A stretch of DNA of 64,000 nucleotides from Trichosphaerium sp. ATCC 40318 (lineage: Eukaryota > Protista > Tubulinea). Shown piece after piece: positions 1 through 64,000 of this stretch (positions are counted from its first letter, which is position 1; each line of letters begins with the position of its first letter). A program made the position numbers and the translations under genes. The stretch is from assembly GCA_038496445.1 (NCBI GenBank), contig JALMLS010000329.1, positions 1 through 64,000 on the forward strand, given 5' to 3'. The notes beneath the pieces were generated by a model. The model ran no database searches and was not told where the DNA came from. It saw only the letters and a list, made by a program, of their open reading frames with translations.

Positions 1-2908
1 GAGAGGAAGAGGCACCAGGCTTCTCAGAAGAAGATTCACCATTGTTGGATGGTGCAAGTGCTAAGTAAGAATAACATGAGTGCTGAGTTATGTCAAAAAC
101 AAAAACAAACAAAAAAAAAAAAAAACTTCGAGCTATTTTTCAACAGGTAAAACACGTGTCAGAAACGACCGCGAGCTCGCGGTCTAATGTGAACACGTAA
201 AATATGTGTTCGCATTTAACGTACCTCGTTTTAGTCTTTGACTGCTTCTTGTGGTCATCTTTGTTGGTCCTGACCTTTTATTTACATCATGTTTTGATGT
301 AGAGGGCTGTGGTTTATCAGAATCTAAATAACATCAACTGGTACATTGGTTTATGAAGAAAAAAAAAAAAAATGAAAAAAAAAAGAAGAGAAAAACCAAC
401 ACATCGCGATCGTGTTCGTACCGAGTACGATCGGTCTGTGAGTTACTACACTTTCAAACCAAGGCTCACTTGATTTTTTGAACAACCCATGTGCTCTGCT
501 GCTTCTTCTTGGTCTTTTTTGCAGCTGGATTTCTTCTGAAACCTCATCCTCAACCTCATCCTCAACCTCATCCTCATCCTCATCTTCTTTTTCTTCAAAA
601 TCTTCTTCTTCATCTGATGTAGGAGGAGTTGTTTTAACCATAGGCTTCTTTTTCTTGCCTTTGCCTTTACCTTTTTTTTTATGCCTGTTTATGGCACTGC
701 CTTCACTTGCCCTTGCATTGGCAGTGTTTTTGGCCCTTGTATCTCTAAAAGGTAAGTAGGCATTCTCCAACATGGCTTCTAACTGAGGAGCTACAAAGGA
801 CATTAGTTTAAAAGTAAACTAGGGGAGAAAAAAAAAAAAAAAAAAGAAAAGAAAAGAGGTACGACCGCTACGTTCGACGAACAGGCGATTCGCGTGTAGC
901 GCCGAGCGCGACATTGGATGTGTAGTGTAAAAAAAAAAAAATGGCACTTACTTGCTTCTTCCACCTCAGGCAAATCCAAGCACTGCATAGACAACAGAGC
1001 AGTGTGAGAGAAGGAGAGCACATTTGCTGCTTGCTTGTACTTCATCTCTTCTATAACCATCTTGGGCAATTTTTGGCCATCTTCTGTGGTGCCGGTCCAA
1101 AGCAAGTGCAGGTCGTACATCAGAAGCTGGCGAAATATACACGGACGCAGGCTGTTCGCGAAATTCACGTGCTCCTCCTCGGTGCTCGTGTCCCACGAGA
1201 GCTCGTACCAACCGAGCTCGTTCAGCTGTCTCAAGGCCTCGAGTTAAAGTTAGATGAGGGTGGAGGGAGAAGAAAAAAAAAAAAAACAACAAAAAAAAAA
1301 ACAACAAAAAAAAACTGACCGATTGGTTTTTTTTTTTTTTTTGTACCTGTGTGATATATTGGCTGCAGTTCTTGTACCTCTGCAAATAATAAGATTGATT
1401 GGTCTCATGATACACCCTGCAGGTCAGTGCCTTGACAAACTAAATGTACAAGTTAGGCACAAACCCTTTTTTCAAAAAAAAAATATAAAAGGTACTTGAC
1501 TTACTGCTATTCTGGCATGGAGAGGTAACTCTGCCCATGCAGCATGAGCCAATATTCTAGTCCTGTAGCCCACTGGATGTTTGGTGTGCTATGATGAGAG
1601 TGTGAGTGAACAGCCGAAACTTTGTACGACACACAAAATGCGTGTTCGAAAAACCACGAGCTCGCGGTCCGTACTTCGACACGCGAAATGCGTGTTCGAA
1701 TAAAGACGAAAGCCTACGTACCACATTTTCAGCAGATGCAACCAATTCTGCTATCAGAGCACTGTCCAATGGCTCAAAAAACATGCCAGCCTTAACAAAC
1801 TGTTTGCTTTCTTTCCAGTTGGTCACATATGGAAAGTATAGATTCATCTTAACCAAAAACTAAACAAAACAATCAGTTATAACATACAAATAAAAAAAAA
1901 ATACAAGCTAAAAATCGTCGGTTTTACAACAGAGTATTTTAGTGTTCGTACGCGACCGCGAGCTCGCGGTGCGATTTACGACACGCGAAACCTCTGTTTA
2001 AAAATACTTGCAAAAAAAAAAAAAAAAAAAAAGATTAAAAAAAGATTAAAAAAAAACAACCCTCACCTCTTTCCATTCAGCAGGACTGAGCTGAGGTTTG
2101 ACTCTGCTGGCTCCCCATATCGCAAAATTCACCTTACCTATATCTCCCGCCTCCGCTTGGTAATCGAAGACCTGGCCCGCGTCGTCGCACCACATCTTGA
2201 ACAGGTGGCGGTAGCGATCCACCTTGGAGTCTGGAGTGGTCAGACTTTGCAGAAAGTTGATCTTGGTGCAGTAGATCGCTATCGCTTGCATCTTGGCGAA
2301 AGGATTTATCCACTCCACATTTTTGATTGCAAATTTGCAGGTTTTAGCTGCATTTTGTCTAAGGCAAACAAGTAAGAAACAATTGAACAATAAGGTAAGG
2401 AAAAGCAAAAAACCAGAAAAACAAAAAAAAGGTTCGTCGTTCGAGGTTTTTTTACGACAGGAAAATCTCGTGTTCGAACGCGACCGCGAGCTCGCGGTCG
2501 GTCGACCGACACGTAAAATAAACGTGTTCGAAAATATTCGCGAACGTACGCCAACTCTGTCAAAAGACAGTGTGCTCCATCTCCAACTCCAAAGCCAACA
2601 ATAGGGTCTGTATTGTACTCATCACACCAAACAATAGGCATAGGGCAAAGCACAAACCTTTTGGTAAAGGTTTCATAAATAGGCATCTTCTGTATAATGT
2701 TCCTGGGGTTGACTCCTCTGACATTCAAAAAACAAGCTATGTGTGACATGTCCAAGGGGCCTTTGTAAAATGAGGGCTTCTTCACTCTCAGATACTTCTT
2801 GTTGATAGAGTTGGCAGCAATCCCTCTTAGCAAGCCTTTTTTATTGATGACTTTATGATGCAGCCATTCAATTTATTGGTGCCTGACTTCATGTAGCTAC
2901 AAATAAAA

Positions 2909-2950
<42 letters not shown>

Positions 2951-3410
2951 GACGACGTTCGTTTTCGAACACGTAAACGCGTGTTAAAAAATATCGCGAA
3001 AATTGTTACTTACTCCACAAAGAGATGGAAATCTGAATCATTGCCAAAGCTCAAGGAATCTCTAAAATGGACCAAAAGAAGGGCAATGTAGTACCAAGAA
3101 TCTGTGACATGAAGTCCCATGGCTGTGTAGAATATGCCAGTCCAGAGTAGCACCTGCCAATACAACTGTCTCCACTTGCAGCTTATAATCCATCCATTCC
3201 TCTCCTTCTCCTCTACCTTCGATTCCTCATCTCCGTGTTCTCTCGGCATGGGTTCGTGCTCCTTGTAATCTCTGGTGTAGTTGCCTTCGAAGTGCATCGG
3301 CTTCCACCACTTTTCTTCATCCGAGGAGTAGATTTTTTTGACATCTTCTATAAACTTCTGCAGTTGGTCTACTCCTTCAACAAATGGAAATCTCTCCTAA
3401 AGAAACAAAA

Positions 3411-3443
<33 letters not shown>

Positions 3444-5113
3444 CTAAAAGCGACGATTTTACAACAGGATATTTAAGTGTTCGTACACGACCGCGAGCTC
3501 GCGGTCACACGTTCGACACATGAAAACTGTGTTATGAATACTTTAGGGAAAAAAAATCAAAAAATAATCAAAAAAAAAAAAATCAGAAAAAAAAAAAAAA
3601 ACAAAAAAAAAAAAAAAAAAAAAAACGAAATAAAACGAACACGGCCCGCGCGTGTATGTATCGGAAAACGTACCTTGAATGCTGCCTTCAGCTTGTTGTT
3701 AGGAGTTATTTGGGACTCCAACACATTATCAAAGCTGGCAGCAAAAAACCCATTTAGGCATCTCTTCATCCTCTTGATGGGCATGGTTTTAGCATAAACC
3801 AACTGGTTGGCTATGATAACACCTCTACATAGATAAATTAGTTGAAATGAATTAAAAAAAAAAAAAAAACAAAAAAATAAAAAAAAATATAAATGGCAGC
3901 TACGTTTACGAACATGCGCCGCGCGTGTTGCGTCGAACGCGAACTTTAATGGGTAAAAAAAAAAAAAAATGGACAAAACAAAAAAAAAAAAAAAAAACAA
4001 AACAACCAACTTACTCAAAACCAAAGATAACATCTCTGTGTTCTCCAATAAGAGTACCCACAATTTTTGTTTCAGTGTTGTGGTTTCCATGACTACTCAC
4101 AATCATCCAACCAGGGCTTGTTGGAGCTAAAAAGAGTATTAGAAGATGGCACATTAAATAAAAATACAAACACGTTTTTTCGTGTGGAAAATATGACCTC
4201 GAGCTCGCGGTCGGAAACGAACACATTAAAAACGTGTTACGTACACAACGGCAAGCTTGCAGTCAGTTATAAAGCAAGACTTTAAAAAAAAAAAACGGTT
4301 TTTAAAAAGTACACACTTTTTATGTGTACGAAAAACCGACCGCGAGCTCGAGGTCAGGTACGAACACAATAAACATGTGTTGTATACCATAAAGCAAGCT
4401 TGCAGTCAGTTATAAAGCAAGACTTTATAAAAAAACGGTTTTTTAAAAAGTACACACTTTTTATGTGTACGAAAACCGACCGCGAGCTCGCGGTCATGTA
4501 CGAACACGTAAAAAGCGTGTTTAAAATCGTACAGCGAGCTCGAGGTCTGTAAAAAAAGCAAAAACAAAAAAAAAAATTAAAAAAAAAGTACACAATTAAA
4601 TTGTGTACCAAAACCAACCGCCAACTAGCGCGACATGCGAACACGCGATATACGTGTTCTAATACCGCGGCGAGCTCGCTGTTGAAAATTGAAGCAAAAT
4701 AAAACAGTGTGAACCAAAACCAAACGAAAAAACAACGCACACGCGTTCTGCGTGTTACGAAACCCCGTTTGAGTTTGGTTCTACCATGCAAAAAAAACCG
4801 CATGGTAACGGAAAAATCGTACACATGAAAACCGTGTACAAAAACCGTCGTTTTTTTCGAAATTTACTTGAAAAAATAACAAATTTAGGGTTTTAAAAAA
4901 ACCATTTAAAAGCAAAAAAACCCCCTTTATTAGTCTTTAAAAATTAAAATAAGACTAATAAAGGGGGTTTTAAAAAAAAAAGAGTAAAAAAAAGAGGTTA
5001 GTACCTAGTTTTTTCTTCCTCCTGAGCTTGGGCTTACCATCAGCTTCTTTGGAGGGCTCATCCTCATCAGAAAACTCAATGTTTATGAGAGAGAGGTCTT
5101 CATCTGAGCTCAT
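1..5113 (-). CDS. Gene A: uncharacterised multi-exon protein (>820 aa, 3' end outside window) with a putative ParB/Srx-like domain and a Lys/acid-rich low-complexity region
   Basis: Hand-spliced GT-AG exons with consistent phases: 5005-5113, 4015-4126, 3674-3824, 3014-3396, 2550-2896, 2067-2358, 1722-1859, 1505-1588, 1347-1439, 952-1237, 470-790, 225-323, <1-60. Exon 5 is 1 nt short (frameshift near 2840). Motifs are VRGVNPRNI...GVGDGAHCL...INFLQSLTTPDSKVDRYR. The paralogue, gene B, has identical intron positions. The gene model is well supported; the ParB-like call is tentative. Confidence 0.8.
167..4679. repeat. Dispersed type-A palindromes GACCGCGAGCTCGCGGTC in gene A introns
   Basis: Copies at 167-184, 1653-1668, 1954-1971, 2481-2500, 3489-3506, 4195-4212, 4338-4355 and 4478-4495, plus degenerate copies at ~4534 and ~4670. 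All are intronic and often flanked by GTGTTCG...CGAACAC. Confidence 0.95.
4252..4530. repeat. ~140-bp direct tandem duplication in gene A intron 1
   Basis: gcaagcttgcagtcagttataaagcaagacttt...gaccgcgagctcg occurs at ~4251 and ~4394. Confidence 0.9.
4917..4971. other. Perfect 21-bp inverted repeat with 13-nt loop, gene A intron 1
   Basis: aaaaccccctttattagtctt - 13 nt - aagactaataaagggggtttt. Confidence 0.9.
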
Positions 5114-5411
5114 CCTTGATTTATGAAAAGTCAAAAAAGTAAAATGAGGCTTTTTTTCCCCCAATAATCGCGTTGAGAAATAGACAGGAATATTTCGTGT
5201 TTCGAAATGTGAATCGGAAATTTCGCCTGTTTAAAAAAAGTAAGAAAAAAATGAGAATTTGACAGTTTGCAAGATTGTTGATGAGGTTCTGGGTTTGTAA
5301 AAAACCCTATCTTGCTGTAACCCTACAGGGAGATTGTATGTGCAAAAAACATAAAAAAAAGCCAAAAAAATCGAAAAAATTTTACAACAGGGTAGAGTAG
5401 TGTACAAAAAA

Positions 5412-7315
5412 ATACGGTTGGTACATACTCCTAAACCCTAACCCTAACCCTAACTAATGTTCGGTGAAACCCTAGTATCAGTGAATTAAGGTTTTGTACA
5501 TAGGGCTTAGGGTTTTAACCCTAGTGTTCGCTGATTCTCGTTCAGTGAACCAACTACCAAAAAAGGCAAGTCTTGCTCATTAAGCGAAAATATACACTAA
5601 ATATTAAAAAACTTAGTACTTCTACAAAAACACCTCATAACTATACACCAAGGTAATATATATAACTCATACTTTATACACAATAAATTAAGGCATATGA
5701 CATAAGATACATCAAGCGCTACATGTATGATGATATACATGGCGAGTAATCAAAGCAACCCTAATGGATAAAACTATAAAATGGAAAAAAATTATTTATT
5801 TGCTATCACTACTAAATACCATGATCATTTAGAACCAAATCATTGTTATTTTCTATGTAGCTACAATATAATACTTTATAAAAATATATTGTATGATAAC
5901 ATAGATGATATTAAAACTGTTATTTATATCATTTTTTAGTACAAATAGCATTTTTTGTATGTTGACATTGAGAAAAAACCTTTATTTTAGCACTAAGATG
6001 ATATATTCTTTTATAAAAAGTATGTTATATATCTAATAATCAAATATAAAAACAATTATGTATGTAATTTTAACATAGGTGGCCTTGATAGGCCTATATA
6101 CCACAAAAAAAAATAAAAAAGCTATAATTCTCAATAAAACATCTGTGTCGCTGCATTAAAAACATCTATTGTATTCATGTTTCACAAGTCATCAACCACC
6201 ATGCTTGAGATCATGTATGTGCAATAGATTGCAAATATATGATATAAGTCCAACAAAATAGATGAATTACATAAACACACACCAAAAAATTATTGGCACT
6301 ATAAAAAGCTCTATGCCAATATAATTTTACATCCATGATAACATTCCTAAATGGATAGAAAGTAGCCATATAACAAAGATATATGGCATCAAGAGGTACC
6401 ATGGAGGCAAAGCTGTTTTTGGCAAAAATGGCATTTTTTTGGTTTTTTTACCATAAAGTATGATTGTAGGTAGCTTCATCAAGATCATCTATGTATATAT
6501 AGTAAATTATAAGATGATGCCATGATGTTTGTTAATAGGAAAATGAAGAATCGCACACCATAGATAATATATGGGGGGCCTGGTGCATCAACAAACAATG
6601 TCATCATTTTTGGCCAAAAAGGGCACGAACTCAAAATGCTTCTAAGCCTTCAAATCCAACCATCATTTTTGTTTTTATATAGGCTTATATAAAGTATATT
6701 AAGATGGCATAACATTTAAAGTAAATATTCATAGGGGGTATGGTGAACGACCACTAAAAAATGAAAAAATGCTGGAAATTTCTACATTTTCCTGATTTTG
6801 GATCGCATATATGCCACCCCACCAAATAAACTTATACCTCTTATTATTGCTATGCAAGTACTATATATCCTCAGTCGCCATCGATCCATCATGTTGTTGG
6901 CTGTGACCATTTTCGAAAACATGTGCTATAAAAGGTAAAACATATAAATGAACTAATAACTATTCATGATGCATAGGTATGACAAAATAGATAAATGCAT
7001 TGGATTCCTTGAGCAAAATGGCATACATGTATATGTATAAGTGAAACATAGGTGGTCGTGTAACTGCAGCCTCCAAGCAAAAATGTATCCAATTTTTTGC
7101 TAAAAAAATCCCATTGGAAAAATCAAAAAAAATCCAAAAATCAAAGAATGGCTCACCAAATCGACGTATACTGCTATAAAATCCTACAAACCATCAGCAA
7201 TCGGGTAATTTATGCCAATGTATAAGGTACAAAAAACAAAATTGGCTTAAGTGATATGATAAGGTATGCGGTAATGCATGGTTCAAATTAAATCCCTAAC
7301 CCTAACTAAATTAGT
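5412..7315. repeat. Non-coding block R1 with telomere-like repeats
   Basis: Starts atacggttggtacatactcctaaaccctaaccctaaaccctaa. Region 5412-5810 aligns with 10214-10617. A further ccctaaccctaa lies at ~7293. CpG-poor and CATG/TATA-rich. Confidence 0.75.
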
Positions 7316-7772
7316 ACATTATTTGGTGGATTTTGTACAATAATTCTGAAAATTCCATATTTAAGGGAATATTATGGTAATTCTATCAAAAATCCTGCCA
7401 TAAAAAAAAATAAAAATAAGAATTCTTCACAAATTACCTTAAAAATCCCTAAAACAAAGGAATTTAGTGGGATTTATATCCAAAATCCCGTTTTCATTTT
7501 ACCACTGTACATCTTGAACACTCTCCGTAGCTTGTCGACGAGCGAATCCTTGGTTGTCCTCTGCTCTATCTCGTTTATGGAGCTGCAGTACATAGAAATG
7601 GCATCCATCTGAGCAAAAACATTGATCCATTGAATGTTGTCACTTGGAATACCAAAGTTGGTATTTTCTTCGGCCATTCTTCTACATTGTAAAAGTCAGA
7701 CATAGAGGATAAAATAAAGATGTGGGAAAAAAAAGGGGGGAAGAAAAGACAAATACAAACGTGCGTCGACGC

Positions 7773-9473
7773 GGTCGCGAGCTCGCGACCTACGTACGAC
7801 AGGGAAATCTTTGTGTAAAGTCATCGAACGTACATTAGTGCTGAAAGCAAGCAGTGGGCTCCATCTCCTACAGCATAGCCAGGTAGTTGAGCAACCCTTA
7901 TGTGTGGAACCAAAGGCATTGGACACAACACAAAGGTTTTACCTGCGTTCGAACCCTTCTCCAGCTTCTGAATGATGTTCCTTGGGTTCACTCCTCTGAC
8001 ATCAAGAAAACATGCAATGTGGGACATATTCATGTGGTCAGGATACTTGTCAGGCTTTGTCACTTGGATCTGATGCAAATCAACAGAACCAAGAGCAACA
8101 CTTGCCTTCAGAACATCCTCTTCCCCATCAATTAAAATGTCACCATTGAGCATGTTTGTCTTTTTAAGAAACCTAAAGAAATAGACAAAGTGAGCGATGC
8201 GCCGTTTCACAAAGAAAAACCTGCAAACGCGGCCGTCGCGAGCTCGCGACCGACACGACGCAAAAAAAAACAAGTGAAAAAAATTAAAAGATTCGTGTAC
8301 TCTGTATATGCTCGGAAGTCCTTGTGATTTCTAAAGGACAGAGAATCTCTGAAAAATACCATCAAAATGGCACAGTAATACCAGGAGTTTGTAGCAGCAA
8401 GTCCCATTGCTGTAAAAAAAACACCTGTCCAAAGCAAAATCTGCCAGTAGAGCTGTCTGGTAACACAATTACCATACCAATAGAGATCAAAGTCAGCCAG
8501 TTGTTTTCTGGTTGGCTTTATGTCCTGCTTTATGGCCTCACTGAAGTAGGATTTGTGCTCTGCAAGCTTGTCCATAGGGCTCCACCATCCTCTAATATCA
8601 TCTTCATAGAGGCTCTTCACCTTATCCAACCAAGAAGTTAGACTGTTAAGGCTGATGAAGCAAGGGAACCTCTCCTACAGAAAATAAATCAGCGACGGTA
8701 GCGCGCGACGCAACAACGAAACTGAGAAAACGGAAATACGTACCCTGAATTCCTCGGACAGCTCTTCGTCCTCTGTGGTTTGGCTTGCAAGGACAGCCTC
8801 AAAGCCAAGATCAAAAAATTGGACAAGCTTTGTAGCCACTTGTGCCATGGGCATGGTTAAGGCATAGACAGTGCCTGCAACAGTGAGTTGTTTCCTGTAC
8901 AAACAGTCAAAGGTTATAATGAACAATGTAAAAAAAAAAAAAAAGTTCAAAAAAATTACTTACAGGAAGCCAAAGTGAACATCTTGGCTCTCAGGCAACA
9001 GAGTGCCAACAATTACTCCAGCATAGAAGTCATAGTCAGTGCCACCAACACAAATCCATCCAGTCTTAGTGGGCACTAGATAAAACATTAGAAAGGATTA
9101 AGATTGGAGTGGGGGGAAAACCAAATAAGTTGACAAAGGGAACCCTGCGTAAAGCAAGTCGCGAGCTCGTGACCTACGCGCGACAATTAAAAAACTGTGT
9201 CGACGCGGTCGCGAGCTCGCGACTTGCGTACAACAAAAAATAATTTGTGTCGACGAGGTCGCGAGCTCGCGACTAGCGTACGACATAAAAATTATTGCGT
9301 CGAGCCGGTTTTGAACTCGCGCAAAAAAAAAAGAAAAAATTGCTAAAGTTTCTTTAAATTGCGTCGCTGTAATTTAAACGCGACAATAAAACGTTTGTGT
9401 AACGCAAGTCGCGAGCTCGCGACCTCGACACAACAAAAAAAAATATGTGTCGAACGGATCGCGAGATCGCGAC
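7773..9473. repeat. Type-B palindromes (G)GTCGCGAGCTCGCGAC(C) in gene B introns
   Basis: Copies at 7773-7790, 8235-8250, 9158, 9208, 9258, 9408 and 9458. Confidence 0.95.
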
Positions 9474-9480
9474 TTGCGCA
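9140..9480. repeat. 50-bp-period tandem array (~7 units) of palindrome-containing repeats in gene B intron 1
   Basis: Palindromes start at 9158, 9208, 9258, 9408 and 9458, with degenerate units at ~9308 and ~9358. Confidence 0.9.
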
Positions 9481-9602
9481 AGGTTTAAAAAACTTTGTAA
9501 AACAATTTAGGAGCAGACCCAAGTTTGAGAAATACAAAGGAAAATTTTCATTGAAGAGAATTTCAAAATTAAGGGTCTTTGAAAAATACTCCCAAAAGCA
9601 AA

Positions 9603-9657
9603 AAAACCCCTTCTATTAGTCTTAATTAATTAAAAAAAGACTAATAGAAGGGGTTTT
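9603..9657. other. Perfect 21-bp inverted repeat with 13-nt loop, gene B intron 1
   Basis: aaaaccccttctattagtctt - 13 nt - aagactaatagaaggggtttt, with compensatory changes relative to the gene A copy. Confidence 0.9.
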
Positions 9658-10194
9658 AAAAAAAAAGAAAGGAGTTGTACCTTGTGTGCCTCTAGACCTT
9701 AGAGGATTCTCCTCTGGCTCCTTTGAGGCCTTCTTCTTCTTGCCCTTCTTCTTTTTAGATGCTTTAGGGCTGCTCATTTTGATTTATAAAAGTCAAACTT
9801 ATACAATTCCGCCGATTTTTAGGTCGACGGGAGTTCGCAAGGGGTATGCTTGTGTTACCGCATATGCTATTTGTAAAGATGCATTACCAAAAAACTTTGT
9901 TTGTGTAACTACCGAGATGTGAAAAAGGGTAAAAAAAGAGGAGAAAAATAGGAAAAAAACAGGAAAGCCATCTTCACAAAGGACATAAAAAAAACACTTG
10001 AAAAATACATTTACAAAAAATGGTTGCCTGTGAAACAGCAAAGTGATTTTTTTCTGATTTTGTAAAGTATCAGGGTTTTGACCTAGAACAATAAATGACA
10101 GGTCAACATTAGTGTTAATAATACCTGCACTGGTGCAAAAAAATTTTGAAAATAGATAACACAAGTCAGAACATGTGAAATGGAAAAAAAAAAT

Positions 10195-12290
10195 TACATA
10201 CTCCTAAACCCTAATACGGTTGGTACATACTCCTAAACCCTAACCCCTAACACTAACCCTAATGTTCGGTGAAACACCTAATATCAGTGAATTAGGGTTT
10301 TGAACATTAAAGCTTAGGGGTTTAAACCCTAATGTTTGCTGATACTCATTCGGTGAACCAACTACCAAAAAAGGTAAGTCTTGTTCATTAAGCGAAAATA
10401 AACACTTTATGAAAAAAAATTACAACCTTCACAAAAACACCTCATAACTATACACCAAGGCAATATAAATGGCTCATACTTCATACATAGTAAAACAAGA
10501 TATATTAGCATAATATACATCAGGCACTACATATATGGTGATATACATGGCACATAATCAGGACAACCCTAATGGGTAGGCCATAAAATGGCAAAAAATA
10601 TTTATTTACTATCATTATGCTGAATCACACTCTAGTTTTTATCACCATGTAAATATGGCTTTATAACCATGAGGTACATATATAATGGGATACTTGATAC
10701 AGCAAAGGGGGCTGGGGGCATTGGTGAACAGAGCAAAAAAAATGAATTTTTTACACATTTTTGGTAAAAAGTATTAATGTGGGTAGCACCATCTCATTCA
10801 CCGAACGAAATATGTTTGGTATCCCCATGATGGCACAAATATCAATTTATTGAAAACCAAGTTTCACAACTCTGAGATGGCTGCCATACACCATATGTGA
10901 TCCAAAGTGCAAAGCAACATTTTGGGCAAAAAATGACGAAAAACTAAAATGGCATGTAGGTAATATTTACATTTACCATGTTACTATCCAAATACAAATA
11001 TATGAGGCATGTATAACAACTATGCCATATAGGATAAAAAATCACATGATGTATGGTGGCGAGTGACTGAAAAACCCAAAAATGGCTCTGACTTTATATA
11101 TTTCGCAAATTTCGGATCACATATATGCTGCCCCACCATTTCGATTGCATATTCATAATCTATGGCAAATTTGGTGACTAAAAACACGGTTTCGCAATCA
11201 TGAGACAATATGGCAAGGGGGGCCCTCATGCAAAAAGAAGTTGCTTAAAAATAAGCGATGAACGCGCATTCGAATCACCGAAAGCCATGACCATCTATGA
11301 CCAAATCATTGCTTGCATCATGTAGTCAGATTATAAGCGCATACAAAAAAGTTTTGTGGGGTGTTATAGGTGATTTTATAATCCCATTATGTAAGCAATC
11401 CTTAGGCCAACGTGATTTTGCCGCTAAAAAGTGCCAAAAAGTGGTAAAAATGCTGCTGAAAACGCTATCTCATTATGAAGGATACCTATGATAATTTTGA
11501 TGCCATATTTGGCTTGCAACGGCCATTTAAGGGCTAGAAACATATTGTATATTTTCATGGGGGGCGCTTGAAGCCATATTTTCGCTCAGCTAGAGGGCTC
11601 GTTTTCATTATAACCCTAAGATTATTTTATATCTCATAGTCATGAATAGATATGAAAATAAACAATATCTCATTATGTTGCCATGTATGTATAGATATGA
11701 ATTTAAATTACAGTTTAGCTACACATGATATACTAAAAACTTTGTGTATATGAGAAGTGTGCATACATATTTTTTTTGTAAAAAAAAAGCCAATTACAAA
11801 CTCAAAATTGCTTACATCTATATAACTCATCACTATGGATACCTACAAATCAATTATTGCTTGTACCATGTTTATATGGCCTAATAACATATATGTACAT
11901 ATATAAAGTAATTAAAAATACATTTGTAAATGCAACCTCCAAACACAACTGAATGGTAAAAATATTTCAAAATTTGCAAAAAAAAAAAGTTCACGTGTCG
12001 CTCACAGGCCATGTAGTGTACGAATATCATTTTCGATGCTGCACACCATAATAATACATGCCTGTGCCTAGCGGCACAGCCATGAAAGTAGCAAAATCTA
12101 ATAAAATCGAAAAAGTAGAGGTTTAGGTAACCTTAACCTTAAACCTTAATTGGCTTCTAGGGTATAACCCTAATCGCTATTAAAGTTGACTAGGGTTAGG
12201 GTTATATGCTAGGCTCCATTAGGGCTAGGGTTAGGTTTATAACCCTATGGAGAATTAGGGTTAGGTTTTTGGTATTAAAGCTTAGAACTA
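10195..12290. repeat. Non-coding block R2 with telomere-like repeats
   Basis: Second copy of the R1 left end, with a 20-nt terminal duplication at 10195-10214. Scattered internal similarity to R1 (e.g. ~6800 vs ~11112). Mixed-orientation TTAGGG/CCCTAA cluster at 12120-12270. Confidence 0.75.
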
Positions 12291-12710
12291 ACTTTGTATC
12301 AAGTCTTAGTTTGTATCACAGCTTTATACATTAACTTATTTCTTCACATTTTTCCTCATTTTAGTATTGTGTATTGTTGTTTAATTACAAATATCCAATT
12401 ACCTTCAAAGCTTGTATGTTAATTATGTTATTAAGTTTATTTTAACATCTTTTTTTGTTTGAGTTCTTTTACATGTAGGTTTTGTAGTACTTTTTATTTT
12501 GTTAACTTTAGTTTATATTCACACTTCACCAATACTTTACAAAAGAATCTTTATTTGCTGAGGAGTATGTACTATACTTACCCAAAAACACAATACAAAC
12601 CTAGCTTGTTACCAACTACCAACAAAGATAAATGGTATACAAGCTGTATTTAACCAACACAAGGATATTGATAAAAAATGTATTTGTTTACAAGTTCACA
12701 TGCCAACAGT

Positions 12711-15700
12711 TTAAAAACTCTCAGAAAGGGTACGGAATGATGTTTGCATATCATCATTGAGCTTCTGGAACTTAGCAACAAGTTCTTTTTCGCCATCAAT
12801 TGGATCCTAAGAACAAAACAGTTAGTAGATGAAAAAAAAAACCCAATGTACACATATATATAACATACCTCGAATTTTTGACCAGAGAGACGTTGGCGGA
12901 TGCTAGCGGTGTGTGATTTAATGACACTCCAGCTCATCTTGTTGTCAGCGGTAGACATCTCCAATGCCTATATAGCATGCAATTAATATACAGTTCATTG
13001 TATTTTTTTTGTTTTTTCTTTGCGAGCGAAAAACCAACTCTTGTGATGTGGTACGTACTTGTTGAGCGTGTGTGTAGAAAGCGATGAAATTACGCAACAT
13101 CCATACGGTTTTATAAAACGGACAGTATTTATCATACGCAGAAAAACCGTTTTGCTGGAGGTAGTCATCCTTTATGAGCTTGGCTACTTCCAATGTAATT
13201 TTATCAGACTCAGCAAGTGAATCCTACAAACAATTCGGTTAATCGTGCTACTTGCAAAGCGCAAATGGCGAAACGTGTTGCAGGTTTAATTTTTTTTGAG
13301 CTGTAGATAAAAAACGTACTTTGCCGACCAATTGTACAATTTCTGTCAAATCCTCTTCTGTTTGCAAAATTTCCTTTGTCTTGGAACGGAGAGGAATAAA
13401 ATCGGAATCAAATTCCTACAAAAAAGAAACGTTAGCACAAATATCAAAATAAGAAAAAAGGAGCGGAGGGGGAGTTACCTCATAGAACGGTTCGAGGGCA
13501 TTGACGTATTTGGAGTAACTGAAGAGCCAGTGAATAGATGGAAAGTGCTTTCTTTGTGCCAATTTTTTATCAAGACGCCAAAACACTTGCACAATACCCA
13601 AAGTAGCAGCTAAACAGCCAAGTCAAACAATGTAACACTAAGCAAGCACTTTCGAACAGTTTCGTACATGTTACAGGCTCAGTGAAATCACCACCAGCAG
13701 GTGACACAGCACCCACAATTGTTACAGAACCCTTACGCGCTGGGTTACCCAAGCACACAATTTTACCAGCACTACTCAAAAAATTAGCCCAACAAATCAC
13801 CACAGTCACAATTTAAAATTAAGGTTACGCACCGTTCGTAGAAACTGGCCAACCTAGCAGCTAAGTAAGCTGGGTATCCTCTATCGGCAGGCATCTCCGC
13901 AAGACGACCAGAGATTTCTCTCAAAGCCTCAGCCCAACGAGAGGTGGAATCTGCCATCATAGCTACATTATAACCTTGATCACGGAAATACTCAGCGAGA
14001 GTGATACCTTGGACCGAATTAGCAACAGAATGATTTGTATCAAAAAAAAAAAAAAAAAACAATAATCAAGCCATGAGAATAACTTGAAAACTAAGAATAG
14101 GAAAGGAGCTCACCAGTGTAGATAGATGCTTCTCGAGCAGCTACAGGCATGTTTGAGGTATTAGCGACCAATGTTGTACGTTGCATAATAGATTGCTCTT
14201 TGCCCTGAAATAACGTTAATCAAAAACAGTACCAGAAATATAATTTTGAAAAAACACACCTTCAACTTAACACTAAGTTCTGGGAACTCCATTAGTACTT
14301 CTGCCATCTCATTACCACGTTCTCCTAGCGCACATTTAGTAAATTCATCCAATCACATGGTGGTTCATTTTCGCCCCAATAGGAAATAAATAAAAAAAAA
14401 ACAACGCACCACATCCAACGTAAATAATAACATCAGAGTTTGAGAACTTGGATAGAGATTGGGAGATAACTGTTTTACCGCAACCAAAAGCACCAGGGAT
14501 GGCACAAGTACCTCCTTGAATGAGTCTAAAACAAAAAGCATAAGCACCGCATTACAATGAAAAATAGGTAGAAAAAACAGAAACAAAAAAACTGTGTTAC
14601 ATACGGGAACAGAGCATCCAAAACGCGTTGACCAGTAAGCATAGGGTAGTCAGCTGCAAGCTTATCTGTAACAGGTCTTGGTGTACGGACAGGCCAAGTG
14701 TGGCTCATTCCATATCCAGTTTCTTTACCGTCAAATTCTAGTTTCACTACATCATCCTACAAAACCAAAATATTAATATTAATTAATTTACTGCGCAAAA
14801 ATAAAGGATAAGTTTAAAAAAGCATACATCGAGAGTGTATTCGCCTTCAGGAGCGATCCATGTGACACGTCCGTACGCTCTTGGAGGGATCATGATACGA
14901 TGTTCAATGAGATCGTTTTCATCTACCAATCCTACGATATCACCACCAGTGAGTTGAGAACCAACCTGTATTGATCATTAGTGAAAAAGGTCGGCTTAGG
15001 GGGAAAAAAAAGGCCATGCGGATGTATTTCACAACTGGTCAAAAAAAAACTTCAATGTAAAAAAAAAACTCGTCAAAACATGCTCTACAACACTCAGAAA
15101 AAAAAACACACTAAACTTTAGACGAAGAAAAGCCAAGGCGATTTTCAAAGGAAAATTTCAAGCGGCAGGCTCAGACATTTAGAGCAAAAAGATGGCAAAT
15201 AAGTGTACCTGTACGTCTTTGTTTGGTACAAACAACCATTTTTTTGAGTGATCAAGTGGCACGGTTGAAATACCCTTTGGAATGTAAATACTGCCAGACA
15301 TTTGCTTAATTGCTTGCAATGGACGCTGAATACCATCAAAAATGTTGTCCATGATACCTGAAATGGAGGGTTAAGAGTGCCATACTAAAGGAGGAAAAGC
15401 GATGCCCAAAACTTTGCTGTTTGTACAACAAAAAATAAATACAAGAGTTTTACGGCTCAAAACATTTTTGTAGGCGTTGTTTACAAAACAAGAGCGAGCG
15501 CGATAAGTTGTGATGATAGTAAGAAAAACAGTGGTTTGACAAGAAGTGAAATAATTGGGGTTCAGAACCAGGCAAAAATCCATCAAAAGTTAAACGCAAA
15601 CGTACCAGGACCCAATTCTACAGAAAGTGGTTTGCCTGTTCTTAATACAGGGTCGCCTACTTGTAAACCAGCTAATACTAGCTTAGAAAAACGGTTTGGT

Positions 15701-16031
15701 GCCACAGGTACGTACAGGTATCTTCGTATACTTGAATTGTAGCCGTGTCAGCGTCGAGACGGATGATCTCTCCGACAAGCTCGCCGTGTCCCACACGCAC
15801 CTATTTTAGCTTAGTTAGTGCCTGAATAGAAATATTGACGCTGATCCAGTGTGAAGGCGTACCAATTCGTACATAGCACTTCCAGACATTTCTTCGGCGA
15901 TGACGACTAAATATAAATGTTACCTAAGCGTTTTACGTGACATTTAGCGCACCAGGGCCTGATACAGAAAAGACGACACCATACTTGGCGCCCTCTTTCA
16001 AGCCTTTCCCTCCTTGCTTATTGTCACTCAT
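12711..16031 (-). CDS. ATP6V1A: V-type H+-ATPase catalytic subunit A (multi-exon)
   Basis: [67 protein letters not shown]. Start at 16031, stop at 12711. Confidence 0.97.
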
Positions 16032-16399
16032 TTGTTGCGTCTTTTAAGGGGCAAGTAAGATTTAAAAAACTTTGTTGGACCACTCAATTTTTCTCTGTAC
16101 TTTTCTCAACAGATAATCCAGCAATGTCGTATGTCTTTCGCGTCACACTAAGACCGCACAAAACATAAAAAGGGGGGCGAAAACCTTTGTTTGCGACACG
16201 CTAACTGTTACAAAATTCCAACCCACAAACCCAAAAGCCCAAAAGCGCTAAAGTCCAACGCGTATTGAAAGCCAAATAATGAAATAGTGGGTTAACTCAA
16301 AAAATACAATTTGTTGTTGATGTTAAGACGCCACATGGTGACACCAAATCGTTTTGTGCTAGCTACAAACAGTAATCTAACTTTTTTATGGGGTTGTAC

Positions 16400-19204
16400 T
16401 TATAAGTCTACAACGGCTAATGTAGCAGACCACCCAGGACAACTAATTTTCATCGTTGCATTTTGCACTGTTACAGAACCCACATTTGAAAGTCGCTCTT
16501 TTGCAGTAAACCTAAACAACGTGGCCTGGCAACAACAATGAGAATATCAATACTCAATAACAATCTAACGCACGTGTCCAGTGATTGTAACAGCTGAGGT
16601 ATCAATAGTTATTGGTACTGGGTCTGGTTTTTTGTTTACCATAACCACAAACATTTTTGCTTTTTGCTTGTCAACAAATGTGTAAGCACTGGCAACATCA
16701 ATCTCTGAGGAAGTGGATTTAATGGTGTGCCCACTGACGCTAGACCCTTGCAAGAATAAGAACGTGCTAGCAAGTTTTGCCGATACCTTTGCCATCATAG
16801 TTTAAAAACAGCAAGTATGCTTGTTCAGTCAGGCTACCAACATTTGGTACTGACCAACGTGTTGATGCATGTAAACCCATCTCAGCGAATACACCAAGTG
16901 CATCAACATTTGTTAGAGCACCTGTGATAAGGTCGTCGCCGCCATAACTAAATTCCGAAATTGAAGTGCGCAGTCCAGGTAAATGCTTTGCTATCCACGT
17001 GTTTACTCTAGCGAGAATATGGACTTTAGCAACAAACCATGTGACAGTGGTAAAAGTGGGATCCCATAGTGGTCTTGTACCCCTTAAAGGTGTGAACACG
17101 ATAAAAGTAGTATCACTGTAAAACTACCTGAATCGTAGGAAAGTAGTTACTGGGTCCAAGTCGTTGTTTGTAAATGGTACTACATAAGGATACGTGTGAA
17201 TATCAATGACATCAACAAGTTGAATCCCTGTTGCTTTTTTGTGTTCTGCTATCTTGTATATGTACCTACGATAATAAGATGAAGGAAAATAAACGTGATG
17301 AGTTTGCCAGTGCTGTACCATTCAATAAGCGACATGTTACCGTGAGCTAGGCGATCTGGTCCAATTTTACATCCATCTGCTGCTGAGAACATATAGTTGC
17401 ACCACCCTCTTACGTTTAGGTTAATTTATGATACAAATACACATGCTCACGTTGTCACTGGACCAAATATTGTTGAAGCAGGAAAATTGTGCTTAAGAAT
17501 GCTACCATACGCCAAGGTTTTATTCCAAAGTCTAGCCCACAAGTCAGCGATTGCACTAGTAACAAAACGTACTCATCATAGGTAAGTTTCTCAGGATGCA
17601 CATCTCTGTGCGTGCCACTCCAAAGCCCTGATGTATGTCAGCAGAGCTCAAAATACACAGAAAAAATTCCGTTGCAAATTGGTACCTGGTTCATTATCCA
17701 ATGCAAACCAACGAACTGATCCTGTCCCGTGCAGCTTGTCAATGTGATTTATCCACTTCACATTGTATGTTGGAGGTGTCTCAACACTTGTATCATGTGG
17801 GTCATTACCAGTCACAAACGAACCATCCGGCTTGATACCATTACCACAATCAGTACGGTATCGATCAACACTTTTTTGAGCACCATACTTTTTAACAGAA
17901 AACCCACATCTAACGTTATTGTCAAAAAATAAACTAGATAAAAATGAGACTTTTGTGGTGCCTAATTTCTCTATCAATTGGTCTCCAGCCAATCATTGGT
18001 GTCAATAACATTACTTCACTGTTAGCTCTGCAACATAGTTAAAGAACAGTATATACGCAGAATATCTGAAGAAGAGCATACTGCGTGGAGTTATAAATAA
18101 ATCCATCAGAAGTTGTGTTTGTTGGCCATTGGGCGTTTTGAGTTGGCATGTTTTCGTAGAACCAATCATGACAAAGATTAGCTGTATCAATATCCCAGGC
18201 GTATCTACTTTTAACCTCTCCTCCCCATCTGTTAACTCTGTATCGGCAACTTTTCAGGTGCCCCAATGTAGCGTGATTTACACCAAATAGGTATGGCGAA
18301 AGAGGAATAGATACGGAAGTGTCAATCGTAACAGCTACTGGTCCAGCACGTGGAAGGTTAATACTGAATCCTACACTGCTAAAATAAATAGTATCTGTTG
18401 TGATCGCCTGGCCATAAGTTAATACTTCACCCTTCACCCCATCCGTACGCACGGTAATGGGTTTGAATTTGAGAATGTACAGACTCGTGTTATTATTGGC
18501 TATGCCGAATTTGGCGAAAGGAATAGTTACTTGATAAGTATCTTGTTAATAACGCAAACGGATAGATTACAAAATGAGAAATGAGTCACCTTGTAACCAC
18601 GTGTTAGCAGGTATCTTGCTACCTATCACCTCTGACAGTTTCAAAGCCTTCCCAACTTCTAGTCGTCAATGTTAATTGCTCTGGGCCTACGTACCACTTC
18701 CTGAATTGAGTTCCAATTCTACGTCTTGTCCACTTGTAGAACCACCGCTTATCCTTCAATTAACGTCAACGTGATAGTAGATACACAGGACAAGGCAACT
18801 AACCAAAAATTAAGATCCGCTAGATACTTTGTTTCACCAACAAAGTTCCCGTGTAAAACTAGTGTCGATTCGCTTGGCTTGAAGCTTAGGGAATACGTTG
18901 TTCCCGCTCTAACGTGCTACAGTTTCGTTATGTTGTCAGTGGGTTGCCGCTTCTTACAAAACACAGCTAGAGTAGTAGTTACACGCACACTAGTGTCCTT
19001 CATGTTTACACCTGAACCTGACCAACTCTGAAAACCTCGCTCTAATGTTCCTATACAACCCCTTTTGAGCCCTTACACCGGCGCCATTGTGGTAAATGTT
19101 ATAAATAACATACCCGTTTGGCCGTTATAAACGGTGACATTTGCCATCTGAGCAAATACGCAAGATAAAAAGCATAGTAATAAAGCAGTCCCATGTAAAT
19201 TCAT
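16400..19204 (-). CDS. Secreted glycoside hydrolase family 44 (endoglucanase/xyloglucanase) with N-terminal CBM-like domain
   Basis: Signal peptide MNLHGTALLLCFLSCVFA. GH44 motifs NRWGG..SRYAW, DWFYEN, WFALDNEP, DIHTYP and ISEFSYG...DALGVF. Confidence 0.85.
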
Positions 19205-19495
19205 AACGGTACAGTGGCTACTGTGACGTAATTTGGACTTAAGGCGAATTTACCATAAATCACGTGATACAAATAAGTAGGCAAAGCACTGGTGATGACA
19301 TTGTAGTACTAAATATCGATAATTTGCGAGTTTACATCTCGAACAGAAGCTTAGAAGTGAATGGGCGCATATATTGGGTTAAAACTGGAGATTTGAGAAT
19401 CACAATTGGAAAGTTGCATTCTGAAATATTCCTTGAACCTGGTCATTCTATTGTATTAACATCTGATTACAGTCCAACATAGTGACATTATTTTA

Positions 19496-20731
19496 TTATC
19501 GGTGACTGCCCGTATGGATAAGATGGCAGCTAGGATAGTAACCTTGTTCTATGAGACCTCTAAACTCTAGTTGCTCTCTACATTAACGAAGTGAGTACAA
19601 TATCTCCTGCATAACAAAAAAAATGGGTGTACTGTGGTGAGCGCCGGGCTGAATGAACAATAAACTCTGAATATCTAAATCGTGAGGCATAAAATGACCA
19701 AAATGGCGTCGAGTAGTTCGTCCTTAGCATTACCTCACCCATACTAGAGTCAAAGTATTTGAGTCCCATTATCTTAATTACGTCCTCTCTGAATGCCAGA
19801 AATTCTGGGTCCCCAATACGGTATATCGCATTGCCGTTAATATGCACAAACCAATGGCCATTGAATCGCGTTTCAAGAGGATTAGCTGGTGGCGGACATG
19901 GTTTATTGATGTGTTTAGGGTGACTTAGACAGGCTCCTCGGAATGCAATAGAGCCTACGAGTAAAAAAGGTCAGTAAGGACTCAAGGTTTCTCCATTTGA
20001 CTGTACCTTTTATCCAGAATGGACTGACATCCAACGTTTCCTTATAAACGTGCTCAAGCCATAGGGGACGTACAGGCAATACATCGGGCTCCATCAAAAA
20101 CCTACAGAGATAAAATAAATTTAAGGTGTCAAAAAAAAAGCCGAAAAATTCAAAAAAAAAAAAAGATATGGATACCAGTAGTCATAGTTCCCTTTTATCT
20201 CAGGGCGCTTGAAAAACTCATAAAATTGGTACGAAGATGCAGCAGGGCGATAGCTATCATGTTGTTTTGGTGTCTTTGTTTCGAAAAACTCTATTGTTGA
20301 GAAGCAACTATGCGCTCCACTCTCGTGTACGATCTCTCGTAGTTGGTTTTTAGTTTCTTCCGTGTGAGTTAGACTTATAGCAAAGAATAACGTGACGTTC
20401 TCCACACATGGCCACCTTCAGTAATGTTAGAACGGTTCAGCAATGAAATTACACGTAAAATCACTCTGTACCCCACGTTGCAGGGAAAGTAGTCTGCCCA
20501 CATGTCTATTTGCTTCTTAATTTTAGGTATTTGCTTCGCTACGAACGGTATCACGACTGCCAAACGAGTTCTACAATTTTCGTTCGTAGTTTCAGTAGCT
20601 GGGCATATATAGCTTTGCGTCAGCGGTACTAGATGTGTTTGTACAGGCGTGGCTTTATGTAACCACAGGAAGACCAATATAACCAGTGTGCCTACGAACA
20701 CCACGTAAAGGGTTGGCGTTTTCTGTGCCAT
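19496..20731 (-). CDS. Type II membrane protein, putative glycosyltransferase-like
   Basis: N-terminal TM segment, then RLAVVIPF, YDYW, MEPDVLPVRPLWL, FWIKG and HINGNAIY. The family assignment is tentative. Confidence 0.6.
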
Positions 20732-20934
20732 TCCTCTCCAGATATACGATCACGTGGCACGTTTTGAAAAAACAAAAAAAAAGCGCATTATTTTGTTAAG
20801 TTTTGATAAGATAACAGACAACTATAAAAACACAGAACCAGCGAACCCTCGTGACATGTCGAGAAAATGCGAGAAGGTTACGCGTTGGTGTTAAATAACG
20901 TGACATGATTTGTTGAATAAAAACAAGCTAGTGC

Positions 20935-21225
20935 GTAGGGATATCAAGGTACTGCAGTATTGGGAGTACAATGCAAAAGTGGCGTGCAGTAGGCTATTCC
21001 TGTTTTCGGACATTATACACCTCGGGGTATTATTGTAGCATTAGACACATGCACATCCTTAACTGCGGTACGCCGTGGTTCTTCCGGTGATGACTTGTGA
21101 CACGTGCAGTCGCTTGGTAATTGAGCCGGTTTTTTATTATTTGTCCGAGGTCGGACTTGTGGTGTCCTTTTCAAACCCATATGTGCTTTCGCGGTTGTAA
21201 GGCACGATTCTTGCGTATGGTACGG
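20935..21225 (+). ncRNA. Candidate structured non-coding RNA (unassigned)
   Basis: GC-richer intergenic stretch with several G-U-containing hairpins: aactgcgg-TACG-ccgtggtt (21061-21080), tgtt-TTCG-gaca (21001-21012), tactgca/tgcagta and gtccga/tcggac. Confidence 0.35.
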
Positions 21226-21334
21226 CGATTATTTGAATGTGCTTATAAGAGTTAACTTCGCTAAGACAGAATTCACGAGAACGAAAATTTCATTCTTTAA
21301 AACACTCACACGATAAACACGTACTTCCTACTTT

Positions 21335-22312
21335 ATGTCCGCAGCAGTAGCAACTCCATACACAGGTACGGGTAAACTATTTTTGCTTCGTTTCAACGTA
21401 GATGCGTTTTAACGCCAGAAATACCTTCGTATACGCTTAAACCCACGTTTCACGAGTATTCAGCCACAGAAAACCCATTTGCGTTTTTATTACTTTGAAG
21501 TTCTAGTTCCTAATAAACCAAAGGCCCTAAAGAGCTAGAATATGACTCTTGCGAGTCGTGGGATGAAGTAGATTTAACTCAAGTCGATTTGGAAGCCAAC
21601 AGAGCAGAACCAGCAAAACGTGGTTTACTAGCTTCTGTATTCAACCCAATGTCGTTATTCGGCAAGCCTTCGCAGACAGACGTTTCGCGTAAGTACTGAA
21701 ACAAACTCGCAAAACATTTATAAAACTGGCAGTTTTTCGACCAGGGTGCCTGCTACCATAGTGCATAATAGCGCCATCAAACGCGCATTTTCACGAAGAC
21801 CATAATTTTTATGTAAAAATGTTTTGTTCACGTAAACGCGCCCCGAACTTCGCAAGTTTTAACGCTCATTCAATAGGCGCTCAACATGTACGGGACTACG
21901 CACACACAAGCGAAGCTGTAGCAAACCAACAACAAGAAGCCACGTTTGACGCCGCTTTGGCAATTGCCGATATAAATACGCAATTTATGGCTGTATACTA
22001 CCCATTGTTCGTATGGACGCTTGTAAAGCACTACGCTAAGCTCTGGGTTGTATTTATACCTTCTTTGCCTTTTATTGCGCTTGCTCTACTTATTTCATTG
22101 TCTGTTGGCGTTATTGCCGATTTTCTACGCGTACGTGCGCTTTTTTTATACCAAATGTAAAGTACTCATCGTTGTAATAGGGTGCTTTGTGGGTCATTAC
22201 ACTACAAGGATTGAGACCTTCCGAGATGGAAAGCAACGATGCAATTCAAAAAAATGTATCCGAGATTGCTAAACCACAACCTGAACCTAGCGGAGAAGTT
22301 GTTGATATTTAA
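21335..22312 (+). CDS. Small multi-exon membrane protein of unknown function
   Basis: ATG at 21335, GT-AG introns, hydrophobic segment WVVFIPSLPFIALALLISLSVGVIA, stop at 22312. Confidence 0.6.
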
Positions 22313-23047
22313 GATAAACAAATGTACAATAGTGTAAATAATGCAAATCATCTTAAAATTATTCTGGCGTACATTATTTATTTTACAATCCTTCAACACA
22401 AGCAACAGTGGCTAGAGTTCTAGTGATTGAAGTTGTTTCAGAGCAATAAATGTTTTGACATCACAGGCAATACTTCACAAGTTTCTTCAAGTAAGCACTT
22501 CATTGCTGCTACAGTTAACTTATCAAATCCATTCCAACTGTTATAGCGAAACCTTCCTAAATAATTCATAAATCCACACATTGTTGTTGTACATGTTTCA
22601 CACTAGACACTGCTATTTAGTTTGGGTATCTATAAGAACAGGAAGGGATTGGTGATAGGAAGCAAAAGGATAGTGGTAAAACTAATCGAATTCCACAAGT
22701 AGCAACACTGTAAAATGTGAAGGAAAAGTCAATATTGCGGCATTGCTAAAAAAGCTTGGTGTTGCAAAAATTAAGATACTATACCAACACAAAAAGCAAT
22801 CATACACATATAATAATGATCCACAAACAATTAAAGAGCCTACAAAAGCTCTAGGAGTAAATAGTGAACACCACCTAAAAAGGCTTTTAATTAGTTCCGA
22901 AGATGAACAGGAATTAACATCCTTTAGTAGGTATTTACATTATTTACATTATTTACCAAGCAACAAAGCGCTCATTTTATGTACAAATCTTCCCGTTGTT
23001 TTTGGGACTTTTACTGTTTCCAATCTATCTATTAGACAGTACAGGCG

Positions 23048-24272
23048 TTAAACTACTACGCGCTGACATAGTCCCAGTGCCTTTTTTGGTGTAGAATGGA
23101 GTGCGCCTTCTACCACTTCTTTGGCTGACCGACGATAGCGTGATTGAACGCACGGGTCTTACACGTGCAGGCTCATATGATAAGCAACTTGACGACTAAA
23201 AAAGAGCGTGAGTTTTTTTGAATATAATTTCTGCAAAAAAACAATTTCGTCGTACTTTGCTTGTAGTAAATACACCGACCGTCTCAACCCGTCTCCAAGA
23301 GCTAGCGTCTACTACAGCGTACATCAAAGGTGTAGACATGCCCTGTCGCTCAAGCCATATCAAGAAAGGGCTGTCGAGAATGTATCCATGCGTTGCTTTT
23401 GGTTTTGGCGCCCACTTTGGTTGGTCTTTGCAAGATGAAAGACTTATTACGAAATTGCGATAAGGGTTACGTTTGTAGTTGCATTGAGCACTTCTTGAAC
23501 AGTCAACACAGTGTGAATCCAACAAACTTGTGTATGTGAATTCCGGAAATGACAAACTGGCGTTTTGTTGATGTCTCGCTAGTCTCTTGTATCTGATACA
23601 GTGTGTTATTGCACGCTCATTCTCTTTTGAGAGTGTAGCGCGAGTAATAAAAACGGCATCTCTAGGTGAAGTTTCGCATTGTGTAAGCTTGAATATTGGG
23701 TGTTGGTGACCCTTGACAGTGTATTCGTCAAAGCATGTGGCTGGTAGAGAACCTGCAGAAAATAAATTGCTTATGGTTGTGTTCCGGCCCTCCTTGAATT
23801 GCACGTTGATACGGCGCACATCTAAGAAGCCATTGTTAGGTTCATGCAGTTTTTACTTTCACTTTTTTCAAGTTTGTTGCAACAAATACTTACTTCCTTG
23901 TGAGTGCTTCGCTACGTTTCCAGACATCTTCAATGATGAGTGTGTATGCTCTCGAGAGCGTACAAGCTGTTCGGGGCTCGACATAGAATTATTGTTGCAC
24001 CGAAAGTGAACGCGCTCGTTGTTGGTGCCTAAGAGATCCTCCTGCGCCTGATTGTCTCTGTGATACCTTTGGTGCGGTGTCAACAATCTGCAAAACCCGG
24101 AAACTGTCCCGTTGTGTTCTCCTTTGTGTTGCAACCCTTGCAAGAGTGTATTCAAATTGTGTTTTTCCGTTCTGAACTCCAACAAGTCACTTGCTACACG
24201 CCGAGCCTCTCTACCCCTTGGCGAGAGCTTTTTAGATGAACCTAGCATAGTATCATTGAGTGCTGTTGCCAT
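23048..24272 (-). CDS. Hypothetical protein
   Basis: Long ORFs 23868-24272 and 23196-23819 can be linked by short introns. No motif recognised; 3' end uncertain. Confidence 0.5.
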
Positions 24273-24893
24273 TCTGTTATTTTGTGGGAAAACTAGGAAA
24301 AATCAAATCAATAACGGAAGCGGACCTTTTTTGTGCGATATTGCCTACGGTAATCTACACTAATATAGAGTGTACCTACTGTATTAGCTTTGACGTTTGA
24401 ATACTATCAGAAAAAGCCACAAAAGTGCGCGTCACCTGAAAAGATATTTACTTGCAACTATTGTCTAGAATAATCCTCCGTAAAACAGCACTACCACACA
24501 GTGCGTATACCACATACGTTCACCAATTTGAAAACAATCCATACCTCGGGAGAAAATTGCAATTGTCCGGGTTTGCTCCGAAGTGTTTGTTTTCTAACAT
24601 AACAGAAGTACACCAAATGCAAGCAACCTTCAGAAAAACTGACACAAAGGAGGAGAATGAAGGAAAATAATGTAAAAAGGGACCTAAATTAGAACATACC
24701 AGATGCTCGCGAAACGAACGGATTAAGAGGCCCGCTAGTACTACGAATGAATTTGTAGAAAGACTAACCCAGTTGTTACAAATTGGGCAAAGTAAGAAAA
24801 CTGTGCAACTTATGGTAAGGAAAAAAGGATTGGGTCCGTTTTTAGAACTTGGTACGTTTTATTGGCAGTAGGCACTACAACAGGGGTTGCATT

Positions 24894-26213
24894 CTACTTT
24901 TTGGATTTCTTTGCGATCTTGGCCCATGGATCTACCTTAATTTCTGGGATTTCGAGTTTACCACCGAAGGTAACAGGCAAGTTGTCTTCGTCAATGACCT
25001 GCAATAGCACATCTTTAGGCTTGGAACCTAAGAAATGTACTTTTGCGACTGTCTTTTTATCAAGGAAAACTTGAATTAGTTTCCAGAAAGCACCAAACAT
25101 CCAAGAGTTGTAGGCGAGGAAACAAGCACCCAAACGCTCTGGGAAATAATCTTGCAAAATCTAGTAAAAAAGAAACAGTCAGCACTCAAAATCATGCTGT
25201 AAAAAAAAAGCGTTGAAACAAGCAAAACTCATTGAATCTAACAGTCTCGCATAAGAACAATTTATGTACCTGAGAGAATTTCTTGACAAGTGCGAGGTCG
25301 TTGCTGCTGCTTGTAGAATCCTTAAAGTCTACAATAACGCACATACGCTCAATGCCGTTTTCCATGTGAGGAGGAGCAGTGATTGTCTCCAAGAGCTCAA
25401 CGAACTCTCCTACCATATCATCGAGCATTTCTTCGTTGTTTGCGCGTTGTTTTGGGTTATACTGGCAAATCCTAGGTGACGTCAGGATTAAAAGAAAGAT
25501 CAACAAAAAAAAAAAAAGTAAACAAAACAAAAACTAGCTCGCAGCTCTTGGTAAACAATTCAACGCACCTGCACACCAATACTGGTCTGCCAAATTTGTC
25601 ATTCTTTGGACAAAGGTAGTATGTACCGTAGTCCTTCATCCACGTTTTTGATCCGGTGACGTCGCCGATCTCTGCACGCCATGCCATGTAGTTATCGTAC
25701 ATGAGGATAGTCTTTTTAAGGTCGTAGTCACGGGCGCGACAAAACCTGTGAAGGTCTGTCTCTTCATGTGGCAAATCTTTGTAAGACTCATTCTCTAAGC
25801 GGTCGAATAATTAGACGATGCGAGGACAATTGACAACGCGTAGAATGAGTGAAACAAGCAATAAAACTGCTTTTTTTTTTTAAATGGTGGGTACCTTCTA
25901 AGAGCTTGGCGACATGTTCTTGGAACTGTTTGTAGACCTATGGATGGAATAAGCGATCAAGTAGAGGCAATAGGGCGTAAATTGTAGATTTGGTTACAAC
26001 AACGCCAGAAAAAGGCACGTTTATGTTATCGCCGAGGGTTTTAGGGCGGCTTTGGTTGTTGGGTTACGGGGTTTTTATTTTTGCCTGTCAGGCAACTAAA
26101 AACGCAACACAGAGTTCCGGTTCAAACTGTTATAAGCGTTCACTAACCTGTAGTTGCTTTTCAGTAGGTGGTTCTTGTACAATGTTATACTTTGATGCTT
26201 TACTCTCTGCCAT
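24894..26213 (-). CDS. CRAL-TRIO/Sec14-like lipid-binding protein
   Basis: LHRFCRARDYD, DKFGRPV, IVDFKD, QDYFPERLG, FLDKKTVAKVHF, NLPVTFGG. Confidence 0.92.
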
Positions 26214-26324
26214 TGTTACTTACGTTTATCCGTTTTGTATCTCCCGGTATTCGATACGCGTTGACTTTTGTCTTAGTGTGCTAGGTAGGTCCGAGCAGAT
26301 TTTTGACTGATTTTTTGTTGGAAC

Positions 26325-26690
26325 AGAAGCCTAAATTACCGAGAAGGCTTTAAACTACAGAGTTGGTTGCGATAGGTGGTTGTCACAATATTGGTGCGCG
26401 TAGGTAAAAAACACTGATTTAGTACTCGGGTAATCCGCCTACATTTCGAATCTTACGGTAGTTGTTTTTGGATCCACCTAAGGCGTCAGGTTTCTTACAC
26501 CAACCTGTTGTGACGCGCTTCAAGAGGTGGGAATTGCAGGTTTGTTGAAGGTTTTTGTGGGAACAGTTTGGGGGTAAAGTAAAAACAAACTGGGGAAAGT
26601 GACATACGTGCCAGGAACTTTGTTTTCTTTACTAGTACAATGGGTGTGGTAAAAAGCCAGGTGAGAAATTCGGGTTGAGTGGTTTTTTTT
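26325..26690 (+). ncRNA. Candidate structured non-coding RNA (unassigned)
   Basis: Stems aagcct/aggctt, aactac/gtagtt, gtagg/cctac, and ccacct/aggtgg enclosing gcgtca/tgacgc. Complementary loops attaccgag and ctcgggtaat. Ends in a long T run. Confidence 0.3.
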
Positions 26691-26698
26691 TTTACTTT

Positions 26699-26954
26699 TT
26701 ACGAAGCCATGAGTGCCGATCCGTAGTATGAAAAGGTATTGTATATGCGGTAGGTAGCTAAGTAGCAAAACGTGAGAATGCTCAAATCTATTCAGTACGT
26801 TAAGGAAAATGATTCAATAAGTATGGAAACGTTTTAAAACGCGATGGTGGATACACACAGCAATCTTTTGCGCCGGCCAAAAAAAATAAAACCCTGTAGT
26901 GATCTCAAATTGCCAGAACTTCATCGAAACCCAATCGAGGAATTGTTTAAACAT
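26699..26954 (-). CDS. Serine palmitoyltransferase small subunit-like protein (2 exons, ~63 aa)
   Basis: MFKQFLDWVSMKFWQFEITTGFYFFWPAQKIAV resembles the ssSPT pattern YQY..VTALYMLEPWER. The second exon is hydrophobic and ends at a stop at 26699. Confidence 0.6.
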
Positions 26955-27206
26955 TTTTCTACATAAAATGTTAATCAAAAGCGTATTTGTAACTTTTGAC
27001 AAAGGAGAAAGCGTAAATGCGCTATACTGTCTTGAGTAGTGCTAAAATAGCGTACAAGTTGCGTTGTTTGGCGAAGCGGAAATCGAAAAAAAAAAAACTT
27101 TAAGTATCGTTTGTCCTTTTCTTACCTCTTAAGTTAACGTTGGGGTTTTTTGTAACGTACCCTTTGCATGCAATTGTAAACAATCAAAGTATTGTTACTG
27201 TAGTTC

Positions 27207-28511
27207 ATGTCGCTAAGTGAAATACAAACTTTGGCTGATGGTGGCCCGCCAAAGTTGTCTAAACGCAAAGTTGTTGTACGTTTCCATCTATACCTCACAT
27301 CACACAATCCCGTAATTGCAATATAGATGGTTGGAGACGGCGGAGTCGGAAAATCAGCTATAACCATTAGAGTAAGTAATATTAGGTGGACACACCTATT
27401 GCAGCCTTGCTTTCCTAAAATACCTAGTTTACACAGAGCACTTTTGTAGAGGATTATGACCCGTACGTATTTTCATATTTTTAGGTGTAGGTTGTGCTAT
27501 TCGTTTACTGATCAATGACAGAACAATTGAAAACATGTACAGAAAAGAGATTATATTAGAGGATGTGGCAGAAATGCTAGAGATTCTGGACACAGCAGGT
27601 ACGTTTCTACGCATTTCATAAGCTTCTATGCTGTTTGTGCAACTTTTTTATGTTAAAGCTACTCTTACCTTACTCTACAATAGGCCAAGAAGAGTATAGT
27701 GCGTTACGTGATAAATATGTACGCACAAAGTTTCTATCTAATAGCGATACAACTTATTCTACGCGCTGGCAGCTAGGTCTATTGCCCCTTTAACGTTCAT
27801 TTTTGTACCGCTGCTATTTTGGAAGTTACTTTTTACCAACAAACAAGAGCAGAAAATACTGCTTTTGCACCTCGTTCTAGCGTTAATGTCGGTAGATACG
27901 CGCTGGGGATGGTTTTGCAATAGTTTACTCTGTTATATCAAAAAAATCGTTCGGGAAGCTATTGGAATTACGAGAGATTATAAGTGATGTAATCAACCAT
28001 TTTGTGGCAGTTTCTAACTTATTGTTCCGCAGGCTTTAGATTCTGACGAGTTCCCTCACATCCTCATTGGTAAGCGACTCGACAATTTTTTTAAAGGCTT
28101 TGCGTAAATAGCAAACAACAGCTTTTCCAAAAAATCTTTCCAAACTACGCTACTTTGACACTAGTCATTTGGGATTTAATTGTAGTAATTCTTACCTTTT
28201 AAGGAAACAAATGTGATTTGACAGATGTAAAAGAAGTTACAACAGAGGAAGGGCAACAACTTGCCAAGGAATGGGGTTGTCCCTTTATCGAAGTGTCCGC
28301 TAAAACACCCATGAAGTACGCAAACGCGATTGTCATTCTGTTTTAAATTACGTGCTGACATCTGCTTTTTTTTAGCGTTTCTGAAGTATTCACAAGTTTG
28401 ACAAATGAGATACGACTATTTGAAGAGAAACATGGCGATATTAGACAATTACGTGTTCGTCAAACAAACGCGAAAGGAACAAGCTCTGGTGGGTGTTGCA
28501 TAGTGCTGTAG
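27207..28511 (+). CDS. Ras-family small GTPase
   Basis: GDGGVGKSA, YDPTIE, LDTAGQEEYSA, GNKCD, EVSAK and C-terminal CAAX (GCCIVL). Confidence 0.93.
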
Positions 28512-28959
28512 AACGGTTGACACCTGGCTATTTTTCCGTTTAATGAAATCTGAATTCAAAACAAAAAAAACTAACAAATTCACACCCACATTTGATCAAT
28601 ATTGATCATAAAAATCACGCGCCTAGCACTTTGCGCCACATATAGATTGTAAGAGAAAAAAATGAATATGTCTGTATAACTATGATTATTTTTGTGTTCA
28701 TTTCTTTCAGCGTTCTGTTCCTTCGCCATACTGAGAACAAAAAACACGTATCAATGCTTAGCGAGTTTGTACAATTCCAGTAGTCACGTGGCTAATAAGG
28801 CTCTTTTACCAATATATCAAGTTCCAATCAACCAGATTGCAGCAACTACGCGTGGAGAGTTCCTAATACGCTCAATACATTCTCACAGTAGGACATAGAG
28901 GTATACTGTGCAAGGTAGTAGGAGAAAGAGTACAACAACACTAAACGCATTCATACAGT

Positions 28960-31275
28960 ATGCACCTGACTCAATTGCAATTGCTTGTGGTCTATTGTTT
29001 ATTTCTCCTCCCAAAGTACTCTGCTACGCAAATAAACGCTGCTGGTGGAACGTTTGCAGCTCCTATACTTCGATCGTGGATGGCATCGTTTGAATTATTT
29101 GATAGAAACTTTGCCACACCATTCACTTACGAAGGAACTGGAAGCAGCATAGCGAAGGATAGAATAACGCCAAACAGTGTAGTGTGGGCTGGAAGCGATT
29201 CGGAGCTAACTACTTCCCAGTATGCCCAAAACAGCGGTCTTCAAATGTATCCTATTTTAGGCGGTGCTGTATCGGTTGTGGTACGTAGTATTTGCCATTA
29301 GCTCTTTTTAGCGGAGAATTAAACATACGCGTATGTTGTTTGTATCTATTTTATATTGCATCAAAGCGCTGTCATGTTGTATCATCATGCAGTAAAGAAG
29401 CAAATAGGGAGAAACAAGCAAAAACAGTATTCTCATAAAATAGTTTTCTGTCAATTTTCTAAACTGCAATATTCGGATTCTAATTCCAATTATCTTCACA
29501 GGTTCATATTCCAGATTTGGCTATCAACCAGACAATCGTCATAGAGCGCGACGTACTTGTAGACTTATTTAGTGGAGCAATATCTTTTTGGAATGACACG
29601 CGATTGGTGGCTAAAAACCCACTACTCGCTAATGTATCGCATCAAATTATCCCAATAGTTCGGTCAGATGCCTCCGGAACAACATTCGTTTTCCACTCTG
29701 CACTTATATCGTTTTCACCTCCTCTTGGGGCTATGTACGGACCACCAGATGGTAACTTCCCTTTTATGAACCCGAACATTCAAAGATACGAAGGAAACAG
29801 TGGTGTCATGTCGGGCGTTAACATTGTGCCTTACAGTATTGGGTACGTAAGCTACAATGTCTTCTTAGAACTTGGAATATCAACAGTGTCTGCCGCTAGC
29901 CTTATCAACAAACGAGGAGAAACAGTTTCTTACAATCTTGATAGCGCCCAACGAGCGCTAAATGGGGCTGAATTTCAACCCAACTTCTATTCAAGTGTTG
30001 TCATTGATACTAATGTAACAGGTGTTTATCCTATAGCTACATTCACATACGTAATTATTGACAAGGATTGGAATATGCAATGTCAAAATCAAAGAGATAC
30101 ATTAAGATTTTTCACTTGGTGCCTTACGAGTACAGAAGCTTCTAACACTGCGTCCTCTAGAGGATATATACCACTTCCTGAAAGCGTTGCAATGCGTGTT
30201 ATTGACAAATTGCATTTGGTAGAATGTCAAAAACAACTGCTAGTTGGTAGACGTATACTTGGTATGAAGTTTCCAGCAGGGTCAGTAGTTCTTACAGTTG
30301 TTATCGTTATATTATTAGTTTTTACGATGGGTGTACTTGCCGCTTGGGTATGGAACCCACCCCGCCGACATCAAGTCGTACGTCAAAAATTGTTTTTTAA
30401 TGACACCTAATTTCTTGTTTTTTTACCATTCATTTGTAAACCTAAAACTTGATGTAACACCGAATACAGAGTATTGTATTACTTCCGCTAAATTTATTTA
30501 GTTGGTATACGGATATACACTCATTGCCGGTGTTACCCTTGCTATGATCTCCTCTATACTTTGGCTTCTTGAACCTACTTCTACTGCTATTTGTCAATTA
30601 AGGTTGTGGGTTGGGTGTTTATCCGTTTCTTTATTCCTTGGTTCTACGATAGGACGATCTTCAATTGTTTTGAGAATGCTGTCTGTTTTTGTAAGAAAAA
30701 GTGGATACAGCAAACAAAAACGTGGATTGATCTTATTTTTGATAGTACTTGGAGCAATAGTATCAGTACAACTCGTATTACTATGTGTATGGTCTGTGGT
30801 TGATACTTATGAAAGATCATTTGAGAGCACAGATACACTCTCTCTTGAAGCGAACTACACATGCTCATCTAAGCATATGGTTATCTGGGGTACACTAGAA
30901 CTTGTCTATTTCTTTTGTATTAAACTTTGGGGTGCTTTTGTTGTATACTCAACTTGGTCAGTTAAGAGCCGTGTAGTTTCCTCAAGGTGGCTTTTAATGC
31001 ATCTGTACAATTGTGCATTGATATTGGCGGTGGGTACATTGCTTATATTTATTGTTGGTACTTCAGAGTTTGCTATACACCACACAATAAGTGTATCAAT
31101 ACTTGTGTTGGCACAAAGTGCTATTGTTGCTTTCTTGTTTCCTGATCTTATCTTACCTGCACTTACAAAGGCATATGGTAATACTACAGAGAACAAGCCA
31201 AGTGGAAATGGAGGTATTGAACGCTCTCATTCATGTCACATATCACGACAAGATACATCTACAGAAGAAGAATAA
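28960..31275 (+). CDS. Class C (GABA-B/Grl-like) 7TM receptor with extracellular PstS phosphate-binding domain
   Basis: Three exons (~28960-29280, ~29502-30377, ~30502-31275). Signal peptide, then PstS motifs GGTFAAP, GTGSS, AGSD, RSDASGTT, IGYV and YPIATFTY. Seven hydrophobic helices follow, with the class C-like CQLRLW..LSVSLFLG. Confidence 0.85.
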
Positions 31276-31580
31276 TAAAAACTGTAATACTGTATAAAAT
31301 GTTTCTTTGTTTTACACAACTTTTTAATTCGACAGAAATCAAAGACGAAAACGACGCTTTAGGGAACAGCTCAGCTGTTTTCTATTTCATTAAATAAACC
31401 TGAGTGGATATCTCGAGAGCAAATAAATTCCCATTATAGCTGGTATTGTTCATATTAGGCCATCTGTTACGCTGGGTCGAGTCACGTGTAAGAGTATTGA
31501 GGCCAAATTGCCATCAACTTGGAGTTAAAATAGGTTACATCAAAGGCTATTTATTACAAATTATCAAACCGATAACAGTT

Positions 31581-33386
31581 TCAGAATAACCACATTAAAA
31601 ATATAATCAAAGAATTCATAACGGATAGGATAACAAGACTATAAATCAGCATTTTCCTTTCTTTTTGATGTTCTACTTCGCGTATAGTTAGTGTCTCAAG
31701 CAACTTTGTAATTTTCTCTGATAACTCTGCTTGCAACACATCATTGCCAACACTACTAACTTCTAGTTCGATTGAATCTGAGCTCCTGGGCGTGGTCTTC
31801 TAGATGATAACGCAATTAATCACAACTGACAATAAGAGTAGAAAAACGTACCAAAGTGCCTCGTGGAGAGTCACTCCTTTTACTCACGCTAGGTGATTTT
31901 GCTGTAACCCATGATCCTTCGCGTTTTTCCTTCGTAATCCGTTTTAAAGGTGCAGTTGATTGTGGTAGAGTAGACTGAAAGCTCTTTGACGCCTTTATAC
32001 TCTCTTCATCGTCACTATCAATATAAAGTTTTTCTACAAGGAAGGAGTAGTCAGCATCAAAGAAAAACTTCTAAAAGTAAAGTCATACCACTATTTTGAA
32101 GACACATTGCGACAGAAAGAGCAAGAGCCGGTGGGTGTTTGTAGTGTGGGGACCTCCTGCGTCGTATACTTTGGTTAATTGACACTGGTGCAGTGGCGCT
32201 CTCTAGTTTGATGATTACTCTCCAATGTTGGTTTGTTTCTATGTTGTTACGTACGTTGTGGTATCTCTGGTGTTTCAAGAACTTGCTTTGCGAATTCGAA
32301 CCATTCTTGATAACTGGCGGTGGTGCTTGAAACTGTTTGTTTTTCTAAAGGAAAAAAATACTGTAAGCAACTTCAGTTTCAACAAAAACAATAAATGTCA
32401 TTTTCTTACGGATTGTGCCTCCCATCACCCAAGGCTTGTCTATAAAGTTAACACCAACCCATATCTGAACAGCACAGCCACCACTATCTTTATTAATTAA
32501 AACATCAACAGTAACAATGATAGACGTGCGTTTCTAGAGCCCAAAATACTATGAACGTTTGTAGTCTGAATGTCTTTCCGTAAGGGACATCAGGTGTCGT
32601 TGAAGAGATGCGTAGAATGATAGAGTTTGAGTTTACATAGAGCTGTTGATGTTCAACAAGCATAGTTGTTTCTGGTAGACCAGGAACTGGAATCTGCAAG
32701 CAAAAAAAATCGTTAACATTCTATGTGATGACTGCGCATAAAAACTAAGTTCGTACTGGTGGTTTAGGCACAGAAATACGAGCCGTAACTGCTCTGTACT
32801 CTGACTTACAACTACTTGATGTCGCTCCTTCTTCCAACTCGCTTTTTGGCCTGTTTTGCACTTCACAAACCTACCAGATTAAATCAGAATAAAAGTTTTT
32901 GGTGCAAGACAGTGACTTAAAAACTGCTCCAAAATCGCTTCAAACGCAACCCGTATTGTCAACTAATAATTTAAAAGGGTACTGTACCTTTTTGTCAGCA
33001 AAAATTGCTTGTAGCGATTTAAGTTCGGCGCCTAGTGCACTCCAATCGCGTACATTTACCTTTTAAGCGTTAATACATACAAAAGGAGCAGAAAATAGCA
33101 TCTTCAAGGAGCGAAAAGCTACTGTTTAGTGAACAATCACATAAACGACGCTAAAGGCATAACGTTTTGCAAATTACTCTTTGGTGAAGCCACATACCTC
33201 CTCATCTTCCCTTGATTCGTGAAATTCAGAGAGAAACGAGCTTGCATTCGCAAATAGCTTCTCATTGATGTGTAGAAATGAATGTTCAAGTACTTCGTCT
33301 TTGTCAAAGACCTTCTTCATTTTTACTTTATCATTCCATATAAACTCGCCTAATGGCTTTGACGCGGCTACAGATCTTTTTCTCAT
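31581..33386 (-). CDS. VASt (StART-like) domain protein with C-terminal TM anchor
   Basis: FLSEFHESRED, SSTTPDVPYGKTFRL and a hydrophobic C-terminus. Start uncertain. Confidence 0.8.
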
Positions 33387-34068
33387 TGTTTGGGAGTTGT
33401 TGCTCAACTGCTTGTTCCGTTAAAAATGTACCAAAAAGGCAGAAAATTGCAGAGAATTCGGGTTTTTTGGGTCTCTACAGAACACGAAGTGTTGTTCAAC
33501 AAACAATGTAGAACGCGCTTTCACGAAAACCCAACGATTGCAACCCAATAATCGATCATTAAAACGGCAAAACAAGAATAACTTGCCCATCTCGCAAGGA
33601 GTCCTACAGAGCTGAGAAAATAAGATACTACAGCAACTGTTTAGGAAGAAGCCAAACACAGCCAGTTTGTAAGTTTTATACGCTACCTAATGCTGTATCC
33701 AATACAAAGGTAACTACTAGTGCCCTTTTCTTTTTTTGAATTGTATCTCGCTTTCATCGTACCCAAGTCATATCATTGGGACGAAAAAGGAACTACGTTC
33801 AAGTTTGGCTACTCAACGTGCAAGTTGCAGTGCAACGAAATTACTCCATTCAAAATACAACATTCTCAAATCGACATTTTGACACGTTGGACATGCGACA
33901 GTAGAACCAACACGACCCTTCCAACGAACCTTGTCAAGCTCAGTACATATTTTGAAAATTATTCTTCATAGTACATAATTAACTTAGTCTCTTTTGGTGT
34001 TTCAACACCGTAGTTAACTCGGTGTTTTTTTATTTACAAAGTTATTTCTGAAAACAATGAAAAAAATA

Positions 34069-35688
34069 TTAAGAGTTGAAAATAGCATTTACTGTATCCG
34101 GGTTTTCAGACGCTACCTGAGCAACTGTACTTGCATTTTCAGATACAGCTTTCCCTATGGCTTCTCTATTTTCCCAAGCGGCCTTGGCAATCACATCCTT
34201 ATGCTTTATAGCCTTAAACAAAAGTAAAAAAAAAAAGAAAGAAAAACTACTAAGTTTTTCCACAACGCACTTGTTCTTTGATTACATCCTTGTTATCTAC
34301 AGCCAGTTTGACAAGAGTATCCTTATTTGCAACAGCAGTGTCTTAATCATAAGTGAGTATCAAGTAATATACTTTAGGGAGTACCTATGAGCATCCCTGT
34401 GAGAACTGACTGAGCGCTGGTAGGTTGTTTATCAGCCTTAGCTTCAGCCTTTGCCTTTGCTTTTGCCTCTTTTTTTAGTTGTCTTTTTGTTTTCTTTGTT
34501 TCATTCTCAATTGCAGCAGGTACAACAGTGTCTGGCTCATCGACAGCGATATCCCATTCTAGTACATTTTCTTTTGTTGCACGAATTCTCCACGCTATAG
34601 CAAGAAAGCACTTAGAAAAAGCAAGATAAATAAAACACTTTTTTTTTTGTACCAGTGAAAAACAGGAAGCAATCTGCAACGACTACAGCTACCCATATCA
34701 CACCCATTGCTCCTTGAAACAATGCACGTGCAGCTTAAAAAATATAGTCAATATCAATTTCAAACAAGGAACGTACAGTGCTTATCAGAAAACAAATTGA
34801 TCATCAAAACAAATCCACCTGAAAGTAAAACATTTAGCAATTTTTTTTTTGAATCTTTTGGTACCTGTGCCGCCTCCTGATAAACCCAAAGCAAAGAAAG
34901 CTTCTAAAATGATCTGTCCACATTGTCCAACGTAGAATATAAAAACATACATCTTATTGTGCTTACTGATACATCAAGATGTGAGTTTCTTCCAACAACA
35001 AAAAAAAAAACAGAAATAAAATTTTCAGCAGCACATAGTGTTTCAAGAAGGACGTTAACGTGCTTCATACAAAGCTGTTGATGCTTAAAATGTTTTGAAG
35101 TATGCTACGAACCTAACACCCTAATCGTACGCGTGTTAGAGATAAAAATTGGTCACGTGTGCATGACGTACTTTGTAGAACAAGAAATAAACGACAAAAG
35201 CTAGAGGCGTGAAAAAAATAGAGTAGACAACGGCTAAGCCTACACTACAAAAAAGTTACCAAATAAAATAAGTACCAAATACATAGGAAACTCTTTTTTT
35301 TTTTCCCAAAACAATGCTATTTCGTACTGCTTGAACCAATCGTCAATGACAGGGATAGTTGCGCAGGCAGAAACGATATTTAATACCCAGACTAATATTG
35401 AACCCCACCAACGGTAATACAGACTAAAGGGAGTATAAGAGCGTTGTCATAGCGTAGATTGGCTACAATATAAATAACGGACCGTGTACAAACTGTTTGA
35501 TGTGCTGTAGAGTGTACTTCTCGCGTAATATCGTGGTACAAAAACTTTACAGGGCTAAACGGAGGCCAATTCTTGCCTCCTCTTTCAAGCGCTTCATCCG
35601 CTGCATCAATGGGATCATCTAATACCGCTGAACCCACAGGAACATCTTCAACAGGCACAGGCGCATAAAAGTCTTGAGAATTTGCCAT
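34069..35688 (-). CDS. SCAMP-family secretory carrier membrane protein
   Basis: KNWPPFSPVKFLYHDI motif followed by hydrophobic exons. Confidence 0.85.
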
Positions 35689-36199
35689 AGTGCGCTCACT
35701 CTTTCGGTTTAGAAAACTTTTCAGCCGAAAGTCAAAAAACAGTCAAAGACTTCGCTCACGCGTAGCGATGTTGGTTCAGTGGTTGAGGAAAAAACAAGTT
35801 GTTTTATCATTTTAATGAACATTATATTCTACAATTAGTACTTGATTACGCGGACTTAGTTCGCCGCCTCTTAGCTGGACGCTCAGCAGAGTCATCAGAT
35901 AGCCTGCGCTTTGCGTTCGGACTCTTGGCGGTGTGCTTATCTCTGACAAGTAAATCAATTGGAAATCTGGGACCGAAGCTACGCGTATGTGTTAGTAACC
36001 AAATAAACTAAACCAACGGTGAGCGTACAACATCTCGTCTCCAGTAGCCAAACGCCAAAAAGAGAATCTGCGACCTTTCTCACCAGGCGCTAAAAGTGGT
36101 ATTCTGACCTGTTACGTAGGTTAAGTTAAAACAGCGAACAGACACTTTCGCATCACAAAAAGCGATTTTAATTGTTTTTTTTCTTTGTTGTTTCCCCAT

Positions 36200-37835
36200 T
36201 ACGGGTTCCATAAATTGGGGCCCGCCAGTGGCGTGCCCACGGAGCTTGGATTGTAGTTTTCAACTAGCAATGACTATTAATCTGTAGAGACATCATATTA
36301 TATAGTTACTGCCCCAAGCGCAAAGATAATTTCTGTCGAAAATCAGAATTTCAAAACTCAAAATTCAAAGTAAAAAATTATGGTATTAATTTGATGGCGG
36401 CAAAAACGCTCAAATAAATAACGACCCGTACCCTTGTAGGGAAACAAACAAATGTAAAAAGTCAGGAAAATAGCAAAGCGAAAGCAAAAGTCGCTAAATA
36501 AACAAAACTTGGCTAAAACCGCACCTTTGCTGGCGCCGATGGCTGTGTAGCCTCAATAGGCAGTGTTTTTTGTTCTGTTAGGATATCTCCACCTACGCAT
36601 AAGAGCTGAACGTCTTGTGGCCAAGGACTCAACCCAGAATTTTTGATCAACAAAGAAACGGTGCCACGCTCGTTAGGTTCCAAGGCGATATCGTAGCGCT
36701 TTTTTTCAAACACAACAGGTTTTCGTTTACGAACCAACTCCGCGCTTAGTTGTTGCTCCTACGTTAATCAGATACGCGTAGATTATGCCTACATAGGCTG
36801 TATAGTAAACAAGCGTGCCTGCATCTGATTTGTATTGAGCTGTTGAGGCATAGGTTGGGCAAAAGTATCAGCCTGTGATCTGTAGTTAGGTACTGATATT
36901 TCCATAGATGTGCGAGGAGATTCTGGAGGGGCTGAGCCGGGCTTTGTCATCATGAATTGTGGCATATTTGGTGCTGTATGCAAGTATGAATTATCAAGCT
37001 ATGAGCACCTCTCAGTTAACAACAAGCACAACTGTGAAAAAAAAAGAAATGAGACATTCGCTCGGCGTACATTTGGGTATATACCAGGCTTTTGTTGTGG
37101 TGGCATGCTTTGTAATGGTTGTGGATAGTGAGCTGATGATTGCGGAGGCATGCTCTGAAGTTGAGGATGGCGAGTTGGTGGTTGCGGAGGCTGTAGTGCG
37201 TTCTTATTGCCATTCCATAAGTTCGACAAACCTTGAGATAATTTTCGAGCTACCTTAGCACCAAAGTCACGGAGATCTCTAGGTGGAGCAGATCTTACAA
37301 CCTCGTTTGGTGGAGTCTAAGAGTAAAGAAGTTAATTGTCAAGTGTCAGTTTAAAAAACGTACAACAACGTCCATTTCTGTAGACTGGGACGCATTGATT
37401 GAACCTGCAGTTCTATAATGACTGCGTACTGGATCAACCATTCGCAGTTTTAACTTCTTGTTCATGGAGTCTACCATTTGAAAGGCATGTTCCAATTCAA
37501 CGTTGGAGGTCACTAGTGGGAAAGGTAAACATTTTGAAATTCTTGGGCGGTTATGTTAATACGTCAAACGCCACAAAAGCCTATTGAACGTCAGTCGCAC
37601 CAGTGCATAGATCGCCTTCATCGTCTGGATATTTTAATACAGAACCTGGCCTAAACGGACCAAATCTGTCGTTTATGCATTTTATGAGCTCTACCGGACA
37701 CGAGCGTCAGAATTTCTGGGTTACGTATTGGTGTAAACAAAAACGGTACATACCTTCAAATGATGGCTGTTTGTCGAACGGCACCCTGTGCATGTCGTTA
37801 CCACCATTATCAAATTTAACAACAACGCTGGACAT
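36200..37835 (-). CDS. PB1-domain protein with Pro/Gln-rich middle and NBR1 FW-like C-terminal domain
   Basis: MSSVVVKF...LKYPDDEGDL (PB1 OPCA motif) and IKNSGLSPWP..VQLLCVGG. 3' end uncertain. Confidence 0.7.
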
Positions 37836-37988
37836 GATATTTGGGGTATGTGCACAAAAACGAACGCCAATTCTCGGAATAGGTCGTAACGGTAGTTGCT
37901 TAGCCTTGTGTTGTAATTTTTGTGGCAAATGTCACACTCAAATCTGCTGGCGGGAATTTTCCCCGAGAATTCTAATCAAAACAGCTCA

Positions 37989-40925
37989 ATGTCGCGTAGG
38001 AAGAGAGGCTTTGATGAGATCTCAAGCTCAGGAGGTCCAAAGCCGGATTACGGTCGCAAGAAACTAAAGTTGGTACCACAGACAGAAGCTGATCTAACGC
38101 AACGTGTACATAATGGACAGCGCCGATTTTATTGCGCGCAGTTCGTAAACACCAAGTTTAACACGAAGAGACTGAACCAGCTGGATTTCACACATAGTTC
38201 ATTCAACGGCTGTGATTTGTCTGGTGCGACTCTCAGATACACTATATTCAAAGACGCGACCGTTGTCGAATGCAATTTCCAAAATGCGGACCTGTCAAGC
38301 GCAAACCTTACTCACGCCACATTTCACCATACAAACTTCACTGGCTGCCTTTTCGCGTTATCTGAGGCTAAGAATGTAATAATGGCTTCGTCTAATTTGA
38401 CAGGTACGTGTATATGCTTGTATTTGTCACTGTGGAGTTAGAATTCTGTTTTATCAACCAACGACATTTTCACTGTACTAAACAGACATTTTAGCTGCTC
38501 AAATGAAAGAAATAAATCTAACTGCTGCAGATATATCCGCTGCTCGTACGTTTTTCCTTTCAACGGTCAAGTGTGTAAAAAATACTAACGCGCAACAAGG
38601 GCTCCCTCAAGCTAATCTAACCAAGTCGATATGCATACGGGCATCTTTTGATAACTCTGACCTATCCAGCGCAATATTTTCAAAGGCGAATCTTTCCAGG
38701 TACGTTTTAATGTCTGTAGCTCATTGCTGTGGTACACTGGCGCGTCGATTATTTCTTACAAACATGTTAGAGCGCGTTTGAAGACTGCCAACTGCGAGAA
38801 TGTCAATTTTTCTGAAACGATTCTTGATGGGACAGATTTCAATTCAGCAGTGCTTGATTACGCCGATTTTACTAAAGCAAACGGCTTTAAGGTACATCCA
38901 CACCTTTTTTATTTTTTGTTAACGGTATTTTCTAACCTTTCCTTTTTCAAAGACGGTTTTTGCTAGTGCTGTCTTTAACAAGTCTAAAGTACAAGGTAAG
39001 TTGTTAGCTTTTTTTTGGGATTTCCTTTCGTCCATCTCTATCCGAGAACGCAAAGAGAAAGTTTATTCATTTAATCGTTGTTCATTATTTTGATTCTCAC
39101 GTATTATGTATTCCTAGGCGCTATTTTGACACACGTTGATATGACACGGGCTAAAATAGTATCAGCTAATTTTGACACCTGTAACCTCGAGCATGCTACA
39201 TTTTATCAAGCTTCAATCACTGATTCTACATTTAAGAGCGCAAACTTGCATTATGCAAACTTTCAGGGCGCTACAGCACAAAATACATGTTTTGATGAGG
39301 CACATTTTAAAGGAGCAAATTTCACAGAAGCAAGGTTAAAAGATTGTACTTTACGTCTTGCCAATATTCGGGAGGCTACTTTCTTTAAGGCTCATATATC
39401 TCAGAATAAGTTTACAGAAGCTCTCGTGGATAAGTGCAATTTTGAAAGAACACAATCTCTGGCTTACAACGATTTTACAAAGTCAAAAATTTCTCACACA
39501 GATTTTCAGTCTTCCAACTTATCATTCTGTATCTTCACTGGTGCTATTGTACGACATTGTCGTTTTGCGAAATCTATACTCCATCAAGTTGTCTTTCGAT
39601 CTGGAACATTCGAGGAGGCTGACTTTAAAGATACAAAGCTACTCAACCACGAGTTTGCACATGCTAAATTTACGAGGTCGGATTTTACGAATGTTGACTT
39701 GAGGGGAAGTAGTTTTCAAGCAGCGTACCTCGAAAGAACAAACTTCTCTGGTGCTGATTGCACTGGTGTTAAATTTCAAAACTGCAAGCTACTCCAAGCG
39801 AACTTTGAGGGAGCACAATTAAGCAAAGCTAATTTAAATGGGGCTGATGCACAAGTACGTCTTCATAGTTTTGACTGTTTTTTTTTCTTGTGCTGTTTGA
39901 TTCTTATTTTTTTCCTTTCAGGCTGCTAATTTTAAAAATGCCAAGTTGGAGAGTGTGAGCATGAATAACTCGAAATTTTGCTTCGCCAAGTTCATCAATG
40001 CAAAATTCCCTGGGACAAGACTAGATACAGCTCTTTTAAAGGGAGCTGTATTCACTAATGCTGATTTTAATCGAGCAAAGTTGAATGGCACTGATTTTTC
40101 TGGAGCTGATTTATCTGGTGTTAACCTTTCTCATATGAACCTCTCTTCTGTTATGTTTGCTGGATCTTGTATGATAGGCACTAATTTCACAAAGGCCAAC
40201 TTGGTTCGTGTGTGCCTTCAAGATGCCGTCCTAAATGAGTCAAAATTTGTACGTCCCTTTTTTATTCTTTTCATTTACTATTTTTTTTTTGACCTTCTGT
40301 TCTTGTCTAGACCGACTGTAATCTGAGTGGTGCTAATCTAAATCGTGCTAAAGCTGAAAACGCAGATTTTACAAGGGTACGTTTACATTTGATTAAGCGA
40401 TTGGTGCCCTTATATGGGCCACCTTTGATTTTTTGAATTTTTTAAAGTGCTTATGATATTGTTTCCAGGCAATTTTGAGTGAAGCCCAAATCAACAAAGC
40501 TTGCTTCAAAAACTCTCTTTTCCTTAGTGCACAGCTACAAAAGGCTGAGATGTGCGGTACAGACTTATCTAAGGCTGTGTTCAAGTTAGCCAATCTCACA
40601 GATACAAACATGTACAAATGCATATTGGTTGGCGCTGATTTATCAAAATGTGACATGCAACGGTACGTACTTTGCTGCTGATTAACGAGTGTTTACTTTA
40701 GAATATGTGTTTGTTTCGTTCTTATTGTTTTATAGGGCAACGCTATCCGAGGCAGATGTTGATGATGCCACTTTTGCTATGGCTTTCATGCAAGGCATTT
40801 CTTTTTCGAATGTTGACATTTTTGCTGCAAAGGATGTCACTGGTGCTACTATATCTTCTCTAGATTTAAGTATGTGGTCTAGGTGGTCACTAAAAATGCG
40901 TGGTGCTATTATTGCTGTATCGTAG
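37989..40925 (+). CDS. Long pentapeptide-repeat protein
   Basis: Continuous (A/S/C)(D/N)(L/F)xx repeats across about 10 exons. The N-terminus MSRRKRG is basic. Confidence 0.92.
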
Positions 40926-41311
40926 GCTTCTAAAATTTGCGAGAGTTGTAATTATAAAAAAAAAATCCATTTTTCGATTAAAATTAAAATTAAACGTCGT
41001 GTACATTATCTTTACGTAATTTTCATTTACAACTACAATACCGACTTTGTTACGCTCAAATAAACGTAACCATTGACATTAGAGGATGTAACGCGCAACG
41101 TCACCATGTTCAGTATGCATTCTTTCCAAGGATGATCCGAAGCTTTTTAAACATAAAACATTAAGGTTGTTTCAAGCGTGACACTTTTGATGTTCATTGT
41201 GCAATTAAATGTAGAACGCTGTAAGTGAATTACGACGAAATTTTGGGTTGTGTTTTGGCCGAATTTCGTTGGCTGAAACTGATTTATAAATCAAAAGATA
41301 AAATAACAACG

Positions 41312-42322
41312 ATGGAAAGACTACAAGCTGATTTTCCGCAATCTAAAGATCGTGCTATTTTGTTTGTTGTAGTACACGTTAATAGTATGGATCAAACTCT
41401 GAGAAACGTTGAAATAGCAATAAAGGCGCAGGTAAGAGCGTTTGCTTCTATTTCTGTACTGATTTTTAAATAAGGTGGATGGAATATTGCTTATTAATCA
41501 TGGTATTACATGAAGGTTATCTTTGTATCGTTTAACCTTCCTTTTAGGCTTCCCTTTCCCAAAATTGTTGGAAATGGCTAAAACGATAACTGAAAAGTAC
41601 CCTGATACGTTTTTCGGCGTCAATTGCCTTGGTACGTAATGGAAGTAAGATGCTATTTTTATTCATTTACACAAGGCTCTTATCCCCACGATGTTATCCC
41701 AAAAATAGCAAAAATACCAGGCATACGTGCTGTGTGGGCGGACAATGCACGTGCGTACCAACTTGTGTTTTAGCATTGAAATACTGATGTTCATTAAGAA
41801 ATCAACGAAGAAGCGCCTGAGATGGCTCAAACATATCCAAAACGCGTAGTATCCAAAATTCAATCATCCAAATATAAAGGGTAAACTAGTTCCTTTGCTT
41901 TTTTTTTTTTTTCTGACATTGTTTTTTTTTTATTTAGGTTGTATATGGGTGGTGTTGCTTTTAAGTATCAGCGCGTTGTGAATAAAAATAACCTCAAAAA
42001 GGCAGCGTCATTGGCGACAAAGTTTATGGACGTTGTGACAACATCAGGACCTGGAACTGCCAAGGCAGCAGATATTGAAAAGATCTCACTTCTCAAGGAA
42101 GGCATGGGCACAGTACGTATTGATATTGAAGTACAGCGTACTCATAAACCTCTTTAGCATCCTCTAGCTATTGCTTCAGGTATTACGCCTGAAAACGTTG
42201 ATCAGTACCTTCCGTATGCCAATATCTTTATAGTCGCAAGCGGCATTTCTTATGATTTCCATAATTTGAATCCAATAAAAGTTAAAGCTCTCATGGATAA
42301 GCTCAAGGCTGGTGTACAATAA
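41312..42322 (+). CDS. BtpA/SgcQ-like TIM-barrel protein
   Basis: DGILLINH, GVNCLG, VWADNA, GGVAFKYQ, DVVTTSGPGT, ASGITPENV, VASGIS. Confidence 0.75.
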
Positions 42323-42643
42323 ACAACTGTATCTAATTTGATCAAAAATCATTCATAAAACGTGCATACACTTCATCGTTGGCTTGAAAAAAAAGTTTTA
42401 AAAAAACCCCGACGTGCTCAGACGTCATTGTTATATCAGGAATGTGTTCACTTTTATTCCTATTATCCGGACTTAATCTTATACTTTCAGTTGTGGTCCC
42501 AACTAGGTTGTCTGAAACTTTGTTCCATTTAAACGTGGTACGCGTAAGTAAAACCGGGATTATCTCGCATAGCGTAGAAAGGCTCAGTGCTGTGCTCTTA
42601 AACTGTGCAAGCTGATTCTTAGGGCTTTAGGATTATTATTACT

Positions 42644-44600
42644 ATGAAATCGCCATCAGATGCACCGAGTACTAGCGGGGGCGGGTTGCCATTACTATGC
42701 GATCGATTTGAAGGTTCGGACGTACGTATGCTGCTAAATAGTTTTATTTTCTGTTCTGTTTTAAACTATAACCAAAACAATTACTGCATATATGCAGAAC
42801 TACGAAAAAAGCTCTTGTTCCGCACAATGGAGCATTTTGAAGTTAAATTCATTAAAAACCAAGTTGTTAACAAAGTACTTTTCTCGTTTGTCCTAAAATC
42901 CACCTTGTGTATGCGTATACAAGCCGTTAACAATACTAAGTTTTTTTTTTACCTGTCAAACGTTTGAAAAACCAAAACTAATCGTTCTGCTGATAGGTTG
43001 ATACAGTTATCTCGAAATTGTACGTTTATAGCAAAAAACAAGAACACATAATTAACAAAGTACAAAAAAACAGGTTTCATCCAACGAGTGGTGTAAGCAT
43101 AAAAACGCGTAAATGGAGGTTACGTAGCTATAAAAATTGTTTTGTTGGTACGAAAAAGAAAGTCCGCAGAGACTAAAGCGGATATTACGAAAATAATACT
43201 ATCTTTTTTTGGCACGCGCGAACTTTCTCAAGACGTATGTTCGTATAGTCAATTATTAGCCCACAAAGTCCGCAAATAATTTTACAACGTGTAAAACCAC
43301 GTGTGAATTCAAAAAAAACACATGGTGTTCAGTATGTGAAATTTTGATTTTTGACGTTTTATCAAGGTAGTGAATTCGTTGATTGGCTTGAAACGACACT
43401 ATTGTGGATGCGTACTGTGAGTGTACGATTTGGAGAGTACCTCATACAGAGAGGCATTATTAGTCACGCTGCTAATGCCCAACCATTCAGAGATGGAAAT
43501 TTTTTTTATGTAGTTCCTGTACGTTTTGATAGTATTTTTAACAACTTGTTGTCATTTAACTTTGGTGCTTAGCTCCTTCCACGTCTTAATACAGCAAGAG
43601 ACAAAATGCGTTCGTTAGATGAAGTACTTCAGGTACATCAACCTGCAGCTGTGGTTGCTGTTATGAGCGATTTTGAAGCTGGAGTACCAATGCAATTGAG
43701 AACAATTAAAAAGAAAGAAGAAATGTGTTTTACAGGTAATGAAATTCAACTGCTCATTTTTGATCGTAGCTAAAATCGTTACAGGAAAAGATGCAATAGA
43801 TTGGCTAGTAACCAATCTACGCCTTCGAGGAAGGTTAGAAGCTATGTTCTGGGTTAAACACCTACAAGAAAAAGTACACTTCAATATTGTTGAATGTTGT
43901 TGTGTCTAATTCTGTATTTTTAGCGCATAATTGTACCTTTCAGCAAAGCTTTTCGTGACAAAGATACAAGCCTTTTGAGGTTCAACAAATCAAATCCTCT
44001 TTTTAAATCAATGACTCTCGATTTGGATACAGTAAAGGCTCTATTGGAGAATGGTGATGGTAACATTGTATTGGCAAAATCTCCTCGGTTTGTTGGAGAA
44101 GAAAGCTCTGAGGGTACTTCAAAACTAAGTGATCGTACATGGAATCAACTTACAGACACGTGTATAACATGTTCAATGTCTTCTTCTGAAGACCCAGATG
44201 TGTTCTCATCTGATAGCCAACGTACTGTTCTTTCACCTGAGAATAGATCAAAAGACCACTATGCATCATTTTCTGAACGAAATTCTGTAAACACATCACC
44301 TTCTACGTTCCCAAAGACCACGAAAAAGACTAAAAAACCTACAGTCACGACATCTAAATCTATGACGCACGTGGAGAACAAACTGGCGAGAAAGAATATT
44401 AATTCTTTGGAACGTGTAAGCAAAAGCTTACACAAAATCGAAAAAAGGTATGTAATTATTGTATAAACACAAGTCTTTTTTTTTCTTTAGTAATTTTACA
44501 CAGTAAAGAGATGAGTATAGAAGAAATGAAAAAACAAATAAAGAGTCTAAGACTGAAGCTGGATAGAAATATTAAAGAATTAAAATCAAAACCCACGTGA
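42644..44600 (+). CDS. Tandem DEP-domain protein
   Basis: RKWRLRSYKNCFVGSEFVDWL...FRDGNFFY and a second CFTGKDAIDWL. Ser-rich region and coiled-coil tail. Confidence 0.8.
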
Positions 44601-45226
44601 CAGATGTATTTTATGTAAAAAAAAAAGAAAAAAGAAATATTACAACACAAGTTTTGGTTTATGAAAGCAAGTCTACCTCTTCACGCAAAGAGCTGATTAC
44701 ATAAAAACCCGATCCAACAACCAATAACTGACAGGTAAACCGACGTAATCGAACTGAAACTTTGATAGAAACTTTTTCGGCAATGATCTTCGCGCACATT
44801 GGCAACAAAACATAGCAGCTTTTTCTACAACCAAAAGCTACACATTCTCCTACCAGTGTAGTTAATACATGCAGACTCCTTGTGTTGGTATTGTTACGAA
44901 ATTACAAGTACAAGCGATTGCCTTGTATAAAATGACAGCAAATCATGTTTGCATTCTTTTCAAAATTTAGTTCATGTACGTTCTATCATTACCTTTTAGA
45001 TTGCGCAAGCTGAGAAGAATATAGAAGAAAACGCCTGCTTGTAACATAGTAACATGATTTCCACAATCGATACTGGCTTATTGGTTTAAGGCAGCTGGCT
45101 TTGTGTTCAACACGGAATTGCACCGTTATGGCCCAAACGCATTACTAGATCGTTGACGTTAAATGTAGTGCTATTTAAACTACCTACCACTAAAATAGGT
45201 GTGAGAGTGTAAAAACATAATTAAAA

Positions 45227-48200
45227 ATGTACGTAAACGTACTCTTCTGCGTGTTACTGGCGATTACAGCGAGTTACGCTCAATATCCACGTTCAACTAC
45301 ACAATTCTTGCAAGGACCTAACGATATAAGTGCGTTTGAACTAAGTGAATCAAATTCACGCTAATTGATCCAAATCGTAAAACCTTATGTTTACAAATAG
45401 CTACTTCGGACTCAATAAGCCCCCTAATTATTAAAAACTCTTCTGGTGATATATTCATTATATCGTACATTCGATTGCTTGACAGACGAGACAATCACAC
45501 TGTATGCACTCAATTACGAGCGTGGCAGCCGGATGGCGTCTTTCCTTTGGTGCAAGAGTGGTGTGCAGATTTATTCATGTGCACGGACAGATTAACCACT
45601 AATTGCTCTGCCATATTATCTACACCGCTGTATCATTGCGGATTTTCATCTTCAGACTCTGTTTTTTGCATCAGAGAGCCTTTCAATGTTTTATTTGGAA
45701 CGATAGAAGCAGTCACTTTTCACATCTCAAATGGCACTGAGGTGGTTTCTGGACCAGTATTTCCGAATATCACAAGGTCCGTATCCCTTTGTTCATTGCG
45801 CCGCTTCAATTGTTTAATTTTTTTTGTAGAGGATTTATTGCTGAACTGGAACTGTTCGGGTTACAGTTTGCATCTGTTCTAAACACAGGCCCTGTAAAGG
45901 ACTTTATTATAGTGCAGTTATCTGCAGATAGTTTAGTATTGCACGTGGCGAGGATGATCGATGGTGTTGTGACAAAGAGAATACAGTTAAATAGTACTGT
46001 TGTCATAAAAGCACCGAAACTTGCTTTGCTATCTGGCCAACGTGTACTGGTTTCATGGGTTGAAGGCATACGTGTTATGACACGGATATTGCCACTTGAT
46101 CTTGAAGATCCTCTTGGAGCGATTAATACCCCGTTCAGTATTACAGACGGTGTTGATGACGAAAACAAGTTCTTAACACATTTATTCCCGTTTTCTCAAA
46201 ACAATGAAACTTCACTTGTATTTGGCACGTGCCTATAATTGAAAGCTTCTATCCTAACTTCCCATTTAGTAGTGACTACGCCTGTGTTAGAAGACCCTGA
46301 AAACGCAACAGCCACTCTAAACGAACCAAAAGGTGCCAGCCTTCACTTTTTGATTTTTTTTTGAGTCCGTTTATTGCTGACCTTGTCTACAGCGCAAATA
46401 TATTTTTTGGATCCTGATAGTCTTACCATACAATCACGCATTTCTTTAACAAACCTACCATCTACTTTAATTACAATATACGCTTTCGGACCTTTTTGGA
46501 TAAGCGCTAAAGGGGACCAGTTTTGTATTGGGTTTTCCTTTCAATTCGTTGGTTCAGTGCGTGGATTTGAACCAGCTACAGTGCTGTACAAGGATGGTAA
46601 TGTAAAATACCTATTCCCTAGTGGAGGGGAAAGCATTGACAACGTCAATAGTATCGCCTATGATGGAAGTAAGTCCAACTGAATTTTTTTAAATTTAAAT
46701 TCATGAAACATTTCAATAGCAAGCTTTTCTTTAACAATTGGTTGTAGCGCAAGGATCTGGTATATTTTTAAGTGATAATGATATGCTGATTGCACTTGTC
46801 AATGGTGCCACTACTTTTTATAGCATTATTGTTCAAGATTGGAGTTGTACGTACCCAACTCATCTTGTTGTTTTGCTAAATCTTATTCATAGTAATATCA
46901 ACTTCTGCGCCCTCAGATTTACCTGATGTTACACCTTCTGGATCTTCTGTCAGTTCTGAATGTAAGTCACGTTTAATTTAGATCACAGATCCCCAAAGTA
47001 AAAGTATATTCCTTTTTTTTTTTTCAGTATCTTACACGTGATGCTGACTTTTTTGTGTAAGTGATTGTCACTATTGTGGCTGTTCTCGTTGTGATAATAT
47101 TGATAATCGTTGTGGCAATAGTAATTATTTTCTTATATAGAAGTTGTTCAAGTGAGAAAGTAATAGGTACATTCAAAACCCAAACCTTTTTTCTAACTTA
47201 CTTTTTTCTTGAAGTTGGAAGGTATACTGGCGGATCTAGCTCTTTTATTGCTACATCTGAAACAGTTTTCCATGCGGATTCGAAATTCGAGAAACTGCAA
47301 GTACCAGAGGAAGAAGTAGTATTAGAAAAAGAGCTTGGAAGAGGTAACTATGGCGTGGTACATAAAGGGTAAGTCAAACTCAATACTTCTACTCTACAAT
47401 GGTCAAGCTTAATACTTTCAAAATGTTTATACCACTCCTTTCTTGTTTTATATTCTCTATTGCCTTCCTACGCTTTAGCACCAATATTACCAACCGCATG
47501 TACTGCCATCACGTGTTAACCTATTTTTTCGCAAACAGAAAATGGAGAGCAATAGATGTTGCTGTGAAAACTGGACTTCATATCAAAGCTGAAGCGTTGA
47601 ATGAGTTTATGGGAGAAGTTAGGCTTATGAATTTATTAAGACCACATCCCAATGTAGTACAAATGTATGGTGTTATTATGAAGGAAGACTCAATATCAAT
47701 CGTAATGGAATTTGTCGCTGGAGGGAGTCTTGACGCTATTGCGTTCAAAAAACCTCTTTTGCCTGTTGACACTTGCATTGAGATTATAAAAGGTATTGCA
47801 CGTGGTATGCTTCATGTACACATGGAAAATATTATTCACAGGTATGTCTAATACTCGTAGTAATTCAGTTCAAACAGAGTGCAAGGCAGGGACTTGCTAG
47901 TGTTTTAATGCATTAAAACAAACTTTGCACATCTTTGTTTAAAAAAAAGGTATTTTACTTCTTACTTTTTTGTTCTTTAGGGATTTGGCTTGTAGGAATA
48001 TTTTATTGTCAAGTATTGACAATCCTGTTCCTAAAATATCAGATTTTGGTCTTTCAAGAAATGTTTCCCAAAATAAACAAGGTAAAACGAAAGCTACAAC
48101 AGGTCCACTAAGGTATGACAACTTTCGCTTGTCCAAAGAAATCTAAGTTTTATTTTTCTTTCAGGTGGATGGCTCCAGAATCTCTTGGTGATAAAGTATA

Positions 48201-48653
48201 CTCTCCACAATCAGATGCTTGGTCGTTTTCTTGCGTTTGTTATGAACTATTGGTACGCTGTACTTTGATACAAGAACGTGAAAAAAACACAAAGAAAAGA
48301 AAAGCAAAGCACTTTTTTTTTATCTCACAAAAAATATCATCTGTGACTCTTTCTTTTCAGTCGTTGCGATATACACAGCATATGCTTTTGTGTCTTCTTT
48401 TCTTTAAGAGATATTTCATCATGTTTTTATTAACATATAACACGTGTAGTCCGGTACTGAGCCATATGCAACTACAACAAATATTTTGGATACTATTCTT
48501 TCTATTCGTGATAAAGGCATACACCCTGTAATGCCGAAAAGAACACCTACTTGGCTCATTGTACTAACTGATGCTTGTTGGATGTATAATCCATCAGAAA
48601 GACCATCATTTGAGGAGATTGTAAAGATAATATCAAAAAACACTGAAGAATAA
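45227..48653 (+). CDS. Single-pass receptor kinase, tyrosine-kinase-like
   Basis: Signal peptide and TM helix (47061-47140), then GRGNYGVV, VAVK, HRDLACRN, DFG and GPLRWMAPE. Confidence 0.92.
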
Positions 48654-48664
48654 AAAGTTTATTC

Positions 48665-50959
48665 TTACAAATTATCTCCCGTATTCAGTGCAAATTCTAT
48701 TTTAGCCATTTCTTGGTGTGACATGTACTTCCTATTAAACTTGTTAATTTACAGATGACATTAATCCAAATCCCTCGCAGTAGTTGAATGTTTAGTTAAA
48801 ATTTGTTGTACCTTATAAAAAACACAGCAACGATAATTAAGATTACCAAGAGAATCGCACTTATAACCACAACGGGTATCAACCATGCCAAGTAGTTCAA
48901 GCCATCATCACTATCTTCACATGATTCAGTTCGTGTTATAAGTAAACCTAATCCATAGCTAGACACTTTTTGCTCTCCATTAAAAGTAGTGCATCCATCC
49001 TGACAAAAAAAGTATGTTAAATAGAAAACAAATGGAATCTAATTTGTACTTGGCTGTTGCTTGTCACCACGAAAATATTTTCACTTGGTTCCTTTCAAAC
49101 AAGTTAGATTAAATATTAGAGAAATAGCAGCAATCAACAAAACAGAAACAAGCGCGAGTTGGAATGAAGCGTTCTTTAAAAATTCTTAGTGCCTGTTGAC
49201 GTACTTCAATACATTCCGATAGAATGATTGGAATCTCTTCGTCTATTGATGTTATACTACTAATATCCACTTCTATACTTCCCTGTATTTTGGCGCATCC
49301 AGTGACTTCTAGAGTCGTCCCAGCATCAATAGAAATAGTACCACTCGAAAATAAAGTCAAGTTGCCATCAACAACAAGATCATTTGTCGCTATTACAGGA
49401 GTTCTTATCCAAATACTTTCAGGAATCGTGATGCTCTCATTATCGCACTTAAATTTCTCACAATCTAAAAATAAAAAAGAACTTAGTCATCTGTCCTGCA
49501 CGTGAGAACTTTTTTTTCTTCTGTTTTTAAATTACCTAAAATAGGTGCAAAAGCGGGGTTGTAATCTATGGGATAAGAAACTATCATATTGCTTGGGTTT
49601 AACCTGATAACCTGTCAGTATATGTAAGAGTATAAGTATGTGTCTTACGTGAATGTCATTTGTAAAGTTATCCGCTTGGATCCCAAGCTAATACGAGGTA
49701 CAAAAAAGCAAAATCTTACTGTTAAACAAACCTATCAGCTACCTATAAATTTGCTCAAAGACAATTTACCTGACCCATTATTTGGAATAGCCCTAGGTGT
49801 GATGACAGGTATTCTATTGATAGATATACTCGATGTATCTACTGAAACCAGCGAAATGCCTGGCCCACTACAAACAGTACAAGCGTGGCTGTAAACATAG
49901 AGAGATCCATTATTTGGTTTTGAAAACCCTAAACAATTTTAGCAGAATCCACTGTGTAACGTTTGTACCGTCATCAAAGAAAAATCTGCACGTGGTTGGA
50001 ACGCTAGGAGTGGAAGTTGGAACGCTAGGAGTGGGAGTTGGAACGCTAGGAGTGGAAGTTGGATTTATAGGTAGAGCGGGGATGGGTTCAAATGTAACAA
50101 TGGATATAGGTGATAAGTTTGGAATAGGCTGAATATTACGAGGCAAATATGTTACATTCAAAGTTGGTCGATTGGTAAGTGGTCCATCACAGCTGCGTTT
50201 AGTGTTAATTCACCATAGTTTAGCATAGTAAGTACCTAACCACTGCCCAATCCTGAAGTGTTGCACCTTCTGAGCTACGTTTAAAACCGGAAGAACTAAT
50301 CAAAACCCAACCATAGTTTGAAGTATTGTTAGCCCAGCTCACTACATTCTCAGTAACATTCATCTCAGCTACAGTAGCACCTGATTGGGCCAGAATTTCG
50401 CTTCTTGGCTCGGTAGAGAAGGAGTTTGGTGTAGGATCAGAATCAGCTGTGGAAGGGCATAAGTTTGTAAAAGAAATAGGTTTTTTCTTGCCTACAAACG
50501 TGGCGTATGTGGTATTTTCTGACCACTCTTTAATGCCAGTGTACGCAAATAACGAATTTGTACCAATAGATTTAACAGATAGCGAGAGAGTAGCACTAAC
50601 AATAGAAGCATCGTCAGGGACAGTACCTCCTATTTTTGTTAACAACAAATGGTAAATAAATTTAATTTGTCCACACGTGGTACCTTCGTATTCGTATATT
50701 CTAAACTTAATAAGCGCTAAACGCCAATGAAATGGGTTTACGCTTTCATAAGCAGAAAGAAAATCATCATGTCCAAATACCTCAACAGATGAATCAGAAT
50801 CAATCCACGTATCTGTACAATACGTTGAATCAATTACAACTACACGTGATTAATAATTACGTTTCTTGGGTTTACTAGAAAGTTGGTTTTTGTACCGTCT
50901 ACCGAAATAACGGTCGCTAAAGAAGCGAGAAACACAAGTATGGCTACAAATTGTGACAT
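48665..50959 (-). CDS. Type I membrane protein with DNRLRE-like N-terminal domain and PTSTPSV repeats
   Basis: Signal peptide, DTWIDSD...ALIKF...IVSATLSL...W.E...NYGWVL, and a C-terminal TM (WLGMVDTRCGYKCDSL region read in the hydrophobic frame, ~48830-48890). Confidence 0.65.
49995..50063. repeat. 21-bp tandem repeat x3 (coding, Pro/Thr/Ser linker)
   Basis: gttggaacgctaggagtggRa repeated three times. Confidence 0.9.
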
Positions 50960-51116
50960 TGATAGAAAATAACAAGTGCAGCTAAAACCGTGAAATTATT
51001 TGACTTTAAGACTCTAAGACAAGCCATGGTCAGAAAGTTTTGAGTGGCCTTACTGTAAAACTTAGTTAGCATTAACCGCCTAATGAACACAACGTGTAGG
51101 AGACGATTATATTTTA

Positions 51117-53069
51117 TCATTGATTTGACAATACAGCGTCAGAATATGGACCAGATTCACCATCTGCATTGAATCCGCGAACACGATACCATGAAGAACC
51201 TTGAAAAGAATTTGTTGTTAGATGATAGTATCTCAATTATATATCTATCTTTTACCTGAAGGCTGGCTATTATCTACCCAAGGTGTTTGATTGTCCGTGG
51301 CACATTGATTACAAATAACAGTCCAAGGACCAGAAGAGTTTTTTGAACGCTCCACAGAGTAGTTCACAGCTACAGATGCTCCTCTTTTTTGTTGTTAACA
51401 AAACAATTTGACTTAGAAACCAGTACCTCCAAGCTATTTGTTTGCCATTTATGGATGTAATTAAGGGTGTCGAAGGAAGCTTATGTTTAGGTGTTTGAAT
51501 ACCACGCATTTTAAAAGCATGATGTCTTGACATAGTGAGGTTAGATGCTTTTTTTTGGTTTGTATAACGTTATTGTACCTTAATTCTCTAACATCACTTA
51601 TCATTTTCGCATTATCACCAGGATAATGAACTGTAAAAGTATCACTATGCTGTACAAATCCATAGGTATCCAAGTGCGGGAAAAAGGACCAGAAGGTATC
51701 ACCTTAAAACGAGCAAAACCATTAAAAAAAAGATTCAATCATGGAATTTTTCTACCTGAAGTTTGGCTGTTTTCTATTACGCTGAGGAACTCTGTTAGGT
51801 TACCTTGGCTCCAACCATACTCTCCAACAATAAACACCTTGTGTAAAAGGTGAATAAGGTTAATTAAATATGCTCTATACCTTGTTTGCCTTTGCTACCT
51901 CAGAAGCATCTTTAGTAACACGAGAAGGATCCATTGGGTAGAAATGATCGGAGTATATGTCCACTGTGTCAATAGATAATGCGTCCAAATTAATACCATA
52001 CGTTCCTTTAGCAATAGGCGTTAAGAAAATCTAGCTACACAGCAATACAATCTAGATTTCCACGTGATAAAAAAAGCATAATTGAAACAATCATAAAAGA
52101 TGCAATTTTCGCTAGTATGCAATTGTTTTGATAATTAGAATTGTTGATGGTAATAATACGCACCATCCATTACTAGTTGTTTAGGAGCTGTTTTTTTAAT
52201 AAACGCTGAAACTCTCTTTGTCCAAGAGGTAGGTGGTCTTAACTCGTTCCCAGTCTTTTTTCGAAAACATTAGAAAAAAATTAAAGCAAAAGGTACTAAC
52301 CTCCCAAGCCATTATTGTAGGATCGTTCTTGAGACTGAGCCCCGTATAATTATTAACATGGTTGAGGAGATTTTCAACGTAATTTTCGTAGTCTCCAATG
52401 ACCTTTAGTCATTTGTTAAAGATAACTATAAACAATCTTCTTTAGTTGTATACCTGAGTGTTTGTATAAAACTCACTCTCTGCCACACCACGCCAATCAG
52501 TAAAATCGTGTTTTCCTCCATGATAATAATGGTAGTTATCAGTGAGAGGAACAATCAAGCGAATACCAGCCTTTCCATATAAGACAGAAAAAGATAAATA
52601 AGAAAAAAAGCACGTTCATACCTGTCCAGCCTTGTAAACTGCGTAATCAATATAATCAACTGCCTTCTCATTAAAAGCGTCTAGTTTAGTCTCGTAGCTA
52701 AGAGAATTACCAGTTGATACACCGCACGTGTGAGCACGAATGACGTTTGTGCCCTTACAAAAAAAAAGAAAAGTTAACGACTTTCTCTCGCTTTAAAGAT
52801 ACGTACCATGTCAATTGCAGTTTCTATAGCGTCATCTACTCTGAAGTGAGTTGGATAAGCGACTGTATGTGGCGGAACGTTTTCATCAAGACCCAACCAG
52901 TACATGTTACTGCCTTTGTGTATCGTTAAGCGTTTACAAGCTTGTATTAGCACTTGCCCGCGTATTTAAAAGGACGTCCATCTAACATCAAGTTAGAACC
53001 GCTTCTTGTAATAAAAGACGCGGTATAAACGCTTGAAAGTGCTAATAGAAACACAACGGCTTGTCTCAT
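51117..53069 (-). CDS. Secreted GH5 beta-mannanase-like enzyme
   Basis: Signal peptide, FITRSGSNLMLDG, NMYWLGLDEN, IMAWE.GNEL, DHFYP, VGEYGW and LFWSL. Confidence 0.85.
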
Positions 53070-54001
53070 CAGTACAACCAATTTTTCATCAAAAAGCTTG
53101 ACTTCTGTGGACGAAAATTGGATTGCAAAGAAAAATACGAGGCTTCGCGAGCGCGTAGTACAAAAGTAAAAGCAATATTTTGTCTGAAAAAGCGCTGAAA
53201 GTAACAAAAAGAAAGCTGGTAGGTATTAATAACATAATGTCTCACAGAGATGTTACAAACTACCGTGCTGGTAGTCACGTGAATGTAGGGCATCACTAAC
53301 TGGAGTGCCTATCATTGTTGGTGTCATAGCGAGTACTTATTACAAAACTAATGGTATTTAACCGAGAAATGGTTTGTGATGTACATTCATTAAATAACAT
53401 GGACATTTGTGCATGATACTATTCTTTTTGACTTCACCGTCTAGTTTACCATCAACCCACATGCACTGATGAGGTGAATGAACTGAAAAGCATATCATAA
53501 GATACTACCACATTGAAAAGCAATACATCAACAAGGTAGTTGCACTAATTCAAGTTGCTTGCTTTATCAAACTGATTTATTAAATCTTGGAAACTGAGCT
53601 TCAGCTGTTTTACTTTACATGTTCGGGCGTACCTCTTAGAAATATTGTTTTTCTTTTGAGAATACTCATTGAGGGTACTACTTGACACAACGTGTTGTCG
53701 TTGTAGAAAATCACACGGTTTAACTTTGATAAAGTTGCAAAAAAGTCAACACTTATTTACATTCTAGCTTACACGTTTTGAAGTACGTAAGTAGATCTTC
53801 GACCAAACTAACGTGACTAGTACAAGCAAGCGGTTTGTTAGCATTTATGCTTTAACGCTGTAAAAAAATAATACGCTTTGCAAATCAATAGTACAAGTCG
53901 AAATAACGCACGTGATAACAAACATACAGGTTTTTTGTTAAAAGTCAAAACTAATTTCAAATAAAACATAGCCACCTCATCTAACAACCGATAGAATAAA
54001 G

Positions 54002-55122
54002 ATGGGCCAATGTAAAACAAAAAAACATCATGAATTTCCAGAAGACGAGGATATAATCGTTCATCTTGAAGGGAGTAAACGTAAGACAAAGAAGGTTACT
54101 GCGAAGCGGCAATCAACAGAAACCGAGTATACTTATCTATTTAAAATACTGCTACTGGGAGACTCTGGAGTAGGTAAAACAGCTGTAATGACGGTAAGTA
54201 GCAGCCAAAAACAGGCTAAATGGTATAAATATTTTTTCCGTTATTAATCACGTTTTGCGAAGCGGTATACTCAAGACACGTTCGCGGACGACTTTATAAG
54301 TACAATTGGAATAGATTTTAGAGTGCGTAGAGTGTATTCTCATCAATGAGTTTAATACTCTTTGTAGACGTGTATGGTACAGCTGGAAGGTGAAACAGTT
54401 AAAGTACAGATTTGGTAAACCATTTTTAAAGCAAAGACACGTAATTTGTGGTTGTTTAATTGTATTCAAGGGATACTGCAGGTCAAGAAAGGTTTAGGTC
54501 AATGACTCCATCATACTATCGCGGTGCTCAAGGTTCGATATTTTATAAAGACAGGCAGATATATTTTTGCTAACTGTGCGGATTTGTTTAGGGATTGTTC
54601 TTGTTTATGATATTACCGTTGAATCTACCTTTAACAGCATAGGCACGTGGCATAACAAATGTAATTTTATTGTTCTTATACGTATAACGTACAGAGGGTT
54701 GGGTTGAAGATGTAAAGACGGGAGAATGTGAAGAAAACGTTGAGTTGATTTTAGTTGGTAACAAAGTAGATTTGGAACCAAACAGAAAGATATCAGTTGA
54801 TCAGGTAACATTTATTTCGACTGAAAAAACACGTGATGTTGGCGAAATTGATATTTCATAACACCAAACTTTGGGACATAACATCACACTGTCTACGAGG
54901 AGTTTCCCGATGACACTAAAGACAAAAGCAAAACTTCATTTTTTTTGTGAAATGCTAAATCAAGTGTTGTTTTAAAGTTTATACTAATACACTCAAAAGG
55001 GAAAAGCTCTTGCGAAGACATTAGATGTTCCATTCATGGAGACATCAGCAAAAACGAATACGAATATACAGAATGTATTTAATGATTTAGTTATGCGTAT
55101 AAGAGAGCACTATGAAAAGTAA
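54002..55122 (+). CDS. Rab GTPase (Rab1/Rab8-like) with N-terminal MGQC extension and no C-terminal Cys
   Basis: [45 protein letters not shown] and ETSAK. Ends IREHYEK*. Confidence 0.9.
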
Positions 55123-55318
55123 CAACAAAAGATTCAATGAAAATCTTTGAAAAAAATCAAAACTAAACAAAGGAACTCGCGATTGAGTTTAATCGAATCA
55201 AGAGAAAAATATCTTTTATATTTTTTCTAGTATGTACAAATAGTTCACCACATAATAAGAAACCAAACTGGTCGTTTTGCAGCAAAAAAAGGTCTTCTTT
55301 TTTTTTTTTTTTTCCAAC

Positions 55319-58300
55319 TTATTGCAAAAACTTTTTGAAATCATCGTTTGACATACCACCAGAAGAAGATGCGTCAGTCATAGTCTCATCTTTTTTAGTA
55401 TTAGAACTGCTCTTTGTAGCGTCGGTTCTATTAATAGTATCTTTCTTCTGAGCAACAGCCTTTGGCTTGACAAATCTCATTTTTTGTCTCATAGAACGTG
55501 GAATCATAGGAGGATCAGGCTTTCTATTCTTCCTAGGTTCATTCCTTGTTCTATTCTCTGCCTGTGGAGCAACACGTTTCTTTGCACGACTAGGGTCACA
55601 ACGCTTAACGACAATAGAGCGTCCATCTACTTTACGTCCATTCATACGAAGACCTTTATCAAGATCTTCTTTTGAACCAAACTCAACATACGCAAATCCT
55701 AAACAAAACCGATTACTTCTCTTGTGATTGATGCTATTGAATTTATATCTAACGTACCTCTTGAAGCGCCACCTGGTTTCAACATGAGGCGTACATCAAC
55801 TGGTTCAACAACCTCACAGAAAGCCTTGGCGAGCGTTGTTTTTTCTGTCTTGAAATTAAGATTTGCAACAAATAGAACCAAGTCGTCATCGTAGTGCTTG
55901 TATAAGCTATCTGCCTCTGCAGTAACTTTTCCTTCATGTATCTTACGTATTGGTATGCGTCTTTCTCCAATCTTAACAACATGAACTACAGCAGCTTGTG
56001 TAGCTGACGCCTGTAAAAAACATTAAAAAACACAGAGGCAAAAACAAGTTCAACAACAGACTCCTTTGTGTTTGAATACAGTTAAAAGTAATTGAATTAT
56101 GGCCTCACCAAATACACAAGTAAAATCAAGTTCACTTGACATAATTTTGAGAAAATTAGAGCGAGCTGCACTGAAAGAAAAGGGATTTTTTGGTTTTTTT
56201 TTTTCCATTTTGCGTGCCTTCTCTTGGAATTGTACAAATCCCATGTTCCTTCTTTGTACAAGGCGTACTTCTTCAATAACACCAAATTGTGTCATAAGCT
56301 CCGTAATACTCTCAACTGTATCTTCTTCTTGAACATTATTGATAACAACAGTGCGTTGATCCTTCTCTCGTTTAGTTTTCATTCTAGCTTCCTTGGCAGC
56401 TGCTTTTTTATTTCGTTCATCATCCTCATCACCTCCTTGAGTATCTTCACGCTTTTGTCTCTTTTGAGGAGGTTCTTCGTTAACATTTCCTTCATCTCTA
56501 GCACGCTTCTTTGCATTTGATTGACCAGCATCCTTCTTTTTGTTATCACGTTTTTTTGGTTCCTTCTTTTTGATATTTTTCTTTGGTTGCTCCTTCTTTG
56601 GTCTACGGGTACCATAGTTGTTGTTTCTTTTGTATTGACGCATACTTAACCTTAGCAGTAGCGACTTTTTCTTCAGCATGTTGTACATCACTCATAGTAC
56701 CATAACAACGCTCAAAAGCAATCCACTGTGTCCAAACTGATGGTGCATTTTCGGGCATTGAATGACAAGCTCTTTTAAACAAAGATCTCGCTTTATCAAT
56801 CTTACCTATCCGCCTATGCAAAATTTAACACGTGATAATTGAATCAATTCGTAAAGAAATAAACCCTGCGTACTTTTCTACTTGAGACCATAAAATATAC
56901 TGTGAACCGTCTTTAGGATTAACAGTAAGAATCCTATCATAAATTTTTCTTGTTTCTTTAATATCATTGAACTTCTCACTCTCAATTATACCCCACAGTG
57001 TATCAATACGCATAGCGCCTCCAGGAAAGTCTATAAAATTACATAAGCATAAAGAAAACAAGAGTAAGACGTACATTGATTCATGTAATCAGATGCATAA
57101 GTGAACACAGCACGAACACGTTCTTTTGTTTCTTCTGAAATGTTTGTATTTTCTGTTTCCATTGCATCTTGCTTCTTATCTTTTTCGTGAACTACATTAA
57201 CTACACCAGCAATGCGAAGCGTTGCATCCAAGTGCGCCTCAAATACGGCCAAGTATTCGCTAATTAAGGTAAGACACCAAAACAATTCTAAAGAAAAAAA
57301 GCATACTTTTCTTCAGCTGGTAAACCTGCAATCAATGCCTTATCTCTTAAAGCATCGTAATCACGTGTAGTCTCAGTATCAAATGTTATTAAGGCTCTGA
57401 TATAATTACCCCATAGAACGCCAGAATAGCTATAATTTCTCAAAGCTCTATCGTAAGTCTTGAGTATCTTTTGACTATTTTTCCGCTCTTTCTTCTCCTA
57501 AAAAAAAGGAAAATGTCAAAACAATTGGCAGAAAGTAAGTCATACACAACGCTAATAGAGTCGTGCAAAGAGGTTAAAGAACTAACTGAAGCAATGATAT
57601 GAAAGGATAAATTAAGGCAAGTTGTGTACCATAAATTTGAGGTAGTCAAGCCATAGTTCCAAGTCCATGCAGTAATTTTGTAAAGCTCTTTCGTAAAGGA
57701 GTACAATCCTGTTTGTATTAGGATTTTTTTGAGTTGTTTCAAACTGAATGTATTGCCACCACCTTGGTAGCTCTTCATAGTTTGGTGCAAGCGCTAAAGA
57801 CAAAAAAATCAATAATCTCCCTCACTCCAACAAAAGAATAGAATAAAGAAGAAAAATTATTCCAATAAAACCAAAAAAACGTTTGTTTTCACGTGTCACC
57901 AAACATGTTGATTTTCTTGTTAGGTTATTCTTTATACGTACGATCTTGATCATCTGTTAATTTCACCTCAAGTGGTATTCTATCTTTGTATGTCTCCACA
58001 GCACGCTCATAACCTTTTGGTACTTCTGGATTTTCTCCTCCAAAATCTTTTTCCCATTTTTTATAATTCTCAACACTCTCTTCAATATCTTGTAATGGAG
58101 AACCAAGACGCCTGCGCCATAGTTTTCTTATCCTTTCAAGTTGTTCAAACTTAGCTCTTTCTTTGAGGTCCTCAAGCTGCGCTACCAAGTATGTTAGAAC
58201 CACTAGTGAACACGAACATTTCAAAAAAGAAGAAAAGTAACTCATTTAACACTTGCGTCAAATACTCATTATGTACCTTGCTCATACGCCATATACTTGT

Positions 58301-58998
58301 TCCATATAATTACACCCTTTCTAGGGTGTAAACCAACACGCCCAAGTGCTTTATCAAAGACACCACGAATCTTAGAGGCATCACCTTCTTTTATTTCAAA
58401 ATCGCAAAACATCATCCATACTGACGCATGTAAATAATCAGCAACTGCTTTTCTGAATAAACCACGAATTGTAGTTTTTTCTTGAGGTGTTGTGGCTATT
58501 GACATTTCATCACGAAGCCAATCAATCCAAACCTAAAACATTTTTTTCAGTTAACTTTAAAGTTGATTAAAGCTTCAAAAACAGTTGGAATTAAGCCACT
58601 GACGCGTGAAATGAATTAACAAGCCAAGTTTGAAGGGTTTTAAATAAAAAAACCGACAAAGAGTTTTATTTCGCGTACCTGTTCAGTCAAAGGGAACAAG
58701 CTATGCATATTGTTTCTTAGAGCGCGCAAATGGTCTAATTCACCTTGATTGGTATAAACTTGACATAATTCGATATACGCTGCGTAATCGCCAGAGTTTT
58801 GCTCAATACGCGCTAAAAGTCCGCTTAGATTTACAATTAGCATTTTTTCAACCAACCTTTTAGCTCTTTGGCTTTCTCTTCAAGGTTTTCTTCCTCAGAA
58901 GAGCTAGAAAGAGAATCTTCGTCCATTTTATCTTCTTCTTTTGTTTCTTTACGTTCTGGAGCAGTATCTACCTCCATAGAGTCCTCTTGTTTAGACAT
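55319..58998 (-). CDS. SART3: SART3/Prp24-like U4/U6 recycling factor (HAT repeats + RRMs)
   Basis: HAT repeats, two RRMs (LFVANL, FAYVEF) and the C-terminal Lsm-binding motif MSNDDFKKFL. Confidence 0.9.
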
Positions 58999-59108
58999 GA
59001 CAGATACCAGGCAAAGAGAAGTGCTACAAAAAAAGTAGCTTCGCAAACTTAACCAGAGCTAAGTTAAGCGGCTTTTTCAGCAACATTTAGAAAACTACCA
59101 ACGTGACA

Positions 59109-61347
59109 ATGCGTCTAGCTCTTGTTCTTGTGTTGTGTTTGTGCACAGTAGCTTATTGTAGCGATAACGGTACGATATTTAACGCTTCAACCAGCACATC
59201 TGTTGTTTCTTGTTAATAGCGTTTAGGTCTTGGAGCCACTCCACCAATGGGGTACGTACTTTTTGGTATACTTTGAGCGTGGATTAATATTTAATTTTTC
59301 CCACACATACGCTTACTCAACGAACAGGTGGAACACGTGCGTGATTAACAAAAATTTTCGAAAAGTTTTTTAACGGTGTTTTTAGGTGGTGCACTATGGG
59401 GTCTTGCTATCAACATGGTGGTAGTAGTAAGCTCCATGACGTATGTTATGAATCGGAAATTAAGAGGTACGTAAATTTGGTTCAAAGGATTCCTTACGAG
59501 GCCACGTGATTTACTTCCTACAAATAGCGTAGCAACGGCTATGCTGAACAATGGAATGCATGAGTTGGGTAAACCCTTTTTTCAGTTTAATTGTACCGTA
59601 TCTTACTTTCTTTTGCTGTAAGGCTATGAATACATTAATTTGGACGACTGTACGCTTGTCATACGCCGAAAACGAGTTATCGAAGTAATTAGGTTGGGCT
59701 AACACGAAACGTGATGCTAATGGAGATATTATGGCTGATCCAAAAAGATTCCCTAAAGGCACTTGACATTGTCTGTTTCGAAATGAGCTTATGCTCTCAA
59801 TAGGCATAGCAGAACTTGTTTCATGGCTTCACGAACGTGGATTAAAATTCGGCCTTTACACTAGCGCAGGGTTTACAACATGTTCAAGGTTCGAAGTTTC
59901 CTTGTACCTTTCTGATTTTTTCTAATTTGTTCTTCATAGTGGTGGTAGACCAGAGCCAATACCTGGAAGTTATGGACACTACGTAATTAATTAAAAACTT
60001 TCCGCGTATCTTATTGGGCTGTAGGAAAGTGACGCTGCTACTTTCGCAAAGTGGGATGTTGGTACGAAAACTACAACAATAATTCTCTTCGAAATCGTTT
60101 TCTGACTTTCTGGTTTTAGACTACGTCAAACTTGATTGGTGCGATACACGATTTCCAAACGGCACAGAAATGAGCCAAGTAAGTAATTCTATGCATTCAT
60201 TATTCATTAACGTGTCATAGCAAGTACAAACTGACCAATTCTACAATGCAATGAACAAGACGAAAAAAGCAATGTGGCTTAACTTCCATTGCGGTCATCC
60301 ACCTCAAGACTGGTGTAAACGTGACGGAAACTCATTTAGAAGTACGCATATAATAATAATATAGCCAAAAAATGGTTAACTAACAATTTGTTTTAGTTGG
60401 TCCAGGTAAACGATGCTGAACTCTCGCTTATTATTTTCTCACGTGTTTTATTCGCTCAGATCATCATGATTATTGGCCAAACACAATGTCTGAGATTCAA
60501 GCGCTTATAGGTCTTGGAAAGCATGCTGGACCAGGTCATTGGTACGTGTCTTTGGAGTTGCAACTCTTACGCACGTGGACAGTGGTCAACTCAAAAAAAA
60601 AAATAGGAATGATCCTGACTTTTTAATGACTGGTGGTTCGGGATGTGGAGAAGAAGTCCCTGGTTTACACTGTCCTGGAATGACAGACGAAGAGTACAAG
60701 ACTGTATTTACAATATGGTCAATAGTAAAGTACGTATAGACTGTATTCAGTTAACATCTAACGACTACACTAGCGCACCTTTGTTGGTTTCAACGGATAT
60801 AAGAAACATGACTAACGTCATGAAAGAAGCTCTTCTTAACAAAGCACTGTAAGTAATTTATCTTAGTTTTGTTCTTTAATATAATTTATAGGATTGCTGT
60901 GAATCAAGACACATACCAGGCAGGAGACTTAATAACGACATGGCACTGTAATGTACGTCAAGTAAGTTCAATTTTTTTTTAAAACTTTGTCAAGGCACCA
61001 ATGGGCACGTGCCAAATATGGGGAAAATACATGAGCGACGACTCTTACGTAGCAGGTAGAAGACTCTAATGTTATTCTTCTTATTTGACAATACACCCTA
61101 GCACTCTTTAACTCAGGATCTGGAAAACATAGCATAACACTAGACTTTTCACTTTTCGACAAAGCAGGACAGACTCTCAGAGTTACTGACTTGTGGAAAA
61201 ATACCGTCTCAACTCATACAGGTACACCGTAATCTTTTTGTAGTACATTTTAATACGTTTTTTTACTAAAACAAGAATCCTATAGGTTCATATGTGTCAG
61301 CAGAGATTCCTTCACATGGTGTTGTAGCAATTCGTTTATCTGCTTAA
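59109..61347 (+). CDS. Secreted GH27 alpha-galactosidase
   Basis: DNGLGATPPMGWNTW, INLDDCW, DYVKLDWC, WNDPDFL, APLLVSTD and AVNQD. Confidence 0.93.
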
Positions 61348-61529
61348 ATAAAACAACCTTCAGCCTTCTCTTTATCTTGTGAGCTCTTCTGGGTTTGGTG
61401 AACGTGTACTTTCGTAAATAACAAAGTAAATTACTTGTTTCTAAAGAACGTCGAAGTCCTAAACCGACGTGAACAAAACAGTCTTTCCATTCCTATTGAC
61501 ATTTTTTTATTTGCTTTTTGATGTATTGC

Positions 61530-62958
61530 TCAGTTAATTTCAATGTTGTATCGTGTCTGGTATGCGAGTAATATATCCTCACACCCTACTAGATGTTCCT
61601 TAGGTTCCCAAGTATTTTCTTCTTCGTTATAACCCTACAACTCGTTAAACCAATTTTTTACAAGTTTTTCAATACTAACCTTCCATTGAACAAGATACTG
61701 CATACCTCCCTATTATATCACGTTACTAAAACTTGGCAAAGAGATAATCACATGCCTTGCGCTTAAGATGACCAACTATTTTCTCAACTTCGTAAATATC
61801 AGACTCAGCTTCATCCTCTTCAGTATCAGGATCAACTGCCTTAACTCTTTGTGTCCGCTTATTGTTTTCAAATATAACAGGCTTCTCCGAGTACTGCTCG
61901 GTGAGTAAGTGATGCACAGAAGCACATCCATTTGCATGAGCTTCATGGGCCATTATACCCGTTGGAGCTCTTCCTTTACGTGCACGACAAAACGAACAAT
62001 TACAATCTCCCCTATTTTTTGTTAAAGGAAAAACAGAACAGAAAAGAAAAAAATTAATAGACGCACCTGCAGTATGGACAGACCCAATCAGTTTTCTTCA
62101 GTACTTCATCAATATCCTCTCCATATCTATTACGTAAACACCTTCTACAAAAGTGATGATACGTCCCAGGATTTGAATGTTCGTTGATACAAGTATTTGT
62201 TTTAACATCAATGGTTTTCTGCCTATCAAAAAAATATTACTTCCAGAGAACAGAACATTGTTTTTGAAGAATAAAACAACATTACCTGCATTGATGACAT
62301 GTGACACCATTAACTGAGTCATATACACGGCCACCGCGTACTGAAGAACCGACAGTAACACGTCGTTTTCTTAAAATAGATTAATTTTAAGCCATTGTTT
62401 TCAAACTACGATGACAGATTTCTTTAAAACACTGCGTACTTTTTCTTACTGGGTTTATTTGTCGTTTTAGAAGATGATGACACCCTTTTTCGTTTCTTCT
62501 TCACAGGAACCTAAAAACGACCGTAAGAAGGTATTTTAGAGCGTATAGGCGCGTAATTAATGGATTTAAACCGTTTTTGGTCGTTTGGTAGAAATTGTTG
62601 TGTACACTCCACCAAAAAGGTACAAAGCACTCACATCGTAGTATAACTCCTCTTCGTATACAATAACAGGCTTTATCACTTCATATTCAGGTTTATCACC
62701 ACTAAGCCGTAAACTACGCCTCTACTGTCTTTAACACTATGCTATTGTATTATTACGTACTGTTGGGGGACCTGGTAGTTTTTTTGGTTTTTTCGCAACA
62801 GGTTTCTTCTTCTTTTTAGTGTGGCCCTTTTTTGGACTATTTGAGTATGTTTGAAGCGTATACTATCGTACAATAGGCGTGCCCAAACCAAGATTTTGTA
62901 ATAGCTCCTTGTTTCGCCTTATACGCTCTAAGCGAATCTTCTCATAGTCGTTTTGCAT
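61530..62958 (-). CDS. CDCA7-like zf-4CXXC_R1 protein with C-terminal chromodomain
   Basis: N-terminal YEKIRLERIRRNKELL. Zinc finger GRVYDSVNGVTCHQCRQK...CLRNRYGE...WVCPYCRGDCNCSFCR. Chromodomain YEVEKIV...YLVQWKGYNEEENTWEP. Confidence 0.9.
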
Positions 62959-63349
62959 TGCCGCGTTTTTTGTGATTGTTTTTTAACGCCAACTACTGAT
63001 TATCACCTCATTCAACGCCTAGTGCACTGTGGTATTGCCACTTGGATTGCTAAAGCAACGCATGCTGTTTAAACTTTGTTTGACTTTCTTTTGCGTCTTA
63101 TTCATTGAACAATGTAATGTAATTGACTCAATGTGCATAGTTTCAATCGAATAGTTGCTTTCTTGCCATGTACTATTTGTGGTCTTTCTCTGTGTCTGGC
63201 ACGTGCGAATTACATAGTGCAATGGAAAAAAATGAGAAAAGTGGCAGTTCAAGCGGGCAGACAAAATACTTACTACGTAAAACTCAGGTTTGAACAGTAA
63301 GCCCTAGTCACGTGGTTTTTGTTGATGCACGCTCTTAAAGGTCACCGTA

Positions 63350-63719
63350 TGGTATGACAAAGAAAAAGTAAGGTAATTATAAACTGGACACTGGACTGTA
63401 CAACCAATGCAAAGGTACAAACGTGGTATGCTGTCACTCAACCAAAGACCATAATAGCAAACGGGTGAGTGGAAGACAGTTCAGAGTTATGAAAATGGAC
63501 AACTTAAAGATTCAAAGTGGTACATGGAACAGGTTATGTATAATGCATATACAAAACGGTGAAATCAAACAGTGGTATGAAAATGGGCAACTTAAACTAC
63601 AGGCTATGGTGATTGATGGTAAACAAAACGGTGTACAAAAAGAGTGGTATAGAAACGGACGACTTAAGGCACAAACCTTGGGGGCTAATGATAAAGGAAT
63701 TGGCGAACGCAAAAAATGA
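63350..63719 (+). pseudogene. Degenerate MORN-variant (YwqK-like) repeat ORF
   Basis: WYENGQLK and WYRNGRLK repeats. An upstream YENGQLK copy (~63487) lies in another frame. Confidence 0.5.
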
Positions 63720-64000
63720 TTAAAAAATAGGAACAAAGAACAAAGCATTGTGCTGCTCCAATTAAACGAAATTGGCTTCCGCCATAAAATTCTATTTAAC
63801 TCCCAACTGTCGTTCTTTCGCACGGACCCTGTAAAGCTATGTCACCACACTGAACATAGCGAGTGCAGTTGCTACCACAGGTGCTCAAAGGAACTACAAC
63901 AAGCGGAGTGAAAAAAAGGAAAGAAATAAAAAAAGCACAAAAATTATGATCACATTTTTTACATTCGGTGGATAGCTCCGTAGTAGTCATCTACACCGTT

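Follow-up and report, generated by a model that had tools for sequence, protein, structure and literature searches.

Several described systems share features with the locus that we report here. In bacterial ParB-parS modules, 16-bp palindromes with a family-specific sequence are clustered within or next to the gene. Endogenous hairpin-RNA loci and intronic miRNA clusters, such as the Drosophila hpRNA loci and the tandem pre-miRNA arrays in introns of host genes, consist of hairpin arrays with a conserved stem core, variable loops and one sequence across the copies. Rnt1p recognizes AGNN-capped stems, some of which lie in or at introns, and its cleavage competes with splicing and removes unspliced RNA (PMC3287188). 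Introners and MITE-derived introns in Micromonas, Aureococcus and Amoebophrya are hairpin-forming repeats that fill spliceosomal introns, such that introns within a genome are alike. Their carriers are many unrelated genes; inverted repeats mark both ends of the intron, and direct repeats span the exon/intron boundaries (PMC7789003). The sister (stw)introns of Hypoxylaceae are highly symmetrical, could form double-stranded intron RNA, lack target-site duplications and fall into families of related introns. They occupy new positions in unrelated genes, and their symmetry spans the whole intron, with 45-55-nt terminal repeats (PMC8469720).

We analyzed a 64,000-nt stretch of DNA from Trichosphaerium sp. 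ATCC 40318, here called the window. It contains two tandem paralogues, A and B, which a first-pass annotation had interpreted as ParB-like genes that carry parS-like palindromes in their introns and are located on a mobile element. The genes and their upstream elements are the following:

1-5113, minus strand: gene A, predicted splice model with GT-AG introns, at least 13 exons and at least 825 codons
5113-5005, 4126-4015, 3824-3674, 3396-3014, 2896-2550, 2358-2067, 1859-1722, 1588-1505, 1439-1347, 1237-952, 790-470, 323-225, 60-1, minus strand: exons of gene A (high to low)
2830-2872, minus strand: interval with a 1-nt frameshift in gene A exon 5, the simplest site being the A6 run at 2837-2842
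7474-9777, minus strand: gene B, predicted splice model, 6 exons with an intact 426-aa frame
9777-9681, 9075-8964, 8894-8744, 8674-8301, 8172-7834, 7681-7474, minus strand: exons of gene B (high to low)
5114-5130, minus strand: short motif directly 5′ of the gene A ATG, core ATAAATCAA
5411-5811: upstream block of gene A, 84% identical to the block of gene B
10213-10617: upstream block of gene B, about 435 nt before the ATG

All introns in the splice models of both genes are GT-AG, and the first five introns of A and B match in position and phase (1, 2, 0, 2, 2). Gene A is truncated at its 3′ end by the start of the window. A single placeholder base in exon 5 restores its open frame of 825 codons, and the frameshift in this exon is either a homopolymer assembly error or a genuine disabling mutation. 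Gene B ends where A continues for roughly 400 more residues, and lacks the C-terminal half of A. Neither a further paralogue nor the missing 3′ half of B was found elsewhere in the window. In an alignment of the two proteins, the common motifs are MSHIACFL.VRGVNPRNIIQK, FVLCPMP, GDGAHCLL and IN....TT.DS.VD..R. Between A and B, 68% of fourfold-degenerate sites differ, which amounts to saturation, and the introns cannot be aligned apart from the shared elements described below. Both proteins have lysine/arginine clusters near the N-terminus, and the protein of gene A, beyond this basic cluster, has a low-complexity C-terminal tail that is lysine-rich and acidic. A transmembrane protein was considered and rejected, since the maximum hydropathy over 19 residues is 1.38, which is too low. 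We regard A and B as a two-member tandem family of orphan proteins that are probably nuclear.

The upstream block common to both genes is 405 bp long. In gene A, its gene-proximal end has TTAGGG-type (telomere-like) repeats and breaks off abruptly, some 300 nt short of the ATG. The ATAAATCAA core is identical before the ATG of gene B (9778-9793). The common block and the pre-ATG motif suggest that A and B are regulated in common.

Palindromes of two types, one in each gene, occur at these positions:

167-184, 1652-1669, 1954-1971, 2482-2499, 3489-3506, 4195-4212, 4338-4355, 4478-4495, 4530-4547: nine A-type palindromes, GACCGCGAGCTCGCGGTC with up to 3 mismatches and GAC..GTC flanks, in gene A introns 12, 7, 6, 5, 3 and 1
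7773-7790, 8234-8251, 9157-9174, 9207-9224, 9257-9274, 9407-9424, 9457-9474: seven B-type palindromes, GGTCGCGAGCTCGCGACC with (G)GT..AC(C) flanks, in gene B introns 5, 4 and 1

When up to one mismatch is allowed, the core CGCGAGCTCGCG occurs 15 times in the 64-kb window, where 0.01 occurrences are expected by chance. All lie between positions 170 and 9471, and there is no copy in the remaining 54 kb. All 16 palindromes are intronic and are spread over nine introns spanning both genes. None is in an exon, in the roughly 5 kb of adjacent intergenic DNA, in the upstream region of either gene or in the other 54 kb. If the surrounding non-coding DNA were hit evenly, rough arithmetic puts the probability of intron-only placement (9/9 independent) at about 4e-4. 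Introns 2, 4 and 8-11 of gene A and introns 2 and 3 of gene B have only degenerate hairpins, or nothing. The perfect palindromes have lengths of 16, 18 or 20 nt. Besides them, the window has just one GC-rich perfect palindrome of at least 14 nt, and this one overlaps an A copy. The core count relative to expectation and this palindrome survey led us to reject chance or artefact as their origin.

The 12-nt core is identical in A and B. Between copies within a gene, the 18-mers are 93% (A) or 88% (B) identical, whereas the 30-nt flanks are only 56-58% identical, and this difference indicates that the core is under constraint. Considered together with the saturation of fourfold sites, it supports the view that the palindromes are kept by something other than neutral descent. 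At palindrome positions ±7 and ±8, A has AC/GT and B has GT/AC. In the gene A array, two imperfect copies, at 4195 and 4338, have exactly reverse-complementary sequences, and could therefore pair perfectly with one another, even though neither is a perfect palindrome by itself. Corrected for the early end of gene B, the frameshift in gene A and the introns without a palindrome, the first-pass description is confirmed by the scans: the two paralogues do have the same intron positions (for the first five introns, and including the phases), the motif series it quoted is found in both proteins, and perfect palindromes of 16-20 nt with a common core and gene-fixed flanks occur in the introns of both genes and not in the rest of the window. 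That the palindromes are tied to this gene pair and are paralogue-specific, with symmetric flank changes, is likewise supported.

The palindromes are part of composite elements, which consist of a hairpin, then GTGTYCG-N4-6-[16-20-nt palindrome]-N4-6-CGRACAC, then a second hairpin. The first introns contain additional structure:

4195-4575: tandem array in gene A intron 1, period 140-143 nt, 2.3-2.7 copies, the unit being hairpin, palindrome, hairpin
4917-4971: AT-rich hairpin with a perfect 21-bp stem in gene A intron 1, 34 nt downstream of the exon-1 donor
9146-9498: two tandem arrays in gene B intron 1, period 50 nt
9603-9657: matching hairpin in gene B intron 1, 24 nt downstream of the exon-1 donor

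The gene A hairpin has a predicted energy of -30 kcal/mol (z -8.4) and is followed by a U run on the transcript; its gene B counterpart has -32.6 kcal/mol (z -7.2). Of the 21 stem positions, 19 are identical between A and B, and both differences are compensated on the opposite arm. Pairing of neighboring copies in the gene B arrays can give 21-bp duplexes, and no local fold in the window is more stable than these. For single elements, the folding energy ranges from -24 to -35 kcal/mol, and z reaches -4. When 80-nt local folds are ranked by stability across the window, the first nine places are all taken by these intronic elements, and 16 of the first 20 are located within positions 1-9800; this stability goes well beyond that of shuffled controls. 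Covariation is absent among the A copies (term about 0), whose predicted pairs are simply invariant and so are uninformative for or against RNA structure. Arms of the same copy are not more complementary than arms of different copies, a comparison by which we rejected copy-specific compensation in the long arms. The few mismatches within palindromes show no preference for G-U pairs on the transcribed strand. In Rfam, no family matched at the gathering threshold, and there were only sub-threshold chance matches.

Outside the window, a metagenome scan with the intron-1 hairpin yielded 52 unrelated hairpins, none of them with the core palindrome or the A/B protein. A viral scan with the 18-mer gave matches that show no sign of a relationship, with no A/B protein and at most three core copies per locus. 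In the literature, the 12-mer appears only in unrelated primers and oligonucleotides.

Searches with every sizeable exon matched no family in Pfam (E up to 1) or in NCBIfam and PHROGs (E up to 10), and there was no match to PDB sequences (E up to 10). In particular, no ParB, Srx or DUF262-type family appeared, and none of the exons yielded a DNA-binding domain. Real members can escape profile searches, as even the P1-type ParBs of the comparison below have no precomputed ParBc (PF02195) label. An hhalign comparison of the spliced A/B alignment with 60 P1-type ParB proteins gave a probability of 0.1%. A profile of exon 5 had one weak match (E 1.2e-5) among 1.84 billion cluster representatives. 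This was a tandem-repeat protein in which a 25-residue stretch is repeated five times, and we judged it to be probably spurious. Exon 4 had no match in a 5.8-billion-cluster database, and degenerate-pattern scans with exons 5 and 4 found nothing in JGI metagenome contigs or IMG/VR. AlphaFold2 models of exon 5 alone (from a two-sequence alignment; pLDDT 30.6) and of exon 4 alone (all-helical; pLDDT 51.7) were too low in confidence for a fold search. Judged by these sequence comparisons, the A/B protein is an orphan without a detected relative.

The proposal of a ParB/Srx-fold protein with its own parS-like sites on a mobile element is accordingly very improbable in our view. It draws on a motif-level resemblance: VNPRN, a short linker, CPMP.V and Y/F.VGDGAHC..A occur in what we take to be the consensus order of the ParB N-terminal domain. 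The sites, moreover, resemble parS in that they are clustered palindromes of about 16 bp with a family-specific sequence, in and around the gene. However, the DGxHR / GxxR box has cysteine in place of its defining arginine in both paralogues (GDGAHC), and this replacement, the lack of any profile or PDB match and the hhalign result leave the ParB/Srx identity unsupported. Unlike bacterial parS, the sites lie in a eukaryotic host and exclusively in introns. A ParA partner is absent, and the window shows no helix-turn-helix and no gene for a partner ATPase or a transposase. No evidence was seen for the suggested mobile-element location either. The other 54 kb contain at least 10 genes, and the identified neighbors are ordinary chromosomal ones (a V-ATPase subunit, a GH44 gene, a kinase and a GPCR). 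For one neighboring ORF, the closest match reaches only 46% identity. We saw no terminal repeats or target-site duplications at the locus, whose left boundary is outside the window, and no transposase, integrase or RT gene and no further gene copies in the window. The 405-bp upstream repeat with its telomere-like ends may bear on the question of mobility. Binding sites in DNA and selfish foldback repeats, by contrast, are live rivals to the reading that we favor below. The former amounts to the ParB/parS proposal without the ParB label: the palindromes may form a homotypic cluster of DNA sites that a dimeric protein recognizes by their sequence, which is possible, but we lean against it. The binder may be the gene's own product, which would then be autoregulated, with specificity co-evolved in each paralogue. 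Perfect palindromes of 16-20 bp whose core is far better kept than the flanks are consistent with such sites, as are blocks conserved as sequence and not just as pairs, symmetric half-site changes between the paralogues, arrays in the first intron (where enhancers often lie), the N-terminal lysine/arginine clusters in proteins without a transmembrane segment, and the common upstream block and pre-ATG motif. On the other hand, neither upstream region has a site, one element per intron over a 5-kb gene body would be unusual for an enhancer, and no exon encodes a detectable DNA-binding domain. Proximity is the sole link between the gene product and the sites. Binding of the palindromes by the A/B protein is purely inferential.

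A selfish MITE-like or introner-like foldback repeat without host function is an explanation that we hold to be similarly doubtful. It would have entered one intron per gene and spread locally by tandem duplication, gene conversion or intron duplication, and the paralogue-specific flanks would be founder effects. Proliferating symmetrical introns (PMC8469720) and introners with inverted repeats (PMC7789003) are precedents. Introns 3 and 6 of gene A are 75% identical over 204 nt, much of which is a T-rich tract, and introns 12, 7 and 5 match one another; the foldback architecture of about 90 nt and the tandem arrays also fit. Introns 2 and 3 of gene B are short and empty whereas intron 3 of gene A is filled, which makes the elements younger than the common intron positions. 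Yet dead copies should decay evenly, which contrasts with the 88-93% identity of the core versus 56-58% in the flanks, and both the core and the positioned intron-1 hairpin are common to paralogues with saturated silent sites. Other genes and spacers in the window have no copies. Introners, as noted, recur as near-identical introns in many unrelated genes, which we did not find in the remaining 54 kb; here there are only two carriers in 64 kb, and the intron positions are older than the elements. The inverted repeats are central rather than terminal, and boundary direct repeats are at most 3 nt and correspond to the AG/G splice consensus. The Hypoxylaceae introns differ as well, in that the present element is a 16-20-nt perfect core within pre-existing introns of one gene family, with gene-specific variants. 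A further reading, which we consider unlikely, is a closed recognition loop in which each paralogue co-evolves with the palindromes in its own introns, the specificity having been reset symmetrically after duplication. Either the protein would bind its own sites, whether in DNA or in pre-mRNA hairpins, or palindromic small RNAs from the intron-1 arrays would match only the introns of the gene that they come from. We know of no precedent for such an intron-embedded self-recognition module in eukaryotes.

The best reading, although we hold it only tentatively, is that the palindromes are arrays of intronic hairpins that act at the level of the transcript. The sequence itself shows that the elements are present, are confined to introns of these two genes within the window, have the conservation pattern described and can fold. 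We infer that RNA rather than DNA would be the active form, as well as any role of an RNase III. The composite elements would be kept by selection in the introns of the tandem A/B family. During transcription of an intron, a palindrome would fold into a GC-rich hairpin with an AGCU loop. Since the copies within a gene are the same self-complementary sequence, any two of them could also pair with each other, giving perfect duplexes of 18-21 bp that would be strongest in the intron-1 arrays. Enzymes of the RNase III type (Dicer-, Drosha- or Rnt1-like) may act on the resulting double-stranded RNA, and would thereby yield small RNAs specific to the gene or cut the unspliced pre-mRNA. Either would regulate the gene in cis and leave the mature mRNA unaltered. 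If copies pair in this way, the copies within a gene must be identical, and pairing on a single strand demands palindromic symmetry. The paralogue-specific flanks would be symmetric (compensated) changes, fixed in each gene separately.

Several observations argue for transcript-level hairpins. All 16 copies are in introns, nine in total across both genes, and this intron-only, roughly one-per-intron spread fits a role in the transcript at least as well as protein binding. The top nine local folds in the window are these elements, including intron-1 hairpins with z of -7 to -8. The 12-nt core is identical despite 68% divergence at fourfold sites, and contrasts with its flanks within each gene. 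The double changes at ±7/±8 are symmetric, two pairs in the 21-bp hairpin are compensated, and the two imperfect copies at 4195 and 4338 complement each other exactly. Rnt1p provides a precedent (PMC3287188), as the AGCU cap fits AGNN and the elements are likewise intronic. However, only the RNase III of budding yeasts is known to recognize AGNN. The cut made by Rnt1p is 14-16 bp away from the loop, a distance at which the stem here is already imperfect, its perfect part being 7-8 bp long, and sixteen copies in two genes are without precedent. Additional points against this reading are the lack of covariation among A copies and of extra complementarity between same-copy arms, mismatches without G-U preference, and the absence of an Rfam family at the gathering threshold. 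A dimeric DNA-binding protein, moreover, would lead one to expect the symmetry and the identity of the copies just as well. Compared with hpRNA and intronic miRNA clusters, the perfect palindrome is at the hairpin apex, such that both arms have nearly the same sequence. Copies are also scattered singly in later introns.

Repeats in introns are commonly dismissed as junk or as selfish introners. In this locus, a perfect palindrome has been kept although silent sites are randomized, and the changes in its flanks are symmetric and fixed in each gene. This pattern points to a sequence-specific function, exerted by intron DNA or RNA and confined to one gene family. If that function is autoregulation, whether by pairing, small RNAs or the encoded protein, the A/B family would be a compact natural case of specificity diverging after gene duplication.

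The introns of two neighbouring paralogous genes hold a family of GC-rich palindromes in a pattern that is real and statistically overwhelming. We built splice models for these genes, called A and B, from GT-AG introns and from the similarity of the two genes to each other.

From 5113 to the window start, minus strand: gene A, at least 13 exons, 3′ end beyond the window start
From 9777 to 7474, minus strand: gene B, 6 exons, encoding an intact 426-aa protein

Over 419 aligned codons the two proteins share 42% identity, and introns 1-5 agree between the genes in position and phase (1, 2, 0, 2, 2). Very strongly conserved protein blocks include MSHIACFL.VRGVNPRNIIQK and GDGAHCLL. Gene B lacks about 400 C-terminal residues of A and stops shortly past the point from which A continues (7474-7520). 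Since there is no trace of A-like 3′ exons downstream of B, this paralogue is naturally truncated; its frame is otherwise intact. A 1-nt shift breaks the frame of gene A in exon 5, within 2830-2872 and most simply in the A6 run at 2837-2842; the cause is either a misassembled homopolymer or a disabling mutation, which would make A a pseudogene. No third paralogue occurs within the window.

Allowing at most one mismatch, the 12-nt palindrome core CGCGAGCTCGCG occurs 15 times across the 64-kb window (chance expectation 0.01), always within 170-9471. With its flanks, the core forms an A-type 18-mer, GACCGCGAGCTCGCGGTC, found nine times between 167 and 4547, and a B-type 18-mer, GGTCGCGAGCTCGCGACC, found seven times between 7773 and 9474. 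The types differ symmetrically: positions -8/-7 and +7/+8 are AC..GT in the A type and GT..AC in the B type. Perfect A/B palindromes are 16, 18 or 20 nt long. When every perfect palindrome of at least 12 nt in the window was scanned, those that were GC-rich and at least 14 nt long proved to be these elements, plus one that overlaps an A copy. All 16 copies are intronic: gene A has four in intron 1 and the others in introns 3, 5, 6, 7 and 12, gene B has five in intron 1 and the others in introns 4 and 5, and there are none in exons or in the spacers upstream of A and B. These window-wide scans confirm the description in the first-pass annotation, which reported gene-fixed flanks and no copies elsewhere in the window.

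A larger composite element is centred on each palindrome. In transcript order it consists of an ACAC..GTGT hairpin, GTGTYCG, the palindrome with 4-6 variable bases on either side, CGRACAC and another hairpin. The composite has the capacity to fold back over about 90 nt, and the apex of the palindrome hairpin is AGCU. Intron 1 of gene A contains a tandem array with a period of 140-143 nt; the arrays in intron 1 of gene B have a period of 50 nt, and neighbouring copies there can form 21-bp duplexes. A sliding 80-nt fold scan covering both strands of the window placed 16 of the 20 stablest structures within 1-9800, and the top nine are all intronic palindrome elements. Two array copies (4195-4212 and 4338-4355) have one symmetry-breaking change each and are mutually exact reverse complements, so they could pair perfectly with one another.

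Genes A and B are fully diverged at silent sites: fourfold-degenerate positions in identical amino acids differ at 45 of 66 (68%), which is saturation, and the introns are unalignable outside their few common elements. The 12-nt core is nevertheless identical in the A-type and B-type families. Among same-gene copies, the 18-mers are 93% (A) and 88% (B) identical, whereas the 30-nt flanks on either side reach 56-58%. Dead repeat copies would decay evenly; given this contrast, the core is kept by selection, or by repair or conversion focused on it. On these sequence comparisons, neutral descent gives no explanation of the palindrome pattern, and we reject it. The proposed tie of the palindromes to this one gene family, to which they are private, is supported.

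The genes also have other non-coding features in common:

4917-4971: perfect 21-bp-stem AT-rich hairpin in gene A, 34 nt past the exon-1 donor
9603-9657: perfect 21-bp-stem AT-rich hairpin in gene B, 24 nt past the exon-1 donor
5411-5811 (A) and 10213-10617 (B): 405-bp upstream block, 84% identity

The hairpin stems are the same at 19 of 21 positions, and the remaining two are compensated on the opposite arm. The upstream block is conserved far better than A/B silent sites, and its gene-proximal end has (TTAGGG)n-like repeats and stops abruptly. It may represent the end of a repeat or transposon, or a regulatory block common to both genes. Further degenerate telomere-like repeats occur at 12100-12280. 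A short motif lies immediately 5′ of the ATG in both genes. Intron 9 of gene A (1264-1348) has facing A-rich and T runs that can form a long A/U hairpin, an inverted repeat of a different kind from the palindrome elements.

The surrounding genes are ordinary:

12600-16050, minus strand: V-type ATPase catalytic subunit A gene, recognized by eye from its GAFGCGKT P-loop exon
16767-18452, minus strand: glycoside hydrolase family 44 (GH44) gene, several exons
28960-31275, plus strand: PstS-like phosphate-binding domain, then a family-3 GPCR seven-helix domain (7tm_3)
36194-36327, minus strand: U4 spliceosomal snRNA gene (Rfam RF00015, 82.6 bits)
37920-40326, plus strand: pentapeptide-repeat exon run (Pfam PF00805, E 7e-41)

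A kinase and an RRM protein are further neighbours. The V-ATPase introns match those of A and B in their GTACGT donors and T-rich tracts but are palindrome-free, and are therefore a useful internal control for normal introns here. GH44 is a mostly bacterial family, so this gene may be horizontally acquired. The PstS-like domain has bacterial best relatives (~35% identity), and by sequence the protein looks like a phosphate-sensor-type receptor; its nearest match in the databases reaches only 46% identity, which indicates a poorly sampled source organism. No boundary direct repeats beyond the splice consensus were found at the A/B introns. Such neighbours give no support to the suggested mobile-element setting; this negative result covers the locus up to the window start, beyond which its left end lies.

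The encoded proteins are, as judged by sequence searches, orphans among the collections searched. No exon matched Pfam, NCBIfam or PHROGs, and PDB sequences gave no match at E up to 10. Exon 4 had no match in a 5.8-billion-cluster database. The exon 5 profile, run against 1.84 billion cluster representatives, had one weak match, to a tandem-repeat protein over a 25-residue stretch, which we judged spurious. Metagenome and viral contigs, scanned by pattern, yielded no A/B relatives. The proteins have no transmembrane-grade hydrophobic segment. Lysine/arginine clusters at both N-termini, and the lysine-rich and acidic tracts that end A, are compatible with a nuclear protein without being proof of one.

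The first-pass annotation took the proteins for putatively ParB-like and the palindromes for parS-like sites. The order of the motifs VNPRN, CPMP.V and Y/F.VGDGAHC..A does resemble that of the ParB N-terminal domain. Genuine P1-type ParBs lack a precomputed ParBc label in the database, so negative profile results leave room for a remote ParB/Srx fold. Beyond the lack of any profile match, hhalign gave a probability of 0.1% against 60 P1-type ParB proteins, and GDGAHC has, in both copies, a cysteine where the ParB signature arginine is expected. AlphaFold2 on single-exon inputs gave pLDDT 30.6 for exon 5 and 51.7 for exon 4, values too low to judge a fold by. The ParB-parS identity is thus not borne out, and we regard even a remote ParB/Srx fold as very improbable.

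Our tentative preference is that the elements act in the transcript, as intronic hairpin arrays. They are strictly intronic, occur about once per intron along the gene and are absent upstream; they form the strongest RNA structures of the window; and the two imperfect array copies complement each other exactly. Identical, self-complementary copies could pair with each other, which alone would demand both palindromy and within-gene identity. Yeast RNase III recognizes an AGNN loop, and its cutting of stems that lie within or at introns competes with splicing (PMC3287188); the AGCU apex fits that loop. The capped stems might undergo RNase III-type cleavage that competes with splicing or, alternatively, the 21-bp duplexes might be processed in a Dicer-type manner. 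Counting against a role in the transcript, within-gene pairs are invariant, without covariation, and the arms lack copy-specific compensation. If the palindromes were instead DNA sites bound by a dimeric protein, perhaps the A/B product itself, that would account just as well for the symmetry and for the conserved sequence blocks, but not for the intron-only spread, and the A/B exon searches detected no DNA-binding domain; we consider such sites somewhat less likely than hairpin arrays.

We give about the same weight as to DNA sites to a selfish foldback or introner-like repeat, locally amplified. Whole-intron similarity inside gene A, together with the short, empty introns 2 and 3 of gene B, does show that the elements have spread among introns that already existed. 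A purely neutral repeat is at odds with the contrast between core and flanks, with elements common to paralogues saturated at silent sites, and with their absence from all other genes of the window. Known introners and symmetrical sister introns differ from the A/B elements in that they sit in unrelated genes, extend over entire introns, or have repeats at their ends along with direct repeats across the boundaries (PMC7789003; PMC8469720).

The link between gene family and palindromes is supported, and its mechanism might be hairpins in the transcript, which we put forward tentatively, or, somewhat less likely in each case, protein-binding sites or a selfish repeat. The elements are akin to known intron-resident hairpin or palindromic repeats; what is unusual, at this single locus, is their restriction to one gene family and their symmetric, gene-specific flanks.

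Follow-up and report, generated by a model that had tools for sequence, protein, structure and literature searches.

A PstS-type ectodomain joined to a GABA-B-like seven-helix domain in Trichosphaerium: a candidate extracellular phosphate receptor

The detection of external phosphate by eukaryotic microbes is poorly understood, unlike internal sensing through SPX domains. In PstS, Asp56 selects protonated phosphate over sulfate. We know of no type II binding protein that drives a class C seven-helix (7TM) domain. One class C G-protein-coupled receptor (GPCR) that is reported to respond directly to extracellular phosphate is the mammalian calcium-sensing receptor (CaSR; Centeno et al., 2019; PMC6795806).

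Proteins in which a PstS-type domain and a class C 7TM domain occur together have appeared in several surveys. Krishnan et al. (2012) listed PBP_like_2 on the Glutamate-family receptor SPPG_06488 of Spizellomyces punctatus (PMC3251606). In Plasmodiophora brassicae, proteins with 7tm3 and PBP_like_2 are single coding regions supported by RNA-seq and were read as phosphate transporters (Rolfe et al., 2016; PMC4815078), and PBP_like_2 is among the domain abbreviations of an amoebozoan GPCR survey (Hall et al., 2023). The searchable literature yielded such architecture listings and no functional test, either of binding or of signalling, of any PstS–GPCR fusion. Here, we describe a gene of this kind from Trichosphaerium sp. 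ATCC 40318. It lies in the window, by which we mean the whole stretch of 64,000 nucleotides that was analysed (contig C52 of the assembly).

Gene structure, locus and family spread

The receptor gene occupies positions 28960-31275 of the window on the plus strand. Sequence and open reading frames (ORFs) were read together as three exons separated by two GT-AG introns, both of phase 0. The features of the locus are listed below; the helix limits in exon 2 were transferred from the model of a paralogue.

28218-28346, plus strand: last exon of a Ras-family small GTPase (Pfam Ras, E = 1e-6), ending about 610 bp upstream of the receptor start codon
28783-28791, plus strand: GTCACGTGG box, about 170 bp upstream of the ATG
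28960-29280, plus strand: exon 1, 107 codons, encoding a signal peptide (about residues 1-22) and the opening portion of the PstS domain, in which lie the ligands T31, F32, S62 and D80
29281-29501, plus strand: intron 1, 221 nt, GTACGT...AG, phase 0; in-frame stop at 29299-29301
29502-30377, plus strand: exon 2, 292 codons; remainder of the PstS domain, stalk with conserved Cys, TM1 and the start of TM2
29661-29681, about 30216-30275 and about 30276-30353, plus strand: within exon 2, the RSDASGT motif, the stalk and TM1, respectively
30378-30501, plus strand: intron 2, 124 nt, GTACGT...AG, phase 0; stop in the frame of exon 2 at 30408-30410
30502-31275, plus strand: exon 3, 257 codons and TAA; TM2-TM7, ECL2 hairpin (about 30811-30867) and a cytosolic tail of about 40 residues

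The deduced product has about 656 residues. An earlier note on this DNA had given the gene two introns, and both are sound, with GT-AG borders, a common phase of 0 and early in-frame stops.

We searched the assembly (70.3 Mb in 642 contigs) with PstS and 7tm_3 models. A paralogue of the same architecture is encoded on contig C9 (157047-159002, minus strand; L014:577-2532, minus) by a single intronless ORF of 651 residues, and is 50-65% identical to the window gene over its whole length. The window exons were searched individually, with this paralogue serving as a proxy for the full-length protein. Exon 1 is 65% identical to it and ends at paralogue residue 108. Exon 2 is 52% identical to residues 110-401, starting at 109/110 and ending at 401, and exon 3, which is 50% identical to residues 402-639, starts at 402. 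The ends of exons 1 and 2 (108 to 109/110) and of exons 2 and 3 (401 to 402) thus abut, so that the splice junctions are gapless on the paralogue. Intron 2 falls at the start of TM2, which in the model comprises paralogue residues 399-423, the junction being at 401/402. The same exon 2/3 junction is contiguous in P0005, the closest public relative (40-48% identical).

These alignments bear on the view that the fusion is an artefact of the gene model, either because two genes (a secreted or single-pass PstS and a six-helix fragment) have been read as one or because the locus is a decaying pseudogene. We consider this very improbable. Since TM1 lies in exon 2 and TM2-TM7 lie in exon 3, neither half of a split gene would encode a whole 7TM domain. 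No gap occurs at either junction on alignment to a protein encoded in one ORF, nor at that of exons 2 and 3 against P0005. The reading frame is open throughout the three exons, the splice sites are canonical and functional residues are conserved. The earlier proposal of one gene fusing a PstS-type domain to a class C 7TM domain is borne out by the colinearity of the exons with the one-ORF paralogue, and on these comparisons we regard a real, intact three-exon gene as confirmed.

The neighbours of the gene are ordinary eukaryotic genes, which in addition to the Ras GTPase encode CRAL/TRIO, SCAMP and pentapeptide-repeat proteins; the locus is not part of a phosphate gene cluster. Bacterial contamination at this position is ruled out by the spliceosomal introns and by the eukaryotic neighbours (Ras GTPase, CRAL/TRIO and SCAMP).

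The box upstream of the gene had been put forward as a Pho4-like cue. GTCACGTGG is indeed present at 28783, but its reading as such a cue fails. The window contains 46 copies of CACGTG against the 10.6 expected from shuffles (4.3-fold), a count that none of 100 shuffles reached, and GTCACGTG occurs six times against 1.1 expected; the paralogue locus L014 contains neither. The excess throughout the window, together with the absence from the paralogue locus, rules out the E-box as a phosphate-specific signal and leaves the link to Pho4 unsupported. CACGTG is a common motif of this genome and is not specific to the receptor gene. The palindrome is found, for example, at 28785, 31483 and 35154 and many times in 44-63 kb, with its highest density in the second half of the window; it may be a general promoter element, a repeat or a site related to methylation.

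When the paralogue was used as the query of a full HMMER search against 1.84 billion cluster representatives, 4710 relatives were obtained. Both the PstS part and the 7TM part are present in 44 of the best 150 of these 4710, a sample of which was confirmed by Pfam. A word-index protein search with the full-length paralogue returned only four matches, none with 7tm_3. In view of the HMMER result, with its 4710 relatives and many fusions, these four matches reflect the low sensitivity of the method rather than rarity. Full-length fusions are present in the transcriptomes of Stygamoeba regulata, Mayorella sp., Flabellula baltica, Amoeba proteus and Sappinia pedata (amoebozoan fusion transcripts P0020, P0021, P0024, P0011 and P0019) and, since these sequences come from transcriptomes, the fusion is a single mRNA in those five amoebae. 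The ESM Atlas has clusters labelled with 7tm_3 and PBP_like_2, in which Discosea and Chlorophyta are the commonest taxa. The novelty implied by the earlier note does not survive, since two published reports (PMC3251606, PMC4815078) and no fewer than 44 clusters of public proteins already contain this architecture. Judged by sequence, the PstS–7TM design is already recorded in other protists and the window gene is a second paralogue of a recorded family.

The PstS-type head and its phosphate pocket

The head is of the type II fold of PBP_like_2 and PstS. The Pfam PBP_like_2 model matches exon 1 (E = 9e-4) and exon 2 (E = 9e-11; 42.5 bits against a cut-off of 27), and ANF_receptor, the LIVBP-type Venus flytrap, has no match in the window ectodomain. 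In NCBIfam, exon 2 matches PstS TIGR00975 (E = 2e-37) and exon 1 matches PstS PRK10918 (E = 2e-9); PstS models are the only NCBIfam matches for the window exons. Against the equivalog cut-off of 205 bits for TIGR00975 the exons, scored separately, reach 129 and 29.6 bits and the paralogue reaches 196.9. Exon 2 also matches PstS chains in the PDB (E = 3e-18), and PstS from E. coli and other sources is matched by exons 1 and 2.

The paralogue was aligned with 25 public fusion proteins from the HMMER search and with the three window exons. In its AlphaFold2 model (mean pLDDT 85), a head of two lobes is followed by a short stalk containing small strands and by seven long helices formed by residues 368-618, with an ECL2 hairpin. 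In Foldseek, the head of the model matches E. coli PstS (1IXH-type) with E = 8e-22, a target-normalised TM score of 0.88-0.90 and an r.m.s.d. of 2.8 Å, and the whole model matches GABA-B receptors with E = 2e-9, its 7TM part being the portion that resembles them. At about 52% identity, this predicted fold transfers to the product of the window gene.

Alignment to E. coli PstS places T10 and F11 at T31 and F32 of the window protein (GTF), S38 at S62 and D56 at D80. R135, D137, S139, G140 and T141 fall in the RSDASGT motif at nucleotides 29661-29681. In the structure-chain alignments and the family alignment all nine phosphate ligands of E. coli PstS are identical in the window gene, so the residues listed in the earlier note were correctly assigned. 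The pocket columns are also kept across the family. Among 19 full-length fusions, the residue equivalent to R135 is kept in all 19, S38 and D56 in 18 each, G140 in 17 and S139 in 16. The position of T141 is Thr or Ser in 17, that of T10 is Ser or Thr in 16 and that of D137 is Asp or Glu in 16, being Asp in the window gene and Glu in the C9 paralogue. Some members of the family, such as P0025 and P0055, have degenerate pockets.

A ligand other than orthophosphate has to be weighed at this point. The same architecture might bind another tetrahedral oxyanion or phosphorylated compound: arsenate, phosphite, pyrophosphate or an organophosphate from prey bacteria. In favour of such a ligand, identity between this head and the PstS family is only 27-28%, the equivalog cut-off is not reached, Glu takes the D137 position in the paralogue and the pockets of P0025 and P0055 are degenerate. 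Nevertheless, the nine orthophosphate ligands, D56 included, are identical in the window gene and PstS models alone match in NCBIfam. We regard a different ligand as decidedly unlikely and take orthophosphate as the candidate ligand of the window receptor.

A pair of cysteines links the end of the PstS domain with the stalk (30066-30071 and 30222-30227 in the window; C303 and C351 in the paralogue). It is present in 39-41 of 42 fusions against 14 of 57 short PstS proteins, and also in most of the long, eukaryote-type PstS. This distribution suggests that the pair is probably a branch-specific disulfide that fixes the stalk to the head.

The seven-helix domain and a proposed function

Exon 3 alone matches Pfam 7tm_3 (E = 8e-19; 68.7 bits against a cut-off of 33.5) over profile positions 47-248 of 251. 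Its best relatives of known structure are GABA-B R1 and R2 (E = 6e-9 and 2e-7), the match to mGluR4 being far weaker. With PBP_like_2 as the head, this upholds the earlier description of a GABA-B-like 7TM domain that carries something other than the usual Venus flytrap. The protein has a signal peptide and its N-terminus would lie outside; mapping through the seven-helix paralogue model puts TM1 in exon 2 and the other six helices in exon 3. The window exons are 50-52% identical to the paralogue helices, with no gaps inside them.

Two features of the class C core were compared residue by residue. Firstly, the TM3–ECL2 cysteine pair is present: the Cys residues of ICQLRLW and YTCSS align with the GABA-B R1 cysteines and the pair (C432 and C522) is nearly invariant in the fusion family. 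Secondly, the PK(x)Y-type motif of TM7 and the TM3/TM6 ionic-lock residues have changed. In the PK motif the Pro is retained and the Lys is replaced by Asp (FPD) on alignment to GABA-B R1. Neither ionic-lock position is kept, the TM3 Lys of GABA-B R1 being Arg and the TM6 Asp being Ser. Since PK reads PD in TM7 and the acidic residue of TM6 aligns with Ser, coupling of the window receptor to a G protein is not assured.

It could be argued from these changes that the protein binds phosphate without acting as a GPCR, whether as a membrane-anchored capture device for nearby carriers, as a transporter or through some other signalling route. Neither the PK motif of TM7 nor the acidic residue of TM6 is retained, the tail is short, and on contigs C61 and C177 the same genome encodes PstS surface proteins that are not GPCRs; moreover, the Plasmodiophora fusions were called phosphate transporters (Rolfe et al., 2016; PMC4815078). 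Against this, 7tm_3 is a GPCR fold and G-alpha genes are abundant. To our knowledge, no 7tm_3 domain has transport activity. The TM3–ECL2 disulfide and the GABA-B-like core are kept across very divergent species, which argues that the 7TM domain is more than an anchor. We consider a non-GPCR role unlikely and retain that of a signalling receptor.

PstC (TIGR02138) has no match in the 70-Mb assembly, whereas 14 of 14 control genomes do match. An ABC-importer partner for the PstS head is ruled out by this absence, and the head cannot serve such an importer; several phosphate carriers of the PiT/PHO4 type are present. The assembly has at least 141 matches to 7tm_3 and well over a hundred G-alpha exon matches and, with so many G-alpha genes, G-protein signalling is richly available. 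The class C repertoire of this genome is thus very large; Hall et al. (2023) reported no family 3 GPCRs in Acanthamoeba or Protostelium.

Other PstS-domain loci were noted in the same assembly. On contig C61 (233575-234708, minus strand; L016 and L026) the last exon of a PstS-domain gene encodes a Ser/Thr/Pro-rich stretch and a hydrophobic tail, and the product resembles a phosphate-binding protein of the cell surface, GPI-anchored or single-pass, with no 7TM domain. Contig C177 (16549-24411, minus strand; L025 and L027) carries a run of PstS-like exons with several repeated domains. It resembles public multi-PstS proteins such as P0006, which in 2386 residues combines four PstS domains with Ephrin_rec_like and TRP-like parts. 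An intronless PstS of 349 residues (C640:583-1632; L013), on a contig of 1.9 kb, falls within the bacterial-type clade of the PstS tree and probably belongs to a bacterium, present as a contaminant or an associate, and not to the amoeba.

The window gene is, on this evidence, a reasonable candidate for an extracellular phosphate receptor. We lean slightly towards the reading that it is a surface receptor in which the PstS ectodomain senses phosphate and the 7TM domain signals through G proteins. Ligand, coupling and physiological role are what we infer in the following scheme. After cleavage of the signal peptide, the PstS-fold type II ectodomain would lie outside the cell on a short, Cys-stapled stalk, followed by the GABA-B-like 7TM domain and the short tail. 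Orthophosphate would close the two PstS lobes, and the stalk and the ECL2 hairpin would relay their movement to the 7TM bundle, which could then activate one of the many heterotrimeric G proteins of the amoeba. The signal would report external phosphate for the control of uptake, for feeding or for chemotaxis. A wider proposal is that the whole PstS–7TM family serves free-living protists as a dedicated GPCR for extracellular orthophosphate, in which a disulfide-stapled type II head drives a class C 7TM domain; we put this forward tentatively, at a little short of even chances.

With its fully conserved PstS pocket and its GPCR body, the window receptor offers a concrete candidate for external phosphate sensing that is cheap to test. 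If the proposal is true, a type II binding protein is able to drive a class C 7TM domain, which would then be activated without a classical Venus flytrap, and there would be a molecular entry point to the sensing of outside phosphate in eukaryotic microbes. The family is widespread: amoebae, a plant-pathogenic rhizarian and a chytrid have members, and the clusters in the ESM Atlas point to green algae as well. A positive outcome for one receptor would therefore hold for many organisms, those of phosphate-limited marine and soil settings among them. The window locus itself adds little to this, being a second, intron-containing paralogue with a more canonical pocket (Asp at the D137 position).

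Comparison with known systems

With bacterial PstS (E. coli, PDB entries 1IXH and 2ABH; PstSCAB, PDB entry 9K3S) the window receptor shares the fold, as judged from the paralogue model, and the nine phosphate ligands. It differs in that it is not a free periplasmic protein and has an extra conserved Cys pair and a stalk, in a genome that lacks PstC. It also lies outside the starred clade of short bacterial-type PstS. In the tree of the PstS part (137 rows, quick search) nearly all of these short proteins form their own supported clade, and the fusions are placed outside it with long multi-domain proteins. A single origin of the fusion fits this tree without following from it; nine label changes are needed, of which the starred branches force only one.

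GABA-B and the Dictyostelium Grl receptors have in common with the window receptor the GABA-B-like 7TM core, a short stalk with no cysteine-rich domain and the ECL2 hairpin. Their heads are of the LIVBP/ANF_receptor or BMP type, whereas that of the window receptor is a type II PstS; in addition, its TM7 PK reads PD and it has no long coiled-coil tail. In CaSR, the anion sites are in a classical Venus flytrap and phosphate is inhibitory (PMC6795806). The window receptor has a dedicated, high-specificity phosphate-binding fold in place of the flytrap, and the two heads are analogous rather than homologous.

The nearest likeness is to the fusions of Spizellomyces, Plasmodiophora and the amoebozoans. 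The domain order is the same, the paralogue aligns end to end with them at about 27% identity, and the phosphate-site columns, the stalk Cys pair and the TM3–ECL2 Cys pair are conserved. Within this family the window gene and the C9 paralogue stand apart as a lineage-specific pair, sisters with a support of 99 in the PstS tree. They have the same architecture and differ in that the paralogue has no introns, has Glu at the D137 position and has no CACGTG in its locus.
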